From contig CASFVA010000033.1 of assembly GCA_949298075.1 (NCBI GenBank), positions 20,806 through 84,805 of the forward strand: 64,000 nt of DNA, in the 5' to 3' direction. The stretch is from an uncultured Lentisphaeria bacterium (GTDB lineage: Bacteria > Verrucomicrobiota > Lentisphaeria > Victivallales > Victivallaceae). Within the stretch, counting starts at the first letter, position 1. Each line of letters opens with the position of its first letter. The notes beneath the pieces were generated by a model. It had not been told where the DNA came from and did no database searches. It was given only the letters and a program-made list of their open reading frames with translations. Below, in pieces: positions 1 through 64,000 of the stretch. The translations under genes were made by a program, and so were the position numbers.

Positions 1-561
1 GATCCGGAACAGACCGGCACCTGGCCGGATCTGCGGCGGGCGCAGGCTGCCGCCCTCGCCCTGCCCCGTACCGGCATGGCGGTGCTGATCGACGCCGGTG
101 AAGCCCTGGACATCCATCCGATCAACAAACTGGTGGCGGGACAACGGCTGGCAGCGCATGCCCTGCGCAATGAGTATCTGGTCGAAGACATCGCTGTAAA
201 CGGACCAATTCCGACCGGAGTCGAAGTCGACGGTGACGCGGTTGTCATCAGCTTCCAAAAACTCCACGGCGGACTGGTCGCCCGGCCGTTGCCGGAAACT
301 TACGATCTGGCCCGGATCCGGCAGCGCAAAGCGAAACTGATCCGCAATTCCCCCGACAGCGAACTCGAAGGATTCGCCCTGCGCGACGCCGACGGCCGCT
401 GGCACTGGGCCAATGCGGTCATCACCGGTGATATGGTCAAAGTCTCTTCTCCGGCAGTGTCCAAACCCACGGCGGTCCGCTACGCCTGGCAGGACAATCC
501 CACCTGCAATCTCTACAATAAGGCGGGGTTGCCGGCCGCCCCGTTTGAACGTGAACTGTAA
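1..561 (+). CDS. Sialate O-acetylesterase / SGNH-DUF303 family carbohydrate esterase, C-terminal fragment (5' end lies upstream of the window)
   Basis: Frame 1 is open from nt 1 into the track ORF 76..561. The motifs GMAVLIDAGEALDIHPINKLVAGQRLA and the C-terminal VRYAWQDNPTCNLYNKAGLPAAPFERE are typical of sialic-acid-specific 9-O-acetylesterase family ends. Confidence 0.6.
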   Translation, partial: DPEQTGTWPDLRRAQAAALALPRTGMAVLIDAGEALDIHPINKLVAGQRLAAHALRNEYLVEDIAVNGPIPTGVEVDGDAVVISFQKLHGGLVARPLPETYDLARIRQRKAKLIRNSPDSELEGFALRDADGRWHWANAVITGDMVKVSSPAVSKPTAVRYAWQDNPTCNLYNKAGLPAAPFEREL

Positions 562-630
562 AAGAACGCGCCGCCCGGAGTCATAACTCTCCCGGGCGGC
601 TTTTCTTATCAGGCCAAATCAGATCCGCGT

Positions 631-1650
631 TTATTTTCCGGCCAGCTTGATCCGGGGATCAGCCGCCAGATAGAGCAGGTCCGCCAGCAGAATTCCGGCC
701 AGAGTCAAACCGCCGGCAAAACAGAACAGCGCCATCTGCAACGGATAATCCCGGCTCGACAGCGCCAGCAGCGACAGCGACCCCATGCCCGGCAGATTGA
801 AAATGTATTCGACAATCACACTGCCGGCCACCAGCGACGGCAGCAATCCGCCGAACAGCGTGATCAGCGTAATCAGGGCATTGCGGAAAGCGTGATGCCA
901 GATCACCCGGTGTTCCGGCACCCCCTTGGCCCGGGCGGTGCGGATGAAATCACTGTGGATGACTTCCAGCATGCTGCCGCGGGCGTAACGCGAGAGCGCC
1001 GCCAGCCCGCCGTAGGCCAGACAGAATACCGGAAGCACGTAGCACCTGGCCGTGGCCAATGCATAGGCCCAGATCGACAGCCGATCAGCCCCCGGCACCG
1101 TCAGTCCTTTGAGCGGAAACCACGGCAGCGGTCCACCTTCGCACAGCAAAGACTGCAGCAGCAGCCCCACCCACATCACCGGCAGCGAATAGAGAATGAA
1201 CAATCCCGCCGCCGTCAGCTGATCGCACCAGCCGCCTTCGCGCATCGCCGTATACACTCCAATCGGAATGGCCAGCAAATACGTCAGAGCCACCGCCCAG
1301 CAGTTCAGGGTCAAAGTGACCGGCAGCCGCTCCCGAATCACCTCTGTGACCGGACGTCCGGGATCTACCGTGACCGATTCGCCGAAATCCCCTTCCAGCA
1401 GCACCGGTTTCAACCACAACACAAATCCCACCAGCACCGGCCGGTCCAGGTGCAGTTTTTCCCGCAGCGCGGTATTGCGCATGAGTCCGCCTTTGGCGGC
1501 GTCGACCGCCCCGCCCTGTCCCTCGGCGCTGAAGAGTTCACTCCGGGTGGGATCCCCCGGAGCCAGCCGCAGCAGTACATAGCTCACCAGCAGGATCGCC
1601 AGCAGCGTAAACATCGCCAGCAGCAGCCGTTTTATCAGATATTCCAGCAT
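631..1650 (-). CDS. ABC transporter permease, DppB/OppB-type (BPD_transp_1)
   Basis: 339 aa, 6 TM segments. Carries the permease EAA-like motif IRTARAKGVPEHRVIWHHAFRNALITL. No cognate ATPase or substrate-binding protein gene lies in the window. Confidence 0.7.
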   Translation of the reverse strand: MLEYLIKRLLLAMFTLLAILLVSYVLLRLAPGDPTRSELFSAEGQGGAVDAAKGGLMRNTALREKLHLDRPVLVGFVLWLKPVLLEGDFGESVTVDPGRPVTEVIRERLPVTLTLNCWAVALTYLLAIPIGVYTAMREGGWCDQLTAAGLFILYSLPVMWVGLLLQSLLCEGGPLPWFPLKGLTVPGADRLSIWAYALATARCYVLPVFCLAYGGLAALSRYARGSMLEVIHSDFIRTARAKGVPEHRVIWHHAFRNALITLITLFGGLLPSLVAGSVIVEYIFNLPGMGSLSLLALSSRDYPLQMALFCFAGGLTLAGILLADLLYLAADPRIKLAGK

Positions 1651-1653
1651 GGT

Positions 1654-2886
1654 TCAGTCCTTCTCCCCCGGAAACTCAACCGTCCGCAGACCGATCGCCC
1701 CCAGCGCAAACGGAACCGCCAGCAGCGCAATACCGTATTCAGACCGCCCCCACCACCAGGCCGCCAGTCCGACCAGCACCGGTCCCACGATCGTGGTGAA
1801 TTTGCCGAACAGATTGTACACGCTGAAATATTCCGCCGCCCTCCCCCCCGGAATCAGCCGGCTGTACAGAGAACGGCTCAGCGCCTGGATTCCTCCCTGG
1901 GAACTGCCGACCAGCACCGCAATCACAATAAACAGCACCAGCCGCCATCGCGGAGAATCTATCAGCGGAAAGGCACCGGCCAGTACTGCAATCGTCATGT
2001 ACACCCCGATCGCCGCCAGCACCGGGCGCCGTGCCGAAAACCTCCGGGCCGCCAGCCCGTACAGCAGTGTGCAGGGGAACGCCAGAAACTGCAGCCCCAG
2101 AATGATCACAATCAAACCCTCGTCCGACACACCGACATCCAGCGCCAGCGGAGCCGCCATCAGGTAAATGGTGCCGACACCGTCGATATAGAGAAAATAG
2201 GAAATCAGGAATCGCCGCAGATTGCGGTCCTGCCAGATGTGCTTCAGAACCCCGCCGGCCTTCTCCGCCGGGGAGCCGGTCCGGCGTCGCTCCCGAACGG
2301 CGAAAAAAAGCGGCAGCGACAATCCCGTCCACCAGAGCGCCGCAATGAGAAAGGACCACCTGATCACCGCCAGCCGGTCGGACCACACCAGACTGAGCCC
2401 CAGACAGACTATGAATGGAATCACCCCGCCCACATATCCGACCGCGTAGGAAAAACTTGACAATCCATGCCGCCCGGCGCGGGACGCCACATCGTTGAGC
2501 ATCGCGTCATAAAAACTGTTGGCCGCCATGTAGGACGCCAGACCGACGAAACTCAAAAGCAGAATGAGTCGCCAGTCTCCGGCGAACGCCAGGCCGACCG
2601 TGGCCGCCGCCCCGGTCAGAACAAATCCGCCCAGAAACCACTTTTTGCGGCGGGCCCGGTCGGCATAGGGGCCCAGCACCAGGGATATCGCTCCCGCAGC
2701 AATGCCGGCCGCGCTCGCCGCGTATCCCCAGGCACTGGTGGCCGCCGCCTCGCCGAGCGCGGCATCGGCCGCATATTTGAACAACAGCGGCGCAAACACA
2801 GTGCGCACTATCAACGCATAAGCGGCGTTGGCCGGATCATACAGCAGCCAGGCCAGCCGGGCGCGATTGAATTTCATAAGTTTCAT
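1654..2886 (-). CDS. MFS transporter
   Basis: 410 aa with about 12 hydrophobic segments and an MFS-like loop (GPYADRARRKKWF). It lies 3 nt upstream of the permease gene on the same strand. Confidence 0.7.
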   Translation of the reverse strand: MKLMKFNRARLAWLLYDPANAAYALIVRTVFAPLLFKYAADAALGEAAATSAWGYAASAAGIAAGAISLVLGPYADRARRKKWFLGGFVLTGAAATVGLAFAGDWRLILLLSFVGLASYMAANSFYDAMLNDVASRAGRHGLSSFSYAVGYVGGVIPFIVCLGLSLVWSDRLAVIRWSFLIAALWWTGLSLPLFFAVRERRRTGSPAEKAGGVLKHIWQDRNLRRFLISYFLYIDGVGTIYLMAAPLALDVGVSDEGLIVIILGLQFLAFPCTLLYGLAARRFSARRPVLAAIGVYMTIAVLAGAFPLIDSPRWRLVLFIVIAVLVGSSQGGIQALSRSLYSRLIPGGRAAEYFSVYNLFGKFTTIVGPVLVGLAAWWWGRSEYGIALLAVPFALGAIGLRTVEFPGEKD

Positions 2887-3571
2887 CCGCAGATCTCACA
2901 TGCTCCGCTCCCCGGCATCCGGCTCTGTTTGGACCGGAACGCCGACCGTTCAATATACCGCCTCCCCCTGCGGTTTTCAAGCCGGCTCCGGTTCCCGCTC
3001 CCCCCCCTGCACCCGCTTGTTAATAACTTGTTAATAAAAAGTGCCGCTTTTCGTTTTTTTTTCGTAAACCACCGCCGTCAGCCGAGATACATTTTTTGAG
3101 TTCCCCATCCGCCGTTCGTCCCGCCCGGCCGGGTGGCTGCCGGTCGCTTTTCCGCCTAAAATAGCTGTAATACACCTACTATCAAGCGGTTTGCCGGAAT
3201 GATGAAAAAATGCGTATTTTTCAGTCGGAAATCTCGTAACTTCCTGATCTGTTGCAAAGGAACTGCCGGTTGTCAATAACTTGATCCCGGCCGGTTCAAC
3301 CGTCGGAATCCCGATCATGCCGCCTCCTTGATCTATTTGCAAAAACTTCCATTCTGCGCTATTTTAAATTCAGGTCATCCGGATCAGTCCGGTCGTCGGT
3401 TTTCATCGGCCGCGGACTCCCTTTCTGAATGGTTGTTCCGATGCGTCAGCATTGGATCGGCCTCGGGGTTTTTTGTCCCCGACGGCCACGGAAAGAAATG
3501 CCGGAAACTGCGGTTGATTTTGAGGAATGAATGACGGCGGAGCTGCCTCGGCGGGTCCGACCGGATTCAGC

Positions 3572-3708
3572 CCGGAGCCGTGAACTGAAACGGCGGCCGG
3601 GGGGCTGTGAAGTTGACGTGGAACGGCAGCTGTGGAGAGCGCCGGAGCCGTGACCTGAACCGGCGGCCGGGGGCTGTGAAGTTGACGTGGAACGGCAGCA
3701 GAGGAAAG
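3572..3708. repeat. Tandem direct repeat, 2 copies of about 68 bp (ccggagccgtgaMctgaaMcggcggccgggggctgtgaagttgacgtggaacggcagc...)
   Basis: Read directly: copy 1 at about 3572-3640 and copy 2 at about 3641-3708, more than 90% identical. It sits in the long intergenic region upstream of dnaA and creates the Pro-rich spurious ORFs 3403..3813 and 3567..3806. Confidence 0.8.
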
Positions 3709-3730
3709 CCGGCTGGCTGGCAAGGCGGAG

Positions 3731-3778
3731 CCGGAATTGAAATATATATATAGTTTAAATATACAAGATAAGGATGTG
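3731..3778. other. AT-rich island (candidate DNA-unwinding element) upstream of dnaA
   Basis: aattgaaatatatatatagtttaaatatacaagataagga is an extreme AT-rich stretch in an otherwise high-GC context, about 230 nt upstream of the dnaA start codon. Confidence 0.4.
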
Positions 3779-4008
3779 CCTGACCGGTTCTCCGGTCCGT
3801 AAACACCGTGCATTTAAAATATCGCAGCCGGAAACCGGTGCTTGCGGCTGGCTACTGCCAGTTGGCCGGCGGTGGCGTCCGGCGTTGTGAAGGCGGGGCG
3901 AAGCGGTGCTTCAATCGGATCTGGTCAATCACTCCGCAGGTCGTTCCGGAACACCGGGCCCTCCGGGCCGCGGTTTCCGGAAATCAAGTTCAAGGTAACA
4001 ACAGCAAC

Positions 4009-5409
4009 ATGAGTTCGGATCAATCCAACGCGGTCGCGCTTTGGGCCGTGGCGTCCCGCCGCCTGCTGCAGCGCAATGAACTTCTGTTTCGGCAGTGGTT
4101 CTGCAATCTCATACCGTTGACCGTCACCGATCAGGTGATTCGTCTCGGCGTTCCGGACGATTTCTTCGGCACAGTCGTCAGCGAACAGTACGACGACCTC
4201 ATCCTTGATGCCCTCCGCGGAATCGACGGAGCCGACTACCGTTACGAATTTGAAAGCGGTCATCTGCCTGCGGCGGCGGTCGTTCCGCCACCGGCTCCCG
4301 CCGCCGTTCCGGCCGCTCCGGCCCCGGAAACCCAGCCGGCCTCGCCTTTCACAGTCAAATCCCGCCCCCGCTGGCAGGAGGGCGTTTTGCATGAATTCAC
4401 TTTCGAAAACTTCGTCGTAAGCGAAGCCAACCGTCACGCATTCGCCGCCGCCGGTGTGGCCGCCACCGAACCTGGTCTCTACAATCCGTTGTTCCTGCAC
4501 GGCAGCAACGGCGTCGGCAAAACCCACCTGCTCCGGGCGATTGCCCATGAAATGCGCCGGCTGCATCCTGACTGGGTGATTCGCTGCACCACCAGCGACG
4601 AATTGATCAACGGGTTCTATGAGCTGATGATGCAGAAACGCAGCCTCGCCGCGTTCCGGTCCGAAGTGTGTGACGTCGATGCGCTGCTGATTGACGACGT
4701 TCACAACCTCTCCAAGAAAAAACAGCTGCAGGACGACTTTTTCCACATTTTCAACACTCTGCACGGGCGCAACAAACAGATTGTGTTCACCAGCGACCGG
4801 CAGCCCTGCGAAATTCCCGACATTGAAGCCCGGCTCAGCACCCGGTTTGAATCGGGCATGGTCTCCGAAGTCTGCATGCCCGAATACGAAGCAAGGCTGG
4901 TGATCCTGCGCAAATGGCGCGCGGAAATGATCACGCAGACTCCGCTGGATGATCAGTTCCTGGAGTTTCTGGCCTCCAACATCACATCCAGTGTGCGGCG
5001 GCTGAAAAGCGCTTTTCTGCGTCTGGCCACCCATGCTTCGCTCAGCGGCAATGACCACCTCTCGCTCTCCGAGGCGGAGGATCTGCTTCATGTTCAAATT
5101 TCCCAGGAAGCGGCGGCGCGGGGGATTTCCCTTGAAAGCATTCAGCATGTGGTCGCCTCCCAGTTCGGTCTGACCAATGCGGATCTGCTCGGCAAAAAAC
5201 GCTCCCGCCGCTTTGCCGAACCCAGGATGATCGCCATGTTTCTGGCCCGGGAGCTGACCTCGCACTCCTCGACGGAAATCGGCGCCGCGTTCGGCCGCAA
5301 TCACGCAACCGTGCTTTACGCCGAAAAGCAGATTCCCGAGCTCTGCCGCTACAATGAGGACATCCGCAGTGCAGTTTCTCAGCTGCGCCGCCAACTCCAG
5401 CGCAAATAG
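4009..5409 (+). CDS. dnaA: Chromosomal replication initiator protein DnaA
   Basis: The N-terminus MSSDQSNAVALWAVASRRLLQ is a typical DnaA domain I. The AAA+ Walker A is GSNGVGKTHLL, Walker B is LLIDDVHNL and sensor/box VII is FTSDRQP. The C-terminal domain IV DNA-binding helix-turn-helix is RRFAEPRMIAMFLARELTSHSSTEIGAAFGRNHATVLYA. I chose ATG 4009 over the track start at 3808. Confidence 0.9.
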   Translation: MSSDQSNAVALWAVASRRLLQRNELLFRQWFCNLIPLTVTDQVIRLGVPDDFFGTVVSEQYDDLILDALRGIDGADYRYEFESGHLPAAAVVPPPAPAAVPAAPAPETQPASPFTVKSRPRWQEGVLHEFTFENFVVSEANRHAFAAAGVAATEPGLYNPLFLHGSNGVGKTHLLRAIAHEMRRLHPDWVIRCTTSDELINGFYELMMQKRSLAAFRSEVCDVDALLIDDVHNLSKKKQLQDDFFHIFNTLHGRNKQIVFTSDRQPCEIPDIEARLSTRFESGMVSEVCMPEYEARLVILRKWRAEMITQTPLDDQFLEFLASNITSSVRRLKSAFLRLATHASLSGNDHLSLSEAEDLLHVQISQEAAARGISLESIQHVVASQFGLTNADLLGKKRSRRFAEPRMIAMFLARELTSHSSTEIGAAFGRNHATVLYAEKQIPELCRYNEDIRSAVSQLRRQLQRK

Positions 5410-5771
5410 CCTCTTCGCTTCGCTCCGCGCCGGCCCGACCGGAGGGATCGCCGGTGAATTCCTCCGGCGGCCCCGAGGACTGTTTCCGCCGCCCCGGGAT
5501 CAGAAATGGCGCGGTCGTTCCGCAAGTAAATTCGCACCGGATGAAACGGCGCCGCGATGCGGCCGCCGGAATCAGCCCCGGTTCAATCCGGCAGTTTGGG
5601 ATCATCGCCATTCCGGCCATCCCCGGCAGATCTCAGAGGCTCCGGCGGCGGTCGCCATCCGCTTCAAACACCAGAATTCATCAGGTCGGAACCGGAGGCA
5701 GACCTGGCAAAAAGAAAATTGCAGAATGTAAAATATTGTGTAAAAAAAAACGGTTTTTCAGGGAGAACCCC

Positions 5772-5800
5772 TTGCCGTTTCCATCATTGCTGGGTATAAT
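5772..5800 (+). promoter_or_regulatory. Sigma70-like promoter (TTGCCG-17nt-TATAAT) for the DUF1559 pseudopilin gene
   Basis: Read directly: TTGCCG at 5772-5777, a 17-nt spacer, then TATAAT at 5795-5800. The RBS gaaaggaaagtgg precedes ATG 5910. Confidence 0.45.
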
Positions 5801-5909
5801 ATACACGTAAATGCCGAATCGGAGCAATCGCGGGGCGGCGTTTATTATTATAAACACAGGCAAAGCAGGGGTACAACCCAAAACTTCTACGAAAGGAAAG
5901 TGGTAAAAA

Positions 5910-6548
5910 ATGAGAAAAAGTCGTACCTTCACTCTGATCGAGCTTTTGGTGGTGATCGCTATTATCGCGATTCTGGCTTCGATGCTGCTGCCCGCGCTGA
6001 ACAGCGCCCGCGAGCGCGCCAACCGCACCAAGTGCACCAGCAACCTGAAGCAGGTCGGTACCGCGGTTATGCTCTATGCTGATTCCAACAACAGCAAGGC
6101 TCCGAACGTTCCGGGACGTCTCGGCAGCGACGGCGGCAACTACAAGGATACCGAAGGTTATGCCGGTCTGGAACTGCTGCGCGCCAACAACTATCTGCAG
6201 GCTCCCAACGTCTACATCTGCGCTTCCAGCTCCGCCAGCGCTTCCGATGACACCGATGAGTCCCTGAGCTATACTGAAGGCAACGTTTCCTACACCTTCC
6301 AGCTCGGTCTCTCCACGCTGGACAACACCTCCACCGGCCGTCCGGATTCCGGTCTTGCCGCCGACCTCAACCGCGGCTCGGGCAAGCTGACCGGTGCCAA
6401 CCACACCGACTTCGGTAACATTCTGTACCTCGACGGCCACGTGCAGGGCCACAATGGCACCAAGTGGTTCACCAAGGACAACGCCGGTTATCCGGAGGCC
6501 GGCAGTGAGACGATTCTTGATCCCAACGTCTTCGACGACGCTGAGTAA
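5910..6548 (+). CDS. Prepilin-type N-terminal cleavage/methylation domain protein with DUF1559 (H-X9-DG) domain; PVC-type pseudopilin
   Basis: The N-terminus [30 protein letters not shown] is a class III signal peptide with G-1/F+1/E+5-like features. The C-terminal motif [14 protein letters not shown] matches the H-X9-DG signature of DUF1559 proteins that are massively expanded in Planctomycetota, Verrucomicrobiota and Lentisphaerota. Confidence 0.85.
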
Positions 6549-6570
6549 GTCAGATCTGAATCAGATTCAG

Positions 6571-6599
6571 GAGAGGATGGTGACATCCTCTCTTTTTTT
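6571..6599 (+). terminator. Rho-independent terminator after the pseudopilin gene
   Basis: GAGAGGATG-GTGA-CATCCTCTC hairpin followed by TTTTTTT (6593-6599). Confidence 0.75.
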
Positions 6600-7216
6600 A
6601 CCTCATTCCGGCACGGCAGCTGGGCAAGTTGGAAATAAGGCAGCCGGAAGCTTGAATTATCTCTTCCCCGAACGGCAGATTTACATATCCGGAAAGCAAT
6701 GCGGAACATTGGCCCGGCTTTCATGCGGAATTCTCAAATTCGCCTTGCCCCTATTGGTGCACCAACGGGATTCATGACATTCAAAATCGGGTATGAAAAA
6801 AGAAAGAGCGCGATAAGGAAACCCTTTTTTCAAAAGCTGTTTTCCTCCCGCCCCGGGCTCATGGTATAATCGCTCAGCTGATGAACCATTTCCATTCGAA
6901 ATGGCTGCCAGGAAACATTCCGGCTGGCGCTCCCGAACGGCGAGGCCTGAAGCCAATTCCCATCCCTGCGCCGGCATAATAAAAGCGATGCCAAACCGAC
7001 GCCAGCGCCGACTTCCTCACTCCCGACCGGTCACCTGAATCAGCGCCCTGCCCGAAAGCGCCCTGCCATGGGGTCATAAATGTGGCGTCCGTGACACTCC
7101 GGCGGACAATTTTCCGGCAACGACAGACCGGACCAAACCGCGGCCGGGCAGTGTCGCCGGCACAGCCTGACAACAAGCGGCCGGTCCCCGAATCGGAACC
7201 GGCCGCCAGGTGAAAC

Positions 7217-8416
7217 TCAGTTCAGCTCGGCTGGATAATGTGAACGCATGATGCCCAGCTCCAGGCCGCGCAATTCAGCCAGCCCGCGCATGCGCCCCAG
7301 ACCGCCGTAGCCTGGATTGGGACAGGGCGGCTTGAGCAGATCATCCATGATGTCAGGACCGTGATCGGGACGGATCGGAATCCGCCAGTCGGATCGTCCG
7401 GCCTTGCGGCGGCGGATCTGCTCTTCACAGGCCGCCTTGACCAGCTCATACATATCAACCCGGCCGCCAAGATGTGATGCCTCGTAAAAATTTCCGCCTT
7501 CAATCTGGGTGCTGCGCAAATGCATGAATCCAACCCGGTCGGCGCAGGATTTAAACATCCTGACCACATCATTGTCGCGGCGGGCACTGAAACTGCCGGC
7601 GCAGAAGCAGACTCCGTTGGCGGGATCATCCACCATTCCGAGCAGTTTCTGAATGTCGTCGATGGTGCTGAAAATCCGGGGCAGTCCGAGAATCGACCGC
7701 GGCGGATCGTCAGGGTGAATCACCATGATGCAACCGGCGTCCCGGGCCGCCGGCACCACTTCGCTGAGAAAGTTGTAAAGATTCTCCTCCAGCCGCTCGC
7801 GGGTAAATCCGCGATACCGGGCGAGCATGTCCCGAACGTCCTCCAGCGTCACGCCTTTGAACCCGGGAAAATTGTCGATGATCGACCGCCGCAGCCTGAA
7901 GCTCTCATGATCAGAAAGGCCCCGGAAATATTCATCGGCTTTATGCAGGGTATCCGCCGAATAATCAGCCTCGGCTCCTTCGCGTTTCAAAATGAACAAT
8001 TCAAATGCCGCGAACTGAACCTCGTCGAAAAACAGTGTCGTCGAGCCGTCCGGCATCCGGTGGTGCAGATCGGTCCGCACCCAGTCCAGCACCGGCATGA
8101 AATTGTAGGTGATCACCCGCGGCCCGACCTTGCCCAGATTGCGCAGCGACTGCTTATAGACCTCGATATACTGTTTGGCGGCGGGAGCTCCGGTTTTGAT
8201 GTCCTCATGAACCGGCAGGCTTTCCACCACACTCCAGGTCAGGCCGGCAGCTTCGATCATCTTACGGCGCTCCAGAATCGCCTCCTCGGTCCACAGCTTG
8301 CCGTAAGGCACATAGTGGAGTGAAGTCACGATGCCGGTCGCACCGGTTTGCGGAATAAAATTAAGCGGCACCGGATCCTCCGGGCCGTACCACCGAAATG
8401 TCGGTTCCAGAAACAT
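7217..8416 (-). CDS. uxuA: Mannonate dehydratase
   Basis: 399 aa with full-length similarity to UxuA: FRWYGP, YNFMPVLDWVRTDL, HPDDPPR, LGLPRI, IRPDHG. Confidence 0.9.
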   Translation of the reverse strand: MFLEPTFRWYGPEDPVPLNFIPQTGATGIVTSLHYVPYGKLWTEEAILERRKMIEAAGLTWSVVESLPVHEDIKTGAPAAKQYIEVYKQSLRNLGKVGPRVITYNFMPVLDWVRTDLHHRMPDGSTTLFFDEVQFAAFELFILKREGAEADYSADTLHKADEYFRGLSDHESFRLRRSIIDNFPGFKGVTLEDVRDMLARYRGFTRERLEENLYNFLSEVVPAARDAGCIMVIHPDDPPRSILGLPRIFSTIDDIQKLLGMVDDPANGVCFCAGSFSARRDNDVVRMFKSCADRVGFMHLRSTQIEGGNFYEASHLGGRVDMYELVKAACEEQIRRRKAGRSDWRIPIRPDHGPDIMDDLLKPPCPNPGYGGLGRMRGLAELRGLELGIMRSHYPAELN

Positions 8417-8600
8417 ATCGCCCTCCGTAGCTGGTTAGAAAAACATCGATATAAAAATACTCCATTTTTGGCAAAATTCAAGTCTCCGCCAGCTGAAAAT
8501 CGCGGGAAAATCGGAAAACCGGCCTCAAATGAACCTCCAAAACGCTAAATCAACATCGTGCGCTCCGGAGATTCCGGAGCCTGAGACCGTTCCGGATGAC

Positions 8601-8628
8601 AAAAAAAACCGGCTCCATCCGGAGCCGG
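8601..8628 (-). terminator. Rho-independent terminator for the minus-strand gene ending at 8672
   Basis: On the minus strand a CCGGCTCC-GGAT-GGAGCCGG hairpin is followed by TTTTTTTT (an A-run at 8601-8608 on the plus strand). Confidence 0.65.
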
Positions 8629-8671
8629 CCAGATTCTGCTGCCGGCGGGGAGCCCCTGCCGGCCAGTCCGG

Positions 8672-10312
8672 TCAATCCCGGATCAGTACTGAATAACGGT
8701 AGTTGAGCTTGAGTTCCTCTCCGGGAGCCAGGGTGAGCTCCCACTCCAACTGTCCCTGCCGGTTGATTGAAGTGATGCCGCGTCCGATGCTGCGATCCAC
8801 CGGCGACCGGTCAGCCGCGACCAGGTTGCCGGAATAGTTGAGCCGGATCACCACTGCCGCCGGAGTGTCGCGGAAGTTTTTAAGAGTCAGGACGCCGACC
8901 ACATCCGGATTGCGGTAACGAGTACCGTTGATCCAGACCTGCTCAACCCGGCTCAGACCGGCCCGTTTGGCCGCCGCTGGAGTCCCCAGGGGAGCAAACG
9001 CAGTGACCTCTTCCGTTTCCGCGTCCGGCATTGCCGCCGGACGCAGCGGATTGGCCTCGTATTCCGTGACTTTGCCGCTGACGGTCTGCGCCTTGGTGAT
9101 GTTCAGCGTGGTCTGATCCCCGACGTTGACCCATTCTCCCTCGGAAACCGCCAGCACATCGGAGCCATCCACCACCTCAACCGGAGCCGGCACAATCGGA
9201 CTCTTCAACGGATTCTTGAAACGCACCGCGTCCCACAGCGTGCCGTTGGGTTCACGGTTATTGCGGTTCAAGTGACCGTCGGCGTCAAAGCGGTCCGGAA
9301 TCACCCAGTTGACCAACCGTTCAAAACTGCCTTCGGCGCTGCCGAGTTCGCGGTACAGCGCATCGTCTTTTTTGATCGACAACTTGCCCGCCTCGATCTT
9401 GTGCAGATCAGAAGTGGTGCCCGAGTCGACAACGCCACCGGCTTCATTCAAGGTATCCACCATCGGGGACACCAAGCTTTTTCTGGCAAAATTAGCCGCC
9501 GATTCCGCCCGCAGCGGCACCGCCGGCTGAATCGCCAGGGCGGATAATTCCTGCTGGCAGTAGACGTGGGGATGACCGGCGACCAGAACCGCTTCCACCC
9601 CGTTCAAGTCGGCGAGGCGGTTGCTGATTTCAGCCGACATCGCCAGCCGCATACGCTGATTTTCCATAAGGGTCAACCGATAAGCCGGCTTCCAGTTCAA
9701 CCCCGCCGTGACATAGGCAACCGTCAGACTGCGGCCGATTTTTTCGTGGGGGGTAATGAGCAAAACCGGACGCTCCCTGCGAATCGAACTGCGGACCGCG
9801 TCGCTCTGAATCGACTCTATCAGCTCCTGTCGAACCGCGATGAGTTTGCCCAAAGCGTCTTCCTGCTCCAGCAGCAGAAAGGGAGCATAACTCGCCTCCC
9901 CGAGCTGACCGGCAGGTTCCGCCGGACGGGCCGGCTTGATGACCACTCCGGACAGGCGGCGGGGCAGTCCGGAACCGGTCCGGATTTCCAGCGTCACGCG
10001 CTGGCCGGCGTAGGTTTCACTCAGATTGCTGAACGGCCGGTAATTCGGAGTTTCCAGTTCGCGCACCACCCGGGCCGCCTCCAGTTTACGGCCGGGCGTG
10101 AACCACAGCGTCCCCCGGATCGGCGCGAGATGGCAATCCATGTAAAACGGGGTTTCCGGAGGATTGGCGATTTCCCGCGTCACTGCCGCCGTGCCGTTTT
10201 TGAAGATCGCCACCCTGGTGATCGGAGCCTTTACCTCGGTTTCCGCCGTCGTCGCCGCCGCCGCACTCCACGCCAGCGTCGCCGCCCCGGCCGCCATCAA
10301 CCATTTGTTCAT
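8672..10312 (-). CDS. Hypothetical secreted protein (signal peptide; possibly DUF4139/DUF4140-like)
   Basis: The N-terminus MNKWLMAAGAATLAWSAAAA is a classical Sec signal peptide. About 545 aa with no motif I recognise. The start is either 10324 or 10312. Confidence 0.55.
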   Translation of the reverse strand: MNKWLMAAGAATLAWSAAAATTAETEVKAPITRVAIFKNGTAAVTREIANPPETPFYMDCHLAPIRGTLWFTPGRKLEAARVVRELETPNYRPFSNLSETYAGQRVTLEIRTGSGLPRRLSGVVIKPARPAEPAGQLGEASYAPFLLLEQEDALGKLIAVRQELIESIQSDAVRSSIRRERPVLLITPHEKIGRSLTVAYVTAGLNWKPAYRLTLMENQRMRLAMSAEISNRLADLNGVEAVLVAGHPHVYCQQELSALAIQPAVPLRAESAANFARKSLVSPMVDTLNEAGGVVDSGTTSDLHKIEAGKLSIKKDDALYRELGSAEGSFERLVNWVIPDRFDADGHLNRNNREPNGTLWDAVRFKNPLKSPIVPAPVEVVDGSDVLAVSEGEWVNVGDQTTLNITKAQTVSGKVTEYEANPLRPAAMPDAETEEVTAFAPLGTPAAAKRAGLSRVEQVWINGTRYRNPDVVGVLTLKNFRDTPAAVVIRLNYSGNLVAADRSPVDRSIGRGITSINRQGQLEWELTLAPGEELKLNYRYSVLIRD

Positions 10313-10354
10313 GCGCACCTCCATCTTTCTTTAATACAGTTTACAGCTCTGCTG

Positions 10355-12217
10355 TCACCGTTTGATCTGAAACGCCGCCCGCAGCGCGGCCGGGTCGGAG
10401 TCTGCCAGCTTCAGTCCGACTTCATCGTCCAGCCCGATTTTGCCCTGATAACGGCTTTTGTACTCATAGGCGAATTCCGGAATCGCCAGCGTCAGCCTCT
10501 CCCCCTGCCGATCCACGGCCACACCGAAACCCTCCCAGTCCGGATGCAGCTTCAAATACACCAGCAGCCAGTATTCGTCGGCGTAGCGCTCCAACTTGCG
10601 CCGCACCGCCGCTCCGGCCTCGGAATAAGTCAGCGCGCTTTCCAGCTCCTCCCAAGTGAGCGGCTCCTCCCCGCGCATGATCCGTCGCAGCTGGTAATGG
10701 GCCCACAAATCAGCATATCGCCGCAACGGACTGGTGATCCGGGCATAGGGTTCCAGCCCCAGTCCGAAATGCCGCCCCGGCACCGGTCCCGGCACACTTG
10801 GCGCCGAATTGCGCCGCAATTCATACATGGCCGCCAGAGTTTCACCGCGCTCCGGAGTCTCCGGCGGCGCCTGGGTGACGAATGGAAACGCCGCCCCCTG
10901 CTCCGCCATGAATTTGGCCGCGGCATGACCGGCGGCCAACATCGCATTGGCCACCAGTTCGCGCTCCGGAGTCACCGGACAGGGCGTGATTACAATCTCA
11001 CGCCCCCGTACCACGGTCTTGACTTCCGGCAACCGGATGAACAATGCGCCCTCTCGACGGCGGCGTTCCCGGAATCGCTCCAGTTCCGACCTGATCTCGC
11101 GCAGCGGTGACTGTTCCCATTCGCCCGCCGCACTCTCATAAGTCAACCGGGTCACGGCAACCAGACTCGGCATCATCCGCTCCAGCACCGCTTCGCCGTC
11201 GGCAGTAATCCGGATCACGAAGGTCAGAGCCGGACTGACCGGTTTCAGCCCCAAACCGAACTGCGCCGTCGCCGCCTCCGGAAGCATCGGCACCACCCGT
11301 TCCGGCAGGTAGCAGGTCGCTCCCCGCAGGCGCGCCTCCCGATCCACCGGATCGCCGGGATGAATCACCGCCGCCGGATCCGCGACATGCACATAAAGGC
11401 AGCCATCAGCGAACGCCACCGCATCGTCCGGATCATCGCTGCCGGAATCATCAATGGCCAGCGAACGCATTCCGGTGAGATCGACTCTCGCCTCGTCAGG
11501 AAGTTCCGGCAGCGGCAGCTCAGAAGCTTGAGTCTCCACCCCCAGCCGCGCCGGCCAGGGGTCGACAAAACAATCCCAGACGCCCAGCTCCAGCAGCAGC
11601 CGGTGCGCCTTTTCCGGCGCCGCCTCAATTCCCAGCTCCTTCAACAGCCGGCTGCTGCCCGCGCTACCCAGCGCCACCGCTTCAATCTCGCGCAACGCCC
11701 GGCGATCCTCCGGAATCACCGCCCGGCGCCGGATCCGGTCAAGCAGCGCCTCCCGCGCCGCCCGTTCAGCTTCGCGCGCCTCCCGCGCCGCCCGGCGCTC
11801 AGCCAGAAGTTCCGGCGGCAACGGCGTAACTCCGGAGTCGATCGACCCCGAAAACCAGTCCCCGCCGGTCAGAACCCGCCACGCGGCATAATATTCCGGC
11901 GCCCCGCCGCGTCCGTAAGCCAGTTCGACCCACTCCCCGAACGAAAGCGTTTCATCATCCATCAATTCGACCACCGCCGGCCAGTCCGGCTCCGGCACCT
12001 CGGGAGGCGGCAGAACCGCCACCGGCCCCGGATGCAGAAATTCAATGTCCTTGGGCCGCACGCTGCGCTCGGTTCCGCCCTCGCCCCGGATCTCAATCTT
12101 ATCCCGCCCGATTCCGGTGATCACAGCACTCCGGCCCCGGTAAATTACCAACGCTCCGGTATTCAAATTACCCGCTCCATCCAATCCGCCGCCACCGTCG
12201 CGGCAATACTCTGTCAC
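10355..12217 (-). CDS. RNB-domain 3'-5' exoribonuclease (RNase II/RNase R family)
   Basis: The RNB catalytic region (DDPDDAVAFADGCLYVHVADPAAVI ... ITSPLRRYADLWAHYQL) is followed by a C-terminal S1-like domain. The track ORF extends to 12970, but that would run antisense through cysK. GTG at 12217 or a nearby codon is the probable start, so the boundary is uncertain. Confidence 0.75.
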   Translation of the reverse strand: MTEYCRDGGGGLDGAGNLNTGALVIYRGRSAVITGIGRDKIEIRGEGGTERSVRPKDIEFLHPGPVAVLPPPEVPEPDWPAVVELMDDETLSFGEWVELAYGRGGAPEYYAAWRVLTGGDWFSGSIDSGVTPLPPELLAERRAAREAREAERAAREALLDRIRRRAVIPEDRRALREIEAVALGSAGSSRLLKELGIEAAPEKAHRLLLELGVWDCFVDPWPARLGVETQASELPLPELPDEARVDLTGMRSLAIDDSGSDDPDDAVAFADGCLYVHVADPAAVIHPGDPVDREARLRGATCYLPERVVPMLPEAATAQFGLGLKPVSPALTFVIRITADGEAVLERMMPSLVAVTRLTYESAAGEWEQSPLREIRSELERFRERRRREGALFIRLPEVKTVVRGREIVITPCPVTPERELVANAMLAAGHAAAKFMAEQGAAFPFVTQAPPETPERGETLAAMYELRRNSAPSVPGPVPGRHFGLGLEPYARITSPLRRYADLWAHYQLRRIMRGEEPLTWEELESALTYSEAGAAVRRKLERYADEYWLLVYLKLHPDWEGFGVAVDRQGERLTLAIPEFAYEYKSRYQGKIGLDDEVGLKLADSDPAALRAAFQIKR

Positions 12218-12233
12218 GCTGACAATATAAGGC

Positions 12234-12262
12234 TTGACAGCGGCCTTGTCAACACTTATATT
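12234..12262 (+). promoter_or_regulatory. Sigma70-like promoter (TTGACA-17nt-TATATT) upstream of cysK
   Basis: Read directly: TTGACA at 12234-12239, a 17-nt spacer, then TATATT at 12257-12262. The RBS AAGGAG lies 8 nt before ATG 12314. Confidence 0.5.
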
Positions 12263-12313
12263 AGGCTCCGAAAGTGAAAACCGCTGATTTTCCCAGCCAA
12301 GGAGATCCTCGCA

Positions 12314-13246
12314 ATGGAACGTATCGCCGCCAATATACTCGAAACCATCGGACATACCCCCCTGGTCCGCATCAACCGCCTGAACGCCGGCAACCCCGCC
12401 GCCGTGCTGGCCAAAATCGAAAGCCGCAACCCCGGCGGCAGTGTCAAAGACCGGGTCGGAGCCGCCATGATCGCCGCCGCCGAAGCCGCCGGACTCCTGC
12501 GGCCCGGAGCCGTGGTGATCGAACCCACCAGCGGCAACACCGGCATCGGCCTGGCCGTGGCCTGCGCCGTCAAAGGTTATCGGCTCATTCTGACCATGCC
12601 CGAAACCATGAGCGTCGAACGGCGCAGACTGCTGGCAGCTTACGGCGCCCGCATCGTGCTGACTCCGGGGGCCGAGGGCATGCGCGGCGCCATTGACAGA
12701 GCCGAGGCCATCCGGGCGGCCACCCCCGGAGCGATCATTGCCGGACAGTTTGTCAATCCAGCCAATCCGGCCATCCACCGCGCCACCACCGCCCGGGAAA
12801 TCCTCGACGACACCGACGGCGAAATCGGAGCATTTGTGGCCGGAGTCGGTACCGGCGGAACGTTGACCGGCGTCGGGGAACAACTCAAAGCCGAGGTTCC
12901 CGGAGTGAAAATTGTCGCAGTGGAACCGGCGGACTCGGCAGTGCTTTCCGGCCGGCCGGCCGGCCCCCACCAGCTTCAGGGCATCGGGGCCGGATTTGTG
13001 CCCGAGGTGCTCAACACCGCCATCATCGACCGCATTGAAACCGTCTCATCCGACGAGGCCGGCACCACGGCCCGGCGCTGCGCCGCCGAAGAGGGAATCC
13101 TGATCGGAATATCGGGCGGAGCCGCGCTCTTCGCCGCTCTGAAACTCGCCGCCGAACCGGAGTTTTCCGGAAAAAAAATCGTGGTGCTGCTGCCGGACTC
13201 CGGGGAGCGCTACCTGTCAACCTGGCTTTTCAACGGAGAGAACTGA
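12314..13246 (+). CDS. cysK: Cysteine synthase A (O-acetylserine sulfhydrylase)
   Basis: 310 aa. The PLP-lysine motif is NPGGSVKDRVG, with TSGNTGIGLA and the GVGTGGTLTG glycine loop. Confidence 0.9.
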   Translation: MERIAANILETIGHTPLVRINRLNAGNPAAVLAKIESRNPGGSVKDRVGAAMIAAAEAAGLLRPGAVVIEPTSGNTGIGLAVACAVKGYRLILTMPETMSVERRRLLAAYGARIVLTPGAEGMRGAIDRAEAIRAATPGAIIAGQFVNPANPAIHRATTAREILDDTDGEIGAFVAGVGTGGTLTGVGEQLKAEVPGVKIVAVEPADSAVLSGRPAGPHQLQGIGAGFVPEVLNTAIIDRIETVSSDEAGTTARRCAAEEGILIGISGGAALFAALKLAAEPEFSGKKIVVLLPDSGERYLSTWLFNGEN

Positions 13247-13247
13247 T

Positions 13248-14051
13248 TTGAAGATCATGCATTTTTCCGATCCGCACGCCGGAGGACCGGCCGAGGACTG
13301 GATGGCTTATTTTGACAAACGATGGGTCGGGGTTTTCAACTACCGGTTCCGCCGCCGGTTCCGGCATGATCTCAGGAAACTGAAAACCGCCGTCGAATGC
13401 ATTCTGGACACCCGGCCGGAGGTGGCGGTCTGCACCGGAGACCTCACCAGTTCCGGACAGCCCGGAGAATTCGAGCGGGTGCTTGATATTCTCGCGCCGC
13501 TGGGCGGCTCCGGCATTCCGCTGCTCTATCTGCCGGGCAACCATGACTGCTACGTCCGGCGCCCCCAATGCGTGGCCGCCATGAAAAATGCGGTTGACCG
13601 TCTCTCCGGAACCGACTATTGCTTCGACGACCTGCCGACCGTCAGAACCCATGCCGGGGTCGAGTTTCTGCTGCTCAACACGTCGCGCCCCTCCAATTTG
13701 CTCTGTTCCTGGGGATTTGTGGCAGCGCCGGACGCGGCGTATTTCCGCCGCCACTGCGAATCGCCGAAAACCCGTCCGCGCATTCTGCTCTCGCACTACC
13801 CGATGATTGAGGAGCACCCGGTTCTGCGGCTGCGCCACCGGCTTTTCGGCCAGCAGCCCATCCTTGACTTGATGCATTCCGGAGCGATTGATCTTACGCT
13901 GGTCGGACACGTACACCGCCCCTACCTCAAAGTGGACGCCGACGGCCACGGTGAATGCTGCGCCGGATCAGTAACCCGCAATGGTTCCATGGTCGAAATC
14001 GACTGCGACGTGGAGCACTCCACTTTCAAATTCAAGACCATCGAACTGTAA
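13248..14051 (+). CDS. Metallophosphoesterase (calcineurin-like phosphoesterase)
   Basis: The motifs HFSDPH, GDLTSSG, LPGNHD and GHVHRP are the calcineurin-like metal-binding set. The start is either TTG 13248 or ATG 13257. Confidence 0.7.
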   Translation: MKIMHFSDPHAGGPAEDWMAYFDKRWVGVFNYRFRRRFRHDLRKLKTAVECILDTRPEVAVCTGDLTSSGQPGEFERVLDILAPLGGSGIPLLYLPGNHDCYVRRPQCVAAMKNAVDRLSGTDYCFDDLPTVRTHAGVEFLLLNTSRPSNLLCSWGFVAAPDAAYFRRHCESPKTRPRILLSHYPMIEEHPVLRLRHRLFGQQPILDLMHSGAIDLTLVGHVHRPYLKVDADGHGECCAGSVTRNGSMVEIDCDVEHSTFKFKTIEL

Positions 14052-14150
14052 AAAACAGGAGCGTCCGCGCCGCCGCCGGTGGATGCGGCGGTAAATCCCG
14101 CCCCCCGCCCGGTCGCAGTCCGGGACGCGCCCCGGCGGCAATATCAGATT

Positions 14151-15566
14151 TCAGAACCGGAAATCGCGCGCTCCGGAGCGGATTTCCGCCAGCCGCTCCG
14201 CGGCAATCGCCCGCACTTTATCCGAAGGCACCCGGGCCAGTTCCGCCGCAATCACCTTTTCACCCAAAGTCCTGGTGGCGTCCGAAGCGTAATCCTCGAG
14301 ATACTCCTGCAGCGTCATCAGCGCGTTCGGCTGGCAGCAGTTGGCGATCTGCCCCGACTTGACCAGACTCATGAACCGGTCGCCGGTACGTCCCTCCCGG
14401 TAGCAGGCAGTGCAGAAACTCGGAATGTAACCCAGATCCAGCAGCCAGTTGATGACGTCGTCCAGCGACCGCGTGTCGCTGACGTCGAACTGGGCGGTTT
14501 CATCATGCCGCTCCTCGGTAGTGTAACCGCCGACGCTGGTGCGCGAACCGCCGCTGATCTGGGATACGCCCACCGCCAGCACCCGTTCCCGCGCCCGGCG
14601 GCTCTCACGGGTGGAGATGATAATGCCGGTGTAAGGCACCGCAATCCGCAGCACCGCCACGAGTTTTTCGAAAATGTCGTCGGAAATCGCGTTGCTGAAC
14701 GTGGAGGCGTCAATGTCATCCGCCGGCCGGATGCGCGGCACGCTGATCGTATGCGGCCCCACGCCTTTGGCGGCTTCAAGATGCTCGGCGTGCATGAGCT
14801 GACCCACAAAATCGTAACGATAGGTGCTCAGGCCGTACAGAACACCGCAGCCGACATCATCGATGCCGCCCTCCATGGCGCGATCCATCGCCTCGGTATG
14901 CCAGGCATAGTCATGCTTGGGACCGGTCGGATGGAGCGCCTCGTAATTCTTTTTGTCATAGGTCTCCTGAAAGAGGATGTAAGTTCCGATTCCGGCTGCT
15001 TTGAGTTTGCGGTAATTCCCGACAGTCGTCGCGGCGATATTGACGTTGACCCGCCGGATCGCCCCGTTGCGGTGTTTGATCGAATAAATGGTGTCGATGC
15101 TTTCCAGAACGTATTCGATCGGATTCATCACCGGATCCTCGCCGGTTTCAATCGCCAGACGCTTGTGTCCCATATCCTGGAGGGCAATTACCTCGCGCCG
15201 GATTTCCTCCTGGGTGAGCTTCTTGCGCGGAATGGTCCGGTTCCTGAGATGGTATGGGCAGTAAACACAACCGTTAACGCAGTAATTCGACAGGTACAGC
15301 GGCGCAAACATCACAATCCGGTTGCCGTAAAACCGCTGTTTGATCCGGCGGGCCAAATCGAGGATCCGTTCGTTTTCCTCCGGCAGTTCGCAGTCCAGCA
15401 GCACCAGAGCCTCCCGGTGGGACAGGCCCTTGCAGTCCCCGGCCCGTTCAATAATGTCCCGGATCAGCTCCCGATCATTCCGATGCGCCGCGGCATACTC
15501 CAGCGTCGCCCGGATTTCACCGTCATCAATAAACTCCTCGGCTTTGCACGATTTGACGTCATACAT
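14151..15566 (-). CDS. hydG: [FeFe]-hydrogenase H-cluster radical SAM maturase HydG (tyrosine lyase)
   Basis: 471 aa. The radical-SAM motif is CVNGCVYCPY and the ThiH-like core has a C-terminal auxiliary cluster motif CTACYREGRTGDRF. The RBS AGGGGGTG precedes ATG 15566. Confidence 0.85.
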   Translation of the reverse strand: MYDVKSCKAEEFIDDGEIRATLEYAAAHRNDRELIRDIIERAGDCKGLSHREALVLLDCELPEENERILDLARRIKQRFYGNRIVMFAPLYLSNYCVNGCVYCPYHLRNRTIPRKKLTQEEIRREVIALQDMGHKRLAIETGEDPVMNPIEYVLESIDTIYSIKHRNGAIRRVNVNIAATTVGNYRKLKAAGIGTYILFQETYDKKNYEALHPTGPKHDYAWHTEAMDRAMEGGIDDVGCGVLYGLSTYRYDFVGQLMHAEHLEAAKGVGPHTISVPRIRPADDIDASTFSNAISDDIFEKLVAVLRIAVPYTGIIISTRESRRARERVLAVGVSQISGGSRTSVGGYTTEERHDETAQFDVSDTRSLDDVINWLLDLGYIPSFCTACYREGRTGDRFMSLVKSGQIANCCQPNALMTLQEYLEDYASDATRTLGEKVIAAELARVPSDKVRAIAAERLAEIRSGARDFRF

Positions 15567-15635
15567 TTCACACCCCCTGCTGGCTTTAACCTTGATTCAC
15601 CTTCCTACGCTCCGGCAGCCCGGCCGGCACCGGCT

Positions 15636-15887
15636 TCACGCCGTCCTGGAATAAACCGCCTTGACACTGACTCCGGAGAGCATGCCCAGCTTGCCGGAAA
15701 GCGAACTGACCACCTCCTGCGGCGCATCCAGCACCACGCTGATGATCGACACCCCCCGCGAACGGTACGGAATGCCCATGCGCCCCACAATATATTCGCC
15801 GCAATCATGCAGCAGCTGGTTGATCGCCTCCGCAGAGGCCGTATCCTCGACAATGATTCCGAGCAGTGCAATACGCGACGTGCTCAT
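15636..15887 (-). CDS. Putative iron-only hydrogenase system regulator (TM1266 family, ACT-like)
   Basis: 84 aa (MSTSRIALLGIIVEDTASAEAINQLLHDCGEYIVGRMGIPY...) immediately upstream of hydG on the same strand. The RBS GGAGGA precedes ATG 15887. This is the typical hydG-associated small regulator. Confidence 0.6.
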   Translation of the reverse strand: MSTSRIALLGIIVEDTASAEAINQLLHDCGEYIVGRMGIPYRSRGVSIISVVLDAPQEVVSSLSGKLGMLSGVSVKAVYSRTA

Positions 15888-15916
15888 AACTTTCCTCCAC
15901 TGCGTTTCAAGTCCAT

Positions 15917-15949
15917 AAAAAAACCGTGCCCCGGTTCTCCGGTGCACGG
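15917..15949 (-). terminator. Rho-independent terminator downstream of azlD (minus strand)
   Basis: On the minus strand CCGTGCACCGG-AGAA-CCGGGGCACGG is followed by TTTTTTT (a plus-strand A-run at 15917-15923). Confidence 0.55.
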
Positions 15950-16104
15950 AACTGCCTGCCATATCACTAAAAAAGCAGATCGCAATTTCGCCGGCCTTCC
16001 CCCTCGGAAATCCGCCGCGCCGCGCGACCCCTCGGAGTGAGAACCCAACTCTTGTCAATCTTTTTAATATACATGAAAAAACTGATTTTGCAAGTTCGGG
16101 GCCT

Positions 16105-16452
16105 TTACAGAAAATTCTGAACCATTACCATGTAAACCACCGTGCCGGCCAGAATCGACAACAGCGGATTGCGCCGCCACCACTGCAGTCCGACCACAAC
16201 CAGCCCCGCCGACAGCTCCGCAATGCCGTAAAGATGGTCCTGCAGCCGGACATCGCGGAAGTAGGAGCAGAAACAGTAAACCGTCAGCATGGCAATCGCA
16301 GCCGGAGAAATCACCCGTCCGAGATAATCCACCAGCCGGGGCGGACGCCGTCCCGATCCGAAAATCAGAAACGGAAACGCCCGGAGCAGCAGCGTCACCG
16401 CTCCCGTCACCGCCACCAGGCTCCAGAGATAGGCATCCGTCGCGGGCGTCAT
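16105..16452 (-). CDS. azlD: Branched-chain amino acid exporter small subunit AzlD family
   Basis: 115 aa with 3-4 TM segments. It overlaps the AzlC-like gene by 4 nt (16449-16452). Confidence 0.65.
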   Translation of the reverse strand: MTPATDAYLWSLVAVTGAVTLLLRAFPFLIFGSGRRPPRLVDYLGRVISPAAIAMLTVYCFCSYFRDVRLQDHLYGIAELSAGLVVVGLQWWRRNPLLSILAGTVVYMVMVQNFL

Positions 16453-17183
16453 GGTTTCGGTTCCCCTTCAGGCACGGCAGCGGCGCAATCCAGGCGCCCC
16501 CGCCACAGCATAAACGCCACCAGCATCAGCACCATCGCCGGAATCAGCATGTTGGCGACACTGAAAAACAGCCGGCTCACCAGCGCGGCGCCCAATCCGA
16601 TCAGCGCCGGCAACCGGTTTTCCCGCTCCCGGCACTGATCGGTCATGATCACCAGAAACAGCGCCGTCATTGCAAAGTCAATGCCACGGTTGCTGAATGG
16701 CAGCGAAGCGCCAGCCACTGCACCCGAAACCACACCGGCCACCCAGTAAAAGTGATCAAGCGCCGCCACCGCCAGGCAGTAGGAAACCGCTGATTCGCCC
16801 TTGAAACGCCGTTCGGCGGTCTCCAGGGCATAGGTTTCGTCGGTCAGACTCCAGATCAGATAAAACTTTTTCAGGGGGGAAATTCCGCGAAATTTACCGA
16901 TCAGCGACAATCCGTACATTGCGTAACGCAAGTTGAGGCACAAAGTCAGCAGCGCGACTTCGAGCAGAGGCACGGAGTCCCGCATCCAGCCGACCATGAT
17001 GAACTGCAAAGCGCCGGAAATATTGACCGCGCTGCTCAGCAGCGCCCAGAAAGGAGCCGCCCCGACCCGGGCACCGCCGGACAGCAGCACTCCGGCCGCA
17101 AACCCCATCGTAAGGTATCCCATCATCACCGGCAGCGAAGCAAGCAGCGCGGCTTTAAAAACTGTTCTGGTCATGACCGCCAC
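16449..17183 (-). CDS. azlC: AzlC family branched-chain amino acid exporter permease
   Basis: 244-aa multi-TM protein that is translationally coupled to azlD. Confidence 0.7.
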   Translation of the reverse strand: MAVMTRTVFKAALLASLPVMMGYLTMGFAAGVLLSGGARVGAAPFWALLSSAVNISGALQFIMVGWMRDSVPLLEVALLTLCLNLRYAMYGLSLIGKFRGISPLKKFYLIWSLTDETYALETAERRFKGESAVSYCLAVAALDHFYWVAGVVSGAVAGASLPFSNRGIDFAMTALFLVIMTDQCRERENRLPALIGLGAALVSRLFFSVANMLIPAMVLMLVAFMLWRGRLDCAAAVPEGEPKP

Positions 17184-17349
17184 TCAGGAACAACCGGCAT
17201 CGCCGCCGGGGACGTTTCAACAAGATCATCCGAATAATATATCATCGCCCGGAAGTGTTTGCAATCGCCGGCCGCCGGAGCGGCCGGCAAAAAAGCCGGT
17301 CCCGGAACAACTTCCGGAACCGGCAGGATTTGAATCCGCCACGACCGGC

Positions 17350-19461
17350 TTATTCGCCGAGCTCCTTGAGCGCCGCCTTGCGGCTGAGCCGGATTTTGCC
17401 GGAGGAGTCGATGTCGATCACCTTGACCGTCACATACTGGCCCTCTTCGCAGATATCCGTGACCTTGTTGACCCGGTAATCGGCCATTTCGGAAATATGC
17501 AGCAGCCCATCCAGTCCGGGCAGGATCTCGACAAACGCGCCGAAGTCGCGCACCGTCACCACCTTGCCGCGGTAGATCTTGCCGATTTCCGCTTCGGCGG
17601 TGCAGGCCAGCACGCGCTCTTTGGCCGCTTCAAGCTGCGCCTTGTTGGACGCCATGATCTTGACCGTGCCGTCCTCTTCGACGTCGATGCTCGCCAGCGT
17701 CTCGTCAGTGATCGAACGGATGTTCTTGCCGCCGGGACCAATCAGAGCGCCGATTTTTTCCGGATTGATCTTCACCACTTCCAGCCGCGGCGCCCGCTCG
17801 CTGATTTCCGGACGCGGGGCCGCAATGCAGGCCTCCATCACATCAAGAATCCGGAGCCGGGCGATCCGGTTGCGTTCCATCGCCTCGCACAGCAGGTCGA
17901 TCGGAATCCCCGGCAGCTTGAGGTCAAGCTGGAATCCGGTAATTCCAGTACGGGTGCCGCAGACCTTGAAGTCCATGTCGCCGAAATGATCCTCAGCGCC
18001 CAGAATATCGGTGAGCAGCAGACGTTCGCCGTTGTCGCCGGTGACCAGTCCGCAGGAAATGCCGGCCACCGGAGCGGTGATCGGCACACCGGCATCCATC
18101 AGAGCCAGCGTCGCGCCGCAGACCGACGCCATTGAAGTGGAGCCGTTGGAACTCATAATTTCCGAAACACAGCGCACCACATACGGGAAGTCCGCCGGAA
18201 CCACCTTGGAAACCGACCGCTCGGCCAGATTGCCGTGACCGATTTCCCGACGGCCGGGACCGGTGATGCGACCCACCTCGCCGACGCTGAAATTCGGGAA
18301 GTTGTAATGCAGATAGAAACGCTTGGTGGAAACTCCGGTGTCACTGGTGAGATCGTCGTATTCCTGAGCGTCCTTCTCATTGCCGAGCGTGGCGATCACC
18401 AGCGCCTGGGTCTCGCCGCGGGAGAACAGCGCACTGCCGTGCACCACCGGCAGCACACCGACCTCGGCCGACAGCGGACGGATATCCGTGATGGAACGGC
18501 CGTCCGGACGGAACTGCTTTTCCAGGATAATCCGCCGGGTGACAGTCCGCACATAGTCGTCAAAACCCTTGGCGGTTTCCAGGGCGAAGTCGGCATCGCT
18601 CATATCAGCAAAATCGGCGCGCAGTCCGGCGCGGGCATCGGCCAGCAGCGCATCCAGCGCAGCCAGGCGGTCCTCCTTGCCGGGCACCGTGCAGGCCGCA
18701 TCAATCCGGTCGGCGCAGAACTTCTCCAGCGCGGACTGCAAAGCCTCTGGCACCAGATAGAGTTTGTAGTCCTTCTTGGCCCGGCCGGCCCGGGCGGCCA
18801 GTTCAATCTGCGCCGCACACTGCTTTTTGACCGCCTCGTTGGCGACGTACATCGCCTGACGCATATCGGACTCGCTCACAAACTCGGCCTCGCCCTCAAT
18901 CATGATGACCTGATCGGGTCGTCCGGCATAGATGAGTTCGAGCTTGCTCTCCTTCATCTCTTCGCGGGTCGGGTTGACGATGAAACGATCACCGATCTTG
19001 CCGACGCGCACCGCGCCGATCGGACCGTCAAACGGCAGATCCGACAGCATCAAACTAGCTGAAGTCGCCACCATCGCCAGCACATCCGCTTCATTGACCC
19101 CGTCGGCGCTCAGCAGCAGGCACTGCACCTGGACTTCATTGAAAAATCCCTTGGGAAAGAGCGGACGAATCGGCCGGTCAATCATCCGGCAGGTCAGAAT
19201 TTCCTTGGTCGAGGGACGGCCCTCTCGCTTGATGTAGCCGCCGGGAAATTTGCCGGCCGCACTGTACTTTTCGCGGTAGTCGACCTGAAGCGGGAAGAAA
19301 TCCGCGCCCTCGCGCGGTGCACCGGAGCAGGCCGCCGCCAGCACCATCGTATCCCCCAGGCGCACCAGACAGCTGCCGTTGGCCAGTTTGGCCACCTTGC
19401 CGGTCGAGATTTCCATGGTCCTCGAACCGTCAAACTCAAAAACAATCTTTTCCTCAGCCAT
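17350..19461 (-). CDS. pnp: Polyribonucleotide nucleotidyltransferase (PNPase)
   Basis: Two RNase PH domains are followed by KH (GPGGKNIRSITDETLASIDVEEDG) and S1 (GKIYRGKVVTVRDFGAFVEIL) domains. The start is probably MAEEK at 19461; the track ORF runs to 19482. Confidence 0.9.
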   Translation of the reverse strand: MAEEKIVFEFDGSRTMEISTGKVAKLANGSCLVRLGDTMVLAAACSGAPREGADFFPLQVDYREKYSAAGKFPGGYIKREGRPSTKEILTCRMIDRPIRPLFPKGFFNEVQVQCLLLSADGVNEADVLAMVATSASLMLSDLPFDGPIGAVRVGKIGDRFIVNPTREEMKESKLELIYAGRPDQVIMIEGEAEFVSESDMRQAMYVANEAVKKQCAAQIELAARAGRAKKDYKLYLVPEALQSALEKFCADRIDAACTVPGKEDRLAALDALLADARAGLRADFADMSDADFALETAKGFDDYVRTVTRRIILEKQFRPDGRSITDIRPLSAEVGVLPVVHGSALFSRGETQALVIATLGNEKDAQEYDDLTSDTGVSTKRFYLHYNFPNFSVGEVGRITGPGRREIGHGNLAERSVSKVVPADFPYVVRCVSEIMSSNGSTSMASVCGATLALMDAGVPITAPVAGISCGLVTGDNGERLLLTDILGAEDHFGDMDFKVCGTRTGITGFQLDLKLPGIPIDLLCEAMERNRIARLRILDVMEACIAAPRPEISERAPRLEVVKINPEKIGALIGPGGKNIRSITDETLASIDVEEDGTVKIMASNKAQLEAAKERVLACTAEAEIGKIYRGKVVTVRDFGAFVEILPGLDGLLHISEMADYRVNKVTDICEEGQYVTVKVIDIDSSGKIRLSRKAALKELGE

Positions 19462-19696
19462 GACATTTCCTTTCGCAATCAAACGGCGTTATGGCCGGAA
19501 AGCCTTTCGCACGCCCTGCGGCGCGAATATCATGGCAATGGGCGGAATCCCGGTATCAACGCCCCGCGTCCCCGGAGCCGGCGGATCCGCCGCCGTTTCC
19601 GCGACAGGCGGACAATTCTCGCTCCGATGCAACGCCGGATGCTGATAGCGACCGAATTCCAATCCTTGCCAGACCGGAAAGCCTTCAGACCGGTTA

Positions 19697-20596
19697 TTAT
19701 ATTAATATATCACGATACGAAGGATTTTGCAAACCAGTTCCGGGCGGATTCTGGTGCCGGAACCAGGTACGCTGCCGCCGGGCGAACTGCCAGGTGGCAG
19801 TGGCAATCGCCTCAGTCAGCCGGTTCCGGTCCAGCCGGCCGGCCAGGTAGTCGCCGATCAGCCGGTAGCCGAGCGCCTGATGCGCCGTGGGCGAAGTCAG
19901 CAGTCCCGCCGCAATCGCCGCCGCCGCTTCTTCGATCCAGCCGCCATTGAGCATGGCGGCGGCCCGGAGCCGGATCCGTGCCTTGAGCTCCTCCGCCGGC
20001 CGATCAATCCGGTACGCCCGGAACTCATAACGCGGACGGGAGGCGGCACCACCGCTTTGCAGCTCCAACAGCGACTTTCCGGTCAGCAACCGGACTTCCA
20101 ACGCCCGGATCAGCCGGCGGCGACAGTTTTTCCACCGTTCCCAGCCGGCGGGATCCAGTTCGCGCATCCGCGCGGCCAGCTCGACTTCACCGGCGGCGTG
20201 ATCGTACCTGGCGTCCAGTTCCGCCCGCAGCGCCGGATCGGCCGGCAGATCATCCAGGCCGTACAGCAGCGCCTTGAGGTAAAGCCCGGTGCCGCCCGCC
20301 AGCACCGGCAGCCGGCCGCGGCTCCGGATCGCCGCGATCGCCGCATCGGCCAGCCGGCAGAATCCGACAACCTCGACCCGCTCCCGCCAGTCCCGGATCC
20401 CCACAAGGTGGTGCGGAACCCGGAGCCGTTCCGCCGTCGAAGGCTGGGCGGTACCGATTTCCAGACCACGGTAGATCTGCATGGAGTCTATGGAAACGAT
20501 TTCCCCGCCAAGCCGCTCGGCACACTCCAGCGCCAGTGCGCTTTTCCCGGACGCCGTCGGTCCCATGATAACCAGCAACGGTTGATGATCCGCCAT
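19697..20596 (-). CDS. miaA: tRNA dimethylallyltransferase
   Basis: The P-loop is LLVIMGPTASGKSALAL, with SIDSMQIYRGLEIGTAQP and GGTGLYLKALL. ATG 20596 overlaps the stop TAA of the upstream gene by 1 nt. Confidence 0.9.
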   Translation of the reverse strand: MADHQPLLVIMGPTASGKSALALECAERLGGEIVSIDSMQIYRGLEIGTAQPSTAERLRVPHHLVGIRDWRERVEVVGFCRLADAAIAAIRSRGRLPVLAGGTGLYLKALLYGLDDLPADPALRAELDARYDHAAGEVELAARMRELDPAGWERWKNCRRRLIRALEVRLLTGKSLLELQSGGAASRPRYEFRAYRIDRPAEELKARIRLRAAAMLNGGWIEEAAAAIAAGLLTSPTAHQALGYRLIGDYLAGRLDRNRLTEAIATATWQFARRQRTWFRHQNPPGTGLQNPSYRDILI

Positions 20597-22131
20597 TATT
20601 CCACCCGGTAAATACGATGAAATCCCAGATCGGACTCCGGAATCAGCCGGCACTGGAAACTCCGGCCGACCGCTTCCGGATCCTCGTCCCGGCGCAGCAC
20701 CGCCCGCCACCCCCGCGTCAGCCGGGTCACCCGGACACGCGGGGAATTAAAGACCAGCCGTTCAGGCTCCATCCCCATCAGCCGTGCGTAAAAGCTCACC
20801 GCCCACGGGTCGGCATTGAAGCTCAGATAGACCGGTCCGGGAGCCGTGTTCACCAGCTGCCCGGCGGTCGCCGACGGTGTGAAATCAGGCTGCAGATAAT
20901 AGCCGCTGAAGAAGTCGTCGCCGTAGGCTCCTCCGCAGAACGGGGACACCCAGGACCGCACCGCAACGGAACCTGATATCAGCCCGGCGGCTGTCGCCGT
21001 CAGTCCCCACAGCAGCATCGTCCGGCTCCGCCGGAGCAGTCCGGTCCGGCACCGCCGGCGCAGCGAGGCTCCCCATCGGAACCCCTCCCGGGCCAGCGCC
21101 AGTCCCAGCACCGGCAGACATGGAAAAAACACACGCGGAAACGGGGCGGTCGGCAGCAATGCATAGGCCACCAGCGGCAGCAGCCAGATCAGCAGATGGG
21201 CGGCCAGCCGCCGCCGGTCAAAACGGAAAATACCCAGCGCCGCCGGCAGGAATACCGCCAGCGAAATCAGCGCCGTGAGGCTCCAGGCCGCCGCAGCCGC
21301 CGCCGGATCCGGCCACCCCTCTCCCAGTCGGGAAGCCGCCAGCAACCGGTCCCCGATCGGCAGATAAAACGCCGCCCCGGCCAGCAGCGGAATCAAACCG
21401 GCCGCCGCCAGCCGGGACCACCGGACTCCGGAGCGCCGCCGGGGCACCAGCAGCAGCGCCGCTCCGGCCAGAGCGGCCAAATTGGTGGGGGCCGCGCCCA
21501 GCGCCAGAGCCGAGCCGGCGGCATAGACCAGCCAGCCGGTCAGACTGCCGCAGTACAACCCCCGGCGCAATCCGGCCAGAGCCGCCAGCACCAATCCGGC
21601 GCCGAGCATATACCCTCTCGCCGCAGTACCGTATGTCAAAACCGGCGGCGCCGCTGCCAGAGCCAGGCCGATGACAACCGGCCACCAGCGTCCGGCCCCG
21701 ATGCGCATCCTGCAGAAAACCGCCAGCACTGCGATCCCGGTTATCATGGAAAACAGACGTATCCAGACATCGACGGGCCAGCCGGATGGCAGCAGATCCA
21801 GCCAGAAATGCAGCACGAGGGAATAGACGATGTGATTGTTGGGAATCGCGTAATTGCGATAAATTTCCAGCGGAGGGAAAACCGCGAAATTCATCACGGT
21901 CAGCGCCTCATCGAACCAGAGGTCGCGCCACAGCCAGGGGAACGCCAATCCGGCGAAGACTGCCGCCGGAATCATTGCCGTCCAGCGGCCGGAAGCGAGG
22001 CGGCCGACGGCGCGGGAGCGGTTGTTTGAATCCGATTCTTTCATTTTGACTGCCGATATTCCCGCCACGCCGGACAGTCCATTGCGCCCGAATTCCAGCG
22101 GCGGCAGGAGGCTTTCCGCCTTTTTCGTCAT
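20596..22131 (-). CDS. Membrane glycosyltransferase, GT39/PMT_2 (ArnT-like) family
   Basis: About 500 aa and polytopic, with more than 10 TM segments and a Trp/Arg-rich periplasmic region after the TM region. The start is uncertain: candidates are 22131 (non-ATG), 22044 (MKESD) and 21975 (MIPAAV). Translationally coupled to miaA. Confidence 0.5.
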   Translation of the reverse strand: MTKKAESLLPPLEFGRNGLSGVAGISAVKMKESDSNNRSRAVGRLASGRWTAMIPAAVFAGLAFPWLWRDLWFDEALTVMNFAVFPPLEIYRNYAIPNNHIVYSLVLHFWLDLLPSGWPVDVWIRLFSMITGIAVLAVFCRMRIGAGRWWPVVIGLALAAAPPVLTYGTAARGYMLGAGLVLAALAGLRRGLYCGSLTGWLVYAAGSALALGAAPTNLAALAGAALLLVPRRRSGVRWSRLAAAGLIPLLAGAAFYLPIGDRLLAASRLGEGWPDPAAAAAAWSLTALISLAVFLPAALGIFRFDRRRLAAHLLIWLLPLVAYALLPTAPFPRVFFPCLPVLGLALAREGFRWGASLRRRCRTGLLRRSRTMLLWGLTATAAGLISGSVAVRSWVSPFCGGAYGDDFFSGYYLQPDFTPSATAGQLVNTAPGPVYLSFNADPWAVSFYARLMGMEPERLVFNSPRVRVTRLTRGWRAVLRRDEDPEAVGRSFQCRLIPESDLGFHRIYRVE

Positions 22132-22432
22132 AACATATCCGCCCCCGGGACTTTGTCAAGCGGAACCGGAAGTTTTATTCCGGAAAAACCGTTCCGTTCC
22201 CTCCCCGGGCAGCGGCAAAGGCCGGCGATTCGGTGATTTGCACTCCAACCGGTTGAAAAATCGGGAAAAACGTGCTAAAGTATTGTTTTATCATGGCGAC
22301 AGGTATTCCCGTGCCGTTCGGGCTTTGCAGCAGACCGCGTCCGGGCCGTTTTAAACTGCTCAGTCCGGAACCGGCCGCGCTTCTCCGGCCTGCCTCCTTA
22401 AGCCGGAGCCAACCCTGTTCAGAGGATGTGAT

Positions 22433-23485
22433 ATGAAAAAAGTAATCGTAACCGGAGGCGCCGGCTTCATTGGTTCGGCTCTGGTCCGGCACCTGGTGAA
22501 AAACCAGCTGGCCGAGGTGATGAACCTCGACAAACTCACCTACGCCGGCAATCCGGAAAGTCTGAAAGAGGTCGCGGATTCTCCGCTCTACCATTTCATC
22601 CGCCTCGACATCTGCGATGCCCCGGCCGTGAAGCGGCTGTTCGCCGAATTTCAGCCGGACGCCATTATGCATCTGGCCGCCGAAAGCCACGTTGACCGCT
22701 CGATTGACGGTCCCCTGGAGTTTGTCCGGACCAACGTCATGGGGACGGCGGTCCTGCTCGACGCGGCCACGGAATACTGGCGGAAATCCGGGCGCGATTT
22801 CCGGTTTCAGCACATATCCACCGACGAAGTCTATGGATCGCTCGGCGCGGAGGGCTTTTTCACGGAGGCGACTCCCTATGATCCCTCGTCCCCCTACTCC
22901 GCCAGCAAAGCCTCCAGCGATCATCTGGTAAGAGCGTGGGGGCGGACTTTCGGACTGCCGGTACTCATTTCCAACTGTTCCAATAATTACGGTCCCTATC
23001 ATTTTCCGGAAAAACTCATTCCGCTGGTAATTCTCAATGCGCTCGACAGCCGGCCGCTGCCGATCTACGGCCGGGGAGACAACGTCCGCGACTGGCTCTA
23101 CGTCGAAGACCACGCCAAAGCGCTCTGGCTCATCAATCAGCAGGGCGTTCCCGGTGAAACCTACAACATCGGCGGGCACAATGAGCGCACCAATCTGGAA
23201 GTGGTACAGACCATCTGCGCAATCCTGGATGAACTGCGGCCGAAATCCTCCGGCAGCTACGCCGACCAGATCGTTTTTGTCGCCGACCGCCCCGGCCATG
23301 ACCGCCGTTACGCCATCGACGCGGAAAAACTCCGCCTCCGGCTGGGCTGGACCCCCGATGAAACCTTCGATTCGGGAATCCGCAAAACCGTGCGCTGGTA
23401 TCTGGACAACGCCTGGTGGTGGCAGCCGATCCGGAACCGGAAGTACTCGGGAGAACGGCTCGGTCAACTGAACCGGAATCAGTAA
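22433..23485 (+). CDS. rfbB: dTDP-glucose 4,6-dehydratase
   Basis: SDR-extended with the Rossmann motif [10 protein letters not shown], catalytic [15 protein letters not shown], and a TDEVYG motif. Confidence 0.9.
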
Positions 23486-23516
23486 TCAACCACCAGACCG
23501 GAACCTGAACCGCACC

Positions 23517-24509
23517 ATGAACAATCGGCCTTCCCTGCTGGATTTCATCGGCAATCCCGCGACAGAACTGCCCGGGCGTGCCGTTTCCATCTCCGATCTG
23601 CGCCAGGAAGGTATGTTCCGTCAGCTGTGCCGCCTGTTTCAGCAGCATCAAATCGACTTCTGTCCGATCAAAGGCGCCGACCTCGCCTGGAGGGTGTACC
23701 CGCACGGCATGGTGCGGCTGAAATGCGACCTGGACATCCTGATCCGGAGAGCGGATTGCGACCGGGTGTGGCGGATTCTGACGGCGGAAGGCTGGCAGAC
23801 TCCCTATCGTTACCGCCTGAAACACCATGAAGCGGTGATGCGTAAACTGAATGTTTCGCTGGAGCTGCACACCCGGCTGCCCAATTTCAACCGGGTGGAT
23901 CCGGATCATGTCTGGGACGAAATTCCAGCTGTCGACGGCAGCCGTCATCAGCTGCCGCTTGAGATGAATCTGCTGATGCTCTTCAATCACGCCCGGGGCG
24001 CCCACCAATGGGAGAACGGCCGTTACCTGGTGCTGGACAGTTATTTCCTCATGCAGGCGGAAGGAGCTCCGGACTGGCCGCGCCTGGAAGCGCTGGCCCG
24101 GCGGTTCAAGGTGTCCACTCCGGCCCTGCTGTTTGATGCGTTCCGCGAGTATTTTCCGCCGGAATGGCTGCCCGAAACCACATTTCCCGAGCCCGTCCGC
24201 CGGCTCTTCCTGGAACTTCTGCTGACTCCGGCCCCGGAAGCCGGAAATCACGAGCTGGTCATGAGTTCCGGGAACCGGTTTTCCCTGCAATGGTGGTTGG
24301 ACCGGCTGAACGGCATGCGGCCGTCCTCCATCCGGATTCAAACCCGGAATCCTTCCGGGAACTATCTGAAGCTGCTTGCCGGCTACTGGCAGGTCGGCAC
24401 CGGCAAGCTCCGGGATTTCTGGCAGCTGCGCCATGGAACGGCCGATGCCGGACTGCGCCGTCGGCTCCGGCAGCTTGAGGCCATCGAAAAAATCATCACC
24501 CCAAAATAA
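23517..24509 (+). CDS. Nucleotidyltransferase family protein (NTP_transf_5-like, uncharacterized)
   Basis: 330 aa. IKGADLAWRVYPHGMVRLKCDLDILI resembles the G[SA]x9-13Dh[DE]h core of minimal nucleotidyltransferases. It lies 31 nt after rfbB. Confidence 0.45.
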   Translation: MNNRPSLLDFIGNPATELPGRAVSISDLRQEGMFRQLCRLFQQHQIDFCPIKGADLAWRVYPHGMVRLKCDLDILIRRADCDRVWRILTAEGWQTPYRYRLKHHEAVMRKLNVSLELHTRLPNFNRVDPDHVWDEIPAVDGSRHQLPLEMNLLMLFNHARGAHQWENGRYLVLDSYFLMQAEGAPDWPRLEALARRFKVSTPALLFDAFREYFPPEWLPETTFPEPVRRLFLELLLTPAPEAGNHELVMSSGNRFSLQWWLDRLNGMRPSSIRIQTRNPSGNYLKLLAGYWQVGTGKLRDFWQLRHGTADAGLRRRLRQLEAIEKIITPK

Positions 24510-24828
24510 AATAAACGCCGTCACCCCGGAGTCTGCGGGGCAGCGATCAACCAGACGCCGATTTCCGCGCCCTGATACCAGTCATCCCGGCGTCCGCAGG
24601 GCAGCGGTCCCAGGGTTCTCTCCGGCAAAGGAGCGTCGTGCCCGGCGGCCCCGGAAGGAATTAGCCACGGTGCGCAAAATTCCGGCGGCAACCGCCCCCG
24701 GACTGTGATTCGATCCCCCGTAAACAGGAAAAACGGGAATTCCACCGCATTTCCAGTGGAACTCCCGCAGATGTTCATCTGAACCGGCGAATGGAGCGGC
24801 AGTCCGCCACCCCGTCCGCCCGGAGCCG

Positions 24829-26670
24829 TCAGCCGAGACGAGCCTCCAGCGCCTGGAGCTGCGCAGTCAGCGCAGCCGGCAGCCGGTCGCCGAACTTCGC
24901 ATAGTGCTCCTTGATCATCTCAAGTTCTTTCTTCCAGCCATCGACATCGACGGTCAGCAGCTGCTTGAGATCATCCAGGCTGACTTCGCCTTCCAGACCG
25001 GTCAGGTCGATCGCATCCGGAGTCGGCAGAATGCCGATCGCCGTGTTGACCGACTCGCCGCGGCCGGCACAACGCTCAAACACCCATGCCAGCACCCGGC
25101 TGTTGTCACCGAAACCCGGCCACATGAACTTGCCTTCGGCATTCTTACGGAACCAGTTGACGCAGAAAATCTTCGGCAGGTTGCCCTGCGCCGCGCCCCG
25201 TTTGCCGATTTCCAGCCAGTGCCCGAAGTAATCCCCCATGTGATAACCGCAGAACGGCAGCATTGCGAAAGGATCGCGCCGCACGGTTCCGGCTTTGACG
25301 TCGAGCGCCGCAGCGGTCACTTCCGAACCCACCGTCGAACCGATGAACACGCCGTGCTCCCAGTCGTTGGCCTGATAGACCAGCGGCAGCGTGGAGGGGC
25401 GACGGCCGCCGAAAAGAAACGCGGCAATCGGCACGCCGTTGGGATCCTCCCACTCCGGAGCAATAACCGGGCAGTTCTCGGCCCGGGCCGTGAAACGCGC
25501 ATTCGGATGGGCCGCCTTGACCGGCTTACCGTCGGCGTCAAGCATGCCGGGCTTCCAGTCATTGCCCTTCCAGTCAATCAGGTGCTCCGGCGCATCGTAG
25601 CCGATTCCCTCCCACCAGACGTCGCCGTCATCAGTCAGGGCAACGTTGGTGAAGATGGTATCTTTGGCGCAGGAAAGCATCGCGTTCGGGTTGGACTTCA
25701 TGCTGGTGCCGGGAGCAACGCCGAAGAAGCCGGCCTCGGGATTGATCGCCCGCAGATGGCCTTCGGAGTCGAACTTCATCCAGCTGATGTCGTCGCCGAC
25801 CGTTTCCACCTTCCAGTCCTTGAGAGTCGGGATCAACATCGCCAGGTTGGTCTTGCCGCAGGCCGACGGGAAAGCGCCGGTCACATATTTGACCTCGCCC
25901 TTGGGATTGGTCAGCTTGAGGATCAGCATGTGCTCAGCCATCCAGCCCTCATCCCGGGCCTGGACCGAGGCAATCCGCAGCGCCAGGCATTTCTTGCCGA
26001 GCAGAGCGTTGCCGCCGTAACCGGAACCGAAGCTCCAGATTTCCCGGGTTTCCGGAAAATGCGCAATGTATTTTTTGTCCATCGGAGCGCAGGGCCAGAT
26101 GCCGTGATCGGACTCGCCGGGAGCCAGCGGTTTGCCGACCGAATGCATGCACGGCACGAATTCGCCGTCGCCCAGCACATCCAGCACCCGGGTGCCGACC
26201 CGGGTCATAATGTGCATGTTGATGACCACGTAGGCGGAGTCGGTGATCTCAACGCCGATCTTGGCGATATTGGAACCCACCGGACCCATCGAGAAGGGAA
26301 TGATGTACATGGTCCGGCCGCGCATACAGCCGTCGTAAAGTCCGAGCATGGTCTTTTTCAGTTCAACCGGATCAATCCAGTTGTTGGTCGGACCGGCATC
26401 CTCCTCTTTCACCGAGGCGATGAAAGTTCGCTTCTCAACCCGGGCCACGTCGGTCGGGTCGGAACGGAACAACAGCGAATTGGGCCGCTTGGCCGGATTC
26501 AGGCGGATTGCCATTCCACTTTCAACCAGTTCGTTGCAGAGCCGGTCGTATTCAGCCCGGGAACCGTCGCACCAGTAGACCGCGTCCGGTTTGCAGATTT
26601 TCACCCACTCGTTCACCCAGGCAATCAGCCTGGCGTTGCCGGTGGGAGCGGCATTGAGCATTTCAGCCAT
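24829..26670 (-). CDS. pckG: Phosphoenolpyruvate carboxykinase (GTP)
   Basis: 613 aa. The kinase-1a/P-loop is [13 protein letters not shown] and the PEPCK-GTP signature region is [12 protein letters not shown], with full-length similarity. Confidence 0.9.
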
Positions 26671-26727
26671 GATATTCTTCCTTTTCTGTTTTGGTTAAAA
26701 GGTGGTTTCCAATTGAATCCGCCGGGA

Positions 26728-27654
26728 TTATCTGCCGGCGGCGATTTCCTGTTTGGCCCGGTCGACCAGCGCCATGAACCGGCGGCCGTATTCGATATAG
26801 TTCTCAGTGGCGGCCGACTCGGCCTGGGCCGGGGTCTTGTCATGGAACACCAGCGCCATGTGCGGCTCCATCGAAAAGCCGCCGTCATAGCCGTTGCGGA
26901 GCAGATCAACCACAATCCGGTACACGTCGCCGTCGCCCTCGCCGGGGAAAGTGAACCGCGACTTGGCAAAACCGCTGGCTGCGGTACGGGGTTCCAGGCA
27001 GACGGCGTCCTTGATGTGGACATAGTCGATGAATTCACGGACGTTGGAGTAAAACTCCCATGAGCTCTGGGTATGATCCAGCTCGTCGCCGCGGGAGCGG
27101 TCAAAATTCATCACCGGATTGCCGGTGTCGAACACCAGCCGGAACGCCGGAGACTTGATGCGGTCAAGCAGCTTGAGCGTATGCTTGTACGACATGCCGC
27201 CGTAGTTGTTGCAGTTTTCATGCAGATAGATCACGCCGGCGTCCTCGCACATCCGAACCAGGTGCTCCACCTTCGGAAACACCGCCGCCTCGACCTCGGG
27301 ATCAAAGGCCGGACGATCCCACATGGCCCGGAAGCTCATGCCGCGAATATACTTGCAGTTGAGCACCGCCATGCGCTGAAGACTGCGCTCCAGCTGAGCC
27401 TCGGTCAGCAGAAAATCCTCGTCCTTGAGCGGATCCCAGCTCCAGTTGGCGACCGCACTGCCGAAGCAGTTGATCTGCACGCCGTTCTCCGCCAGCGTCT
27501 CGCAGACTTCGCGGAACCGCCGTTCCGGCAGATCATGAATGAACACGCCATCGATTTTCCGGGATTCAATATTGCTCCACCCCAGCGTCTTGGTGGCGGC
27601 AATCTGGCCGTCAATGCTCTTGGCGGCCTCATCGGCAAATCCGGTGTAATACAT
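26728..27654 (-). CDS. Sugar phosphate isomerase/epimerase (xylose isomerase-like TIM barrel)
   Basis: 308 aa with the AP-endonuclease 2 / xylose-isomerase-like TIM barrel pattern (HENCNNYGG, VHIKD). Confidence 0.65.
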   Translation of the reverse strand: MYYTGFADEAAKSIDGQIAATKTLGWSNIESRKIDGVFIHDLPERRFREVCETLAENGVQINCFGSAVANWSWDPLKDEDFLLTEAQLERSLQRMAVLNCKYIRGMSFRAMWDRPAFDPEVEAAVFPKVEHLVRMCEDAGVIYLHENCNNYGGMSYKHTLKLLDRIKSPAFRLVFDTGNPVMNFDRSRGDELDHTQSSWEFYSNVREFIDYVHIKDAVCLEPRTAASGFAKSRFTFPGEGDGDVYRIVVDLLRNGYDGGFSMEPHMALVFHDKTPAQAESAATENYIEYGRRFMALVDRAKQEIAAGR

Positions 27655-27671
27655 TTTGGACTCCTTGTTTT

Positions 27672-28820
27672 TCAGTCGGCGTCAATCCGACAATGATTAA
27701 ATTCAAATCCCCGGCACCGGCGCATTTCCGGAACCCGGTCAAACACGACTGCTTCAAACCGCACATCGGTCAATTCGGTTTCCGAACTGCCGCAGAAGCG
27801 GCAGGGCAATCCGCCCCGCATCCGCACCGCGGAAAAACTCACGCCGCCCAGGCGGTCAAGTCCAACCCCATCCTGAGCTTCGATCCAGATCGGCCGGCCG
27901 GTCACCTCAATGGCGGCGCCGCTGATGACAATCCGGTCGGTGAACAGCCGGGTTGCGGCACCCGGAACCAGGTAACGGCGCGGATTGTCAAACGCAATTC
28001 CATTGTAGCCACGCAAAACAACATTCGAAACAGTCACGTCGGTGATGGCCCCGTCATTGGGGCAGCCGATGCGGATCGCCTGACAGGCGCTGTCCAGCAC
28101 GCAGTTGCTCACCGTCACCCCGTACGAGTGCTGCCGCCGGGATGAATCCTTGGGGATCGCCCGGATGACCAAGGCGTCGTCGCCGGTGGCAATACGGCAT
28201 CCTGAAATCACCACCCGCCGGCAGGAATCCAGATGAATACCGTCATTGTTGATCATCCGCTGATCACCGGTAATGCAGACGTCGCGGATGTCCAGATCCT
28301 CGCATTCGGCAATCCAGCTGGTCCAGCTGGGGGAATCCTTGAGCGTCACTCCCGAGATCCGGATTCCCCGGCACTCCGAAAACACCAGCATCCGCGGACG
28401 CGGATGCGCGGGTTTGCGGTACATTCCACGCACCAGGGAGCCCGTCGGATCAGCGGCAATTTCCGCCGCGGTCGGAGCCGAGGTGTCAAAGAACTCCGGG
28501 CCGCGCATGTCAATGGTTCCGGCGCCGGTGATCGCAAAATTCTCTGCCCGCTCCGCCGTAATCAGACCCAGCAGCCGGTATCCGCTGGCATCGTGGCGCA
28601 GATCACCGGTCATCGCCGCCGGTGCCAGCGGCGGATAGTCGTCAAGATCTGTGCTGCCCAGCAGAACCGCTCCGCGCTCCAGATGCAGCTCGACGTTGCT
28701 CCGGAGCACCAGCGTACCGGTGGTCATCCGTCCCGGAGACACCACCACCCGGCCGCCTCCGGCGGCGTGGGCGGCGTCAATCGCCGTCTGAAGTCCGAGC
28801 TGTTCTGCGCTAAAATCCAC
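27672..28820 (-). CDS. Glycoside hydrolase family 28 (polygalacturonase/rhamnogalacturonase-like, beta-helix); no signal peptide
   Basis: The GH28 motifs NNDGIHL (NTDG-like), TGDDALVI (G/QDD), SYGVTVSN and AIRIG (RIK-like) are present, with repeated beta-helix rungs. Confidence 0.65.
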   Translation of the reverse strand: MDFSAEQLGLQTAIDAAHAAGGGRVVVSPGRMTTGTLVLRSNVELHLERGAVLLGSTDLDDYPPLAPAAMTGDLRHDASGYRLLGLITAERAENFAITGAGTIDMRGPEFFDTSAPTAAEIAADPTGSLVRGMYRKPAHPRPRMLVFSECRGIRISGVTLKDSPSWTSWIAECEDLDIRDVCITGDQRMINNDGIHLDSCRRVVISGCRIATGDDALVIRAIPKDSSRRQHSYGVTVSNCVLDSACQAIRIGCPNDGAITDVTVSNVVLRGYNGIAFDNPRRYLVPGAATRLFTDRIVISGAAIEVTGRPIWIEAQDGVGLDRLGGVSFSAVRMRGGLPCRFCGSSETELTDVRFEAVVFDRVPEMRRCRGFEFNHCRIDAD

Positions 28821-28832
28821 AGCGGAGACTCC

Positions 28833-30182
28833 TCACCGGTAGCGCGGCAGCATATCGCCGTGCGCGGCAATCAGGTCGTCGCAGAGCTTCTTGATGTCGT
28901 CGGCTGAAAGCTCGGCCGCGGTGTGCGGATCGAGCATGGCGGCCTGATAAATCCGGTCGCGCTTCAGCGTCAGCGCCGCATCAATGGTCAGCAGCTGAAC
29001 ATTGATGTTGGTCTGATTAAGCGCGGCGCACTGTACCGGAAGCGCCCCGACCCGGCACCCCTGCACCCCGTTGCGGTCCACCAGACAGGGAACTTCAACC
29101 ACCGCCTCGGAGGGCAGATTGTCAATCAGTCCGTGATTGAGCACGTTGCCGCCGATCCGGCAGGGGCGGTCCGTAACTGCCGCCTCCATGATCGCCGAGC
29201 CGTATTCCAGAGAGAGTTCGTGGCCGATATGCGGATCGCCGGAAAGCTCCTGATACTGCTTTTTCCATTCTTCAATCTGGCGGATACAGCGACGCGGATA
29301 TTCATCCAGCGGAATATTGTACTCATCAATCAACCCGGGATAGGCGGACTTGATCCACCACGGGGTGTATTCGGCGTTGTGCTCACTCGACTCGGTAATG
29401 TAATAACCGAAATCGCGCAGCACGGCCAGCCGCACCATGTTGCCGGATTTGTCCTCCCTGGCGGCCTTGCGCCAGGCTTTGAGTTTGGCGGCGGCCGTCC
29501 GGCGGATTTCCGGATACAGGTCGCGTCCGTTTTCAGAAATTTCCAGCAGCCAGGCCATGTGATTGATGCCGGCGATCCGGCTGCGGATGCCGGCGGCCCG
29601 TTCCGGAGTCCACTCCCAGCCGAGAGTTTGAAACAGCGACTGCACGCAGACCTGCACCGAGTGGCAGAGTCCGACGGTCCGGACCCCGGTTCCCCGCAGC
29701 ATGGCGCCAGTGAGCATCGCCATCGGATTGGTGTAATTGAGCAGCCAGGCATTCGGAGCCACAGCCTCAATGTCGCGGGCGAAATCCAGCATCACCGGAA
29801 TGGTCCGCAAAGCCCGGAAAATGCCGCCGATGCCCAGTGTATCGGCAATTGTCTGGCGCAGTCCGTATTTTTTGGGAATTTCAAAGTCGATCACGGTCGA
29901 CGGCTCGTAGCCGCCGACCTGAATGGCATTAACCACGAAATCAGCACCGCGGAGCGCGGCTTTGCGCGACCTTTCGCCGAGATGGGTGGTGATGACGGCA
30001 CGGCCGGAGTTGATGTTGGCGTTGATGGTATTGAGAATGAATTCCGATTCCTTCAACCGTTCACGGTCAATGTCATAAAGCGCGAAATGCGAATCCCGAA
30101 GCGATTCGCGGCACATGCAGTCTCCGATGACATTGCGGGCAAAAATCGTGCTCCCCGCCCCCATGAAAGTGATCTTGGCCAT
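28833..30182 (-). CDS. Glycoside hydrolase family 4 (NAD+/Mn2+-dependent alpha-galactosidase/alpha-glucosidase, MelA-like)
   Basis: The N-terminal Rossmann MAKITFMGAGSTIFARN is typical of GH4. The strong RBS AAGGAG lies 7 nt before ATG 30182, which is why I chose an internal start over the track start at 30314. Confidence 0.8.
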   Translation of the reverse strand: MAKITFMGAGSTIFARNVIGDCMCRESLRDSHFALYDIDRERLKESEFILNTINANINSGRAVITTHLGERSRKAALRGADFVVNAIQVGGYEPSTVIDFEIPKKYGLRQTIADTLGIGGIFRALRTIPVMLDFARDIEAVAPNAWLLNYTNPMAMLTGAMLRGTGVRTVGLCHSVQVCVQSLFQTLGWEWTPERAAGIRSRIAGINHMAWLLEISENGRDLYPEIRRTAAAKLKAWRKAAREDKSGNMVRLAVLRDFGYYITESSEHNAEYTPWWIKSAYPGLIDEYNIPLDEYPRRCIRQIEEWKKQYQELSGDPHIGHELSLEYGSAIMEAAVTDRPCRIGGNVLNHGLIDNLPSEAVVEVPCLVDRNGVQGCRVGALPVQCAALNQTNINVQLLTIDAALTLKRDRIYQAAMLDPHTAAELSADDIKKLCDDLIAAHGDMLPRYR

Positions 30183-30460
30183 GATTACTCCTTTAGAAAA
30201 TCCGCCGCCGTCTTGCCCTGCGAACCGGAACGGCGGACTTACGGCTCGCAACTGGCTGCTATTTCTTATTAATATACTCCCGTTTCCCGCCAAAGTAAAT
30301 CCGCCGGGACACAAAATATCCGCTTTTTTGCGGCAGATTGCCGGATTCCGGCTTGCATCAGCCTGAAAGCCGGGATATATTTCCGGGAAACGACGGTCCG
30401 GAAACGAACCCGCCGGATTTGCTCTAAATACCAGCAGAAACAGCAGAAAGCGGCATTTTA

Positions 30461-31111
30461 ATGGAATACACCGTCAAACGAGCTTTGCATCCGGCGGCGT
30501 CCGAAGCCGACTGGGACAATCCGGTCTGGCAGGCGGCGGAAACGGCAGTGGTCGCCTACGATTTCGGAAAGACTTTTGAACACCGGCCCGATACCCGGGT
30601 CCGTCTGCTCTACGACGACAACTTCATTTATGGCAGATTCCGGGTTGACGACCGCCATATCCGCGCTGAAATCCGCCATGACCAGGAACAGGTCTGCACC
30701 GACAGCTGCGTGGAGTGCTTCCTGCGGCCGGCCGGATGCGAACGCTACTTCAATTTTGAATTCAACTGCCTCGGCGTCCTGCTGCTCTACCACATCCGCC
30801 ACTGCCGCTCCGGCAATTTTGTCCAGGTCGCCCCGGAGGATCTGGCCGCCGTGCAGCGCCATCCCAGCCTGGAACCGTTTGAAGGCGAGCTGCCCGGGCC
30901 CCTGGTCTGGCAACTGGGTTTTGCCATTCCCGTGGCACTCTTCAGCCGGTATGACAAAGTCAATCCGCAGCTGGCCGGGCAGGTCTGGAGCGGCAACTTC
31001 TCCAAATGCGCCGACAACTCATCGCATCCGCACTGGCTCTCCTGGCAGCCATACTCCAGGCTGGACTTCCATTCTCCGGAGGAATTCGGAGTCATCCGAT
31101 TTGAAGCCTGA
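30461..31111 (+). CDS. Carbohydrate-binding family 9-like (DOMON-like) domain protein, cytoplasmic
   Basis: 216 aa with Trp-rich beta-sandwich-like features, WQLGFAIP and WSGNFSKCADNSSHPHWLSWQP; it resembles CBM9 / sugar-binding 'Carb_bind_9' proteins. This call is tentative. Confidence 0.4.
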   Translation: MEYTVKRALHPAASEADWDNPVWQAAETAVVAYDFGKTFEHRPDTRVRLLYDDNFIYGRFRVDDRHIRAEIRHDQEQVCTDSCVECFLRPAGCERYFNFEFNCLGVLLLYHIRHCRSGNFVQVAPEDLAAVQRHPSLEPFEGELPGPLVWQLGFAIPVALFSRYDKVNPQLAGQVWSGNFSKCADNSSHPHWLSWQPYSRLDFHSPEEFGVIRFEA

Positions 31112-31183
31112 TCTCCGACGGGATACTTCGGACCGGCCTCCGCCCGGGGGAATTTGTCAGGCGCCGCCTCCGCTCCGCGGGTG

Positions 31184-31226
31184 AAAAAAATGCAACGCCG
31201 CCGCCCCTCAATTCCGGGGCGGCGGC
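31184..31226 (-). terminator. Rho-independent terminator downstream of the flotillin gene (minus strand)
   Basis: An 11-bp GC stem GCCGCCGCCCC/GGGGCGGCGGC (31197-31226) is followed on the minus strand by TTTTTTT (a plus-strand A-run at 31184-31190). Confidence 0.6.
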
Positions 31227-31262
31227 ATCTGCCGCGACTCCAGTTCCCAAAGCCCGGCCTTG

Positions 31263-32738
31263 TTATTCGGCCGGCGCTGCCCCCGGTTCTCCGGCCGCCG
31301 GCGCCGCTTCCGCCGCGGCGGCAGGACCGGCCGTCGACTTGAGTTTGCCGAGGTAGCCGGGCAGGTCGAGTCCGGCCATGCCGGCGAGATCATGCAGCGG
31401 AGGCAGACTCTGCATCATGCCGGCCAGGAAATTGGCAGTGGTGGTTTTGCCGTCAGCACCGCGACCGCCATCCCAGACCGTGATCTTGTCGATCCGGAGG
31501 TTTTTGACGGCCTCGGTCTGCAGGGCAACCAGTTCCTGCAGTTTTTCAATCAGCAGAAGCTGACCGGCCGCATTGGCGTCGCCGCCGCAGGAGGCGATGA
31601 TCTCCTGATAACCGCGTCCCTTGGCCCGCAGAATTTCCAGATTTCCCCGCGCCTCGGCGTCAAGTTTGGCGAAAATGGCGTCAGCCCCGCCCTGAGCCTC
31701 GCGCCGAATGCGCTCGGCTTCGGCTTCAGCCGCAATTTCCACCTGCTGCTTGCTGATTTCAGCCGGAACAATGATTTCCGCCCGCTGGCGCTCGGCTTCC
31801 ATTGCCGCCCGGGACTTCTGAGCTTCGGCCTCGGCATCAAACCGGGCCTTCTCAATCAGAGCGTTGGCCACCATGCGGGCCGCTTCGCCGCGCCGGAACG
31901 CTTCGGCTTCCTCTTCCACCCGGGTCGCATTGGATTTGGCAATCTCGATGGCAGACAGGTTTTCACCCTGCGTCGCCGAAGCGTCGGCCTGCTTAACCGC
32001 AATCCGCCGCACCCGTTCGGCGTCGGCCTCGCCGCTGGCGGCTTCGGCCTCGGCCTTGGAAACCGAAATACGCTCAAGCTTTTTGGCTTCCGCCGCACCG
32101 ATGCTGCCCTTGCGGGTCTCTTCGGCCACATCGATTTTGGCCTTGTTGATGGCGCCCGCCGCCGCCCGCTGGCCGATGGCGGCAATATAGCCGGATTCAT
32201 CGGTGATGTCAGTAATGTTGACGTTGAGCAGTTCCAGACCGATTTTTTCCAGTTCCTCACCGACGTTGCTTTCCACCGAGCGCAGGAACGTTTCGCGGTC
32301 GGCGTTGATTTCTTCAATCGTCATGGAGGCGATAACCAGACGCAGCTGGCCGAAAATGATGTCCTTGGCCAGTTCGGCGATGGTCTCCGGACTCTGTCCG
32401 AACAGCCGCTCGGCGGCATTGCCCATCACTTCCGGCCGGGTGCTTACCCCGACCGTGAACACCGACGGCACGTTGATCCGGATGTTCTGTTTGCACAGCG
32501 CATTGTCCAGGTTGACCGAGATCTGAAGCGGACGCAGCGAAATGTAGCCATAATCCTGGATGATCGGCCAGACAAACTTGGCTCCACCATGCAGACACCG
32601 GGCGGCCTGATTGCCGAAAGTCTTGCCGTAGATGATCATGATCCGGTCAGAGGGGCATTTGCGATACCACGTCACCAGCGACATGAAAATCAGGCACACC
32701 ACAAACGCAGCCAGCGCGGCAAAAATCATCAACGACAT
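31263..32738 (-). CDS. Flotillin-like SPFH/band-7 domain protein
   Basis: N-terminal TM then an SPFH domain, followed by a long Ala/Glu-rich coiled-coil (EA-repeat) region that is characteristic of flotillins (FloT/YqiK-like). Confidence 0.85.
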   Translation of the reverse strand: MSLMIFAALAAFVVCLIFMSLVTWYRKCPSDRIMIIYGKTFGNQAARCLHGGAKFVWPIIQDYGYISLRPLQISVNLDNALCKQNIRINVPSVFTVGVSTRPEVMGNAAERLFGQSPETIAELAKDIIFGQLRLVIASMTIEEINADRETFLRSVESNVGEELEKIGLELLNVNITDITDESGYIAAIGQRAAAGAINKAKIDVAEETRKGSIGAAEAKKLERISVSKAEAEAASGEADAERVRRIAVKQADASATQGENLSAIEIAKSNATRVEEEAEAFRRGEAARMVANALIEKARFDAEAEAQKSRAAMEAERQRAEIIVPAEISKQQVEIAAEAEAERIRREAQGGADAIFAKLDAEARGNLEILRAKGRGYQEIIASCGGDANAAGQLLLIEKLQELVALQTEAVKNLRIDKITVWDGGRGADGKTTTANFLAGMMQSLPPLHDLAGMAGLDLPGYLGKLKSTAGPAAAAEAAPAAGEPGAAPAE

Positions 32739-32838
32739 CGACTAATCCTCCCTGGTTGAACAGTATTTTAATCTTATATTCGGCATGGTCTGGTTCTCAT
32801 TGCAAACGGCCGGCCGGTTCCGCCGGAAAAATGCGGCT

Positions 32839-33390
32839 TCAGATCTTTCTCACCAGAAATCCGCCGCCGATCACTTCCAGCACCTCGACCTCGCTGCCGG
32901 TGGCAATCGCCTCATCAGCCCGCGCCTGAACCTGACGGGTCCGGTCCGGAAGCACCACCGTGACTATACCGGACCCGGAGCGTCCCCCCGGTATCGACAG
33001 GTAAACCGTGCCGCGCCGGCCGATGAAATCAGCATTCTCCAGGTTCCCGGACTGCTGCATCCGGAGCAGCAGCCAAATCACGAACGCCGTGATGAACATC
33101 ATCAACAGTCCGCAGCCGAGCGCGATCACCAGGCCGCTCACTCCCCGGCCGCCAAACAACACCCCGCCCCAGCCGAAAAAGGCGATGAAAGCCACAATCG
33201 CCTTCATGGAAAAGAAGTTGAAGCCGTGAATGTCGGCAATGTCATGCGCCTCAACCTGAAAATCGGCGCCGTCGCTTTCGGAGGAAAGCCCAATCAGGCT
33301 CATGATGAATTGGATAACGAATATGGCCGTGCCGAATACGGCTATGAAAAGGTAGCTGTTTTCAATGAAATGCAACACGTCTTCCAGCAT
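32839..33390 (-). CDS. NfeD-family membrane protein (partner of SPFH proteins)
   Basis: 183 aa with N-terminal TM helices and a C-terminal OB-fold-like beta domain (GTVYLSIPGGRSGSGIVTVVL). It sits immediately upstream of the flotillin gene on the same strand. Confidence 0.7.
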   Translation of the reverse strand: MLEDVLHFIENSYLFIAVFGTAIFVIQFIMSLIGLSSESDGADFQVEAHDIADIHGFNFFSMKAIVAFIAFFGWGGVLFGGRGVSGLVIALGCGLLMMFITAFVIWLLLRMQQSGNLENADFIGRRGTVYLSIPGGRSGSGIVTVVLPDRTRQVQARADEAIATGSEVEVLEVIGGGFLVRKI

Positions 33391-33507
33391 GGGTCCAGCC
33401 TCCTTCCGGTTAATTCAGTGGAAATATAACACTGATCCGGGGTATTGCAATGATCCCGGAACAAAAAACCGTTTTTTTAATCAGCCGCATTCCGGGACGG
33501 GACGCTC

Positions 33508-35310
33508 TCACTCGCCGGGGGCGCCCCGGTGCGCCCTCCGGCGCGACCGTTTGCCGCCGGCCTCGTCCGAATCGGAACACCACGCGGTAAGTCTCTCGCC
33601 GAGGTAATTGAAAACAAATGCCAGCACGCCGGCCAGGAAGCCGTAAACCGCGCCGCAGGTAAGCGAAACATCAAAAGGATCACTGTTGAGCAGCAGCCGG
33701 AACGGCGCCTGATTGCTTGCCAGCATGAGATCGCCGGCCGCAGCCAGATTGAAAACCCCGTCGCGGGCCAGATCAGTCAGTTTGGCCGAGGCTTCCGGCG
33801 TCACTCCGGACGCGAAAAATCCGGACCAGTCCACTCCGGAAGCCATCAGTTCACCCGCCGTCATGCCGTCCGCGACCAGATCCCTGAGCGCAAGTTCAAT
33901 TCCCGAGGCGTCGAAAAACACATACCCCAGCCAGAACACCGTCGCCACCATCATGGCCGACCACGCGCAGTTCTTGGACGCCCGCTTGACGTAAAGCGCC
34001 GTCACCACCGGCACGAAAATAATCACCAGCTGAGAGGCCCAGCTGTTGATCATCAACTTGTAAATGCTGTCCACCTTGAGCGCCAGCAGCGTCGCCACCG
34101 CCGTGAGCAGAAAAGTCGCCACCCGGGTCGCAATCAGCAGCGTCCGCTCGGAAAGCCCCGGAAAAATCGGATGCACCACGTTGTTGATCAGCAGCGACGA
34201 ACCCGCCAGCAGGGAACTGTCCGCCGAACTCATGATCGCGGAAATCAGCGCACTCAAAAACAGCACCAGCACAATCGGACTGAGTTTTCCCAGCACCACA
34301 ATCGCCATGTTGGGCAGCACCTGATTCTCAAAATCGCCCGAAATTTCAATATTGTGCTCGGCAAAGACAATCCGGGCCGCAAAACCGATCGTAATCGGCA
34401 CCATCGCCAGCGCCAGATAGAAAAATCCGGCCATGATCGAGCTGGCCACCGCCACCTTTTCATTTTTGCTGGCCAGCGAACGCTGAATCACGTCCTGCCC
34501 CACCACGCAGCCCAGACCCATCACAATCCAGCTGCCGATGTAGTAGGTCCATCCGTTCAGTCCGGACACCCCGGCTCCGGGAGCGATGGAAAGTTCTCCG
34601 GCCGGCACCCGGCGGAATACCTCAACCCAGCCGCCGGCCTCGTGCACGGCTCCCGGCACGATCAGCAGCAGTCCCACAATAATCAGCGTCACCTGAATGA
34701 CGTCGGTAAGAGTCACCGCCCACATGCCGCCGACCATGGTGTAAATCAGCACGACACCGGCGCCGATCAGGGTTCCGACGTAAACGTCGATGCCCGTGAG
34801 AATATGGAGAATCGTCCCCATGCCCATGACCTGGGCGCCGAGCCACCCGATGTACACCGGAACCATCCACAGCGAGGTATAAATTCCCGCCCACTTGCCG
34901 TAACGCCGGCTGACAATATCCGTCACCGTCATGCAGCGGGCCCGCCGCAGCAGCCCCACCACGAATATGCCGGCAACGATCAGACTGAGTGACGCGGCAA
35001 AGGGATCTGCGATCACCCCGCCGATGCCGGAGGAAAACACCTCGGCGGCGACACCCATGCTCGATCCGGCTCCGAACCAGGTCGCCAGCAGCGTCGCCGT
35101 CGCCATCCACAGCGGCAGCCGGCGGCCGGCCACCAGAAAATCGCCCACGCCGTTGATCCGCCGGCTGCACCAGAATCCGACCGCAAGCATGCCGACGATG
35201 TAAATGGCAATGCCAATCCACAACATCGTCAAGGTGTCCTGGGAAAGTCCGAGTTTGAGCGCGCCGACTACCGGCGGCGCCGCTTCCGAAACGGCCAAGA
35301 TGGTTCCCAT
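33508..35310 (-). CDS. Sodium:solute symporter family (SSS) transporter
   Basis: 600 aa with about 13-14 TM segments. The N-terminal pattern is GDFLVAGRRLPLWMATATLLATWFGAGSSMG. There is a C-terminal cytoplasmic extension. Confidence 0.8.
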   Translation of the reverse strand: MGTILAVSEAAPPVVGALKLGLSQDTLTMLWIGIAIYIVGMLAVGFWCSRRINGVGDFLVAGRRLPLWMATATLLATWFGAGSSMGVAAEVFSSGIGGVIADPFAASLSLIVAGIFVVGLLRRARCMTVTDIVSRRYGKWAGIYTSLWMVPVYIGWLGAQVMGMGTILHILTGIDVYVGTLIGAGVVLIYTMVGGMWAVTLTDVIQVTLIIVGLLLIVPGAVHEAGGWVEVFRRVPAGELSIAPGAGVSGLNGWTYYIGSWIVMGLGCVVGQDVIQRSLASKNEKVAVASSIMAGFFYLALAMVPITIGFAARIVFAEHNIEISGDFENQVLPNMAIVVLGKLSPIVLVLFLSALISAIMSSADSSLLAGSSLLINNVVHPIFPGLSERTLLIATRVATFLLTAVATLLALKVDSIYKLMINSWASQLVIIFVPVVTALYVKRASKNCAWSAMMVATVFWLGYVFFDASGIELALRDLVADGMTAGELMASGVDWSGFFASGVTPEASAKLTDLARDGVFNLAAAGDLMLASNQAPFRLLLNSDPFDVSLTCGAVYGFLAGVLAFVFNYLGERLTAWCSDSDEAGGKRSRRRAHRGAPGE

Positions 35311-35470
35311 TGATTCCGGTGCCTCCCTGCTAAAGTCCGAAATTTGAATTTTTTAAAACTTCCAAGCGTCAAGAGTGCATAAAATATCACATTAACCGGC
35401 GGATTTCAAAACTTCCCGGCAATAAAATTCGTTTTTTGTGAATCAGGCCGCAACAGCTTCGGACAAATCA

Positions 35471-35494
35471 CCGGAATTGAACCGTCAATTCCGG
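35471..35494. promoter_or_regulatory. Perfect 10-bp inverted repeat CCGGAATTGA-N4-TCAATTCCGG (candidate operator)
   Basis: Read directly. It lies in the intergenic region about 160-185 nt upstream of the SSS transporter start and spans the stop codon of the aminoacylase gene. No T-run follows on either strand, so it is not a canonical terminator. Confidence 0.35.
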
Positions 35495-37011
35495 AAAACC
35501 ATCCTCCCGCCCAGCATGGTGAACTCCACGCCCCGGGCCGGAGCATGCGGCGCTGAAAAATCGCCGCCGCCACCGATTTCATCGGGGTCGAACGCGGTGA
35601 GATCGGCAGGCAGCCCCGGCGCCACCCGGCCAGCCCCGGCAAGCTGAAACACCGCCGCCGGCAGCCCGGTGGCGCGGCGGACCACGGACTCCACCGCCTC
35701 GCCGGCATCAAGCCGGCGCCGCACAAACTCGGCAATTGCGCCGAACGCCCGGGGATGCGCCCGGCCGAACCGGTAATCAGCCGGCAATGCGTTGCCGTCG
35801 CTGCCGGGCATCAGATAATCCAGCGCCAGAATCCGATCCAGATTGGCCGCGCTCATTCCGGCAAAGGCCGCCGTGGTGCCGGCAGCGTCATCGGCCAGCA
35901 GCTCCACAACCGCCAGGGCGGGATCCGGTCCGAGTTCACAGAGCGGCCGCCCGCAGCGTCCGACCCCGCGCGGCGATCCGGTCGACGCCAGAACCACTCC
36001 CTTCCAGTAATCTGCCGGACGGGAAGCCCGCAATTCTCCGGCCAGCCGGAGCCGGGTTTCCGCATCCTGCAGCCGCCGGCCGATGGCGCCGTCGTCGAGC
36101 CGGCTCCATTCCCCGGGCAGAATCACACTGAGCTGGGTCTGGGACTGAATATAAGGATAGCGATCCAAAGTGACCGCCATTCCGCTGCGGCGCCCCCGTT
36201 CAATGAGTTCCAGAGCGGCATCGAGTTTGCCCCAGTTGGCGGCTCCGGCGGTTTTAAAATGACTGATCTGCAAACGGCGCAATCCCGCCGCCGCCGCCCA
36301 ATCGAGAATTTCAGTCAGAGCTTCCAGCAGCCGGTCGCCCTCGCTGCGCAGGTGGACGGTGAAAATCCGGTCGTACTCCGCCGTCACACGCATCAGTTCC
36401 ATCATTTCCCCGGCGGTGGCGAACACCCCGGGAACATAGAGCAGTCCCGCCGACAGCCCGGGGGAGCCGGCGTCGAATTCCCGAGCCAGCAGGCGTTTCA
36501 TTTCAGCCAGTTCACCCGGAGTCAGGCCTTCCTTTTCGTAACCGGCCACCGCCGCCCGCAAGGTGTTGTGTCCGACCAGCGCCGGCAGCCGCAGAGCGGC
36601 GCCCCGACGGGCCAGTTCCGCCTGAAATCCGGAATAATCGCTCCAGCTGATCCGGACACCATAACCGGCGTAGAGTTCCTCCAGATGCGACCGGTTCCGC
36701 GGAGTCACCGGAAAAACCGACAGGCCGCAGTTTCCGGCGATTTCGGTGACGACCCCCTGAGACACCTTGGAAAAAGCCTCCGGGGCCGCCAGAAGCGACA
36801 TGTCCGAATGCCCGTGGGCATCAATGAACCCGGGGGCCAGAATCCGGCCGCCGAGGTCGATGACCCGCTCCGCCGCCGCCGCGCCGCAGTCGGAGGGTTC
36901 AACCGAGGCCACCCGGCCGCCGATCACCAGCACACCGGTTCTGCGCAGAGGCGCCCCGGTGCCGTCGGCCAGCCAGGCGTTAACGATCCTGAGTGAGGAG
37001 AGAGTGGACAC
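35485..37011 (-). CDS. N-acyl-D-amino-acid deacylase (D-aminoacylase), amidohydrolase superfamily
   Basis: The N-terminal domain is ADGTGAPLRRTGVLVIGGRVASVE and the metal-binding motif is PGFIDAHGHSD. GTG 37011 has a GGAG RBS 7 nt upstream. That start overlaps the 3' end of the upstream gene by about 30 nt, so the start is uncertain. Confidence 0.65.
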   Translation of the reverse strand: MSTLSSLRIVNAWLADGTGAPLRRTGVLVIGGRVASVEPSDCGAAAAERVIDLGGRILAPGFIDAHGHSDMSLLAAPEAFSKVSQGVVTEIAGNCGLSVFPVTPRNRSHLEELYAGYGVRISWSDYSGFQAELARRGAALRLPALVGHNTLRAAVAGYEKEGLTPGELAEMKRLLAREFDAGSPGLSAGLLYVPGVFATAGEMMELMRVTAEYDRIFTVHLRSEGDRLLEALTEILDWAAAAGLRRLQISHFKTAGAANWGKLDAALELIERGRRSGMAVTLDRYPYIQSQTQLSVILPGEWSRLDDGAIGRRLQDAETRLRLAGELRASRPADYWKGVVLASTGSPRGVGRCGRPLCELGPDPALAVVELLADDAAGTTAAFAGMSAANLDRILALDYLMPGSDGNALPADYRFGRAHPRAFGAIAEFVRRRLDAGEAVESVVRRATGLPAAVFQLAGAGRVAPGLPADLTAFDPDEIGGGGDFSAPHAPARGVEFTMLGGRMVFRN

Positions 37012-40000
37012 GATAAAGCTCCGAAATACTCCAGGCCTGCGCCGGACATCCTCCCGCCGCGTGCGGCGCATCGCCGTCCGCCACTTCCGGCAACTGCCCG
37101 GACACGCCGTCTTCAAGGTAGGCGGCGACTGACCACAGCAGGTCGAGCGCCCGTTTCTTCGCCGACCGGCCGCCGACCAGCGCCAGCGCCTCGCAGTAGG
37201 CCGGGAACGGCCAGCACCAGACGGTACCGTTATGGTAGGCCACTTTGCGGGAAGTATCCTCCGGACCGTGGTAGCCGCCCCGGTAGGGGTGTCCGGGGGA
37301 GTTGAGCAGCACGCCGTCCCGCCAGACCGGCAGTTCGTAAACGGTATCGCGGTCGGCCAGAGTACGGATGCCGCCCGGAGTCAGCAGTTCGCCGCAGCCG
37401 TCGACGATCGCCAGCCGCTTTTCCGGATCGCGCACCGCGCCCAGCGTGACCGCCAGCAACTGGTTGGGACGCAGGTGATCATCCGCCGCCGCCGCCGCCG
37501 CCCCGACCCCGGGGGCGGCGTGCAGACAGTCGGAGCACCAGCTGCCCGGCCGGGGAAAGAACCAGCGTTCAATGCTGTGCGCCACGTTTTCCGCCAGATC
37601 CCGACGGCCGAGAAAATCCAGAGCCGCGTACCAGAGCGCCTGAATTTCAATCGGATATCCCTCCCGCGGGGTGCCGGCCGGGAAATTGGTATCCATCCAG
37701 GTGAAGTGCGACGGGCTGAAAATCAGCTTGGAGTCCGGATCCATGACAATCCCGTTAGCCGTGCCCCGGCAGTAATTTTCGACTACCGATTCCAGCACGG
37801 TGCGCAGCCGGCGGCCGCCGCAGTCGGACTCCAGCAGTCCGGACTCCCCGGTGATCCGGCAGTAATCGCGCACTGCCGCAATCAGATAAAGCGGCGCGTC
37901 ACTGGTGTCGCGGTTGGCGTCGTCGGCGCCGCGGATCATGTTGGGAATGGTTCCGCCCCGTTCAAAGGCGGCGAACTGCCGGATGATCCGCTCCGCCGCC
38001 GGCCGGAAGGCCTCGGACTGAATCAATCCGCGCAGAACAATCAGCGTATCCCGGCCCCAGTCAAGGAACCATGGATAGCCGGCGATCACCGTCGAAAGTT
38101 CGTCGCGCCGCACCACGAAGCGGCGAAGCGCCTCCTGCAGCACCGGTCCGGCATTCCGTGCCTGAAAGCCGGAAGGCAGCTCCTCCGGGCACACTTTGAA
38201 CCCGGTCGGGGCAGAGGTCCCCGCCACTGCCGCGGCGGTCAGTTCGACGCTTTCGCCTCCCCCGAGCTGGATTTCAAAATATCCCGGACTGAAAAGATCG
38301 GTATGATGGTCCAGCCCGTAGTCGCTTTCCAGCGGCAGTTCCACCATGTAATGCCACTCCGGCTCGGACACAAACCGGCCGCGGTCACAGGTCATGACCA
38401 GCCGGTGTCCGCCCGGGGCAAATTCAAATCCGCCCGCCACCGTCCGCACCGCAGCGGGAAAACTCCGCTCCGGCCCCGTGTACGCCCGGGTTACCTGATG
38501 GTTGATCCGATCTTCGAGGTCCGGCCGGATGATGAGCCGCGCCGCCGTTGAGTCGGCGGTGTCGCCCGCCCCGACGGCCGGCGGTCGGTAAAACCGCAGC
38601 GCCAGCGTGTCGGAGTTCAGATCGAGCGCCAAATCGAGCTCCAACCCCGTGCAGCGCCCCTGCCCCGATGGAATCCGGAAACGCCAACGCGCCCGGTTGC
38701 GCACGGATCCGGTAAACTCACAAGTCACCGCCGGGCCCAGTTCCTGCGAATAATCCTCGACCACCAGCCAGGCCCGGCAGCGGGTCAGCAGAATCCGCCG
38801 GTCCACCGGATAACCGGAGTTGAGATTCGCCGCCAGCAGCGCGTCATATTTGCTGTTCAACCGGCCCCAGGCCGCCGACGTCAGCACATAGGATCCGGAA
38901 CCATTGGCGGCAAAGGCCCGGGCCGCTTCAAAATCACAGCTCCGGGACAAATCAATCCGTCGCCGGGCCGCCTCCGCCAGCACCACCAGTTCGCCCGTCA
39001 CGCGCTCAACCGACCGGCCGGCCGGGAAACGGGTCAGGCGCAGCGTCAGTTTCCGGTCCCGCGCCGACCGGTTCGACATCATCGGAACCAGCGCGAACCG
39101 GCGGCCGGTGTCGTCAACAAGGCTCCGGAATGTGCCGACGCAGACCGCTCCATCCAGAATCCGGCAGATGAAATCCGCCGCGTCCGTCACCAGCAGCAGG
39201 TCGCCCGGCGGCACCATCACCCGTCGCCGGCCGTCAAATGCACCGTGCCACACCGTCAGCGGCGGCGGCGCGTGCCGCACAATGGAGGCCACCCACGCCT
39301 CCGGAGCACTCCGCATGGCGGCAGCGTCCGCCTCTCCGGCCCGCTCAAACCCCCGCAGCGCCGCCGCCGCCCGCTGTGCCATCGCCGCCGCCCGGTGCCG
39401 CAGCACCGCTTCCGGCTCGCGCCCCGGTTCCGCCGCCGGCCAGGCGGCCATTGCCTCAAAATCAAGACAGTATCCGGCTCCCGGAGCCAGTTCCACGCAC
39501 CAGTCATCGTCGACCGCCCGGAACTGAACCGGCTCACCCGTGAGCAGATCCCGCCCGGATGACGGAAAGCCTTCCCGCGGCCAGCGCACTTCGGAGCGCC
39601 GGTCACAATCCAGATTGAGCAGCACCAGCACCGGAGGCGTTCCCGGCAGCGCTTCCGGCGGCCGGCGCCGGGCCGCAATCACATCGCCCGGTCCGCGCTG
39701 AATCAATTCCACCACCGCCCCGGGCGCGAAGGCCGGGTGATCTGCCTGCAATGAATTGAGCTGCCCGATCAGTGCGACCAAATTAGGTTCGTGGCCGAAA
39801 TTAAGTCCGCCGGCGCCGTGAACGTCGATCTTTTCCACCGCGAAAAACTCCGCCCCGTTGGCAAATCCGAAGGCAGCGCCCTCCGCCAGCAGCGCGTTGA
39901 CCAGAAACCGCAGCCGGGCGTAAGTCTCCGAAGTCGCGGCCAGGCGGTTGTTGTCATGGGTCTCGGCAAAATTAACCAGCGTACCGCATCGCCGCACCGC

Positions 40001-41188
40001 CGACTCCAGATAGGCATGGTAACGGGTGATTTCGAAACGGTGGTAGTTTTGAAACAGTTCCGAATATCCCCAGTCCAGGCCGCCTCCGAGCAGCAGCTGC
40101 TCCTGCACCGCCGCCGGGCCGCCCAGCCCTTCCAGCAGAAATACGGTGTCGGGATATTCGCGGCGCACCCGCGCGGTGATGTACCGCCAGGCCTCAACCG
40201 GAACCATATAACCGGCGTCACAGCGGAAACCATCCACCCCGCGGCGGCACCAGAACAGCATTACCTTGGCCATCAACTCGCGCACTTTGACATCCCGATA
40301 GTCAAGTTTGCAGAGGTCGGCCCAGACCACGCCCCACGCCCCGGGGCTTTCAAACTCACCGTCGGCGCGCCGCACAAAATAGTCGGGATGCTCCATTTGC
40401 AGCTTGGAAGCCCAACCGGTGTGATTGACCGGAATATCCATGAAAATCCGGCCGTGCCGGGCATGTACGGCGTCAATCAGTTCTCCGAACTGCTCCAGCG
40501 GAGTGGCCCTGACGTCAAAGTCGGCCAGCGCCGGATCAACGCTGAAGTAGTCGAGCGCCGCGAACGGACTGCCGTACAACCCCATGCGGCCGTACTGGGT
40601 CGGCACCGGATGAATCGGCAGCAGCTGCAGGATCCGGCACCCCAGATCATCAAAGATGTGGTCAAGCCGGGCGATCAGACTGCGGAACGTTCCGGAAGGC
40701 GGCAGCACAGCGTATCCCTGTCCGGAAAGCTCAGCGACACTCGCCGGCTGTTCCGGTGAGCGCGCCAGTCCGGCCGCCGCTCCGAACTGCCTTACAAACG
40801 CGCAGTAAACCGTATTGCCCGAAGCCGACTCGGCACTGCCCACCTTGATGGCGAAATTTCCGCTCCGCGGCCACAGAATCGGAGCGCCGTCTGCCGGGAT
40901 AAAACAGCATTTCGCTTCAAAAAAACCGACTTCATACAGCGGCAGCGTCAGCTGATACTCCCCGGGAACCCGGCCCGGCCTCATCGGCAGATCCCGCCAG
41001 TCAAGTCCAGGCTCCGGAATCCCCTTCTCAGTTGCCTCGACCACCTCGCTCCGGCGGATGGCGGCCCGCCCCAGATTGGTCCGCACCATGGCGGTGCCGG
41101 CCGCCGGCGCCGGAACGCCGGAAAGCCTGAAAGTAACCGTCTCACCGGCAGTGAACACCGTTTTGTCCGGCAGAATTTCCTGTTGCAT
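36980..41188 (-). CDS. Eukaryote-type glycogen debranching enzyme architecture: N-terminal GH13 4-alpha-glucanotransferase-like domain fused to C-terminal amylo-alpha-1,6-glucosidase (GDE_C/GH133) domain
   Basis: 1402 aa. GH13 regions are present: I FMDIPVNHTG, II GVDGFRCDAGYMVP, III FLLEGLGG and IV LVNFAETHDNN. The C-terminal GDE_C is typical (YHGPEDTSRKVAYHNGTVWCWPFPAYCEAL). The RBS GAGGAG precedes ATG 41188. Confidence 0.75.
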   Translation of the reverse strand: MQQEILPDKTVFTAGETVTFRLSGVPAPAAGTAMVRTNLGRAAIRRSEVVEATEKGIPEPGLDWRDLPMRPGRVPGEYQLTLPLYEVGFFEAKCCFIPADGAPILWPRSGNFAIKVGSAESASGNTVYCAFVRQFGAAAGLARSPEQPASVAELSGQGYAVLPPSGTFRSLIARLDHIFDDLGCRILQLLPIHPVPTQYGRMGLYGSPFAALDYFSVDPALADFDVRATPLEQFGELIDAVHARHGRIFMDIPVNHTGWASKLQMEHPDYFVRRADGEFESPGAWGVVWADLCKLDYRDVKVRELMAKVMLFWCRRGVDGFRCDAGYMVPVEAWRYITARVRREYPDTVFLLEGLGGPAAVQEQLLLGGGLDWGYSELFQNYHRFEITRYHAYLESAVRRCGTLVNFAETHDNNRLAATSETYARLRFLVNALLAEGAAFGFANGAEFFAVEKIDVHGAGGLNFGHEPNLVALIGQLNSLQADHPAFAPGAVVELIQRGPGDVIAARRRPPEALPGTPPVLVLLNLDCDRRSEVRWPREGFPSSGRDLLTGEPVQFRAVDDDWCVELAPGAGYCLDFEAMAAWPAAEPGREPEAVLRHRAAAMAQRAAAALRGFERAGEADAAAMRSAPEAWVASIVRHAPPPLTVWHGAFDGRRRVMVPPGDLLLVTDAADFICRILDGAVCVGTFRSLVDDTGRRFALVPMMSNRSARDRKLTLRLTRFPAGRSVERVTGELVVLAEAARRRIDLSRSCDFEAARAFAANGSGSYVLTSAAWGRLNSKYDALLAANLNSGYPVDRRILLTRCRAWLVVEDYSQELGPAVTCEFTGSVRNRARWRFRIPSGQGRCTGLELDLALDLNSDTLALRFYRPPAVGAGDTADSTAARLIIRPDLEDRINHQVTRAYTGPERSFPAAVRTVAGGFEFAPGGHRLVMTCDRGRFVSEPEWHYMVELPLESDYGLDHHTDLFSPGYFEIQLGGGESVELTAAAVAGTSAPTGFKVCPEELPSGFQARNAGPVLQEALRRFVVRRDELSTVIAGYPWFLDWGRDTLIVLRGLIQSEAFRPAAERIIRQFAAFERGGTIPNMIRGADDANRDTSDAPLYLIAAVRDYCRITGESGLLESDCGGRRLRTVLESVVENYCRGTANGIVMDPDSKLIFSPSHFTWMDTNFPAGTPREGYPIEIQALWYAALDFLGRRDLAENVAHSIERWFFPRPGSWCSDCLHAAPGVGAAAAAADDHLRPNQLLAVTLGAVRDPEKRLAIVDGCGELLTPGGIRTLADRDTVYELPVWRDGVLLNSPGHPYRGGYHGPEDTSRKVAYHNGTVWCWPFPAYCEALALVGGRSAKKRALDLLWSVAAYLEDGVSGQLPEVADGDAPHAAGGCPAQAWSISELYRVHSLLTQDR

Positions 41189-41256
41189 GACTCCTCACTT
41201 CCGATTTTCATCCGCCGCCGGGAAACCGCGGTTTGCGGCGGCAGGCTCCGTTCCGG

Positions 41257-42252
41257 TCACAGCGGCCGGATCATCGCCAGCAGTTCATCCACTGAGGTCG
41301 CGGCCAGACACTCGACGGTATCCGCCGCTCCATAATAGATCTTCACCGAGCCATCCTCTTCGGCAATCAGACCGCCCGGAAAAATCACACTGCCCCTGAA
41401 CCCGTCAAGTTCATAAGCGGTTTCCGCTGTCAGCACCGGTTCCGGGGCCAGTCCGACGACCCGGGAGGGATCGTCGGAATCCAGCAGCATCACTCCGGCC
41501 CGGTACTCCTTGCACCAGGCCGCGGCAGGGGAGTTGGCCGTCTCCCAGCCCGCCAACGGGCGCCCCGGATCCAGAACGGTGGCGTGAAACAGCGCCAACC
41601 AGCCTTTCGGAGTCCGGATCGGAGGTGCGGCCGGGCCGATCTTGCTGTTGCCGAAAGGCACCCGTTCCAGTCCCAGCACCAGTTCCGTGCGGCCCCAGTA
41701 GCGGCAGTCCGGCGACCGGGACAGCCAGATATCGAAGTTTTCGCCGCCGTTCCGGCTGTACACCGGGAACGGACGCTCCAGGCGAACAAATTCGCCGCCG
41801 ATTTTTTCCGGAAACAGCACCAGATTGCGATTGTCCGGAGCCGTAAGCGACAGCACTTCAAAATCCTCAAAATCCGAGGTGACGGCCATTCCTCCCCTCA
41901 GTCCATGCCGGGTGTCAACCGCAAAGCAAATGTAACAGCGTCCGTCAATCACCGTCAGACGGGGATCGTAAAAGCGCCGGATTTCAGGATTGTCCGCCAT
42001 CCAGCGCTCCGGCGGCCGCCAGGGTTCCGGCTCCGCCCGCCATTTCACCCCGTCGTCGCTGAAAGCCAGTCCGAGATCGGTCCCGGTGTCCTCCGGACTC
42101 CAGCCCGCCGGACTGAAGCCGTAATCGTTCCGGAACACCATGACATAGCGGCCCTGGTATTTGCAGACTCCGGCGTTGAAAACCAGCGATGAGCGATACG
42201 GCACATCCGCCGCCGACAACACCGGATTGCCCCAATAACGTTCAACTGCCAC
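41257..42252 (-). CDS. Glycoside hydrolase family 130-like glycosidase/phosphorylase (5-bladed beta-propeller)
   Basis: 331 aa. The pattern NPVLSAADVPY...VFNAG...YVMVFRND...DPRL...GRCYICFA...RLERPF...KIGPAAPP matches GH130 / GH43-like beta-propeller enzymes. The family call is tentative. Confidence 0.55.
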   Translation of the reverse strand: MAVERYWGNPVLSAADVPYRSSLVFNAGVCKYQGRYVMVFRNDYGFSPAGWSPEDTGTDLGLAFSDDGVKWRAEPEPWRPPERWMADNPEIRRFYDPRLTVIDGRCYICFAVDTRHGLRGGMAVTSDFEDFEVLSLTAPDNRNLVLFPEKIGGEFVRLERPFPVYSRNGGENFDIWLSRSPDCRYWGRTELVLGLERVPFGNSKIGPAAPPIRTPKGWLALFHATVLDPGRPLAGWETANSPAAAWCKEYRAGVMLLDSDDPSRVVGLAPEPVLTAETAYELDGFRGSVIFPGGLIAEEDGSVKIYYGAADTVECLAATSVDELLAMIRPL

Positions 42253-42321
42253 GATTCAAACCTCAACTGATGACCTCCCGTCCCGCCGGCCCGGCAATGG
42301 CGCATTCTCCCCGGAACCGCC

Positions 42322-43191
42322 TCACCGGAGCAATCCGGCCAGCAGCTCCTGAAACCCCGCGGACGCCTCCGCTCCGCAGAACAACCACAGCAAGGATCCC
42401 GCCGCAAGAAACGGTCCGAAAGCAACTTCCATACCCCGCAGCCGACCGCCCCGGCACCATTTCACGCCCAGGCCCCAAACCACCGCCAGCAACGATCCGG
42501 TCACCATCGCGAAAAAAGCCCCCTCCAGGCCGATCAGCATGCCGGACGCAGCCATGAACTTCACATCTCCCCAACCCAGCACCTCACGCCGGGCCAGCCG
42601 CCGCCCCAACCAGGCAAAACCGGCAAGAAACGCGGCCGGAAACATCCCGGAAAGCACACAGACCGCCAGCGCACCCCACCACTCCGCCATGCCCTGCGTA
42701 ACGGGCAGCACGGCCGCGAAAAACAGCGCCGCCACCATCGCCGGCCGGGTCAGGGCATCCGGAATAATCCGGTGTTCGGCGTCAATCCACGCCGTCGCCA
42801 CGGCCAGCATCACCAGCGCCAGATCCGGCGCCAGCATGGCGGCCGGCTGACCGCTCCAGCCCACGCGCAACGCCGTCAGCACGAACAGAATTCCGGTAAT
42901 CAGCTCCACCAGCAGGTAGCGCGGAGAATAGGGGGCCGAACAACTGCGGCAGCGCCCGCGCAGCACCAGATAGCTTATCACCGGCAGATTGTCATACCAG
43001 CGGATCCGGGCACCGCATTTCGTACAGTGCGACGGAGCGTCAATCACCGATTCCCCCCGGGGCATGCGCCAGATGCAGACATTGAGAAAACTGCCCAGGC
43101 AAATTCCGTACAGAAACACCACCGCGAGCGCCGGCACCATGACCTCCCAGTGGTCGAGCATGTATTTGCCCACCCAGTCGCAGCCGCTCAT
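42322..43191 (-). CDS. Prepilin peptidase (A24 family, PilD/GspO-like)
   Basis: The N-terminal Zn-finger-like region is GSFLNVCIWRMPRGESVIDAPSHCTKCGARIRWYDNLPVISYL...GRCRSC, followed by polytopic TM segments with the conserved catalytic Asp region. ATG 43191 overlaps the aroE stop (ATGA). Confidence 0.8.
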   Translation of the reverse strand: MSGCDWVGKYMLDHWEVMVPALAVVFLYGICLGSFLNVCIWRMPRGESVIDAPSHCTKCGARIRWYDNLPVISYLVLRGRCRSCSAPYSPRYLLVELITGILFVLTALRVGWSGQPAAMLAPDLALVMLAVATAWIDAEHRIIPDALTRPAMVAALFFAAVLPVTQGMAEWWGALAVCVLSGMFPAAFLAGFAWLGRRLARREVLGWGDVKFMAASGMLIGLEGAFFAMVTGSLLAVVWGLGVKWCRGGRLRGMEVAFGPFLAAGSLLWLFCGAEASAGFQELLAGLLR

Positions 43192-44072
43192 ACCGCCGGT
43201 CCTCCGGTGTCAAAACCGCGCCGCATGGCTTCCAGCGGAGCCGGCCGGCCGGTCCACAACTCAAATGAACGCGCCCCCTGATGAATCAGCATGGCCCGCC
43301 CGCCCGCCGCCGCCAGTCCGGAGGCGGCTGCGCGTTCCAACAGCGGTGTGCGCCGGTAGATGGTGTCAAAGACCGCGCAATCGGGCCGGCAGCACTCCAG
43401 CACCGCCAGGTCGATCGGCGGCGGATCCGTGTCGCGCAATCCCAGTGACGTCGCCTGGATGATGAAATCCGCCGCCGCCGCCGCCCGCCGGAGTCCGGTT
43501 GTGTCGGCGAGCTCCAGCGCCGCAACCGCCACTCCGGGACGGAACGCGGCGATGCCGTCGGCCAGTTCCGCAGCTTTCGCCCCGGTGCGGTTGGCAATCA
43601 CAATCGATCCGGCACCGCGTCCGGCCAGGTGGAACGCCGTAGCGTGGGCCGCTCCGCCCGCGCCGAGAAACAGAAACGACGCCCCGGTCACCGGCTTGTG
43701 AAACTCCTCGGTCAGCGCCGCTTCCAGTCCGGCGCCATCGGTCGAAAATCCCCGGATCAGACCGTCGCGGATCACCAGGGTGTTGACACTGCCGCCCGGG
43801 GCCGCCTCAGGATCAATCCAATCCAGAAACGGCAGCACCCCATGTTTGTGCGGCACCGTGAGGTTGACTCCCTTCAGCCGGCGGCGGGCCAGCTCCACAA
43901 ACTCGCCGAGGTCGTCCGGAGCCACCCGGAGCCGGCCGTACGGGCGCCCGAGTCCGCACGCTTCGAACGCGGCGTTCTGCATGCCCGGTGACCGACTGTG
44001 CCCGATCGGATCGCCGATGACCAGATACTCCACACCGGCCTCCGGGCCGTCGACTTCAGACCAATTCAACAT
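43188..44072 (-). CDS. aroE: Shikimate dehydrogenase
   Basis: The shikimate-binding motifs are VIGDPIGHSRSP and NLTVPHK. The NAD(P)-binding motif is LGAGGAAHA. Confidence 0.85.
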   Translation of the reverse strand: MLNWSEVDGPEAGVEYLVIGDPIGHSRSPGMQNAAFEACGLGRPYGRLRVAPDDLGEFVELARRRLKGVNLTVPHKHGVLPFLDWIDPEAAPGGSVNTLVIRDGLIRGFSTDGAGLEAALTEEFHKPVTGASFLFLGAGGAAHATAFHLAGRGAGSIVIANRTGAKAAELADGIAAFRPGVAVAALELADTTGLRRAAAAADFIIQATSLGLRDTDPPPIDLAVLECCRPDCAVFDTIYRRTPLLERAAASGLAAAGGRAMLIHQGARSFELWTGRPAPLEAMRRGFDTGGPAV

Positions 44073-44205
44073 TTTTAACTGAATTTTAAAACTATTTTAA
44101 TTTAACTCGGTGGAATATTTCCGATTTCGGTGTTAATATACATGGACAACGCGATCGTTGCAACAGTTTATTGTAAACTTGTGTTCAAATCCCGGGGAGG
44201 AAAAC

Positions 44206-44781
44206 ATGTTGTCCTTTTTTAAAAAGCGTTTCATTCAGATCCTGCTGACCCTCTTCTGCGCGGCCTCGTTCTGCGGCTGCGACATTATTCAGGAGGCACT
44301 GGAGGAGGGTTCCGGCAGCACCGACCCCAACAGCGAGGATTTCCGTCCCCGCTTTGTGGTCGGCGTCTTTTCCATCGTCCAGTATCCGCGCGCCACCGAG
44401 CTGGAGCGGGAAATCCAGTCGCTCGACGGCCAGACCATCACCATCAACACCAACCAGAATTTCAGCAGCAAAAATCTCCGCGATGCCCGGGTCGTTCCCC
44501 GTCCCGGCAACCCGGAAATCTGCGATCTCCAGTTCAAGCTTGACCGCCGCGGCAAGGTGCTCTGGCAGCTGCTCGCCGGCAGCCACATGAACGAACCGGT
44601 GGTGCTGGCCGTGGACAGCCGCTATACCGCGCGCTTCATTCCGGAACTGCCCGCCGACGAGGAGTCCGACTGGGTAACCCTGCGTGTCGGCATCGACCAC
44701 TACACCGCCCGGGGCATCGCCAAGTACGCCAAGAAAAACTACACCTATTACAACCCCAACACCAAGTCCTGGTTTGAATGA
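44206..44781 (+). CDS. Hypothetical lipoprotein
   Basis: A signal peptide with a lipobox-like FCGC (MLSFFKKRFIQILLTLFCAASFCGC). The RBS GGAGG precedes ATG 44206. The gene's stop overlaps the ppx start (ATGA). Confidence 0.55.
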   Translation: MLSFFKKRFIQILLTLFCAASFCGCDIIQEALEEGSGSTDPNSEDFRPRFVVGVFSIVQYPRATELEREIQSLDGQTITINTNQNFSSKNLRDARVVPRPGNPEICDLQFKLDRRGKVLWQLLAGSHMNEPVVLAVDSRYTARFIPELPADEESDWVTLRVGIDHYTARGIAKYAKKNYTYYNPNTKSWFE

Positions 44782-46346
44782 GCAAATCTGCTGAACGCCG
44801 CCGGACAGCATCCCGGGCGCTGGCGGTTATCGACATCGGATCGCACACTGTGAGAATGGACCTCTTTGAGGTGGCCCGCGACGGCGCGCTCGTCATTCTC
44901 GAAAGTTTGTCGCGCCCGGTCAATCTCGGGTTCGACGTCTTCCGCTGCGGTTCGGTTTCTCCCGAAAACCTGGACCTGCTCTCGCATGTCATGCGCGACT
45001 TCGCCGCCAAACTGGCCGAATACCGCATCGAACGCTACCGGGTCATCGCCACCAGCGCCATCCGCGAGGCATTCAACCGGGAACTGGCCGCCGACCGGAT
45101 CCGCAACAGTTCGCACCTATCGCTGGAAATCCTTGACTCCACCAGCGAAATCAAGATCATGTACCAGGCAATGCGCAGCGCACTCAGCCGCACCGGAGAA
45201 TTTGAACACCTCCGCGGACTGGGTCTCATCATCGGCGCCGGATCGCTCTTTGTGATCTATTTCGAAAAGGGACTGATGCGCTTCTGCGAGGAAATGCCCC
45301 TCGGAACCATCCGCTTCTACGACACCCTCGGGCGCTCCTCACTGGCGTTCGGCCGCCTGACCGAGACCCTGGAGTCGGCCGATCTTCCGGCCCGGATCCG
45401 AAACTGCGTCGCGCTGGCTCCCGATGCGCCGGTCACCCTCATCGGCATCGGCGCCGCCCCCCGGCTGCTGGCCGGATTCGCCCGGGGCGGCCGTCCGCCG
45501 CAGGACCTCGAATACGTGGAATTGGAGGAAAAGGCCGCCGCCGGCGCACTCAAAAGCGCCCTTAAGCTGGGTGCCTCCGGACTTTCCGACGCCCTGGACA
45601 TCGCCCCTGAAGAAGCCGGCAACATTGAAGTCGGCGCGGCGATTCTGGATTATTTCATCAACCGCTTTCCCTGCCGCCGCATCATCGTGCCGGGAGTCAC
45701 CACCCGCAGCGCGGTGGCCGAGGACTGCATCCGCCAGCGTTCCGGCAGGCCTGACCGCTCCTTCGATGCCGACCTGGTCGCGGTCTGTCACGCCATCGGC
45801 CGGAAATACGCGTTCGACGCCGACCACGCCGGCGAAGTGGCCCACCTCGCCGGTATGCTGCTGGCCAAACTCAAACGGGAATTCGATTTTGAAGTCGGCG
45901 CCGGTCTGCTGCTCGAAGCCGCCGCCGTGCTGCATGATATCGGCCGCTTTGTCGACACCCGCCAGCACCACAAGCACTCCGGTTACCTCATCGCCAACAT
46001 GCAGCTGCCCGGCGTCAGCGCCGCCAGCCAGCGGGTAATTGCCGCGGCGGCGCGCTACCACCGCGGTTCCGGCCCCAAGGCCTCGCACTCCGAATACACG
46101 GCGCTTCCGGACCGCGACAAGGTCACGGTGCTCAAACTCGCCGCCATCCTGCGGGTCGCCGACGCACTGGACTGCGCCCGGAGCCGCCGCTTCCACCGCA
46201 TGAAGCTGGTGCGGCGGGGCAATCAGCTGATCATTCGCTCCGGAGCGGCCGATCTGCGTTCCGAACAATTCTACCTGGCGCGCAAAAGCGGACTCTTTAC
46301 CCAGGTATTCGGACTTGAACTGAAAATAGAGGAGGACGTCTTATGA
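44778..46346 (+). CDS. ppx: Ppx/GppA family exopolyphosphatase / guanosine pentaphosphate phosphohydrolase with C-terminal HD domain
   Basis: The N-terminus is the actin-like ASKHA fold (LAVIDIGSHTVRM). The C-terminal HD domain is HDIGRFVDTRQHHKHSGYLI. Overlaps ppk1 by ATGA. Confidence 0.85.
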   Translation: MSKSAERRRTASRALAVIDIGSHTVRMDLFEVARDGALVILESLSRPVNLGFDVFRCGSVSPENLDLLSHVMRDFAAKLAEYRIERYRVIATSAIREAFNRELAADRIRNSSHLSLEILDSTSEIKIMYQAMRSALSRTGEFEHLRGLGLIIGAGSLFVIYFEKGLMRFCEEMPLGTIRFYDTLGRSSLAFGRLTETLESADLPARIRNCVALAPDAPVTLIGIGAAPRLLAGFARGGRPPQDLEYVELEEKAAAGALKSALKLGASGLSDALDIAPEEAGNIEVGAAILDYFINRFPCRRIIVPGVTTRSAVAEDCIRQRSGRPDRSFDADLVAVCHAIGRKYAFDADHAGEVAHLAGMLLAKLKREFDFEVGAGLLLEAAAVLHDIGRFVDTRQHHKHSGYLIANMQLPGVSAASQRVIAAAARYHRGSGPKASHSEYTALPDRDKVTVLKLAAILRVADALDCARSRRFHRMKLVRRGNQLIIRSGAADLRSEQFYLARKSGLFTQVFGLELKIEEDVL

Positions 46347-48472
46347 AACCCGGATCCGCCGCCCCCGTCAGGAGCGGATTCATCAGCCGCGAACTTTCCT
46401 GGCTCGACTTCAACGCCCGCGTGCTTGACGAGGCGGAGTGTCCGGCCAATCCGCTGCTGGAACGGCTGAAATTCATCGCGATCGTCTCCGGCAACCTCGA
46501 CGAATTCTTCATGGTGCGGATCGCCGGACTCCGCCAGCTGGTCAGCGCCGGACGGGATCTGCCCGACCCCGCCGGACGGCGTCCCTCGGAACAGCTCGCC
46601 GCCGCCCGGCTGAAAATCGAACGTCTGGTGCGCCGACAGTACCGGATTCTCGGCGGGGAAATTCTGCCCGGACTCGAAAAAAACGGCATCGCCCTGCGGA
46701 CCATAGCTGAACTGGAACCGGAGGAACGGGTCCGCTTTTCCGAATACTTCCGTGAGCAGGTGCTGCCGGTGCTGACCCCTCTGGCGGTGGACGCCGCCCA
46801 TCCCTTTCCGATTCTCAACTCCGGCGCCATTGAACTGGCCATCAGCCTCAAGCCCCAGAAGAACGGCAATCCGGTTCACGCTTTTGTCGAAGTTCCGGAA
46901 GTGCTTCCGCGTTTCATTCCGGTCCCCGGTCGCCCGGGACGCACGTTCATCCGGCTCGAAGACCTCATTATCGCCAATCTCGACCAGCTTTTCCCCGGCG
47001 GCGTGCTGGAGTGCGCCGCGTTCCGCATCACCCGAGACATGGATTTTTCCATCGAGGACGACAGCGCGGAAGACCTGCTCCGCAGCATCGGTAAAAAGCT
47101 GCTGCTCCGCCGCCATCGCGCCCCGATCCGCCTCGAACTTGAGGCCGGACGCCACGGAGAACTGGTTCAATGGCTCCAGCAGGAGCTGGAACTGGACAAT
47201 CAGTTCTGTTACCGGCTCCACGGTTTTCTGCATCTCAAGCAACTCTTTGAACTGGTCGGCAAGGCTGCGTCGCCCCGGCTGCTCGAACCTCCCTGGCCGC
47301 CGGTGATTCCGCCGGTATTCGAACGTTTTGATTCCGTGTTCGAAGCGATCGACGACGCCGGAACCATTCTGCTCGCTCCGCCGTTTCACTCCTTTTCGCC
47401 GGTAATCCGCCTGCTCAACGAGGCCGCCGCCGACCCGGACGTGCTCGCCATCAAACAGACGCTTTACCGGGTCAGCGGCAACTCCCCGGTGGTGGCGGCG
47501 CTCCGCCGCGCCGCCGAAAACGGCAAGCAGGTCACCGCGCTGGTCGAACTCAAGGCCCGATTCGACGAGGGAAACAACATCGCCTGGGCCCGGGCGCGGG
47601 ATGAGTCGGGCGCCCATGTGGTTTACGGCGTGGCCGGACTGAAAGTGCACTGCAAAGCGCTGCTGATCATCCGCCGCGAAAACGGCGTCATCCGGCGTTA
47701 TGTGCACCTGGCCACCGGGAACTACAATGACAAAACCGCTGCTCTCTACACTGACCTGGGTATCATGAGCAATGATCCGGGACTGTGTTTCGACATTGCC
47801 AATTTGTTCAACCTGCTGACCGGCTACTCCGCGCCGCCGTCCTCGTGGAATCAGGTCGCGGTGTCGCCATTCAGCCTGCGTTCCCGGCTCGAAGCGCTCA
47901 TTGAACGGGAAATCCGTCACACCAAATCGGGCCGGCCCGGCCGCATCATCGCCAAAATGAACAGCCTCTGCGATGAAAAAACAGTGGAACTGCTTCACCG
48001 GGCCGCCGACGCGGGGGTGGAAATTGACCTCATCGTGCGCGGCATCTGCTCCTATCTGCCCAAGCCGGGGCAGGAAAATCTCCGGATCGTCAGCATTGTA
48101 GACCGCTTTCTGGAGCACAGCCGGGTTTTTTATTTCCGCAACCAGGGCGATGAAGAATTCTACCTGGCCAGCGCCGACTGGATGACCCGGAACCTTGACC
48201 GCCGCATCGAACTGATGTTTCCCGTGCATTCGCCCGGCGTCCGCGAAACGCTGCGGAAGCTGCTGGAGTTTCAACTGGCCGACACCGATAAAATCCGGCG
48301 GCTGCAGGCCTCCGGCGTCTATACCCGGCCGCACATCAAATCCTATACCGATGCCCGCAGTCAGCGCCGCAGCTACCGTTTCTTCAAGGACCAGGCCGAA
48401 GCCGAACGCCGGACCTCGCCGGGAACTGAACTTAAAGTATTCACCGCGCCGCCGAAAACCGACACGCCCTGA
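46343..48472 (+). CDS. ppk1: Polyphosphate kinase 1
   Basis: 709 aa with all four PPK1 domains. The N-terminus is FISRELSWLDFNARVL, and the C-terminal PLD-like part contains the catalytic His motifs (LHCKALLI). The RBS GAGGAGG precedes the start. Confidence 0.9.
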   Translation: MKPGSAAPVRSGFISRELSWLDFNARVLDEAECPANPLLERLKFIAIVSGNLDEFFMVRIAGLRQLVSAGRDLPDPAGRRPSEQLAAARLKIERLVRRQYRILGGEILPGLEKNGIALRTIAELEPEERVRFSEYFREQVLPVLTPLAVDAAHPFPILNSGAIELAISLKPQKNGNPVHAFVEVPEVLPRFIPVPGRPGRTFIRLEDLIIANLDQLFPGGVLECAAFRITRDMDFSIEDDSAEDLLRSIGKKLLLRRHRAPIRLELEAGRHGELVQWLQQELELDNQFCYRLHGFLHLKQLFELVGKAASPRLLEPPWPPVIPPVFERFDSVFEAIDDAGTILLAPPFHSFSPVIRLLNEAAADPDVLAIKQTLYRVSGNSPVVAALRRAAENGKQVTALVELKARFDEGNNIAWARARDESGAHVVYGVAGLKVHCKALLIIRRENGVIRRYVHLATGNYNDKTAALYTDLGIMSNDPGLCFDIANLFNLLTGYSAPPSSWNQVAVSPFSLRSRLEALIEREIRHTKSGRPGRIIAKMNSLCDEKTVELLHRAADAGVEIDLIVRGICSYLPKPGQENLRIVSIVDRFLEHSRVFYFRNQGDEEFYLASADWMTRNLDRRIELMFPVHSPGVRETLRKLLEFQLADTDKIRRLQASGVYTRPHIKSYTDARSQRRSYRFFKDQAEAERRTSPGTELKVFTAPPKTDTP

Positions 48473-48496
48473 CCGCCGATCCGGAACCGGACGTTC

Positions 48497-49222
48497 TCAT
48501 CCGGCTCCGGCCGGAGCCAGGGTGCGCAGTTTCCAGCCGCCCCGGGAATACTCAAGCAGGCGCAGGTAGTCCGGGCGCGCCTCCCGCTCCCGCCGGAAAA
48601 ATCCGGCGATGAACGGCGTCACCGCCCGGTCAAGAGTCACCGGCTCCGCCGGCCAGTGAAAATGGCCTCCCCCCCAGAAAGTTCGTTCGAAATGCGCGGC
48701 GAAACACTCCGTCAGCCGGGCACTGTCATCAAGGTAGATGCCCGGTTCCGCCGTTCTGGAACACGCCCCCGCCAGCGGCACATGGGTGCCGACCACCGCG
48801 AACCGGGTGCCGGCAGCGGCGGCAGCCGCGGTCAGCCGCCGCAGTTGTGCCGCGGAAAACCGGTGGTCGAATTCCAGTTCGGGACTGAGCATGAACAGCG
48901 TGACCTCAGGGGAAATCCGTTCAATCACCTCGACCGGCTGCCCCAGAACCCGGGTAAAAAAACCGCGTTCCCGCCTCAGGCAGCACGAACGCACCGGCAT
49001 CCCGAGGCTTTCGCGCCACCGCCGGTATTCCCGGAAAAGCGCCAGAGGGTCCGCGCCCGGACGAAGCACTCCGGCGCGGCTCACGGTATCCCCCAGATCC
49101 AACACCAGATCGGGAGAGATTTCCGCGATCCGGCGCCGGAGCTCCGCCAGGCGCCGGCGGCAGAACTCCGGACTCGACCCGGCATCCCCCAGATGCAGGT
49201 CGGAAATCCACAATATTTTCAT
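48497..49222 (-). CDS. Metallophosphoesterase
   Basis: MKILWISDLHLG...DLVLDLGD... The RBS AGGAG lies 9 nt before ATG 49222, an internal start relative to track ORF 48497..49306. Confidence 0.6.
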   Translation of the reverse strand: MKILWISDLHLGDAGSSPEFCRRRLAELRRRIAEISPDLVLDLGDTVSRAGVLRPGADPLALFREYRRWRESLGMPVRSCCLRRERGFFTRVLGQPVEVIERISPEVTLFMLSPELEFDHRFSAAQLRRLTAAAAAAGTRFAVVGTHVPLAGACSRTAEPGIYLDDSARLTECFAAHFERTFWGGGHFHWPAEPVTLDRAVTPFIAGFFRREREARPDYLRLLEYSRGGWKLRTLAPAGAG

Positions 49223-49250
49223 GCCCGCCAGCTCCTCTTTTCCCCGGCGG

Positions 49251-49934
49251 TTATCCCGAGTACGCAGTGAGATTGGACGTAACGGTTTCAGAAGGCATGA
49301 AATCAATTGACGTCAGCCGGCGTACCCGCACCGTCCCGTCGGGTTCGACCGCAAACTCCGACAACGCACAGTTCCAGTAATAAAACGGCGAATCGGCCGC
49401 CCCGGCCCGGACCAGCAAATCCCGGGTGAGTGCGGTGACCGTCGCCCCGTGCCCGACCAGCAGCACCTCGGTCTCCGCCGGAGCTGCCGCCAACAGCTGC
49501 CGGAGCCAGGGCCCGGTGCGGGCTTCGACCTCGGTCATACTCTCGGCTCCAGAGACCATCCAGTCGGACTGGAGAACGCCATCGGACGCCAGTGCGCCGA
49601 AACGCTCCCTCAATTCCGCCAGAGTCCGTCCCCTTTCCGGACACGCAGGATCAAAACGCAGTTCCTGAAGCGCCGGCTCCAGACAAAACCGGCAACCGCA
49701 TTCAGCGGCGATCACATCGGCGGTTTCGGCCGTCCGCAGATACGGCGAAGCGATAATCCGGCCGGCAAATCCCGCCGACTTCAGAAATCCGCCCAGCCGC
49801 CGCGCCTGTTCGCGCCCCCGCGCCGTCAGCGCGAAATCCCCCGGCGGCAGCTCATGACTCAAACCGGGACGCAAACCGCCGATCGCCGGCTGTCCGTGAC
49901 GTGCAATCCAGATCACCATTTGCCGGGATACCAC
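49251..49934 (-). CDS. Histidine phosphatase family protein (phosphoglycerate mutase-like)
   Basis: The RHG catalytic motif is IWIARHGQP, with a later His in VGHGATV. The start is 49934 or 49919. Confidence 0.6.
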   Translation of the reverse strand: MVSRQMVIWIARHGQPAIGGLRPGLSHELPPGDFALTARGREQARRLGGFLKSAGFAGRIIASPYLRTAETADVIAAECGCRFCLEPALQELRFDPACPERGRTLAELRERFGALASDGVLQSDWMVSGAESMTEVEARTGPWLRQLLAAAPAETEVLLVGHGATVTALTRDLLVRAGAADSPFYYWNCALSEFAVEPDGTVRVRRLTSIDFMPSETVTSNLTAYSG

Positions 49935-50662
49935 TGCAGCTCCGGATCCAACCCCATGTCTTCCACCAGACGCCAGAGCCCGGCGGCAAACTTCTGACGG
50001 CCGGTGTCGTGCGCATCCGAACCGATGCTGTACCGCACCCCGCTCCGGCGAACCCGGTCCAGAAAAGCCAGCCAGCCGGGTTCAGAAATATCGCGGCAAT
50101 TCAGTTCAATCGCCTTGCCGTGCCGGCGGCACAAATCAAGCAGCGTCTCCTGCCATGGCAGCGGCACCAGATCGAAACTCCAGCGCGGCACCGCTCCGGC
50201 GGCGGCATAGCGCAATCCGGAAATAAACGGATGCCCGATGACATCAATATTCGGGTTGTGTTCCGCCGCGGCCGCAAGCCGGACAAACTCCTCGCCGAGA
50301 TATACGGAAAATCCCGCCGGATCCGGCGGCCCCAGATGCACCGAACCGATCACATAATCCAGTTTCAGCAGCTCCCGTCCACGGATGGTGCAGCTGTCCA
50401 GTCCGCCCGGGAGCAGGTCGGCTTCAACCCCGCGGAAACACTCCGGATCCGCCACCGCCTCGAACTCCGTGCGCAGCTCCTCCAGGCACGGCCAGGGATG
50501 ACGCGGCGAGGCGTTGCAGTGTTCGACAATGCCAACCCGCCGCGTCCCGTTGCTCCGGGCGGCAGCTATCTGTTCAGCCACGGTGGCGCCGCCGGGATCC
50601 TCCGGATTTTCCCGGCGCCGGTAGCGGGTGGCGTGAATATGAAAATCATCGCGGTCAGCCAT
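49913..50662 (-). CDS. PHP-domain phosphoesterase (histidinol-phosphatase-like)
   Basis: The N-terminal metal-binding motif is DFHIHA, with GSDAHD near the C-terminus. It overlaps the downstream histidine phosphatase gene start. Confidence 0.55.
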   Translation of the reverse strand: MADRDDFHIHATRYRRRENPEDPGGATVAEQIAAARSNGTRRVGIVEHCNASPRHPWPCLEELRTEFEAVADPECFRGVEADLLPGGLDSCTIRGRELLKLDYVIGSVHLGPPDPAGFSVYLGEEFVRLAAAAEHNPNIDVIGHPFISGLRYAAAGAVPRWSFDLVPLPWQETLLDLCRRHGKAIELNCRDISEPGWLAFLDRVRRSGVRYSIGSDAHDTGRQKFAAGLWRLVEDMGLDPELQWYPGKW

Positions 50663-50686
50663 AACCGACTCTCCCGGCTGAAGCGC

Positions 50687-51751
50687 TCAGTGCGCCGGAG
50701 CACTGAGCGCCAGGGTCAGGCGCTCAAGAACAAAACGCCGGTCGCCGCGTCCGGAAACCAGATCGCGGGCCGCATTGCGGATCAGATTGAGCCGGGCCGC
50801 CAGCTCCGCGTCGCTGAACGCCGCCGCCCCCTGACAGATTTTAAACGCCCGATAGGGGTGCAGTTTCAGCAGGGGATTGTCGGGATAGCGCTCCTTTTCG
50901 CCGGCCAACGCGTCAAAAGTCCGGGGATTGACCCGGGTTATGCCCAATTCGCGCATGGCCTGACGGGTCTGAATCATTTTCTGGAACTCACCCGAAAGTA
51001 CACTCAGAATCCGCATTTCCGAATCACCGGGCGACAGTATGATGTCCAGCAGTTTCAGCGCCGCCTCCGGTTTCGACTCCACCACGGCGGAGGTGTACTC
51101 CCAGCTCACGGCCTCCGGAGTACGGCTCACCACCGCGGTGCAGTCTCCGAGACTGATGTCCACGGCTTCCCCGGCATAGCAGCACACCTTTTCCAGCTCG
51201 CTGGCCAGCACCCCGGCGTCGCCGCCGACCGCTTCCAGCAGGAACTGAACCGCTTCAGGAGCAATGCGTTTTCCGGCCCGGCGCACCGTATCCATAATTT
51301 CGGCCCGGCGGCGCTCCGCCGCGCCCCGGTCACCGCTCCGGACGGCGGAACAGACGATGAACTCCGCCCCCGCCGCCTTGAGCGACCGGGCATAGCTTTT
51401 ACGCTGGTCAAATCCGGGACCGTCAATCACCACGGTGAGTTCCGGCGGCAGCGGCCGGCTCAGAAAATCCAGCACCTCCCGTGCCGCCGGGACCGGGTCC
51501 GCCGCCCCGAAAGGCGACAGATCGGCGGCATGCCGCAGCCAGACCACCTTCTCCGGAGTCAGAAACGGCGGAGTCCGGAGCGCTTCCAGCAACCGGCCGG
51601 CCACCGCGTCAAACCGGAGTTCGCCGCTGTCGCCGGGAACGATTTCCAGGGCGTCAGCATCAGCTCCGGCGGTCAGGTCTTCCACGGCCTCCCGCGCACG
51701 CTGCTTGCGCAGAAAGTCGTCATCTCCGGAAATTATCAGCAGTTTTCCCAT
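50687..51751 (-). CDS. holA: DNA polymerase III delta subunit
   Basis: The N-terminus LLIISGDDDFLRKQ plus clamp-loader delta-like helical domains. I chose ATG 51751; the track start at 51805 is a TTG codon. Confidence 0.7.
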   Translation of the reverse strand: MGKLLIISGDDDFLRKQRAREAVEDLTAGADADALEIVPGDSGELRFDAVAGRLLEALRTPPFLTPEKVVWLRHAADLSPFGAADPVPAAREVLDFLSRPLPPELTVVIDGPGFDQRKSYARSLKAAGAEFIVCSAVRSGDRGAAERRRAEIMDTVRRAGKRIAPEAVQFLLEAVGGDAGVLASELEKVCCYAGEAVDISLGDCTAVVSRTPEAVSWEYTSAVVESKPEAALKLLDIILSPGDSEMRILSVLSGEFQKMIQTRQAMRELGITRVNPRTFDALAGEKERYPDNPLLKLHPYRAFKICQGAAAFSDAELAARLNLIRNAARDLVSGRGDRRFVLERLTLALSAPAH

Positions 51752-51985
51752 AATGCATTTGCCTTCAATTTTCGGGAATATACGCCTCCCCCCCGCCTTT
51801 TGCAAGAAAAACCGGGTTTTCTTTCAAAAAAAATCGTTAATTTTTCATTCAATCCGCCCCGCAATGGTTGCAATATTTTTTTAGCGGGGTATTTTTAGAC
51901 CCTGACAACGGGGTTGTCGATTTTCAACATGAGCGGGAATCCGTTCCCGGTGGTTCAACTCGCGATTTTTGAGAAAGGCTGTACA

Positions 51986-53185
51986 ATGCGAATCGATGTT
52001 GAAGATTATTATCTGCCCGAAGACTGGAAGCGCATCCGGGAGGAAGCCGACCGCCACGAAACGCCGTTTCTCATCGTCAACCTGGATATTATCCGGCGCA
52101 AATACGAAGAGTTGCGGAAGTTTTTCCCTTTTGCCAAAGTATATTATGCGGTAAAATCCAATCCGGCGGTCGAAGTTCTGAAGCTGCTCCGCGACCTGGG
52201 CTCCTGTTTCGACGTCGCCTCGCGCTACGAACTCGACCGGCTGCTCTCGCTCGGCATCGACGCCTCCCGGGTCAGCTACGGCAATACGATCAAAAAAGCC
52301 GCCGACATTGAATATTTTTATCGGAAAGGGGTCCGTCTCTTCGCCACCGACAGCGAACAGGACGTCCGCAACCTGGCCAAATTCGCGCCCGGATCCAGGG
52401 TGTTCTGCCGGATTCTCACCGAAGGCAGCGAAACTGCCGACTGGCCGCTTTCCCGCAAATTCGGCTGCCATCCCGATATGGCAATCGACCTGCTGCTGAT
52501 GGCCAAAAAACAGGGACTTCACCCCTGCGGCATCAGTTTCCACGTCGGATCCCAGCAGCGCGAAATCGGCACCTGGGACTCCGCAATCGCCAAAGTGCGT
52601 TACATTTTCGACTATATGCAGGAGGAAGGCATCAAGCTCAGCCTCATCAACATGGGCGGCGGCTTTCCGGCCAACTACATCAGCAAAACCAACGCCATGG
52701 AGGTCTACGCCGAAGAGATCACCCGCTACCTTCAGGAAGACTTCGGCGACGAACTTCCCGAAATCATTCTGGAACCCGGCCGCTCGCTGGTCGGCGAATC
52801 CGGAGTCATCGTCAGTGAAGTCGTGCTCATCAGCCAGAAGTCGACCACCGGCGTGGACAAGTGGCTCTACGTCGATGTGGGCCGGTTCAACGGTCTGATT
52901 GAAACCTGGGATGAAAGCATCAAGTATCCGCTCTACTGCGAAGCCTACGGCCGGCTCAGCGAGGACTTCATCATTGCCGGGCCGACCTGCGACAGCCAGG
53001 ATATCATGTACGAATTCTTCCGCAACCCCCTGCCCTCGCACGTCGAACCCGGCGACCGGATTTACTGGCTGAGCTGCGGAGCTTACACGTCCAGCTATGC
53101 CTCGGTGGAATTCAACGGCTTCCCACCGCTGCCGGTCTACTTCATCGGCTCGGATCTGAAACCGGAAGAGCCCGCTTCAAAGTGA
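51986..53185 (+). CDS. Type III PLP-dependent ornithine/lysine decarboxylase (Orn/DAP/Arg decarboxylase family 2, ODC-like)
   Basis: The PLP-Lys region is YAVKSNP, followed by GGGFPANY, EPGRSLVGESG, and the C-terminal beta-barrel motif GPTCDSQDIM...WLSCGAYT. Confidence 0.75.
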   Translation: MRIDVEDYYLPEDWKRIREEADRHETPFLIVNLDIIRRKYEELRKFFPFAKVYYAVKSNPAVEVLKLLRDLGSCFDVASRYELDRLLSLGIDASRVSYGNTIKKAADIEYFYRKGVRLFATDSEQDVRNLAKFAPGSRVFCRILTEGSETADWPLSRKFGCHPDMAIDLLLMAKKQGLHPCGISFHVGSQQREIGTWDSAIAKVRYIFDYMQEEGIKLSLINMGGGFPANYISKTNAMEVYAEEITRYLQEDFGDELPEIILEPGRSLVGESGVIVSEVVLISQKSTTGVDKWLYVDVGRFNGLIETWDESIKYPLYCEAYGRLSEDFIIAGPTCDSQDIMYEFFRNPLPSHVEPGDRIYWLSCGAYTSSYASVEFNGFPPLPVYFIGSDLKPEEPASK

Positions 53186-53488
53186 ACTGATTTCCTCCCG
53201 GACAAATTCTCCGGAACAAAGTCCGCGCCTCCCGCCGTCCAGGCGCTGTTCCGGTACAGACTGGCCGGGAGTTTTTCATATTATCCCATCCCGGGGCAGC
53301 GGTTTGCCCGGAGTACTTTCCCGGCGCCGTCCTCTCAGCCGTCAGACGCGACGGCCCGCCGGGGAAACGGTAAAAAACGGCGGTGCGACGCGGATGCCTC
53401 CCCTCCCCGAGGCGGGATTGAGAGGCGATCCTGAAGAAAGTCCACACCATCCTGACTCCGCCGGCGGCGGCGCGTTATCCCGATGTCG

Positions 53489-55468
53489 TCAGTCGCAGTG
53501 AATACGATCGTTTTCGAGGCGCAGGGCCTCCAGTTCGGCGGCGGCCTCTTCCCACTCCGTCTCGGTGGCGGCAATGGCTTTTTCAACGTCGGCCAGTTCG
53601 CGGTTCACGGCGGCGAAGTTCAGCTTCATGCCGCTGGCCAGTTTGGTCAGCAGAATTTTGCGTTTTTCCGAATCGGCGTCCAGCCGCTCCTCCAGCGCTT
53701 CCAGCCGTTCCCGGGCCCGCTTGAGATCGCCGGCCAGCGCCTGACGCGCCCGAGCCCGCGCCCGGCGCCGCTCCCGGGCTGTTTCCGCGCCGCCGGAGGA
53801 ATCGCAAGCCCCCGGCGAAGCCATGGCGTCCGCTGCCGCGGATCCCATCCCCAGCTGGGCGGATTTTTCCAGATAGTAGTCGTAATTGCCCCAGTAGCGG
53901 CGCAGACCCCCGTCTTCCACGGCCAGAATCGACGTCGCCGTATTCCGGACGAATTCGATATCATGGCTAACCAGACAGACGGTGCCGCTGTAGCCGGCAA
54001 TCGCCCGCTGCAGCAATTCCCGTGCGGCGAGATCCAGATGGGTGGTCGGCTCATCGAGAATCAGCAGGTTGGGCGGATTGACGAAAATCCGCGCCAGCTG
54101 CAGCCGGATGCGCTCGCCGCCCGACAGCACACCGCAGGGCTTGGATACCGCATCGCCGGAAAACCCGAACGATCCCAGCACGTTGCACAGTCCGGACACC
54201 GAGGCTCCGGGCGGCAAGGCCTCCCGCACTGCGTCGTAGACGCTCATCTCGTCGCTGAGCAGCTCCGAAAATTCCTGCGCCTGATAACCGATCACGGTGC
54301 GGTGGCCGACCACCACCCGGCCGGCCAGCGGCTGCAGCCGCCCCGCCAGCAGTTTAAGAAATGTGGTTTTTCCCCGCCCGTTGTAACCGATTACCGCCAC
54401 CTTGTCACCGGAGTCAATTGTCAAATCAAGATCTTTGAAAAGCAGCCGGTCGGGAGTATATCCGAAGCTCAAACGCTCCATCCGGATCGCTTCGGTACCC
54501 CCGGGCGGCGGAGCCGGAAACCGGATGACCCCACGGTAATCCAGCGTCTCCTGCAGCTCCACCACCTCCATCGCCTCAAGCTTCTTCTGCCAGCTCCTGG
54601 CCTGTGCGGCCTTCGTACTCTTGGCCCGGAACCGTTCAATCACCCGCTCCATCTGCTCGCGTTTGCGGTCACTGTTGCGTTTGGCCGCTTCCAGGGCATG
54701 CTGCCGGCTGTCGCGTTCCCGGCGATAATAATCATAGTCGCCCGGATAGCGGATCACGGTTCCCCCGTTGACTTCGAGCGTAACCGCCGCCAGCTTGCGC
54801 AGCAGAAACCGGTCGTGCGAAATCAGCATGAGCGTACCGGGGAAACCGGCGAGGAAACGGCACAGCCACTCGATGGCCGGCACGTCGAGGTAGTTGGACG
54901 GCTCGTCCAGCAGCAGCGTGTCCGGGTGTGAAATCAGCACCCGGGCCAGCGCCGCCCGCATCTGCCAGCCGCCCGAGAACTCCCTGAGGGGGCGATCAAA
55001 GGATGACACCGGAAATCCCAGGTTGCTCAGGGCCTGCTTGGCCTCAAGATCGAGCCGGTAGACTCCGAGGTGCTCAACCATGGTCTGCAGCACGCCGTGC
55101 CGCTTCAATGCCCGGTCGAGCGCCTGATCGTCGTCCAAACCGCGCTCCAGCGCGGTCTCAAGATCCTTGAGTTCCGCGATGTACCCCGGTAGCTCCGGAA
55201 TGGCGTCGGCGGTAAAATCGAGCAGTGACCGCTCCAGTTCCGCCGGATCAATGCGCTGGCGCATGATTCCCAGCCGGTGGTCGCGCGGAATGGCCACCGT
55301 GCCGGAATCGGGAACCACTTCTCCGGTGATGATACCGAAAATCGTACTCTTGCCCGCTCCGTTGGGCCCGACCACTCCGACCCGCTCGCCGGAGTTGACC
55401 CGGAAACTCACATCCTTTAAAATGTATTTGCCGAAATAGCTTTTGGAAATATTCTGGAAGTCAATCAT
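53489..55468 (-). CDS. ABC-F family ATPase (tandem ABC domains + C-terminal coiled coil, Uup-like)
   Basis: Two Walker A motifs (GPNGAGKST and GYNGRGKTT), two LSGGxxxRL signatures (LSGGWQMR/LSGGERIR), no TM domain, and a C-terminal Arg/Glu-rich coiled coil. Confidence 0.85.
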   Translation of the reverse strand: MIDFQNISKSYFGKYILKDVSFRVNSGERVGVVGPNGAGKSTIFGIITGEVVPDSGTVAIPRDHRLGIMRQRIDPAELERSLLDFTADAIPELPGYIAELKDLETALERGLDDDQALDRALKRHGVLQTMVEHLGVYRLDLEAKQALSNLGFPVSSFDRPLREFSGGWQMRAALARVLISHPDTLLLDEPSNYLDVPAIEWLCRFLAGFPGTLMLISHDRFLLRKLAAVTLEVNGGTVIRYPGDYDYYRRERDSRQHALEAAKRNSDRKREQMERVIERFRAKSTKAAQARSWQKKLEAMEVVELQETLDYRGVIRFPAPPPGGTEAIRMERLSFGYTPDRLLFKDLDLTIDSGDKVAVIGYNGRGKTTFLKLLAGRLQPLAGRVVVGHRTVIGYQAQEFSELLSDEMSVYDAVREALPPGASVSGLCNVLGSFGFSGDAVSKPCGVLSGGERIRLQLARIFVNPPNLLILDEPTTHLDLAARELLQRAIAGYSGTVCLVSHDIEFVRNTATSILAVEDGGLRRYWGNYDYYLEKSAQLGMGSAAADAMASPGACDSSGGAETARERRRARARARQALAGDLKRARERLEALEERLDADSEKRKILLTKLASGMKLNFAAVNRELADVEKAIAATETEWEEAAAELEALRLENDRIHCD

Positions 55469-55480
55469 ATCCGGGTAAAA

Positions 55481-57265
55481 TCAGAACATCCGCGACTCGA
55501 TGGCGGTTTTGACCGCCTTCACTCCGGCGGAATAGGCGTCAAGGTAACGCCCCCCCTGCTTCTCCAGCGGAATGCCGACCGGATTGGTCCAGTCATCCCG
55601 TCCGTTGAAAAGAAACACCCGGGCCTCCTCGCGTTTGCCGTAGTCAATTTCGTCCACTGCCACCACCACGCCGACAAAATCCCCCTCGCGGGTCATCACG
55701 AAATCTCCGACGCCGGCCCGAAGCTCGCCGCCGACCCCCCGGGAATTGTTGCGGATAACCATAGTGGGAGTGGAACCGGAGAAATCCACCGAGCAACGGT
55801 CGGTCAGCTCCACGCTGGCTCCGCCGAAAGTGGAGAACTTGAACAGATGAAGCTCCCGCATACCGCGTTTTTTGAGCTGTTCGGCCGTCAGCAGCCGCAG
55901 CGGACGGATCCCGGCGGCAGGCTTGATCTCCACCGCCGCCACCCTCGGGTCGCGCCGCACCGCCTGCAACGGACCGGGAAGCACCTGCCGGGTGTCGGCC
56001 TTGCCCGGAGTCCGGGCGGCGTATTCCACCGCGGTCACCCGGTTGAACGACATCGCCCGGTCGGCATCGCCGGCAAACAGCGAAAAATAGCCCACCAGCA
56101 GCGGCCGTCCGCCGAAATCCACCACCGGCAGATAGTAACGGCCGCCGCCGCGAAGCTCGGAAATCAGCCGGTCCTCGCGCACGTCGATATCCACCTCAAG
56201 GGTCGCACTGCTGTAACTGCTCAGAACATCATTGCGCAGACGCTTCTCAACCTCGGCCAGCCGCCGGTTGGCAACCTGCAGTTTGACGGTGTTGTCCACC
56301 GCGGCCTTGCGGCTTTCGTCGAGAACTTTCTTGGTCTGTTCCAGTTCAACCCGGGTTTTGGAATATTCCGCCACGGTGCGTTTGACCACCTTCTGCATCT
56401 CGTCGCGCTGCCGCCGGGCGTCGCGCTCGGCCAGTTCCTGTTCCAGCAGTTTGCGGCGCAGCTGCTCTACCCGCCCCCTGTAGTCGGCCAGATCCCGCTC
56501 GGCGGCGTTGAGCCGGTTGCCGGTCACCGCCAGAGAGGTCTGAAGCGTCTGGGATTCCCGGGTCACCCGGCCCACCCGGTCACTCATTTCCCTGAGTGCC
56601 TCACGCACGCCGGCCAGATCACTCTCCCGGGCGGCAAGTTCCCGTCGCTGCTGTTCGGCCTGCTGTTCGGCGACCGCCACTTTGGCGTCCGCTTCCGACA
56701 GCCGGGTCCGGGTCCGGATCATCTCGTCGGAGAGCCGCGCCATCGCTTCGCCGGTGGTGCTGACCGTCCGCCGCAATTCGCCGGCTTCACTGCGGGCCGC
56801 CGCCAGGTCGCTCCGAACGGAGGTCAGATTCTCTTTGGCCGTGTTGAGATCCGTGCTTTTGTCTTTCAACTCGATTTCCGTGCGCAGCCGGCGTTCAATT
56901 TCTGCGTCGAGCCGTTTTTTCAGCTCTTCCGGAGTCAGCTCTCCGGTAGTTTCAGGAGTACGTTCCAGCGCGCCGCGCAGCTCTTCCGTGCGGCGCAGAT
57001 TGGCCGCAAGTTCCGCCGCCAGCCGCCGCAATTCCGCTTCACGCTCCGGCGTCGCCCCCAGCCGCACGGTTGCCTCGCGCAGCCGGTTCCGCAGCTGCTC
57101 CAGTTCGGAGCGCTTGTTTTCCAGTTCTGCCAGCAGCATGCGCGTCGTCGTCTCGTCAAGTCCGACCCCGGTGCCGCCGGAATGGGCCGCCACCATGCCG
57201 GTCATCATCGACAGCATCGCCGAGACCAGAAAGTCGCAGATGACTATTAATATAGCGCGATTCAC
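55481..57265 (-). CDS. Membrane-anchored long coiled-coil protein with MotB/ExbD-like Asp-containing TM helix and uncharacterized C-terminal domain (candidate B-subunit of a MotA/ExbB-type motor)
   Basis: 594 aa. The N-terminal single TM is ILIVICDFLVSAMLSMM (compare MotB YADF[VM]TAMMAFFL). About 350 aa of Arg/Glu/Leu-rich heptad coiled coil follows, then a roughly 250-aa C-terminal region with no motif I recognise. Translationally coupled to the upstream ExbB-like gene by a 4-nt overlap. Confidence 0.55.
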   Translation of the reverse strand: MNRAILIVICDFLVSAMLSMMTGMVAAHSGGTGVGLDETTTRMLLAELENKRSELEQLRNRLREATVRLGATPEREAELRRLAAELAANLRRTEELRGALERTPETTGELTPEELKKRLDAEIERRLRTEIELKDKSTDLNTAKENLTSVRSDLAAARSEAGELRRTVSTTGEAMARLSDEMIRTRTRLSEADAKVAVAEQQAEQQRRELAARESDLAGVREALREMSDRVGRVTRESQTLQTSLAVTGNRLNAAERDLADYRGRVEQLRRKLLEQELAERDARRQRDEMQKVVKRTVAEYSKTRVELEQTKKVLDESRKAAVDNTVKLQVANRRLAEVEKRLRNDVLSSYSSATLEVDIDVREDRLISELRGGGRYYLPVVDFGGRPLLVGYFSLFAGDADRAMSFNRVTAVEYAARTPGKADTRQVLPGPLQAVRRDPRVAAVEIKPAAGIRPLRLLTAEQLKKRGMRELHLFKFSTFGGASVELTDRCSVDFSGSTPTMVIRNNSRGVGGELRAGVGDFVMTREGDFVGVVVAVDEIDYGKREEARVFLFNGRDDWTNPVGIPLEKQGGRYLDAYSAGVKAVKTAIESRMF

Positions 57266-57816
57266 TTGCGATGATCTCCGGAGGCTTCAACCGTTTCGCG
57301 CACCAGTTTCTGCCGCAGCGGATACTGCATCGACAGCCGCAGCACCAGACTGAAAATGATTCCGATCAGAGTCGAACTGTAGGCGATCAGCCGGCTGCTT
57401 TGCGGCGAAAACGTCATGACCAGAAACGCCGACACCGTACCGAAAAGTCCGACATAGAGCGGCACATCGAAAAAGATCTCGGCGTTTTCCAGCCGCCGCA
57501 GCTTGAGTTCAGTCGAGTCGTCGCTGCGCCGGATCCCGGACACCACCGTGCCGCCGATAACCAGCGCCACGAACTGCATCACCGTGATCACGGCGAAAAT
57601 CAGCATCGAAATCCGGGCCGTAAGCCGACCGCGCGCCGCGAGACTGGCCTCGGAATTGGCCGGAACCTCCCCGAACACGCTGCCGGAATCGCCGCCGGAA
57701 AAAATATCCCGCACCAGCGCCGAATGTTCAAAACCATAATTCATCAGCCAGATAAATCCGCCGCCGAGAACCACAATCAGCAGGGTCGGCCACAGCCGGA
57801 ATCCATTCTTCTTCAT
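57262..57816 (-). CDS. MotA/TolQ/ExbB proton-channel family protein (small, 4 TM)
   Basis: 184 aa. TM3 carries GLFGTVSAF, which matches the ExbB/TolQ signature GL[FL]GTVWGI. The RBS GGGAGAG precedes ATG 57816, an internal start relative to track ORF 57262..57951. Confidence 0.6.
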   Translation of the reverse strand: MKKNGFRLWPTLLIVVLGGGFIWLMNYGFEHSALVRDIFSGGDSGSVFGEVPANSEASLAARGRLTARISMLIFAVITVMQFVALVIGGTVVSGIRRSDDSTELKLRRLENAEIFFDVPLYVGLFGTVSAFLVMTFSPQSSRLIAYSSTLIGIIFSLVLRLSMQYPLRQKLVRETVEASGDHRK

Positions 57817-57904
57817 TATCCTGTCTCTCCCATGACTGAAAATTCCACCGCACGAACTCCACCGTCTGCGCGTCCGCCGCCGGAGAATTTGTTCAAAACG
57901 GCAT

Positions 57905-57933
57905 AATATAAAACCGCTGCCGGAATTATTCAA
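57905..57933 (-). promoter_or_regulatory. Sigma70-like promoter (TTGAAT-17nt-TATATT, minus strand) upstream of the ExbB-like gene, overlapping the 3' end of nadK
   Basis: Read directly from the reverse complement of 57905-57933: TTGAAT, a 17-nt spacer, then TATATT. Confidence 0.4.
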
Positions 57934-58678
57934 GCACCTTGAAACCGGCAAACGGCAGCTTGTTGGGGTGCCGCAGCAGCCGGCAGCGCGGACACATGAA
58001 ATCGGCCAGTCCGTAAACCAGGGCCTCGCAGCTGCTCTGGCGCAGCGTAACCACGCCGCCTTCAGGCACCGTGAGACGGAGCGGCGAATTGTCGGCGATC
58101 AGCAGCCCCGGACCGCGGACCACTTCAATTTCAACCTGCGAGGACTCCTCCAGCACCAAATGATTGACCTCCTCGGTGGAGTTGCTGAAAGCCAGCCCGA
58201 TGCCGACCCGGAACAGGCTGTGGGTGATGCTCCGGTAATACGCCGAACTGCCGTGCACACTGGCCAGCCCGACGCCGTCGCCCACCACCTCATTGGCGTA
58301 AAGCACTCCGTCGATCCGCACCCGGTAACGCAGCGCGCTGGCGTGGTCGACGTTGTGCAGAAAAACATCGTTTACCGCATGAACCTTTTCCCCGCCGTAC
58401 CCCCCCTCCAGCTTGCGCAGCCGGGTCAGCGGCAGAGCGCCCGCCACGAATCCGGCCAGCCGCAGCTCGGACTTGTGCAGCGAACACAGGGGAGCGGTCG
58501 CGGCGTCGCGCAACGGCAGCTTGGGAACGCCCGGGAAATCCCGCTCGGCTCCCAGAAGTGCGCCATCTCCGCCGTGAGTCACCACCAGCTCAAATCCGCA
58601 GTCACACTCTTCCAGCCCGTTGGCGGCCAGCAGCGGCCGGATATCCTCCAGGTTTTTGCCGACCAGTTTTATTTTCAT
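57926..58678 (-). CDS. nadK: NAD+ kinase
   Basis: The GGDG motif is VTHGGDGALLGA and the NDV motif is AVNDVFL. ATG 58678 overlaps the stop of the upstream SpoU gene (TGATG). Confidence 0.85.
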   Translation of the reverse strand: MKIKLVGKNLEDIRPLLAANGLEECDCGFELVVTHGGDGALLGAERDFPGVPKLPLRDAATAPLCSLHKSELRLAGFVAGALPLTRLRKLEGGYGGEKVHAVNDVFLHNVDHASALRYRVRIDGVLYANEVVGDGVGLASVHGSSAYYRSITHSLFRVGIGLAFSNSTEEVNHLVLEESSQVEIEVVRGPGLLIADNSPLRLTVPEGGVVTLRQSSCEALVYGLADFMCPRCRLLRHPNKLPFAGFKVLE

Positions 58679-59211
58679 CAATCGCCGCCTTTCCTGCAAA
58701 TTGAATTTCCGTCGCACTCCGCCGCAGCGTTCCGGCCGGCGGCATAGTGAACCGCGTAGAGAATCGCCGCCGCCGCATTGCCGACGTTGATCGAAGCCTT
58801 GACGCCGAGCATCGGCAGTCCGATCCGTCCGTCCACCAGGGCCAGCGCCTCGTCCGAGACCCCCAGCGCCTCGTTTCCGAAAATCACCGCCAGCGGGAAC
58901 CGGTAGCGGGCCTCCCAGGCCAAAATGCTTCCGTCACCGGGTTCAGCCGCAAGGATCTGGCGGAACCCCTCGTCCCGCAGCACCGTCACCGCCGCCGCGG
59001 CCGAAGTCATCACCCGGCAGGGAACCAGCCGGTCCGTCCCCATGGCAGTCTTGACCAGACGCGGATGCGGCGGAGCCGGAGTATAGCCGCAGGCGATGAT
59101 CTCCGCCACCCCCAGGGCCTCCGCGATCCTGAATATATTGCCGACGTTGTGTGCGCTGCGCAGCCGGTCAAGCACAATGACCAGCCGGCCGGGCTGGAAA
59201 TCGTTTGCCAT
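58678..59211 (-). CDS. SpoU/TrmH-family RNA 2'-O-methyltransferase
   Basis: SPOUT motifs are present: LDRLRSAHNVGNIFRIAEALG, VIFGNEALGVS and INVGNAAAILY. I chose ATG 59211. Confidence 0.75.
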   Translation of the reverse strand: MANDFQPGRLVIVLDRLRSAHNVGNIFRIAEALGVAEIIACGYTPAPPHPRLVKTAMGTDRLVPCRVMTSAAAAVTVLRDEGFRQILAAEPGDGSILAWEARYRFPLAVIFGNEALGVSDEALALVDGRIGLPMLGVKASINVGNAAAAILYAVHYAAGRNAAAECDGNSICRKGGD

Positions 59212-59369
59212 TGCCGTCTGTAGCTCCACCCGAGGTTGTACCGAGGTTATGCATTGCATAAAGTAGCCGCATTTCCCGGGTTTTACAAGTCCGGCGCCCT
59301 TGCCTGAACCGCTTTATGAGGCTATATTAAGAGAAAACCGTATACAAACCGCCCAACCGAGGTAAAATC

Positions 59370-60170
59370 ATGGCGAAGATCCATCCCACCAGCGTTGTCA
59401 GCGACGGCGCAATCCTCGACGACAGCGTCGAAGTCGGTCCGTTCTGTTTTGTCGGGCCCCACGTCAAAATCGGTCCGGAGACCCGGCTGCTCGGCCATTG
59501 CAATATCGACGGCCACACCACCCTCGGACGCGGCAACGTGGTGCATCCCTTTGCCTCGCTCGGCCAGCCGGCCCAGGATCACGCGGTGGAGCCGGGCAAG
59601 GCCACCTACCTCAACATCGGCGATGACAATGTGTTCCGGGAGGGCTGCACCATTCACACCGGCACCAAGCCGGATACCGCCACCGTCATCGGCAGTCACA
59701 ACATGTTCATGAACTGCACCCACGTCGCCCACAACTGCCGGGTCGGCAACCACGTGATTTATGTCGGATACGCCGGCACCGCCGGGTACTGCGAGGTGTT
59801 TGACCACGCGCTGCTCTCCGGACTGGTTGGAATCCACCAGTTCTGCCGGGTGGGCCGGTTTGCGATCATTTCGGGCGGTTCGGTATTCAGCAAGGACGTG
59901 CCTCCGTTCATGATGGCCGAGGGACGCAACGGCGGCGTGAAAATGATCAACAAAATCGGGCTGCAGCGCGCCGGCTTCAGCGAGGAATGCATCACGGTGA
60001 TCAAACACCTGTTCCGGATTTACTACCGCAGCGGCCTGGCGCCGGCCAATGCCATTGAAAAAATCAAGACCGAACTGCCCCAGATTCCTGAGGTGGTGGA
60101 ATTCATCGAATTCTGCGCCGCCAGCAAACGCGGCGTCATCGCCGCCCATTCCGAGGGGCACCGCAACTGA
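59370..60170 (+). CDS. lpxA: Acyl-ACP--UDP-N-acetylglucosamine O-acyltransferase
   Basis: The N-terminus is MAKIHPTSVVSDGAILDDSVEVGPFCFVGPHVKIG with left-handed beta-helix hexapeptide repeats. Length 266 aa. Confidence 0.9.
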   Translation: MAKIHPTSVVSDGAILDDSVEVGPFCFVGPHVKIGPETRLLGHCNIDGHTTLGRGNVVHPFASLGQPAQDHAVEPGKATYLNIGDDNVFREGCTIHTGTKPDTATVIGSHNMFMNCTHVAHNCRVGNHVIYVGYAGTAGYCEVFDHALLSGLVGIHQFCRVGRFAIISGGSVFSKDVPPFMMAEGRNGGVKMINKIGLQRAGFSEECITVIKHLFRIYYRSGLAPANAIEKIKTELPQIPEVVEFIEFCAASKRGVIAAHSEGHRN

Positions 60171-60263
60171 CGGAGCGGACCGCCGCCAGAACTGTCGCGA
60201 CGGCGCCGCCGGGTGGAAACCCGGGTGCCGCCGACCGCATTTTGAACTCTGTGGAGGAGAACT

Positions 60264-61919
60264 ATGAAACTTGAAGCTCTGAAAAAAAATCCGAAATTCA
60301 CCCCCCGGCGCGGGCCGGTGGTGCTGGCGATTCTGGACGGTGTCGGCTACGGCAAATACAGCGACGGCGATGCGGTTAAGCGTGCCAACATGCCCACGTT
60401 CCGCAGTCTGCTGGAGCACTGCCCCAACACCCGGCTCAAAGCGCACGGGACGGCGGTCGGAATGCCGTCCGACGCCGACATGGGCAACAGTGAGGTCGGT
60501 CACAACGCCATCGGCTGCGGCCGGGTCTTTTCGCAGGGGGCCAAGCTGGTTGAAGAAGCGGTTTCATCGAAGAAGCTTTTTGCCGGCGATGTCTGGAAAC
60601 AGCTGATTGACAACGTCAACTCCCGCAACAGCACACTGCACTTCATCGGATTGTTCTCCGATGGCAACGTTCACAGCCACATCGATCATCTCAAGGCGAT
60701 GCTGCTGGAAGCCCGGGCGGCCGGAGTCAAACGGGCCCGGATACACATTCTGCTCGACGGACGCGACGTGCCGGAAACCTCGGCCCTGGACTATGTCGGC
60801 CCCTTTGAAGCATTTCTGGCTGAACTCAACGCGGCTGGAGCCGATTACCGGATTGCCTCCGGCGGCGGCCGCATGGCGATCACCATGGACCGCTACGGAG
60901 CCAACTGGGATATGGTGCGCCGGGGATGGGAAATCCACGTTCACGGCAACGGCGAGAAATTCAAAAGCGCGACGGACGCCATTACCGCCCTGCGGGAACG
61001 CACCGGGGCGATTGACCAGGATCTGCCGCCCTTTGTGATCTCCGACGACGGAGCGACGCCGGTGGGAGCAATTGAAGACGGCGACTCGGTGATTTTCTTC
61101 AACTTCCGGGGCGACCGCTCGCTGGAAATCACCGCCGCGTTTGAGAACGACGATTTCGACCACTTCGACCGGGGACGGCGGCCGCAGGTGATGTATGCCG
61201 GAATGATGGAGTACGACGGCGATCTGCATGCGCCGCGGCTCTATCTGGTCAATCCTCCGGAAATCGACCGTACCATGGATGAATACCTCTGTGCATCCGG
61301 AGTTCGTCAGCTGGCGGTCAGTGAAACCCAGAAATACGGCCACGTCTCCTACTTTTTCAACGGCAACCGTTCAGGCAAATTCAATGACCAGTACGACGAA
61401 TACGAGGAAATCCGTTCCGACGTAGTGCCGTTTGAACAGCGTCCGTGGATGAAATGCGCGGAAATCACCGACCGGGTGGTCGCGGCCATCGGGAGCGGAG
61501 ACTTCGGCATGATCCGGCTCAACTTCCCCAACGGTGACATGGTGGGCCACACCGGTGACATCAACGCGGTGATCGTGGCGATGGAGGCGCTGGATCTCTG
61601 CCTGACCCGGATCAAGGCGGCGGTGGATGCAGCCGGAGCGGTGCTGGTCATTTCCGCCGATCACGGCAATGCTGACGACATGTACGAACACAAGAAGGAC
61701 GGTTCGCTCAAGACGGACTCCGACGGCAACCCGGCGCGTAAAACCAGCCATTCACTCAATCCGGTGCCGTGCATTGTCTACGACCCGGAAAGCCATGGTG
61801 AATATCTGCCGGAACTGCGCAGCGGCCTGGGCATCAGCTCGCTGGCGGCGACCTGCATTGAACTGCTGGGGTATCAGGCTCCGGAGGGCTATGATCCGAG
61901 CGTGCTGCAGTTCAGGTAA
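60264..61919 (+). CDS. gpmI: 2,3-bisphosphoglycerate-independent phosphoglycerate mutase (long, plant/trypanosome-type iPGM)
   Basis: 551 aa with the metal-binding and Ser-phosphorylation region LAILDGVGYG...SDADMGNSEVGHNAIG and a C-terminal SADHGNADDM. The RBS GGAGGAG precedes ATG 60264. Confidence 0.9.
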   Translation: MKLEALKKNPKFTPRRGPVVLAILDGVGYGKYSDGDAVKRANMPTFRSLLEHCPNTRLKAHGTAVGMPSDADMGNSEVGHNAIGCGRVFSQGAKLVEEAVSSKKLFAGDVWKQLIDNVNSRNSTLHFIGLFSDGNVHSHIDHLKAMLLEARAAGVKRARIHILLDGRDVPETSALDYVGPFEAFLAELNAAGADYRIASGGGRMAITMDRYGANWDMVRRGWEIHVHGNGEKFKSATDAITALRERTGAIDQDLPPFVISDDGATPVGAIEDGDSVIFFNFRGDRSLEITAAFENDDFDHFDRGRRPQVMYAGMMEYDGDLHAPRLYLVNPPEIDRTMDEYLCASGVRQLAVSETQKYGHVSYFFNGNRSGKFNDQYDEYEEIRSDVVPFEQRPWMKCAEITDRVVAAIGSGDFGMIRLNFPNGDMVGHTGDINAVIVAMEALDLCLTRIKAAVDAAGAVLVISADHGNADDMYEHKKDGSLKTDSDGNPARKTSHSLNPVPCIVYDPESHGEYLPELRSGLGISSLAATCIELLGYQAPEGYDPSVLQFR

Positions 61920-62021
61920 TTTGAGTTACGGACGCGGCGGAGTCAAAAAACCGCCGCGTTTTTTCATTTTACCGCTTGAAAAGTGCTGTTACCCGGCATA
62001 TATTAAGTAACATCATCATGG

Positions 62022-62098
62022 GCACCCGTAGCTCAGTTGGATAGAGCGTCTGCCTCCGGAGTAGAAGGTCTCGCGTTCGAGTCGCGACGGGTGTACCA
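62022..62098 (+). tRNA. tRNA-Arg (anticodon CCG)
   Basis: Folded by eye as a 77-nt cloverleaf: acceptor GCACCCG/CGGGTGT with G1-U72; D-arm GCTC-AGTTGGATA-GAGC; anticodon stem TCTGC/GTAGA with loop CTCCGGA (anticodon CCG); T-arm TCGCG-TTCGAGT-CGCGA; 3' CCA encoded. Confidence 0.85.
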
Positions 62099-62110
62099 TT
62101 TTTTATGATT

Positions 62111-62156
62111 GAAAATCAGCGAGTTGCAAAATTGTAAAACTCGCTGATTTTTTTGT
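62111..62156 (+). terminator. Hairpin + T-run downstream of tRNA-Arg
   Basis: An 11-bp stem AAATCAGCGAG/CTCGCTGATTT with a 16-nt loop, followed by TTTTTTT. The loop is larger than in a classic terminator. Confidence 0.45.
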
Positions 62157-62547
62157 CTTTGTTGCCGGTTGAAACATGGCCGATTTGCCCGCCGTTATGA
62201 CGGCTCGCCGTTCAACTTTTAAGCCGCTTCCGCAGCCCGCCGCCGAGGGCGGACGAATCTCCGCCCCCCCGCGTTCCCATGCACCAGGAACGCCCCGTCC
62301 GGGATCGGCCTGCCCGTGCAGTCGGCGGTCGAGGAATTTTACATGCCCTACGGGGCGGCAAAATTCGGCGGCAAATGCGCCCGGAGTCTGTTTGACGGGC
62401 GCGGGTCGTTTTATCTGAACGAAACCGGCCGCGGACCGGACCAGAGGATCACTCCGGCGATGCTTCGGCAGGCCGGCCGGCGGCTCCGGCAGGAGATTGA
62501 ACGCCACCGGCGTCTGAAAGCTGAAAACGTAAAAAAACAACTTGAAA

Positions 62548-62576
62548 TTGAAAAATGCGAACCTCCATGCTATATT
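62548..62576 (+). promoter_or_regulatory. Sigma70-like promoter (TTGAAA-17nt-TATATT), preceded by a second tandem TTGAAA, for the zinc-ribbon/TM2 gene
   Basis: Read directly: TTGAAA at 62548-62553, a 17-nt spacer, then TATATT at 62571-62576. The SD GGAGG lies 7 nt before ATG 62608. Confidence 0.4.
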
Positions 62577-62607
62577 GGCTTACAGCCATCAGCATGGAGG
62601 TGTTTTT

Positions 62608-63228
62608 ATGAGGATGCGTTGCCCGCACTGCGGCCAGAAGTACGAAATTGACGACGATCTCACCGGGCAGGAGTTGGAGTGTTCCGCCTGCGGAAAAACC
62701 TTCACTGCCGTGCAGTCGTCCCCCCCGGCGGCACTCGTTTCGTCGCCTGAACTCAAACCGAAGACAGCTCCCATGCCGGAGCCTAGACCGGCGTCCGCCA
62801 AACTGCCATTGCCGCCGGGTAAACGTGGTATTGTACTTCCTAAACAAAACAGAACCCGTTGTTGCCCGATGTGCGGAGAGGAAATTCTTGTATTTGCAAA
62901 AAAATGCCGCTTCTGCGGAGAATATTTTGACAATTCGGGAAAGCCGCGCAACCCGAACAACCGTGCAATCTACGTTCTCCTTGCCCTGTTCTTGGGCGGA
63001 TTTGGCGCTCACAACTTTTATGAAGGTGACAACAAAACTGCAATTGCTCATATTATTGTTACTATAATACTGTTAGCGCTGTTTATGGCGATCCCGGTTT
63101 ATATTAATTCTTGGGTAGAGGCCAGCATTGGCATCGCCGCCGGTGTTCTCGGACTGCTGAATTTTCTGTGGATTATCATCGAAATTTGTGCAGGGCGTTC
63201 AATTGTTCGATGGTTGAAATCTGAATGA
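62608..63228 (+). CDS. Double zinc-ribbon + TM2-domain membrane protein
   Basis: Two CxxC...CxxC zinc ribbons (MRCPHCGQKYEID...CSACGKTF and CCPMCGEEILVFAKKCRFCGEYF), then the TM2-domain signature AIYVLLALFLGGFGAHNFYEGDNKTAIAHIIVTI with two TM helices. The gene has markedly lower GC than the rest of the window. Confidence 0.65.
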   Translation: MRMRCPHCGQKYEIDDDLTGQELECSACGKTFTAVQSSPPAALVSSPELKPKTAPMPEPRPASAKLPLPPGKRGIVLPKQNRTRCCPMCGEEILVFAKKCRFCGEYFDNSGKPRNPNNRAIYVLLALFLGGFGAHNFYEGDNKTAIAHIIVTIILLALFMAIPVYINSWVEASIGIAAGVLGLLNFLWIIIEICAGRSIVRWLKSE

Positions 63229-63325
63229 TATTGCCGTTGCCGCCCGGAAATTTCCGGGCGTTTTTTTTGACGTGATTTCCGGCTCTGTTGACAACCTCCG
63301 GTCTGATGGACAGGAGGTTTTTTTA

Positions 63326-64000
63326 TGGGATTTGACTTGGGAACGGTCAGCGCCACCGTCGTGCTGGATGATTCCGATTACCGGCGCGGGCTGAGCGGAC
63401 TGGAGAGTGCCAGCGCCGGCACCTTCCGGCGCATTGCCGGCTATGCCGCCGGATATTTGTCAGTACGTGCATTGTCCGGATTTGTCACCGGCGCGATGGC
63501 GGAGTTCTCCAAGCTCGAAGAGGGCAACAATAAACTCAAATACACCTTTACCGAGCTCGAAAACGAGGCGGCCCGTGCTGCCCGGACCATTGCGCAGACC
63601 TTCAACGTGTCGGAGCAGACGGCCACCAACGCCATCGCCGATATCGGAGATTTGTTGACCGGACTGGGGTTTGAACAATCAGACGCCCTGCGTTTTGCCG
63701 ATCAGATCACCCGCCGCGGAATTGACGTGGCCAGTTTCAAGGGATTGGATCAGAGTGAAACCATCCGCCGCATGACGGTGGCGCTCACCGGCGAAACCGA
63801 CAGCCTGAAAATGATGGGGGTGGTGATCCGGCAGGACACCGATGAATTCCGGCAGCAGGTCGCGGCGATTCAGGCGTCAACCGGCGCCACCGAAACCATG
63901 GCCAAGGCGCAGGTGATTTTACAGCAGGTCATGCGGCAGACGAAAAACGCCGAAGGGGACTATCTGCGTCCCGATGCGCCGCGGACCTATGCACAGGAAT
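63326..64000 (+). CDS. Phage tail tape-measure-like protein, N-terminal part (runs off window end)
   Basis: An SD caGGAGGttttttt precedes ATG 63326 and the frame is open to the window end. This ORF is absent from the track because it has no stop in the window. The N-terminus MGFDLGTVSATVVLDDSDYRRGLSGLESASAGTFRRIAG resembles the conserved start of siphovirus-type tape measure proteins, followed by helical TMP-like sequence. Confidence 0.5.

Follow-up and report, generated by a model that had tools for sequence, protein, structure and literature searches.

Does the non-coding gap upstream of dnaA in this uncultured Lentisphaeria bacterium hold the replication origin of the chromosome, or does it serve the dnaA gene itself? 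A sequence-only reading of the window (i.e., the whole 64-kb stretch of DNA that was analyzed) had proposed an origin at 2887-4008, with an AT-rich unwinding element, iteron-like repeats and degenerate DnaA boxes. The gap is flanked by an MFS/ATG22-type transporter gene (-) and dnaA (+), just as that reading had described, and the mechanical ORFs within 2887-4008 gave no Pfam match. A hidden 95-aa antisense ORF (3030-3317, -), annotated by metagenome gene callers, was discarded, since the corresponding ORF in a relative shows no similarity to it. Rfam returned no match between 2500 and 6200 (E<=1), and no tRNA or tmRNA was found near the region. The gene downstream of dnaA encodes a prepilin/DUF1559 protein and is not dnaN. 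Mean G+C of the window is ~61%, slightly below the two-thirds that had been given as the context, and our literature search found nothing on the origins or DnaA boxes of Lentisphaerota. The genes around the gap, together with a promoter-like site, are as follows.

1654-2886 (-): MFS/ATG22-like transporter gene, divergent from dnaA
2980-2952 (-): promoter-like site for the MFS/ATG22-like gene, from the promoter scan
4009-5409 (+): dnaA, 466 aa, with the Pfam domains Bac_DnaA and Bac_DnaA_C

The search for DnaA-box-like sequences pointed to three sites, all of them in the upstream part of the gap.

3016-3037 (+): head-to-tail double box, CTTGTTAATAA twice; the copies score 19.4 each, the two highest PWM values of the window, and align to the pair that precedes dnaA in relatives
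3271-3279 (+): single distal box TGTCAATAA (GGTTGTCAATAACTTG in its extended form), lying 253 nt beyond the first box

The 9-mer TGTTAATAA occupies 3018-3026 and 3029-3037 (+), and the 2-nt gap between the copies gives an 11-bp period. Together with TGTCAATAA, these are the three TTGTYAATAA-like copies that had been noticed from the sequence, and they were recovered on the + strand as described. TGTYAATAA matched three times in the 64-kb window against 0.20 +/- 0.47 times in shuffles, none of the 100 shuffles reaching three, and all three matches sit upstream of dnaA and on its strand. A box PWM trained on sequences of relatives placed the three among the four best matches of the window (19.4, 19.4, and 14.5, with a site at 44131 scoring 14.9), and it found no extra weak boxes near the tandem repeat or the AT-rich island described below. 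The reverse complement of TGTTAATAA, TTATTAACA, agrees with the DnaA-box consensus TTATCCACA at 7/9 positions and with the relaxed form TTWTNCACA at 8/9, the constrained C6 being replaced by A, so that it fully matches neither. As the earlier reading had reported, a perfect TTATCCACA is absent. Sequences one mismatch away from it number five, where 5.45 would be expected, and the intergenic region contains none of them. Canonical DnaA boxes were thus rejected as a candidate for this region, and the 7/9 match TGTGGAGAG inside the tandem repeat, previously put forward as one of the best matches, is not meaningful because one-mismatch matches occur at chance level and never in the gap. The cluster therefore consists of three variant boxes within 265 nt, in a single orientation, enriched and conserved, none of them canonical. 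Judging from its sequence, the double box would be a pair of variant DnaA boxes of high affinity. By analogy, the repeated TTGTYAATAA motif, a conserved dnaA-linked element, is most likely the non-canonical DnaA box of this lineage, which agrees with the earlier suggestion that boxes here may be degenerate or non-canonical.

Comparison of the intergenic region among relatives supported the boxes and left the other proposed origin elements aside: of the features described in the gap, only the boxes are conserved. About 12 Lentisphaerota relatives share one layout upstream of dnaA, namely a double box, 243-285 nt, a single box, and then dnaA. Specifically, a double and a distal box on the same strand as dnaA were found in L001-L006, L014-L017, L142, and L143, where DnaA identity ranges from 35 to 61% and the neighboring genes are unrelated, differing in every relative. 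In eight measured sequences, 243-284 nt separate the double from the single box, and coordinates gave 264 nt for L142 and 240 nt for L143. The relatives examined carry 11-bp head-to-tail pairs or triplets upstream of dnaA. Further short elements were located between or beside the boxes.

3038-3071 (+): T-rich tract after the double box, with 48-nt windows down to 25% G+C, ending in a conserved GTAA at 3064-3067
3147-3166 (+): CTTTTCCGCCTAAAATAGCT, in alignments a degenerate counterpart of TTTTGAGCTCAAAA, the conserved palindrome-like element that relatives have between their two box sites
3237-3249 (+): conserved TAACTT..CCTGATC element, ~28 nt upstream of the distal box (TAAATGCCTGAT in L015, TAACTGGTTGAT in L016)

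The GTAA occurs 25-30 nt past the double box in seven of nine sequences, and L017 has a hairpin followed by a T-run at the position of the T-rich tract. TAACTT..CCTGATC could, from its sequence, be the -10 region of a proximal promoter of dnaA; the consensus promoter scan did not detect it.

Among 80 metagenome loci listed by the double-box search alone, ~5-6 had dnaA directly downstream on the same strand; the matches listed were mostly AT-rich chance matches and unrelated GTTAATAAC arrays, and no Lentisphaerota origin candidate was among them. One of the loci with dnaA downstream, of 26% G+C (L093), carries dnaA-dnaN with four boxes upstream and three downstream. In L061, L032, and L087, TGTTAATAA stands in arrays alternating with canonical TGTGGATAA or TGTGAATAA, the 11-bp phasing running throughout the array of L087 and a canonical box lying 12 bp from the pair in L061. 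The motif thus occurs both in phased arrays of one orientation and together with recognized boxes, as is characteristic of DnaA boxes near dnaA or oriC.

On the other side of the distal box, the gap holds the two elements on which the origin proposal had leaned, and these are enclosed by a pair of inverted-repeat arms.

3354-3372 (+): left inverted-repeat arm CTGCGCTATTTTAAATTCA, which resembles the TAAATT promoter of relatives
3572-3641 and 3642-3710 (+): tandem repeat with a G-rich unit, copy 1 of 70 nt and copy 2 of 69 nt, 64/70 identical with one 1-nt indel
3722-3789 (no strand): AT-rich island, minimum 0.229 G+C in 48-nt windows, 25% G+C at 3731-3778
3809-3827 (+): right inverted-repeat arm TGCATTTAAAATATCGCAG, which pairs with the arm at 3354-3372

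The tandem repeat is real, although its copies are longer than the 68 bp first given and extend over 3572-3710 instead of 3572-3708; TRF did not report it. Apart from its own two copies, the repeat unit has no match of >12 nt in the window, none was found in relatives, and the fold z-score is only -1.9, so that a structured or dispersed element was rejected. Three strain differences fall inside the repeat and two same-species contigs break within it; the repeat is specific to the species. Iterons are at least three direct repeats of ~17-22 bp that are bound by a Rep initiator and conserved with the replicon. The description as iteron-like does not fit two strain-variable copies of 69-70 nt that contain no box and are absent from relatives.

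The AT-rich stretch at 3731-3778 likewise exists, but it is not the extreme feature it had been taken for. The window contains 13 comparable AT islands, most apparently in gaps between predicted genes, and those at 44048-44143 (0.167 G+C) and 5699-5767 (0.208 G+C) are more extreme. The island includes an (AT)5 microsatellite (3742-3752), the (AT)n length of which varies among strains, and a weak promoter-like TTGAAA (3737-3742) followed by a 17-nt spacer and TATACA (3760-3765). The nearest box is ~300 nt from the tandem repeat and ~450 nt from the island. The roles proposed for the island, as a DUE, and for the repeat are contradicted by these distances, by the absence of both from relatives, by their variation among strains, and by the lack of an accompanying DnaA-trio array. 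The two arms are complementary at 17/19 positions, a value reached by one of 200 dinucleotide shuffles, and bound a 474-nt segment (3354-3827) holding both the repeat and the island. This segment is most likely an insertion or duplication in the dnaA leader and may supply an extra promoter; the repeat and the island are of little consequence.

The central claim, that of an origin, was examined through GC skew, and no polarity switch was observed at dnaA over 70 kb of the replicon. The skew was below zero in each of the 35 bins of 2 kb between -9.4 kb and +60.6 kb. Of the 44 genes, 14 lie on the + strand and 30 on the - strand, and every one of them has more C than G on the + strand. Gene orientation shows no divergence around dnaA: the leftward 10 kb carries mostly + strand genes, and the - strand predominates among the genes of the window (30/44). 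The sign of the skew is also unchanged at dnaA in relatives L001, L006, L142, and L143. By the skew test that the earlier reading had itself named, the origin claim is not supported, and the region 2887-4008 is probably not the chromosomal origin. A skew change at ~60.6 kb was considered as an origin and rejected, no boxes being present there. The region around ~60.6 kb contains lpxA, gpmI, a tRNA-Arg gene and a lower-GC island, and contigs of the same species end at ~62.7 kb.

It is nevertheless conceivable, if unlikely, that the region is a functional oriC or half of a bipartite oriC, in which DnaA on the three boxes would melt an adjacent AT tract, the candidates being 3038-3071, 3722-3789, or 5699-5767 downstream of dnaA. 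On the one hand, dnaA adjoins a conserved and phased box cluster, a T-rich tract lies beside the double box while relatives have an AT-rich tract upstream of theirs, and a box-like TGTTTATAA followed by TAATAA is found downstream of dnaA (5842-5856, -). The dnaA-dnaN locus of L093 is an origin-like region built with such boxes, and L017 weakly suggests that the skew changes at dnaA, which makes an ancestral dnaA-adjacent origin possible in some relatives. On the other hand, the uniform skew here and in the four relatives, the gene orientation, and the lack of conservation of the proposed DUE and tandem repeat all argue against an origin. Moreover, there are just three boxes in one orientation, no DnaA-trio array was found, and dnaN is not adjacent to dnaA in the window or in any Lentisphaerota relative examined.

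The protein that most likely reads the boxes is DnaA itself, the DNA-contact residues of which are as follows.

DnaA (E. coli numbering): R399, T423, N433, H434, A435, Y439

Positions 423, 433, and 435 are among those that contact bases (PMC5043019). Among the 120 closest homologues, 120 carry T or N at position 423, 108 carry N at 433, and 117 carry A at 435, whereas the DnaA proteins of E. coli, B. subtilis, and M. tuberculosis have P, D, and T. Co-variation with the box is imperfect, since L058 has a DHT-type DnaA yet keeps the double box, and L014 reads DHA; several of the loci compared were chosen by the motif itself. These changes (P423T/N, D433N, and T435A) lend indirect support to binding by the cognate DnaA, which would be the ligand of the boxes on the grounds of analogy and co-variation.

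A factor other than DnaA could also read the TTGTTAATAA repeats, either a regulator that recognizes the quasi-palindrome TTRTTAAYAA or an RNA element in the leader, and we consider this improbable. In its RNA version, box 2 would pair with the distal box, as the self-complementarity of the motif (including two G.U pairs) would allow, and so enclose a ~250-nt domain. RNAalifold indeed pairs columns 13-25 with 327-339, corresponding to box 2 and the distal box, with one compensatory change from G-C to C-G. The sense-strand position of nearly all boxes and the conserved spacing between sites would suit such an element, and the dense GTTAATAAC arrays unrelated to dnaA in other metagenomic DNA indicate that other proteins read similar words. 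However, the predicted pairing follows from the self-complementarity of the motif, two of eight sequences disrupt the one base pair of the helix that varies, and the covariation term is unfavorable (+1.06); the long-range helix was therefore rejected. The variants TGTTGATAA and TGTGAACAA drift towards the canonical DnaA box and not towards a perfect palindrome, the motif shares arrays with canonical TGTGGATAA, and the head-to-tail phasing of 9+2 is what DnaA arrays typically show. The alteration of DnaA contact residues in the same lineages and the negative Rfam search likewise speak against such alternatives.

We therefore return to dnaA and its own expression. With moderate confidence, we interpret 2887-4008 as the promoter and 5' leader of dnaA, furnished with autoregulatory variant DnaA boxes. 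The functional core would be the conserved module of ~265 nt at 3016-3283, consisting of the box pair, the short conserved elements, and the third box ~250 nt downstream. A lineage-specific DnaA with an altered recognition surface (T/N423, N433, A435) would bind the pair cooperatively, at a spacing of one helical turn. It would also occupy the distal box, and this may involve a loop of the conserved spacer. Binding just downstream of the dnaA promoter or promoters would throttle dnaA transcription, that is, classical autoregulation. Where the promoters lie is suggested by L017 and L001, in which a promoter-like TTGAAA-16/17-TAAATT ends 37 nt before the first box. No sigma-70-like + strand promoter passed the scan in 2887-4008, where only conserved -10-like elements are present; the TAAATT promoter that relatives have upstream of the double box is unrecognizable here because the MFS gene abuts the region.

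The same module might instead act as a site that titrates or recycles DnaA, like datA or DARS of E. coli, and so control DnaA activity. The DARS sites of E. coli are three-box clusters too, and a three-box cluster of fixed geometry conserved whatever the genomic context would be in keeping with this. We judge such a role very unlikely, since in all of ~12 lineages the module immediately precedes dnaA, in the sense orientation and after a promoter-like site, and a position this constant favors regulation of the gene in cis.

The variant boxes matter beyond this locus. Predictors that seek TTATCCACA beside dnaA would either find nothing in the phylum or label the region oriC by default. As the likely lineage-specific box, TTATTAACA gives searches for the true origin and for the DnaA regulon of Lentisphaerota genomes a motif to work with, and the position of dnaA inside a replichore supports seeking that origin elsewhere. 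The lineage also lends itself to examining, in a natural setting, how box specificity depends on residues 423, 433, and 435. More tentatively, and with rather less than even confidence, we propose that the altered DnaA surface (P423T/N, D433N, T435A) reads TTATTAACA instead of TTATCCACA, and that dnaA with its two-site leader of fixed geometry has become uncoupled from an origin located elsewhere.

Known systems offer partial parallels. In Epsilonproteobacteria, a DnaA-box variant with T at box position 5 occurs with helix-5 substitutions (PMC5043019). Here too, a deviating box position coincides with substitutions in DnaA domain IV, at the N-terminal end of helix 5, but by sequence comparison it is the normally constrained position 6 that differs (C to A), together with the usually conserved D433 (to N), T435 (to A), and P423 (to T/N). 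The 9-mer TTATTAACA has been proposed as the DnaA box of Mycoplasma hominis, M. mobile, and M. arthritidis, where the identical sequence likewise lies upstream of dnaA (PMC2751442). These are AT-rich Mollicutes with rnpA-rpmH-dnaA-dnaN synteny, in which the site was taken as oriC (PMC2751442). Unlike in Mycoplasma, dnaN is not adjacent here and the skew does not switch, and the genome has ~61% G+C, for which reason the motif stands far from chance expectation.

The basal unwinding system of oriC reportedly consists of DnaA boxes, then DnaA-trios, then an AT-rich DUE, as described by Richardson et al. in 2016. The locus resembles such a core in having a phased box pair of one orientation beside a T-rich tract and adjacent to dnaA. 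It differs in having three boxes, neither a DnaA-trio array nor a skew switch, and an AT island ~450 nt from any box. Autoregulated dnaA promoters are a further precedent: E. coli has a box between dnaAp1 and dnaAp2, and B. subtilis has box clusters upstream of dnaA. In E. coli, dnaA is moreover located away from oriC. The Lentisphaerota arrangement departs from both in its box (TTATTAACA and not TTATCCACA), in its fixed pair and single box 240-284 nt apart, and, in this genome, in a very long leader of ~740-990 nt, the repression here being putative. Like the dnaA promoters of E. coli and B. subtilis, it places DnaA-box-like 9-mers directly upstream of the gene, at or just past promoter-like sites, and these boxes stay with dnaA wherever the gene sits.

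The 1,122-nt gap between the transporter gene and dnaA gave no coding evidence by any tool. Its mechanical ORFs have no Pfam match, and the 95-aa antisense ORF that metagenome assemblies annotate shows no relation to the one in the corresponding place in a relative. Rfam and ARAGORN searches of the gap also found nothing. The features of this region are as follows.

1654-2886, - strand: MFS/ATG22-type transporter gene, left flank of the gap
3018 and 3029, + strand: head-to-tail pair of 9-mers (double box)
3271, + strand: single 9-mer (distal box)
3354-3372 and 3809-3827: arms of an inverted repeat, 17/19 matching (17/19 reached in 1/200 shuffles)
3572-3641 and 3642-3710: tandem repeat
3722-3789: AT island
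4009-5409, + strand: dnaA, 466 aa, with Bac_DnaA and Bac_DnaA_C domains

The three copies of TTGTYAATAA reported by a sequence-only reading are present where it placed them. The 64 kb hold three matches to the 9-mer TGTYAATAA where shuffling predicts 0.20, and 0 of 100 shuffles contained as many; every match is in the gap, on the dnaA strand. We also confirmed the reported lack of a perfect canonical TTATCCACA; one-mismatch matches occur at chance level (5 versus 5.45 expected), with none in the gap.

The DnaA protein places the window in Lentisphaerota (Victivallales). Its best genome matches are Victivallaceae and Victivallis MAGs (52-55% identity), and the closest non-self protein among 5.8 billion is 61% identical. 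The neighbours of dnaA differ in every relative and dnaN is never found 3' of it, yet nearly every relative examined carries a common box architecture on the dnaA strand. It opens with two, or sometimes three, TGTTAATAA-like 9-mers arranged head to tail with a 2-nt gap (11-bp period), after which come a single TGTTAATAA(C)TT, 240-284 nt further on, and, after another ~50-260 nt, dnaA; one relative (L006) has no recognisable distal box. In MAFFT alignments the window pair and single box, 253 nt apart, align with the relatives' sites, and conserved islands lie between them: GTAA ~28 nt 3' of the pair, a palindrome-like TTTTGAGCTCAAAA, and TAA(A/C)T..CTGAT ~28 nt before the distal box. Two relatives (L017 and L001) share a promoter-like site, TTGAAA-16/17-TAAATT, ending exactly 37 nt 5' of the first box. 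The window has no recognisable copy of it, because just 130 nt separate the pair from the start of the transporter gene.

Several relatives also have a short hairpin just 3' of the double box (L017 9596-9616, L015 9630-9650, L002 9690-9712), in some cases followed by a T-run, where the window has just a T-rich tract (3047-3063). Such an arrangement hints at a dnaA leader subject to attenuation or termination.

The reverse complement of the motif, TTATTAACA, matches TTATCCACA at 7/9 positions and the relaxed E. coli consensus TTWTNCACA (PMC5043019) at 8/9, deviating by C6 to A. Five observations support reading TGTTAATAA as a DnaA box. First, box variants in the relatives step toward the canonical form (TGTTGATAA, TGTGAACAA). 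Second, when metagenomes were scanned blind using nothing but the double box, ~5-6 of the 80 loci listed had dnaA immediately 3' on the same strand. An unrelated AT-rich lineage (L093 2200-3860, a metagenome contig of 26% G+C with dnaA-dnaN and an NHA-type DnaA, after residues 433-435 in E. coli numbering) has four exact copies of TGTTAATAA upstream and three downstream of dnaA, so in that lineage the same variant box apparently forms an origin-like region of the classical kind flanking dnaA. Third, at three further loci TGTTAATAA shares one array with canonical TGTGGATAA or TGTGAATAA. The mixed arrays, in which TGTTAATAA alternates with TGTGGATAA, TGTGAATAA or TGTTGATAA within the same flanks, are located as follows.

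L061 9160-9200: mixed array
L032 1117-1275: mixed array
L087 83-160: mixed array, 11-bp phasing

Fourth, the identical 9-mer, where it precedes dnaA in Mycoplasma hominis, M. mobile and M. arthritidis, has been proposed as the DnaA box (PMC2751442). Fifth, at the residues reported to make base-specific contacts (399, 423, 432-435, 438-439 in E. coli numbering; PMC5043019), the window DnaA has R/T/R-N-H-A/L-Y versus R/P/R-D-H-T/L-H in E. coli. Of its 120 closest homologues, all 120 have T or N at residue 423, 108 have N at 433 and 117 have A at 435. The apparent co-variation of box and contact residues is suggestive only, because there are few controls, the motif itself served to select some loci, and one locus (L058) has a DHT-type DnaA yet carries the double box.

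Some metagenome contigs with no relation to dnaA also hold dense arrays of GTTAATAAC/TGTTAATAA, with 4-9 exact copies and often as inverted blocks around a small ORF or unique segment. In appearance they resemble the terminal or iteron arrays of a mobile element, or eukaryotic DNA.

L044 1050-1780: dense array
L056 5390-6130: dense array
L057 1-370: dense array
L029 90-170: dense array
L023 508-553: dense array
L082: dense array

The dnaA promoters of E. coli and B. subtilis are autoregulated. By analogy with them, DnaA would bind the phased pair cooperatively, would also bind the distal box just 3' of the dnaA promoter(s), and by occupying these boxes may limit transcription of its own gene. 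The conserved ~250-nt spacing suggests that the two sites could communicate, for instance through looping. Recognition by a different ligand, or a helix between the boxes at the RNA level, seems quite unlikely. RNAalifold does predict such a helix, but it follows from the G.U self-complementarity of the motif and shows poor covariation. That the boxes form a DnaA-control site of the datA/DARS kind is very unlikely.

The best box-like site outside the dnaA region, TGTTAATAT at 44131 (PWM 14.9), lies in the most AT-rich island of the window (44048-44143, G+C down to 0.167), between divergent genes, and may be another DnaA-regulated promoter or chance. On the - strand, the previously reported TTATAAACA (5842-5856) becomes TGTTTATAA with TAATAA, two trio-like TAA units, immediately after it. 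This weak site (PWM 12.6) falls within the 5' region of a prepilin/DUF1559 gene, with a promoter-like TTGCCG-17-TATAAT (5772-5800) upstream. In the other loci scanned alongside the window, no box cluster was found downstream of dnaA.

The sequence-only reading had placed oriC in the gap and named GC skew as a check, and the skew speaks against it. After leftward extension by 9.4 kb from an independent same-species assembly (L010, 99.8% identical), every one of the 35 two-kb bins between -9.4 and +60.6 kb had negative skew. The + strand was C-rich across 14/14 + strand and 30/30 - strand genes up to 59.3 kb. The bias thus tracks the chromosome strand and not transcription direction. This puts dnaA within a replichore, on the strand that is C-rich and presumably lagging, with any skew polarity switch no closer than 13 kb and 56 kb on the two sides. 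Among relatives, skew is uniformly positive over +/-10 kb around dnaA in L001 and L142 (in L142 for every gene on either strand), positive in 10/11 bins in L006 and negative in 14/14 genes in L143; L015 and L016 are uninformative, and in L017 a change at dnaA is weakly hinted at. The gap is not a point of divergence in gene orientation, no DnaA-trio arrays were found, and a PWM trained on relatives detected no further box in 3284-4008, so the nearest box is ~450 nt away from the proposed DUE (unwinding element) and ~300 nt away from the repeat. Taken together, these results make a functional origin or half-origin in the gap unlikely, a small probability being retained because only 70 kb of the replicon is visible.

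Gene orientation flips at 59.3 kb, and past ~60.6 kb the skew, until then consistently negative, is about zero or positive. Beyond a tRNA-Arg (62022-62098) the DNA is lower in GC and holds a zinc-ribbon/TM protein and, from 63326, a possibly phage-type ORF. The stretch 60600-64000, probably an integrated island or prophage, contains no DnaA-box-like sites; same-species metagenome contigs end at ~62.7 kb.

The reported AT-rich stretch is real (3731-3778, 25% G+C) and ordinary: the window has 13 islands of <=30% G+C (48-nt windows), several of them more extreme and most apparently placed in gaps between predicted genes. The tandem repeat also exists, as just two copies of 70 and 69 nt (64/70 identical) with an unremarkable fold (z = -1.9). 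Elsewhere in the window its unit has only matches of <=12 nt, and it matches nothing in any relative. The distal box lies 729 nt from the ATG, versus ~50-260 nt in relatives, and deleting the 474-nt segment bounded by the inverted-repeat arms, which holds both repeat and island, would bring back a spacing like that of the relatives. Both arms are similar to the TAAATT promoter of the relatives. A MITE-like insertion or a promoter duplication may account for the segment, the former only a suggestion since neither a target-site duplication nor a second copy in the window was found. It is unstable within the species: of 11 differences from L010 over 6.45 kb, six fall in the gap, of which three are inside the repeat (two homogenise copy 2 to copy 1) and another changes the length of the (AT)n run. 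In two other assemblies the sequence breaks off within the repeat. Such strain variability and assembly breaks fit weakly constrained DNA, and not the iterons and DUE that had been proposed.

A relative (L016 9850-9930) has two copies of a G-rich direct repeat, GTCCGGGTGACGAACGCGGGGCAGG, in its dnaA leader; its sequence is unrelated to the window's repeat, so G-rich duplications may recur in these leaders.

We found nothing on Lentisphaerota origins or DnaA boxes in the searchable literature. What is new is the lineage, the strict two-site box geometry, the accompanying DnaA substitutions (D433N, T435A, P423T/N) and the position of dnaA at a distance from any skew switch, which are useful for origin annotation in Lentisphaerota and as a test case of box specificity. 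Clusters of DnaA boxes preceding dnaA are themselves a known kind of element, in Mollicutes TTATTAACA is already a putative DnaA box, and a specialist would not be surprised by the finding.

Follow-up and report, generated by a model that had tools for sequence, protein, structure and literature searches.

A probable decayed prophage remnant with one intact membrane-protein gene near a tRNA-Arg gene of an uncultured Lentisphaeria bacterium

Cryptic prophage remnants of the e14, Rac and Qin type are known in E. coli K-12. The locus described here lies at the end of a 64-kb stretch of DNA, the whole of which is called the window, and it resembles such remnants in several respects: a short, end-truncated run of phage late genes is found amid housekeeping genes near a tRNA gene, the structural genes seem to be decaying with one accessory gene retained, and the extent of the remnant varies by strain. 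Unlike the E. coli remnants, it has neither an integrase gene nor an att scar, so that the original integration site is not demonstrable. In addition, its host is an uncultured Lentisphaeria bacterium, and the parent phage is represented solely by loci from MAGs and metagenomes.

Two further systems bear on the genes themselves. In phages of the lambda type, as Xu, Hendrix and Duda are said to have described in 2004, the tail genes follow the order tube gene, gpG and gpGT (made by a −1 programmed frameshift) and tape measure gpH. The relatives of the present locus likewise have a small G-like ORF that carries an A-run slippery site close to its end and is overlapped by a conserved T ORF, followed by a long gene for a tape measure protein (TMP). 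In contrast to lambda, the sequences are unrelated to it at the Pfam level, an extra gene is placed between T and TMP, and in the window T is represented by its 3' part alone and TMP by its 5' part alone. This extra gene, which encodes a zinc-ribbon/TM2 protein, is comparable to the morons of lambdoid and HK97-like phages that Juhala et al. reportedly described in 2000. It stands alone between two late genes, is provided with a predicted promoter and terminator of its own, has a GC content below that of its neighbours, and occurs in only some of the related phages. To our knowledge, two zinc ribbons combined with TM2 do not correspond to a known moron function, and we know of no function for bacterial TM2 proteins.

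Positions 62319-64000 of the window probably stem from the tail genes of a siphovirus-like temperate phage of Lentisphaeria and are what is left, in defective form, of a decayed prophage. The final 2 kb of the window would then be an ordinary genome scar, and we consider it likely that neither a functional prophage nor a tailocin is present there; one small membrane-protein gene is intact. The features of the locus are collected in Table 1; the promoters, terminators and hairpins in it are consensus or folding predictions, with sigma-70 rules applied to a little-studied phylum.

Table 1. Coordinates of the features at the tRNA-Arg end of the window
Feature	Position	Strand	Description and basis
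Predicted tRNA promoter	61976..62004	+	Sigma-70-like TTGAAA-17-TATATT; consensus scan, 10/12 matches
tRNA-Arg(CCG)	62022..62098	+	Host gene, upstream boundary of the phage-derived DNA; ARAGORN; Rfam RF00005, 61.3 bits
Intrinsic-terminator-like tRNA hairpin	62112..62158	+	14-bp perfect stem, 12-nt loop, T7 run; inverted repeat
Spacer	62159..62318	.	Between host tRNA unit and first phage homology; matches none of the phage loci
T-segment remnant, 5'-truncated	62319..62540	+	Pseudogene fragment of the −1 frameshift extension of tail assembly chaperone G; tblastn
Predicted promoter of zinc-ribbon/TM2 gene	62548..62576	+	TTGAAA-17-TATATT, TG before −10; consensus scan
Leader hairpin of zinc-ribbon/TM2 gene	62562..62600	+	RNAfold, window and five related leaders
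Zinc-ribbon/TM2 gene	62608..63228	+	Intact, 206-aa membrane protein, moron-like accessory gene; Pfam, dN/dS, composition
Intrinsic-terminator-like hairpin 3' of zinc-ribbon/TM2 gene	63241..63268	+	8 pairs (7 GC) and T8 run; terminator scan
Conserved TMP leader	63286..63324	+	TGTTGACA, hairpin 63293-63319, T-run abutting ATG; folding, seven loci aligned
Tail tape measure protein (TMP) gene	63325..64000	+	First 225 codons, open to window end; PHROG, homologues, sister-strain breakpoint

The phage origin was recognized by comparison with four related Lentisphaeria loci (L001 to L004), in which the same genes lie within a full siphovirus-like morphogenesis cluster. In these relatives the capsid genes and the terminase come first, followed by small head-tail ORFs, a putative tube gene, chaperone G and T; after an optional zinc-ribbon/TM2 gene, the cluster continues with a TMP of about 800 aa and the distal tail genes. 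Thus, in all four the TMP gene stands after the G/GT pair and before the distal tail genes; in the window it is preceded by the T remnant only. The zinc-ribbon gene is found between T and TMP in three of the four loci (L001, L003 and L004) and is absent in L002. It lies directly upstream of TMP in L003 and L004, and two extra ORFs intervene in L001; its C-terminal part differs in L001 and L004. T is reached from G via an A6-A8 slippery run, in the −1 frame in L002 and L003; in L001 and L004 the run differs in length, and the apparent frame offset with it. Conservation among the relatives extends to residues upstream of the T ATG.

When the window was searched against the related loci by tblastn, only three phage-homologous pieces were obtained, namely 62319-62519, 62593-62940 and 63325-63999. 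They correspond to T without its 5' third, to the zinc-ribbon/TM2 gene and to the start of TMP. No further real phage matches were found in the 62 kb upstream, and no counterparts of the terminase, capsid, minor head, tube or chaperone G genes of the related phages were detected anywhere in the 64-kb window. The place of the missing head, terminase, tube and G genes is taken by the tRNA-Arg and housekeeping genes. An ancestral prophage was probably eroded through deletions at both sides. A GTA-like element was also considered and set aside, as phage-like mosaicism is seen in the relatives together with an inserted IS element (an IS transposase lies within the L001 cluster) and the window has no head genes.

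The remnant begins about 220 bp 3' of the tRNA-Arg(CCG) gene. The original prediction had named this gene, which was confirmed and lies on the plus strand, and had asked whether the DNA behind it is the edge of a prophage or tailocin-like element. The tRNA was the sole match in an Rfam search. Upstream of it lie genes for iPGM, an Acetyltransf_11 hexapeptide-repeat protein (LpxA-like), a SpoU methylase and an ABC-F protein. The sequence of the tRNA is identical in two same-species metagenome contigs (L006 and L007) and 96.6% identical, over the tRNA and 12 nt of its 3' flank, in the sister strain L012; the terminator-like stem behind it is retained in L012 and L013, the changes being confined to the loop. 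The spacer that follows is probably non-coding; two indels, of 30 bp and 8 bp, and a stop-codon difference set it apart from that of the sister strain. The phage DNA itself starts in the middle of the chaperone T segment, and the edge of an intact element beginning at the tRNA was not borne out. An integrase is absent from 62022-64000, as had been noted before. A role of the tRNA 3' end as integration site was unproven, since no repeat of that end was found in the window or in the 10 kb downstream in the sister strain. An intact prophage was therefore not recognized in the window: integrase and att repeats were missing, contiguous head, packaging and tail modules were not seen, and the T segment was cut.

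An ORF of the relative L001 (8439-8762) matches window positions 62319-62519, and the homology begins at about residue 35 of the 106-aa T ORF. The conserved DYDFLACRIMREFGW... part of T is missing in all three frames of the window, and neither the G gene nor the slippery site was found in it. T is produced solely by frameshift fusion to G, and its upstream part is lost; therefore the piece in the window is a dead fragment. Between strains it has 8 changes in 225 bp (omega 0.31), a low divergence that neither proves nor excludes residual function. The possibility that the ORF 62316-62651 is a real gene was rejected, since the conserved N-terminal part and the means of expression (G and the slippery site) are missing and the upstream frame differs between strains by the indels and the stop.

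The second late gene is represented by an ORF that runs off the window end. The original prediction had described such a partial ORF with an N-terminus like that of siphovirus tape measure proteins, and both points held, except that the start lies at 63325 rather than 63326. Residues 19-215 match PHROG 1535, 'tail length tape measure protein' (E=1e-7). By tblastn the ORF matches 123 phage records, and among the matches listed the annotation is tape measure or minor tail protein. Its homologues number 11,219 and are proteins of 500-1550 aa, full-length relatives having 798-1551 aa; those sampled hit over 20 TMP PHROGs, the best at E=4e-26. Together with the gene order of the relatives, it indicates that this is a real TMP N-terminus, and the presence of phage-derived DNA at the window end, as originally predicted, is supported by the same homology and by the G/GT order. 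The profiles PF10145 (PhageMin_Tail) and TIGR01760, by which the partial ORF was to be checked, gave no match with the window ORF, with the full-length L003 protein or with 52 homologues in Pfam and NCBIfam, and in the same two collections no non-phage family matched the N-domain. This domain belongs to a TMP lineage outside the coverage of PF10145 and TIGR01760. A PDB chain named 'Tape measure' (8vjh_Q, E=2e-7) was not used, as it matched outside the N-domain only; the remaining profile matches were mostly coiled-coil noise.

The ORF is uninterrupted for all 225 codons and is 74% identical to residues 1-225 of the 798-aa L003 protein. Because it stays open at this identity to full-length relatives, the gene may code for a long TMP and be followed by more tail genes beyond the window end. 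This leads to an alternative, according to which a still functional element that produces tails has its left edge here and reaches past the window; it would be either a prophage with unusual gene order or an F-type tailocin, with TMP and the tail genes behind it intact and the missing functions encoded further on. The open frame of 225 codons with its host-like codon composition agrees with such an element, as does the intact, conserved TMP leader, which was found in all seven aligned loci; its 3' hairpin arm carries the Shine-Dalgarno sequence, and the consensus fold has 11 pairs, one of them compensatory. Moreover, on contig L016 the genes before a homologous TMP are regulator-like ORFs instead of chaperones, so that gene order in the phage group is not fixed. 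Against this, T is cut in mid-gene and could not be expressed without G, no tube or chaperone gene precedes TMP (an F-type tailocin would be expected to have tube and G genes there, and the window offers only a T fragment), and no integrase is present. In the sister strain, the same upstream junction is followed by 47 TMP codons and then by host genes. No cluster of at least 90% identity to the TMP was found in a collection of 5.8 billion sequences, in which a neighbour gene from the same contig is present; this is a further, indirect hint, namely that the TMP is not annotated as a protein. When contigs were scanned with the TMP stub, only the 74%-identical relatives were obtained from genome and metagenome contigs, and none from the viral collection. 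We regard a functional element as unlikely. Since tube, chaperone and head genes do not accompany it, the TMP stub would be non-functional in this genome whatever its length.

The decayed-remnant reading was examined further in other assemblies. The junction is common to four independent ones, with identities of 99.7% (L006 and L007), 96.6% over 10.9 kb (L012) and 92.8% over 1.4 kb (L013). Colinearity of the window with the sister strain L012 ends at 63465; there TMP stops after codon 47 and is followed, on the minus strand, by Epimerase_2 and polysaccharide genes. A lack of further phage structural genes downstream, named in the original prediction as counting against it, was thus found in the sister strain, and it applies to that strain, not to this genome. 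The locus is structurally heterogeneous in nature, because the contigs L006 and L007 stop at 62710 and, in L014, unrelated DNA is joined to the sequence from 62687 onward.

Such breaks raise the question of whether the arrangement in the window arose by rearrangement or assembly, through an inversion or recombination that split a complete prophage or through a chimeric contig past about 63465. The two contig ends at 62710 would fit, and in L014 the segment 62687-63443, which is linked to unrelated low-GC DNA, ends near the 63465 breakpoint. In L005 the zinc-ribbon leader is repeated within one contig and could mediate recombination. The path of the window beyond 63465 is supported by the window sequence alone. 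In contrast, the series iPGM, tRNA, T fragment, zinc-ribbon/TM2 gene and TMP to codon 47 is continuous in L012 and L013, and in L006 and L007 up to 62710. In addition, the L012 remnant has host genes at either end within 1.4 kb; therefore no hidden other half is adjacent in that lineage. These observations make a split or chimeric prophage very unlikely.

It could also be asked whether the T fragment, the zinc-ribbon/TM2 gene and the TMP N-domain form a domesticated host module in which the N-domain has a cellular role. Strains that have diverged by about 3.4% keep the unit at the same position, and L005 likewise keeps just the first ~182 TMP residues beside zinc-ribbon genes. However, only 47 TMP codons are left in the sister strain, and the few TMP substitutions (2 non-synonymous and 1 synonymous relative to L012) do not speak for a module of this kind. 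The indels and stop-codon difference upstream of T and the lack of a non-phage family for the N-domain are also against it, and domestication of the whole unit is, in our estimation, extremely improbable. Locus L005 was itself seen to be a comparable scrambled remnant, with a TMP piece beside zinc-ribbon genes: TMP residues 1-182 (called as a 162-aa ORF) are followed by a 260-aa ORF homologous to the C-terminus of the minor head protein.

Within the decayed remnant, the zinc-ribbon/TM2 gene is the sole clearly functional part. The predicted product was found by Pfam to contain Zn_ribbon_4 (PF13717) at residues 1-33 (35.2 bits, cut-off 30.3) and TM2 (PF05154) at residues 116-158 (47.1 bits, cut-off 27.9); TIGR02098 was matched with 23.5 bits (cut-off 20.9). 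A second ribbon, Zn_Ribbon_1, at residues 86-104 scores 23.7 bits, slightly below its 25-bit cut-off, and its four cysteines are invariant. Altogether 8/8 zinc-ribbon cysteines are invariant across 11 homologues, in which the TM2 motif was also compared. The double zinc-ribbon and TM2 architecture proposed earlier for this gene is thereby confirmed. Hydrophobic segments span residues 141-172 and 169-200, and the product is probably anchored in the cytoplasmic membrane with both zinc ribbons on the cytoplasmic side. Other zinc-ribbon + TM2 proteins (PF13717 + PF05154) have the same domain content and order, and the precomputed Pfam domains of the homologues agree; unlike them, the window family has a further zinc ribbon as well as a proline-rich linker. 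Placement immediately before the TMP gene is specific to the Lentisphaeria phage group.

Searches for a function gave little. The protein matches PHROG 10292, of unknown function (E=3e-16), and had no tblastn match among 50,697 phage records. PADLOC returned a zinc-ribbon motif match only, and a PDB sequence search small zinc-ribbon proteins only. In literature on TM2, zinc ribbons and phages, and on Lentisphaerae prophages, titles and abstracts held nothing bearing on function.

Both composition and substitution pattern set this gene apart. Its GC content is 50.4%, as against 61.4% for the whole window, and only 0.8% of 620-bp windows are equally low. GC3 is 0.53, compared with 0.75-0.81 in the upstream housekeeping genes iPGM and lpxA and 0.72 in the adjacent TMP, which at 59.6% GC is host-like. 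The region 62099-62607 has 56% GC, and a GC content of about 0.46 is reached in 62800-63300 only. The low-GC island of the original prediction was accordingly narrowed: the gene is AT-rich, but there is no uniform drop from the tRNA onward. Relative to L012, dN/dS is 0.17 (22 synonymous and 13 non-synonymous changes), a value that rests on 35 substitutions in one pairwise comparison. Selection has probably retained the gene since the phage decayed.

As a moron, the gene would be transcribed from its own predicted promoter, apart from the phage late operon, and its own terminator would end the transcript. A TTGACA-17-TATATT sequence is found at the equivalent position in L001, L003, L004 and L005. 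The arms of the predicted leader hairpin lie at 62562-62571 and 62591-62600, the 3' arm including the Shine-Dalgarno sequence GGAGG; the −10 box falls in the loop, and a T-run and the ATG come next. Such a hairpin might act as a switch, so that transcripts from the own promoter would be translatable, and late transcripts reading through would be terminated or masked.

Our best guess for the role of the protein, a speculative one, is protection of the lysogen at the membrane, e.g. by blocking DNA entry of related phages. The Ltp-type superinfection exclusion protein of Streptococcus phage TP-J34 is a lipoprotein that acts on the tape measure protein of incoming phages. Ltp and the zinc-ribbon/TM2 protein have no sequence or domain similarity, and by analogy they may share only the idea of a prophage-encoded envelope protein expressed in the lysogen. 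It is doubtful that the gene is a prophage-borne protective gene (e.g. for superinfection exclusion) that the host has retained with the leader hairpin as a switch.

Taken as a decayed prophage remnant, the region is a common genomic scar of little import for biology at large, and it represents no active prophage, tailocin or new system. It does document a siphovirus-like temperate phage family of gut or environmental Lentisphaeria, with a TMP N-terminal domain that Pfam and NCBIfam fail to recognize and of which more than 11,000 homologues exist. The conserved predicted TMP leader hairpin, which would mask the ribosome-binding site, points to possible dosage control of tail assembly, and the zinc-ribbon/TM2 gene offers a clean example of a moron outliving its prophage under purifying selection.

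The ORF 3' of tRNA-Arg(CCG), open at the window end, had been likened at its N-terminus to tail tape measure proteins (TMP). Its 225-aa partial product matches PHROG 1535 ("tail length tape measure protein", E=1e-7), and an exhaustive search returned 11,219 homologues at E<=1e-3; the best 150 of these are nearly all 500-1550 aa long with the domain N-terminal, and the matches of 52 sampled homologues together span more than 20 TMP PHROGs, the best at E=4e-26. By tblastn, the stub matched 123 phage genomes, mostly Arthrobacter siphoviruses, with 85-96% of the query aligned at about 26% identity, and among the matches listed the annotation is tape measure or minor tail protein. Because of these PHROG, homologue and phage-record matches, the tape-measure reading is sound. 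The ORF itself stands, its start having to be moved from the implied 63326 to the ATG at 63325-63327. The Pfam and NCBIfam TMP models proposed as a check do not match the stub, and the Pfam TMP families match none of the 52 sampled homologues; this lineage lies outside their coverage. The N-terminal domain, of about 220 aa (63325-63999 and database homologues P0010-P0157), has L111, D134, S137, G156 and G165 among its nearly invariant residues and is captured by no Pfam or NCBIfam model. In the protein collection no cluster was found at >=90% identity to the window TMP, an indirect sign that would fit annotation as a pseudogene.

Genome and metagenome scans gave three loci 74% identical to the TMP stub, two in Lentisphaeria MAGs (L001, L002) and one on a metagenome contig (L003); a fourth, L004, was added via protein look-up. 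The called genes of L004 run from a 496-aa protein through a scaffold, an SU10-type major capsid, a Phage_min_cap2 minor capsid and a 177-aa protein to the large terminase, followed by seven small ORFs, a zinc-ribbon protein, the TMP and eleven plus-strand genes including a Laminin_G_3 protein. Terminase and minor head protein were also confirmed in L001 and L002. The order is unusual, with the capsid module (496-aa protein, scaffold, SU10-type capsid and minor capsid) placed before the terminase genes (L004 1-9000). The L004 minor capsid protein also has a Gln_amidase domain, and its L001 and L002 counterparts differ in their C-terminal parts, a variation like that of polymorphic toxin domains on MuF-like (Mu gpF) head proteins. 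The L003 TMP is 798 aa long and is followed by three plus-strand ORFs of 274-352 aa without family match, which by their position are presumably tail genes. Since no sheath-sized gene lies between terminase and TMP in the relatives, gene sizes point to a tail of the non-contractile type. Directly upstream of the TMP region the relatives have a 123-aa ORF resembling the tail assembly chaperone G, with an A6-A8 slippery run near its end. The overlapping ORF, T, starts ...DYDFLACRIMREFGW... and is in the -1 frame in L002 and L003; in L001 and L004 the length of the run, and hence the apparent frame offset, varies. This stretch is conserved even 5' of the ATG of the overlapping ORF. We take the whole to be the classic gpG/gpGT chaperone arrangement.

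When all L001 proteins were compared with the window by tblastn, only three matches were obtained, to T, the zinc-ribbon protein and TMP, and whole-locus tblastx of L001, L002 and L004 gave no additional real match across the upstream 62 kb. The original description of the region is for the most part correct, its phage origin included. In the 106-aa ORF, T homology sets in at about residue 35; no frame of the window contains the conserved N-terminal part of T, and neither G nor the slippery site is present there. Because translation passes from G into T through a frameshift, 62319-62540 is a dead piece of the T gene. With only three cluster pieces, T among them truncated, the edge of an intact prophage or tailocin, as in the original prediction, is wrong or at least unsupported. 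In our view the region is probably a prophage tail fragment of an ordinary kind that adjoins tRNA-Arg and has partly decayed while keeping a moron.

Features of the tRNA-Arg/phage region and of related loci (window positions unless a locus or residues are named)
Feature	Position	Basis or remark
Predicted sigma-70-like promoter upstream of tRNA-Arg	61976-62004	consensus match
Perfect 14-bp hairpin and T-run 3' of tRNA-Arg	62112-62158	inverted-repeat/terminator scan
Open frame	62316-62651	
T match to L001	62319-62519	tblastn
Predicted promoter of zinc-ribbon/TM2 gene	62548-62576	consensus scan; TTGAAA-17-TATATT, TG upstream
Zinc-ribbon protein match to L001	62593-62940	tblastn
Zinc-ribbon/TM2 gene, intact	62608-63228	
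Zn_ribbon_4	residues 1-33	Pfam, over threshold
Zn_Ribbon_1	residues 86-104	Pfam, slightly under threshold
TM2	residues 116-158	Pfam, far over threshold
Strong terminator-like hairpin and T8 run after zinc-ribbon/TM2 gene	63241-63268	terminator scan
TMP stub ORF	from 63325	no stop by 64000
TMP match to L001	63325-63999	tblastn
TMP leader	63286-63327	
TMP leader	L001 9953-10011	
TMP leader	L002 9953-10011	
TMP leader	L003 1149-1207	
TMP leader	L004 9953-10011	
TMP leader	L005 718-775	
TMP leader	L012 10672-10729	
Zinc-ribbon gene leader	62548-62607	
Zinc-ribbon gene leader	L003 606-675	
Zinc-ribbon gene leader	L004 9343-9410	
Zinc-ribbon gene leader, two copies	L005 198-265 and 2868-2935	

The tRNA-Arg(CCG) gene (plus strand, 62022-62098) is the single tRNA in the 64 kb (ARAGORN; Rfam concurs). 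Upstream of it are housekeeping genes, for iPGM (60264-61919), an Acetyltransf_11 hexapeptide-repeat protein (LpxA-like), a SpoU methylase and an ABC-F protein. The 160 bp separating its terminator from the T fragment have no match in the phage loci. Two contigs from two samples of one study, L006 and L007, share 99.7% identity with the window and its arrangement of tRNA, spacer and T fragment. A sister strain was reached through a 94%-identical zinc-ribbon/TM2 protein: L012 is colinear with window 52576-63465 (96.6% identity) and L013 spans 62038-63465 (92.8%). The arrangement of the tRNA-to-T junction is identical in both, and relative to the window the spacer has indels of 30 bp and 8 bp and one stop-codon difference, as would be expected of non-coding DNA. 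From these comparisons the junction is real and old. Past TMP codon 47 both sister contigs diverge from the window directly into a minus-strand cluster of Epimerase_2, acyltransferase and polysaccharide synthesis genes, so that the phage DNA in that lineage comes to about 1.15 kb with nothing phage-like after it. A downstream side free of further phage structural genes had been set in advance as a refutation, and it is the sister strain that shows this outcome, not this genome.

The path past 63465 is supported by the window sequence alone. In another contig, L014, window 62687-63443 (99.9% identical) is joined to 510 bp of unrelated DNA (L014 1-510), which is of visibly lower GC and ends an ORF. 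L006 and L007, metagenome contigs of the same species, end at window 62710, and their ends overlap the L014 junction by 24 bp (62687-62710), which suggests an insertion or alternative arrangement within the zinc-ribbon gene in that population. Because of these contig ends and this junction, the locus is heterogeneous in natural populations, the other side of the junction being variable.

As stated originally, no integrase is visible in the 2 kb, and none is present in the sister locus. A repeat of the tRNA 3' end (attL/attR) was searched for and occurs neither in the window nor in the 10 kb downstream in L012. Relatives further removed (iPGM 82% identical) have an AraC-family gene and no tRNA after iPGM, so synteny offers no empty-site comparison. 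Integration at this tRNA-Arg is a plausible hypothesis.

The loci L005, L001 and L016 appear to be other decayed copies. On another Lentisphaeria contig, L005 198-3400 is a scrambled remnant in which TMP residues 1-182, and after them a 260-aa ORF with homology to the HEFGHW-motif C-terminal domain of the minor head protein, stand between two zinc-ribbon genes whose leaders are identical; host SOS genes follow, with an S24 peptidase, a flavin reductase and a UmuC-like polymerase in this stretch. The L001 cluster has an IS transposase inside and a split TMP. The transposase (DDE_Tnp_1) lies in a low-GC insert between the minor head and terminase genes (L001 2000-4500). In this long-read MAG the TMP (10001-12415) is split into 394 + 408 aa, either by real decay or by homopolymer error. 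In L016 the TMP is preceded by regulator-like ORFs.

Right before the TMP ATG is a conserved leader made up, in this order, of TGTTGACA, a 10-11-bp hairpin with the Shine-Dalgarno GGAGG in its 3' arm, and a T-run touching the ATG. All seven loci have it, one pair being compensatory, and the predicted hairpin has the look of an intrinsic terminator and would at the same time mask the ribosome-binding site. The zinc-ribbon gene leader has the same design, and the predicted -10 box TATATT sits in its hairpin loop. Because of this position, RNA started at the gene's own promoter would not contain the 5' arm, and its ribosome-binding site would stay accessible; in read-through transcripts the complete hairpin would form, together with the U-run. 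The predicted tRNA-Arg promoter has the same hexamers and spacing as that of the zinc-ribbon/TM2 gene.

A low-GC island had been described from the tRNA onward. The AT-richness of the 62608-63228 gene was confirmed (50.4% GC, 44% in the TM2 part, GC3 0.53; whole window 61.4%), and just 0.8% of equal-sized windows have GC as low. A uniform island was not found: 62099-62607 has 56% GC and the TMP stub 59.6%, with GC3 of 0.72, close to the 0.75 of iPGM. The claimed island is really this one gene.

Its 206-aa product is a double zinc-ribbon and TM2 membrane protein, as predicted, on the basis of the Pfam matches and of 11 homologues in which all eight cysteines and the TM2 motif G..H.FY.G are invariant; at least two strongly hydrophobic segments lie past the first TM2 helix. 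The source genome has entries in the protein collection, where the NCBI protein P0278 is 100% identical to this neighbour of the window TMP. Among the relatives, a zinc-ribbon gene lies between T and TMP in L001, L003 and L004 and is missing from L002. Only that of L003 has a clear TM2 part; in L001 the C-terminal membrane segment is a different one, and L004 has a TM2-like stretch in another frame. With a predicted promoter and terminator, deviant GC and variable presence and C-terminal parts, the gene carries the textbook signature of a moron. The protein matches PHROG 10292 (E=3e-16), which has no function assigned; phage records gave no match and defence models no meaningful one. A distant homologue (30% identity; L015 1072-4278) has a SocA_Panacea-domain protein on one side and a large serine recombinase on the other, where an integrated element borders on host genes, and is again mobile-element cargo. 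That the protein protects the lysogen from the membrane is our working guess, and a rather unlikely one. Between the window and L012 the gene has 22 synonymous and 13 non-synonymous changes (dN/dS 0.17; 0.10 for the second ribbon and TM2 part, compared with 0.09 for iPGM), and it appears to be the one live gene of the phage fragment.
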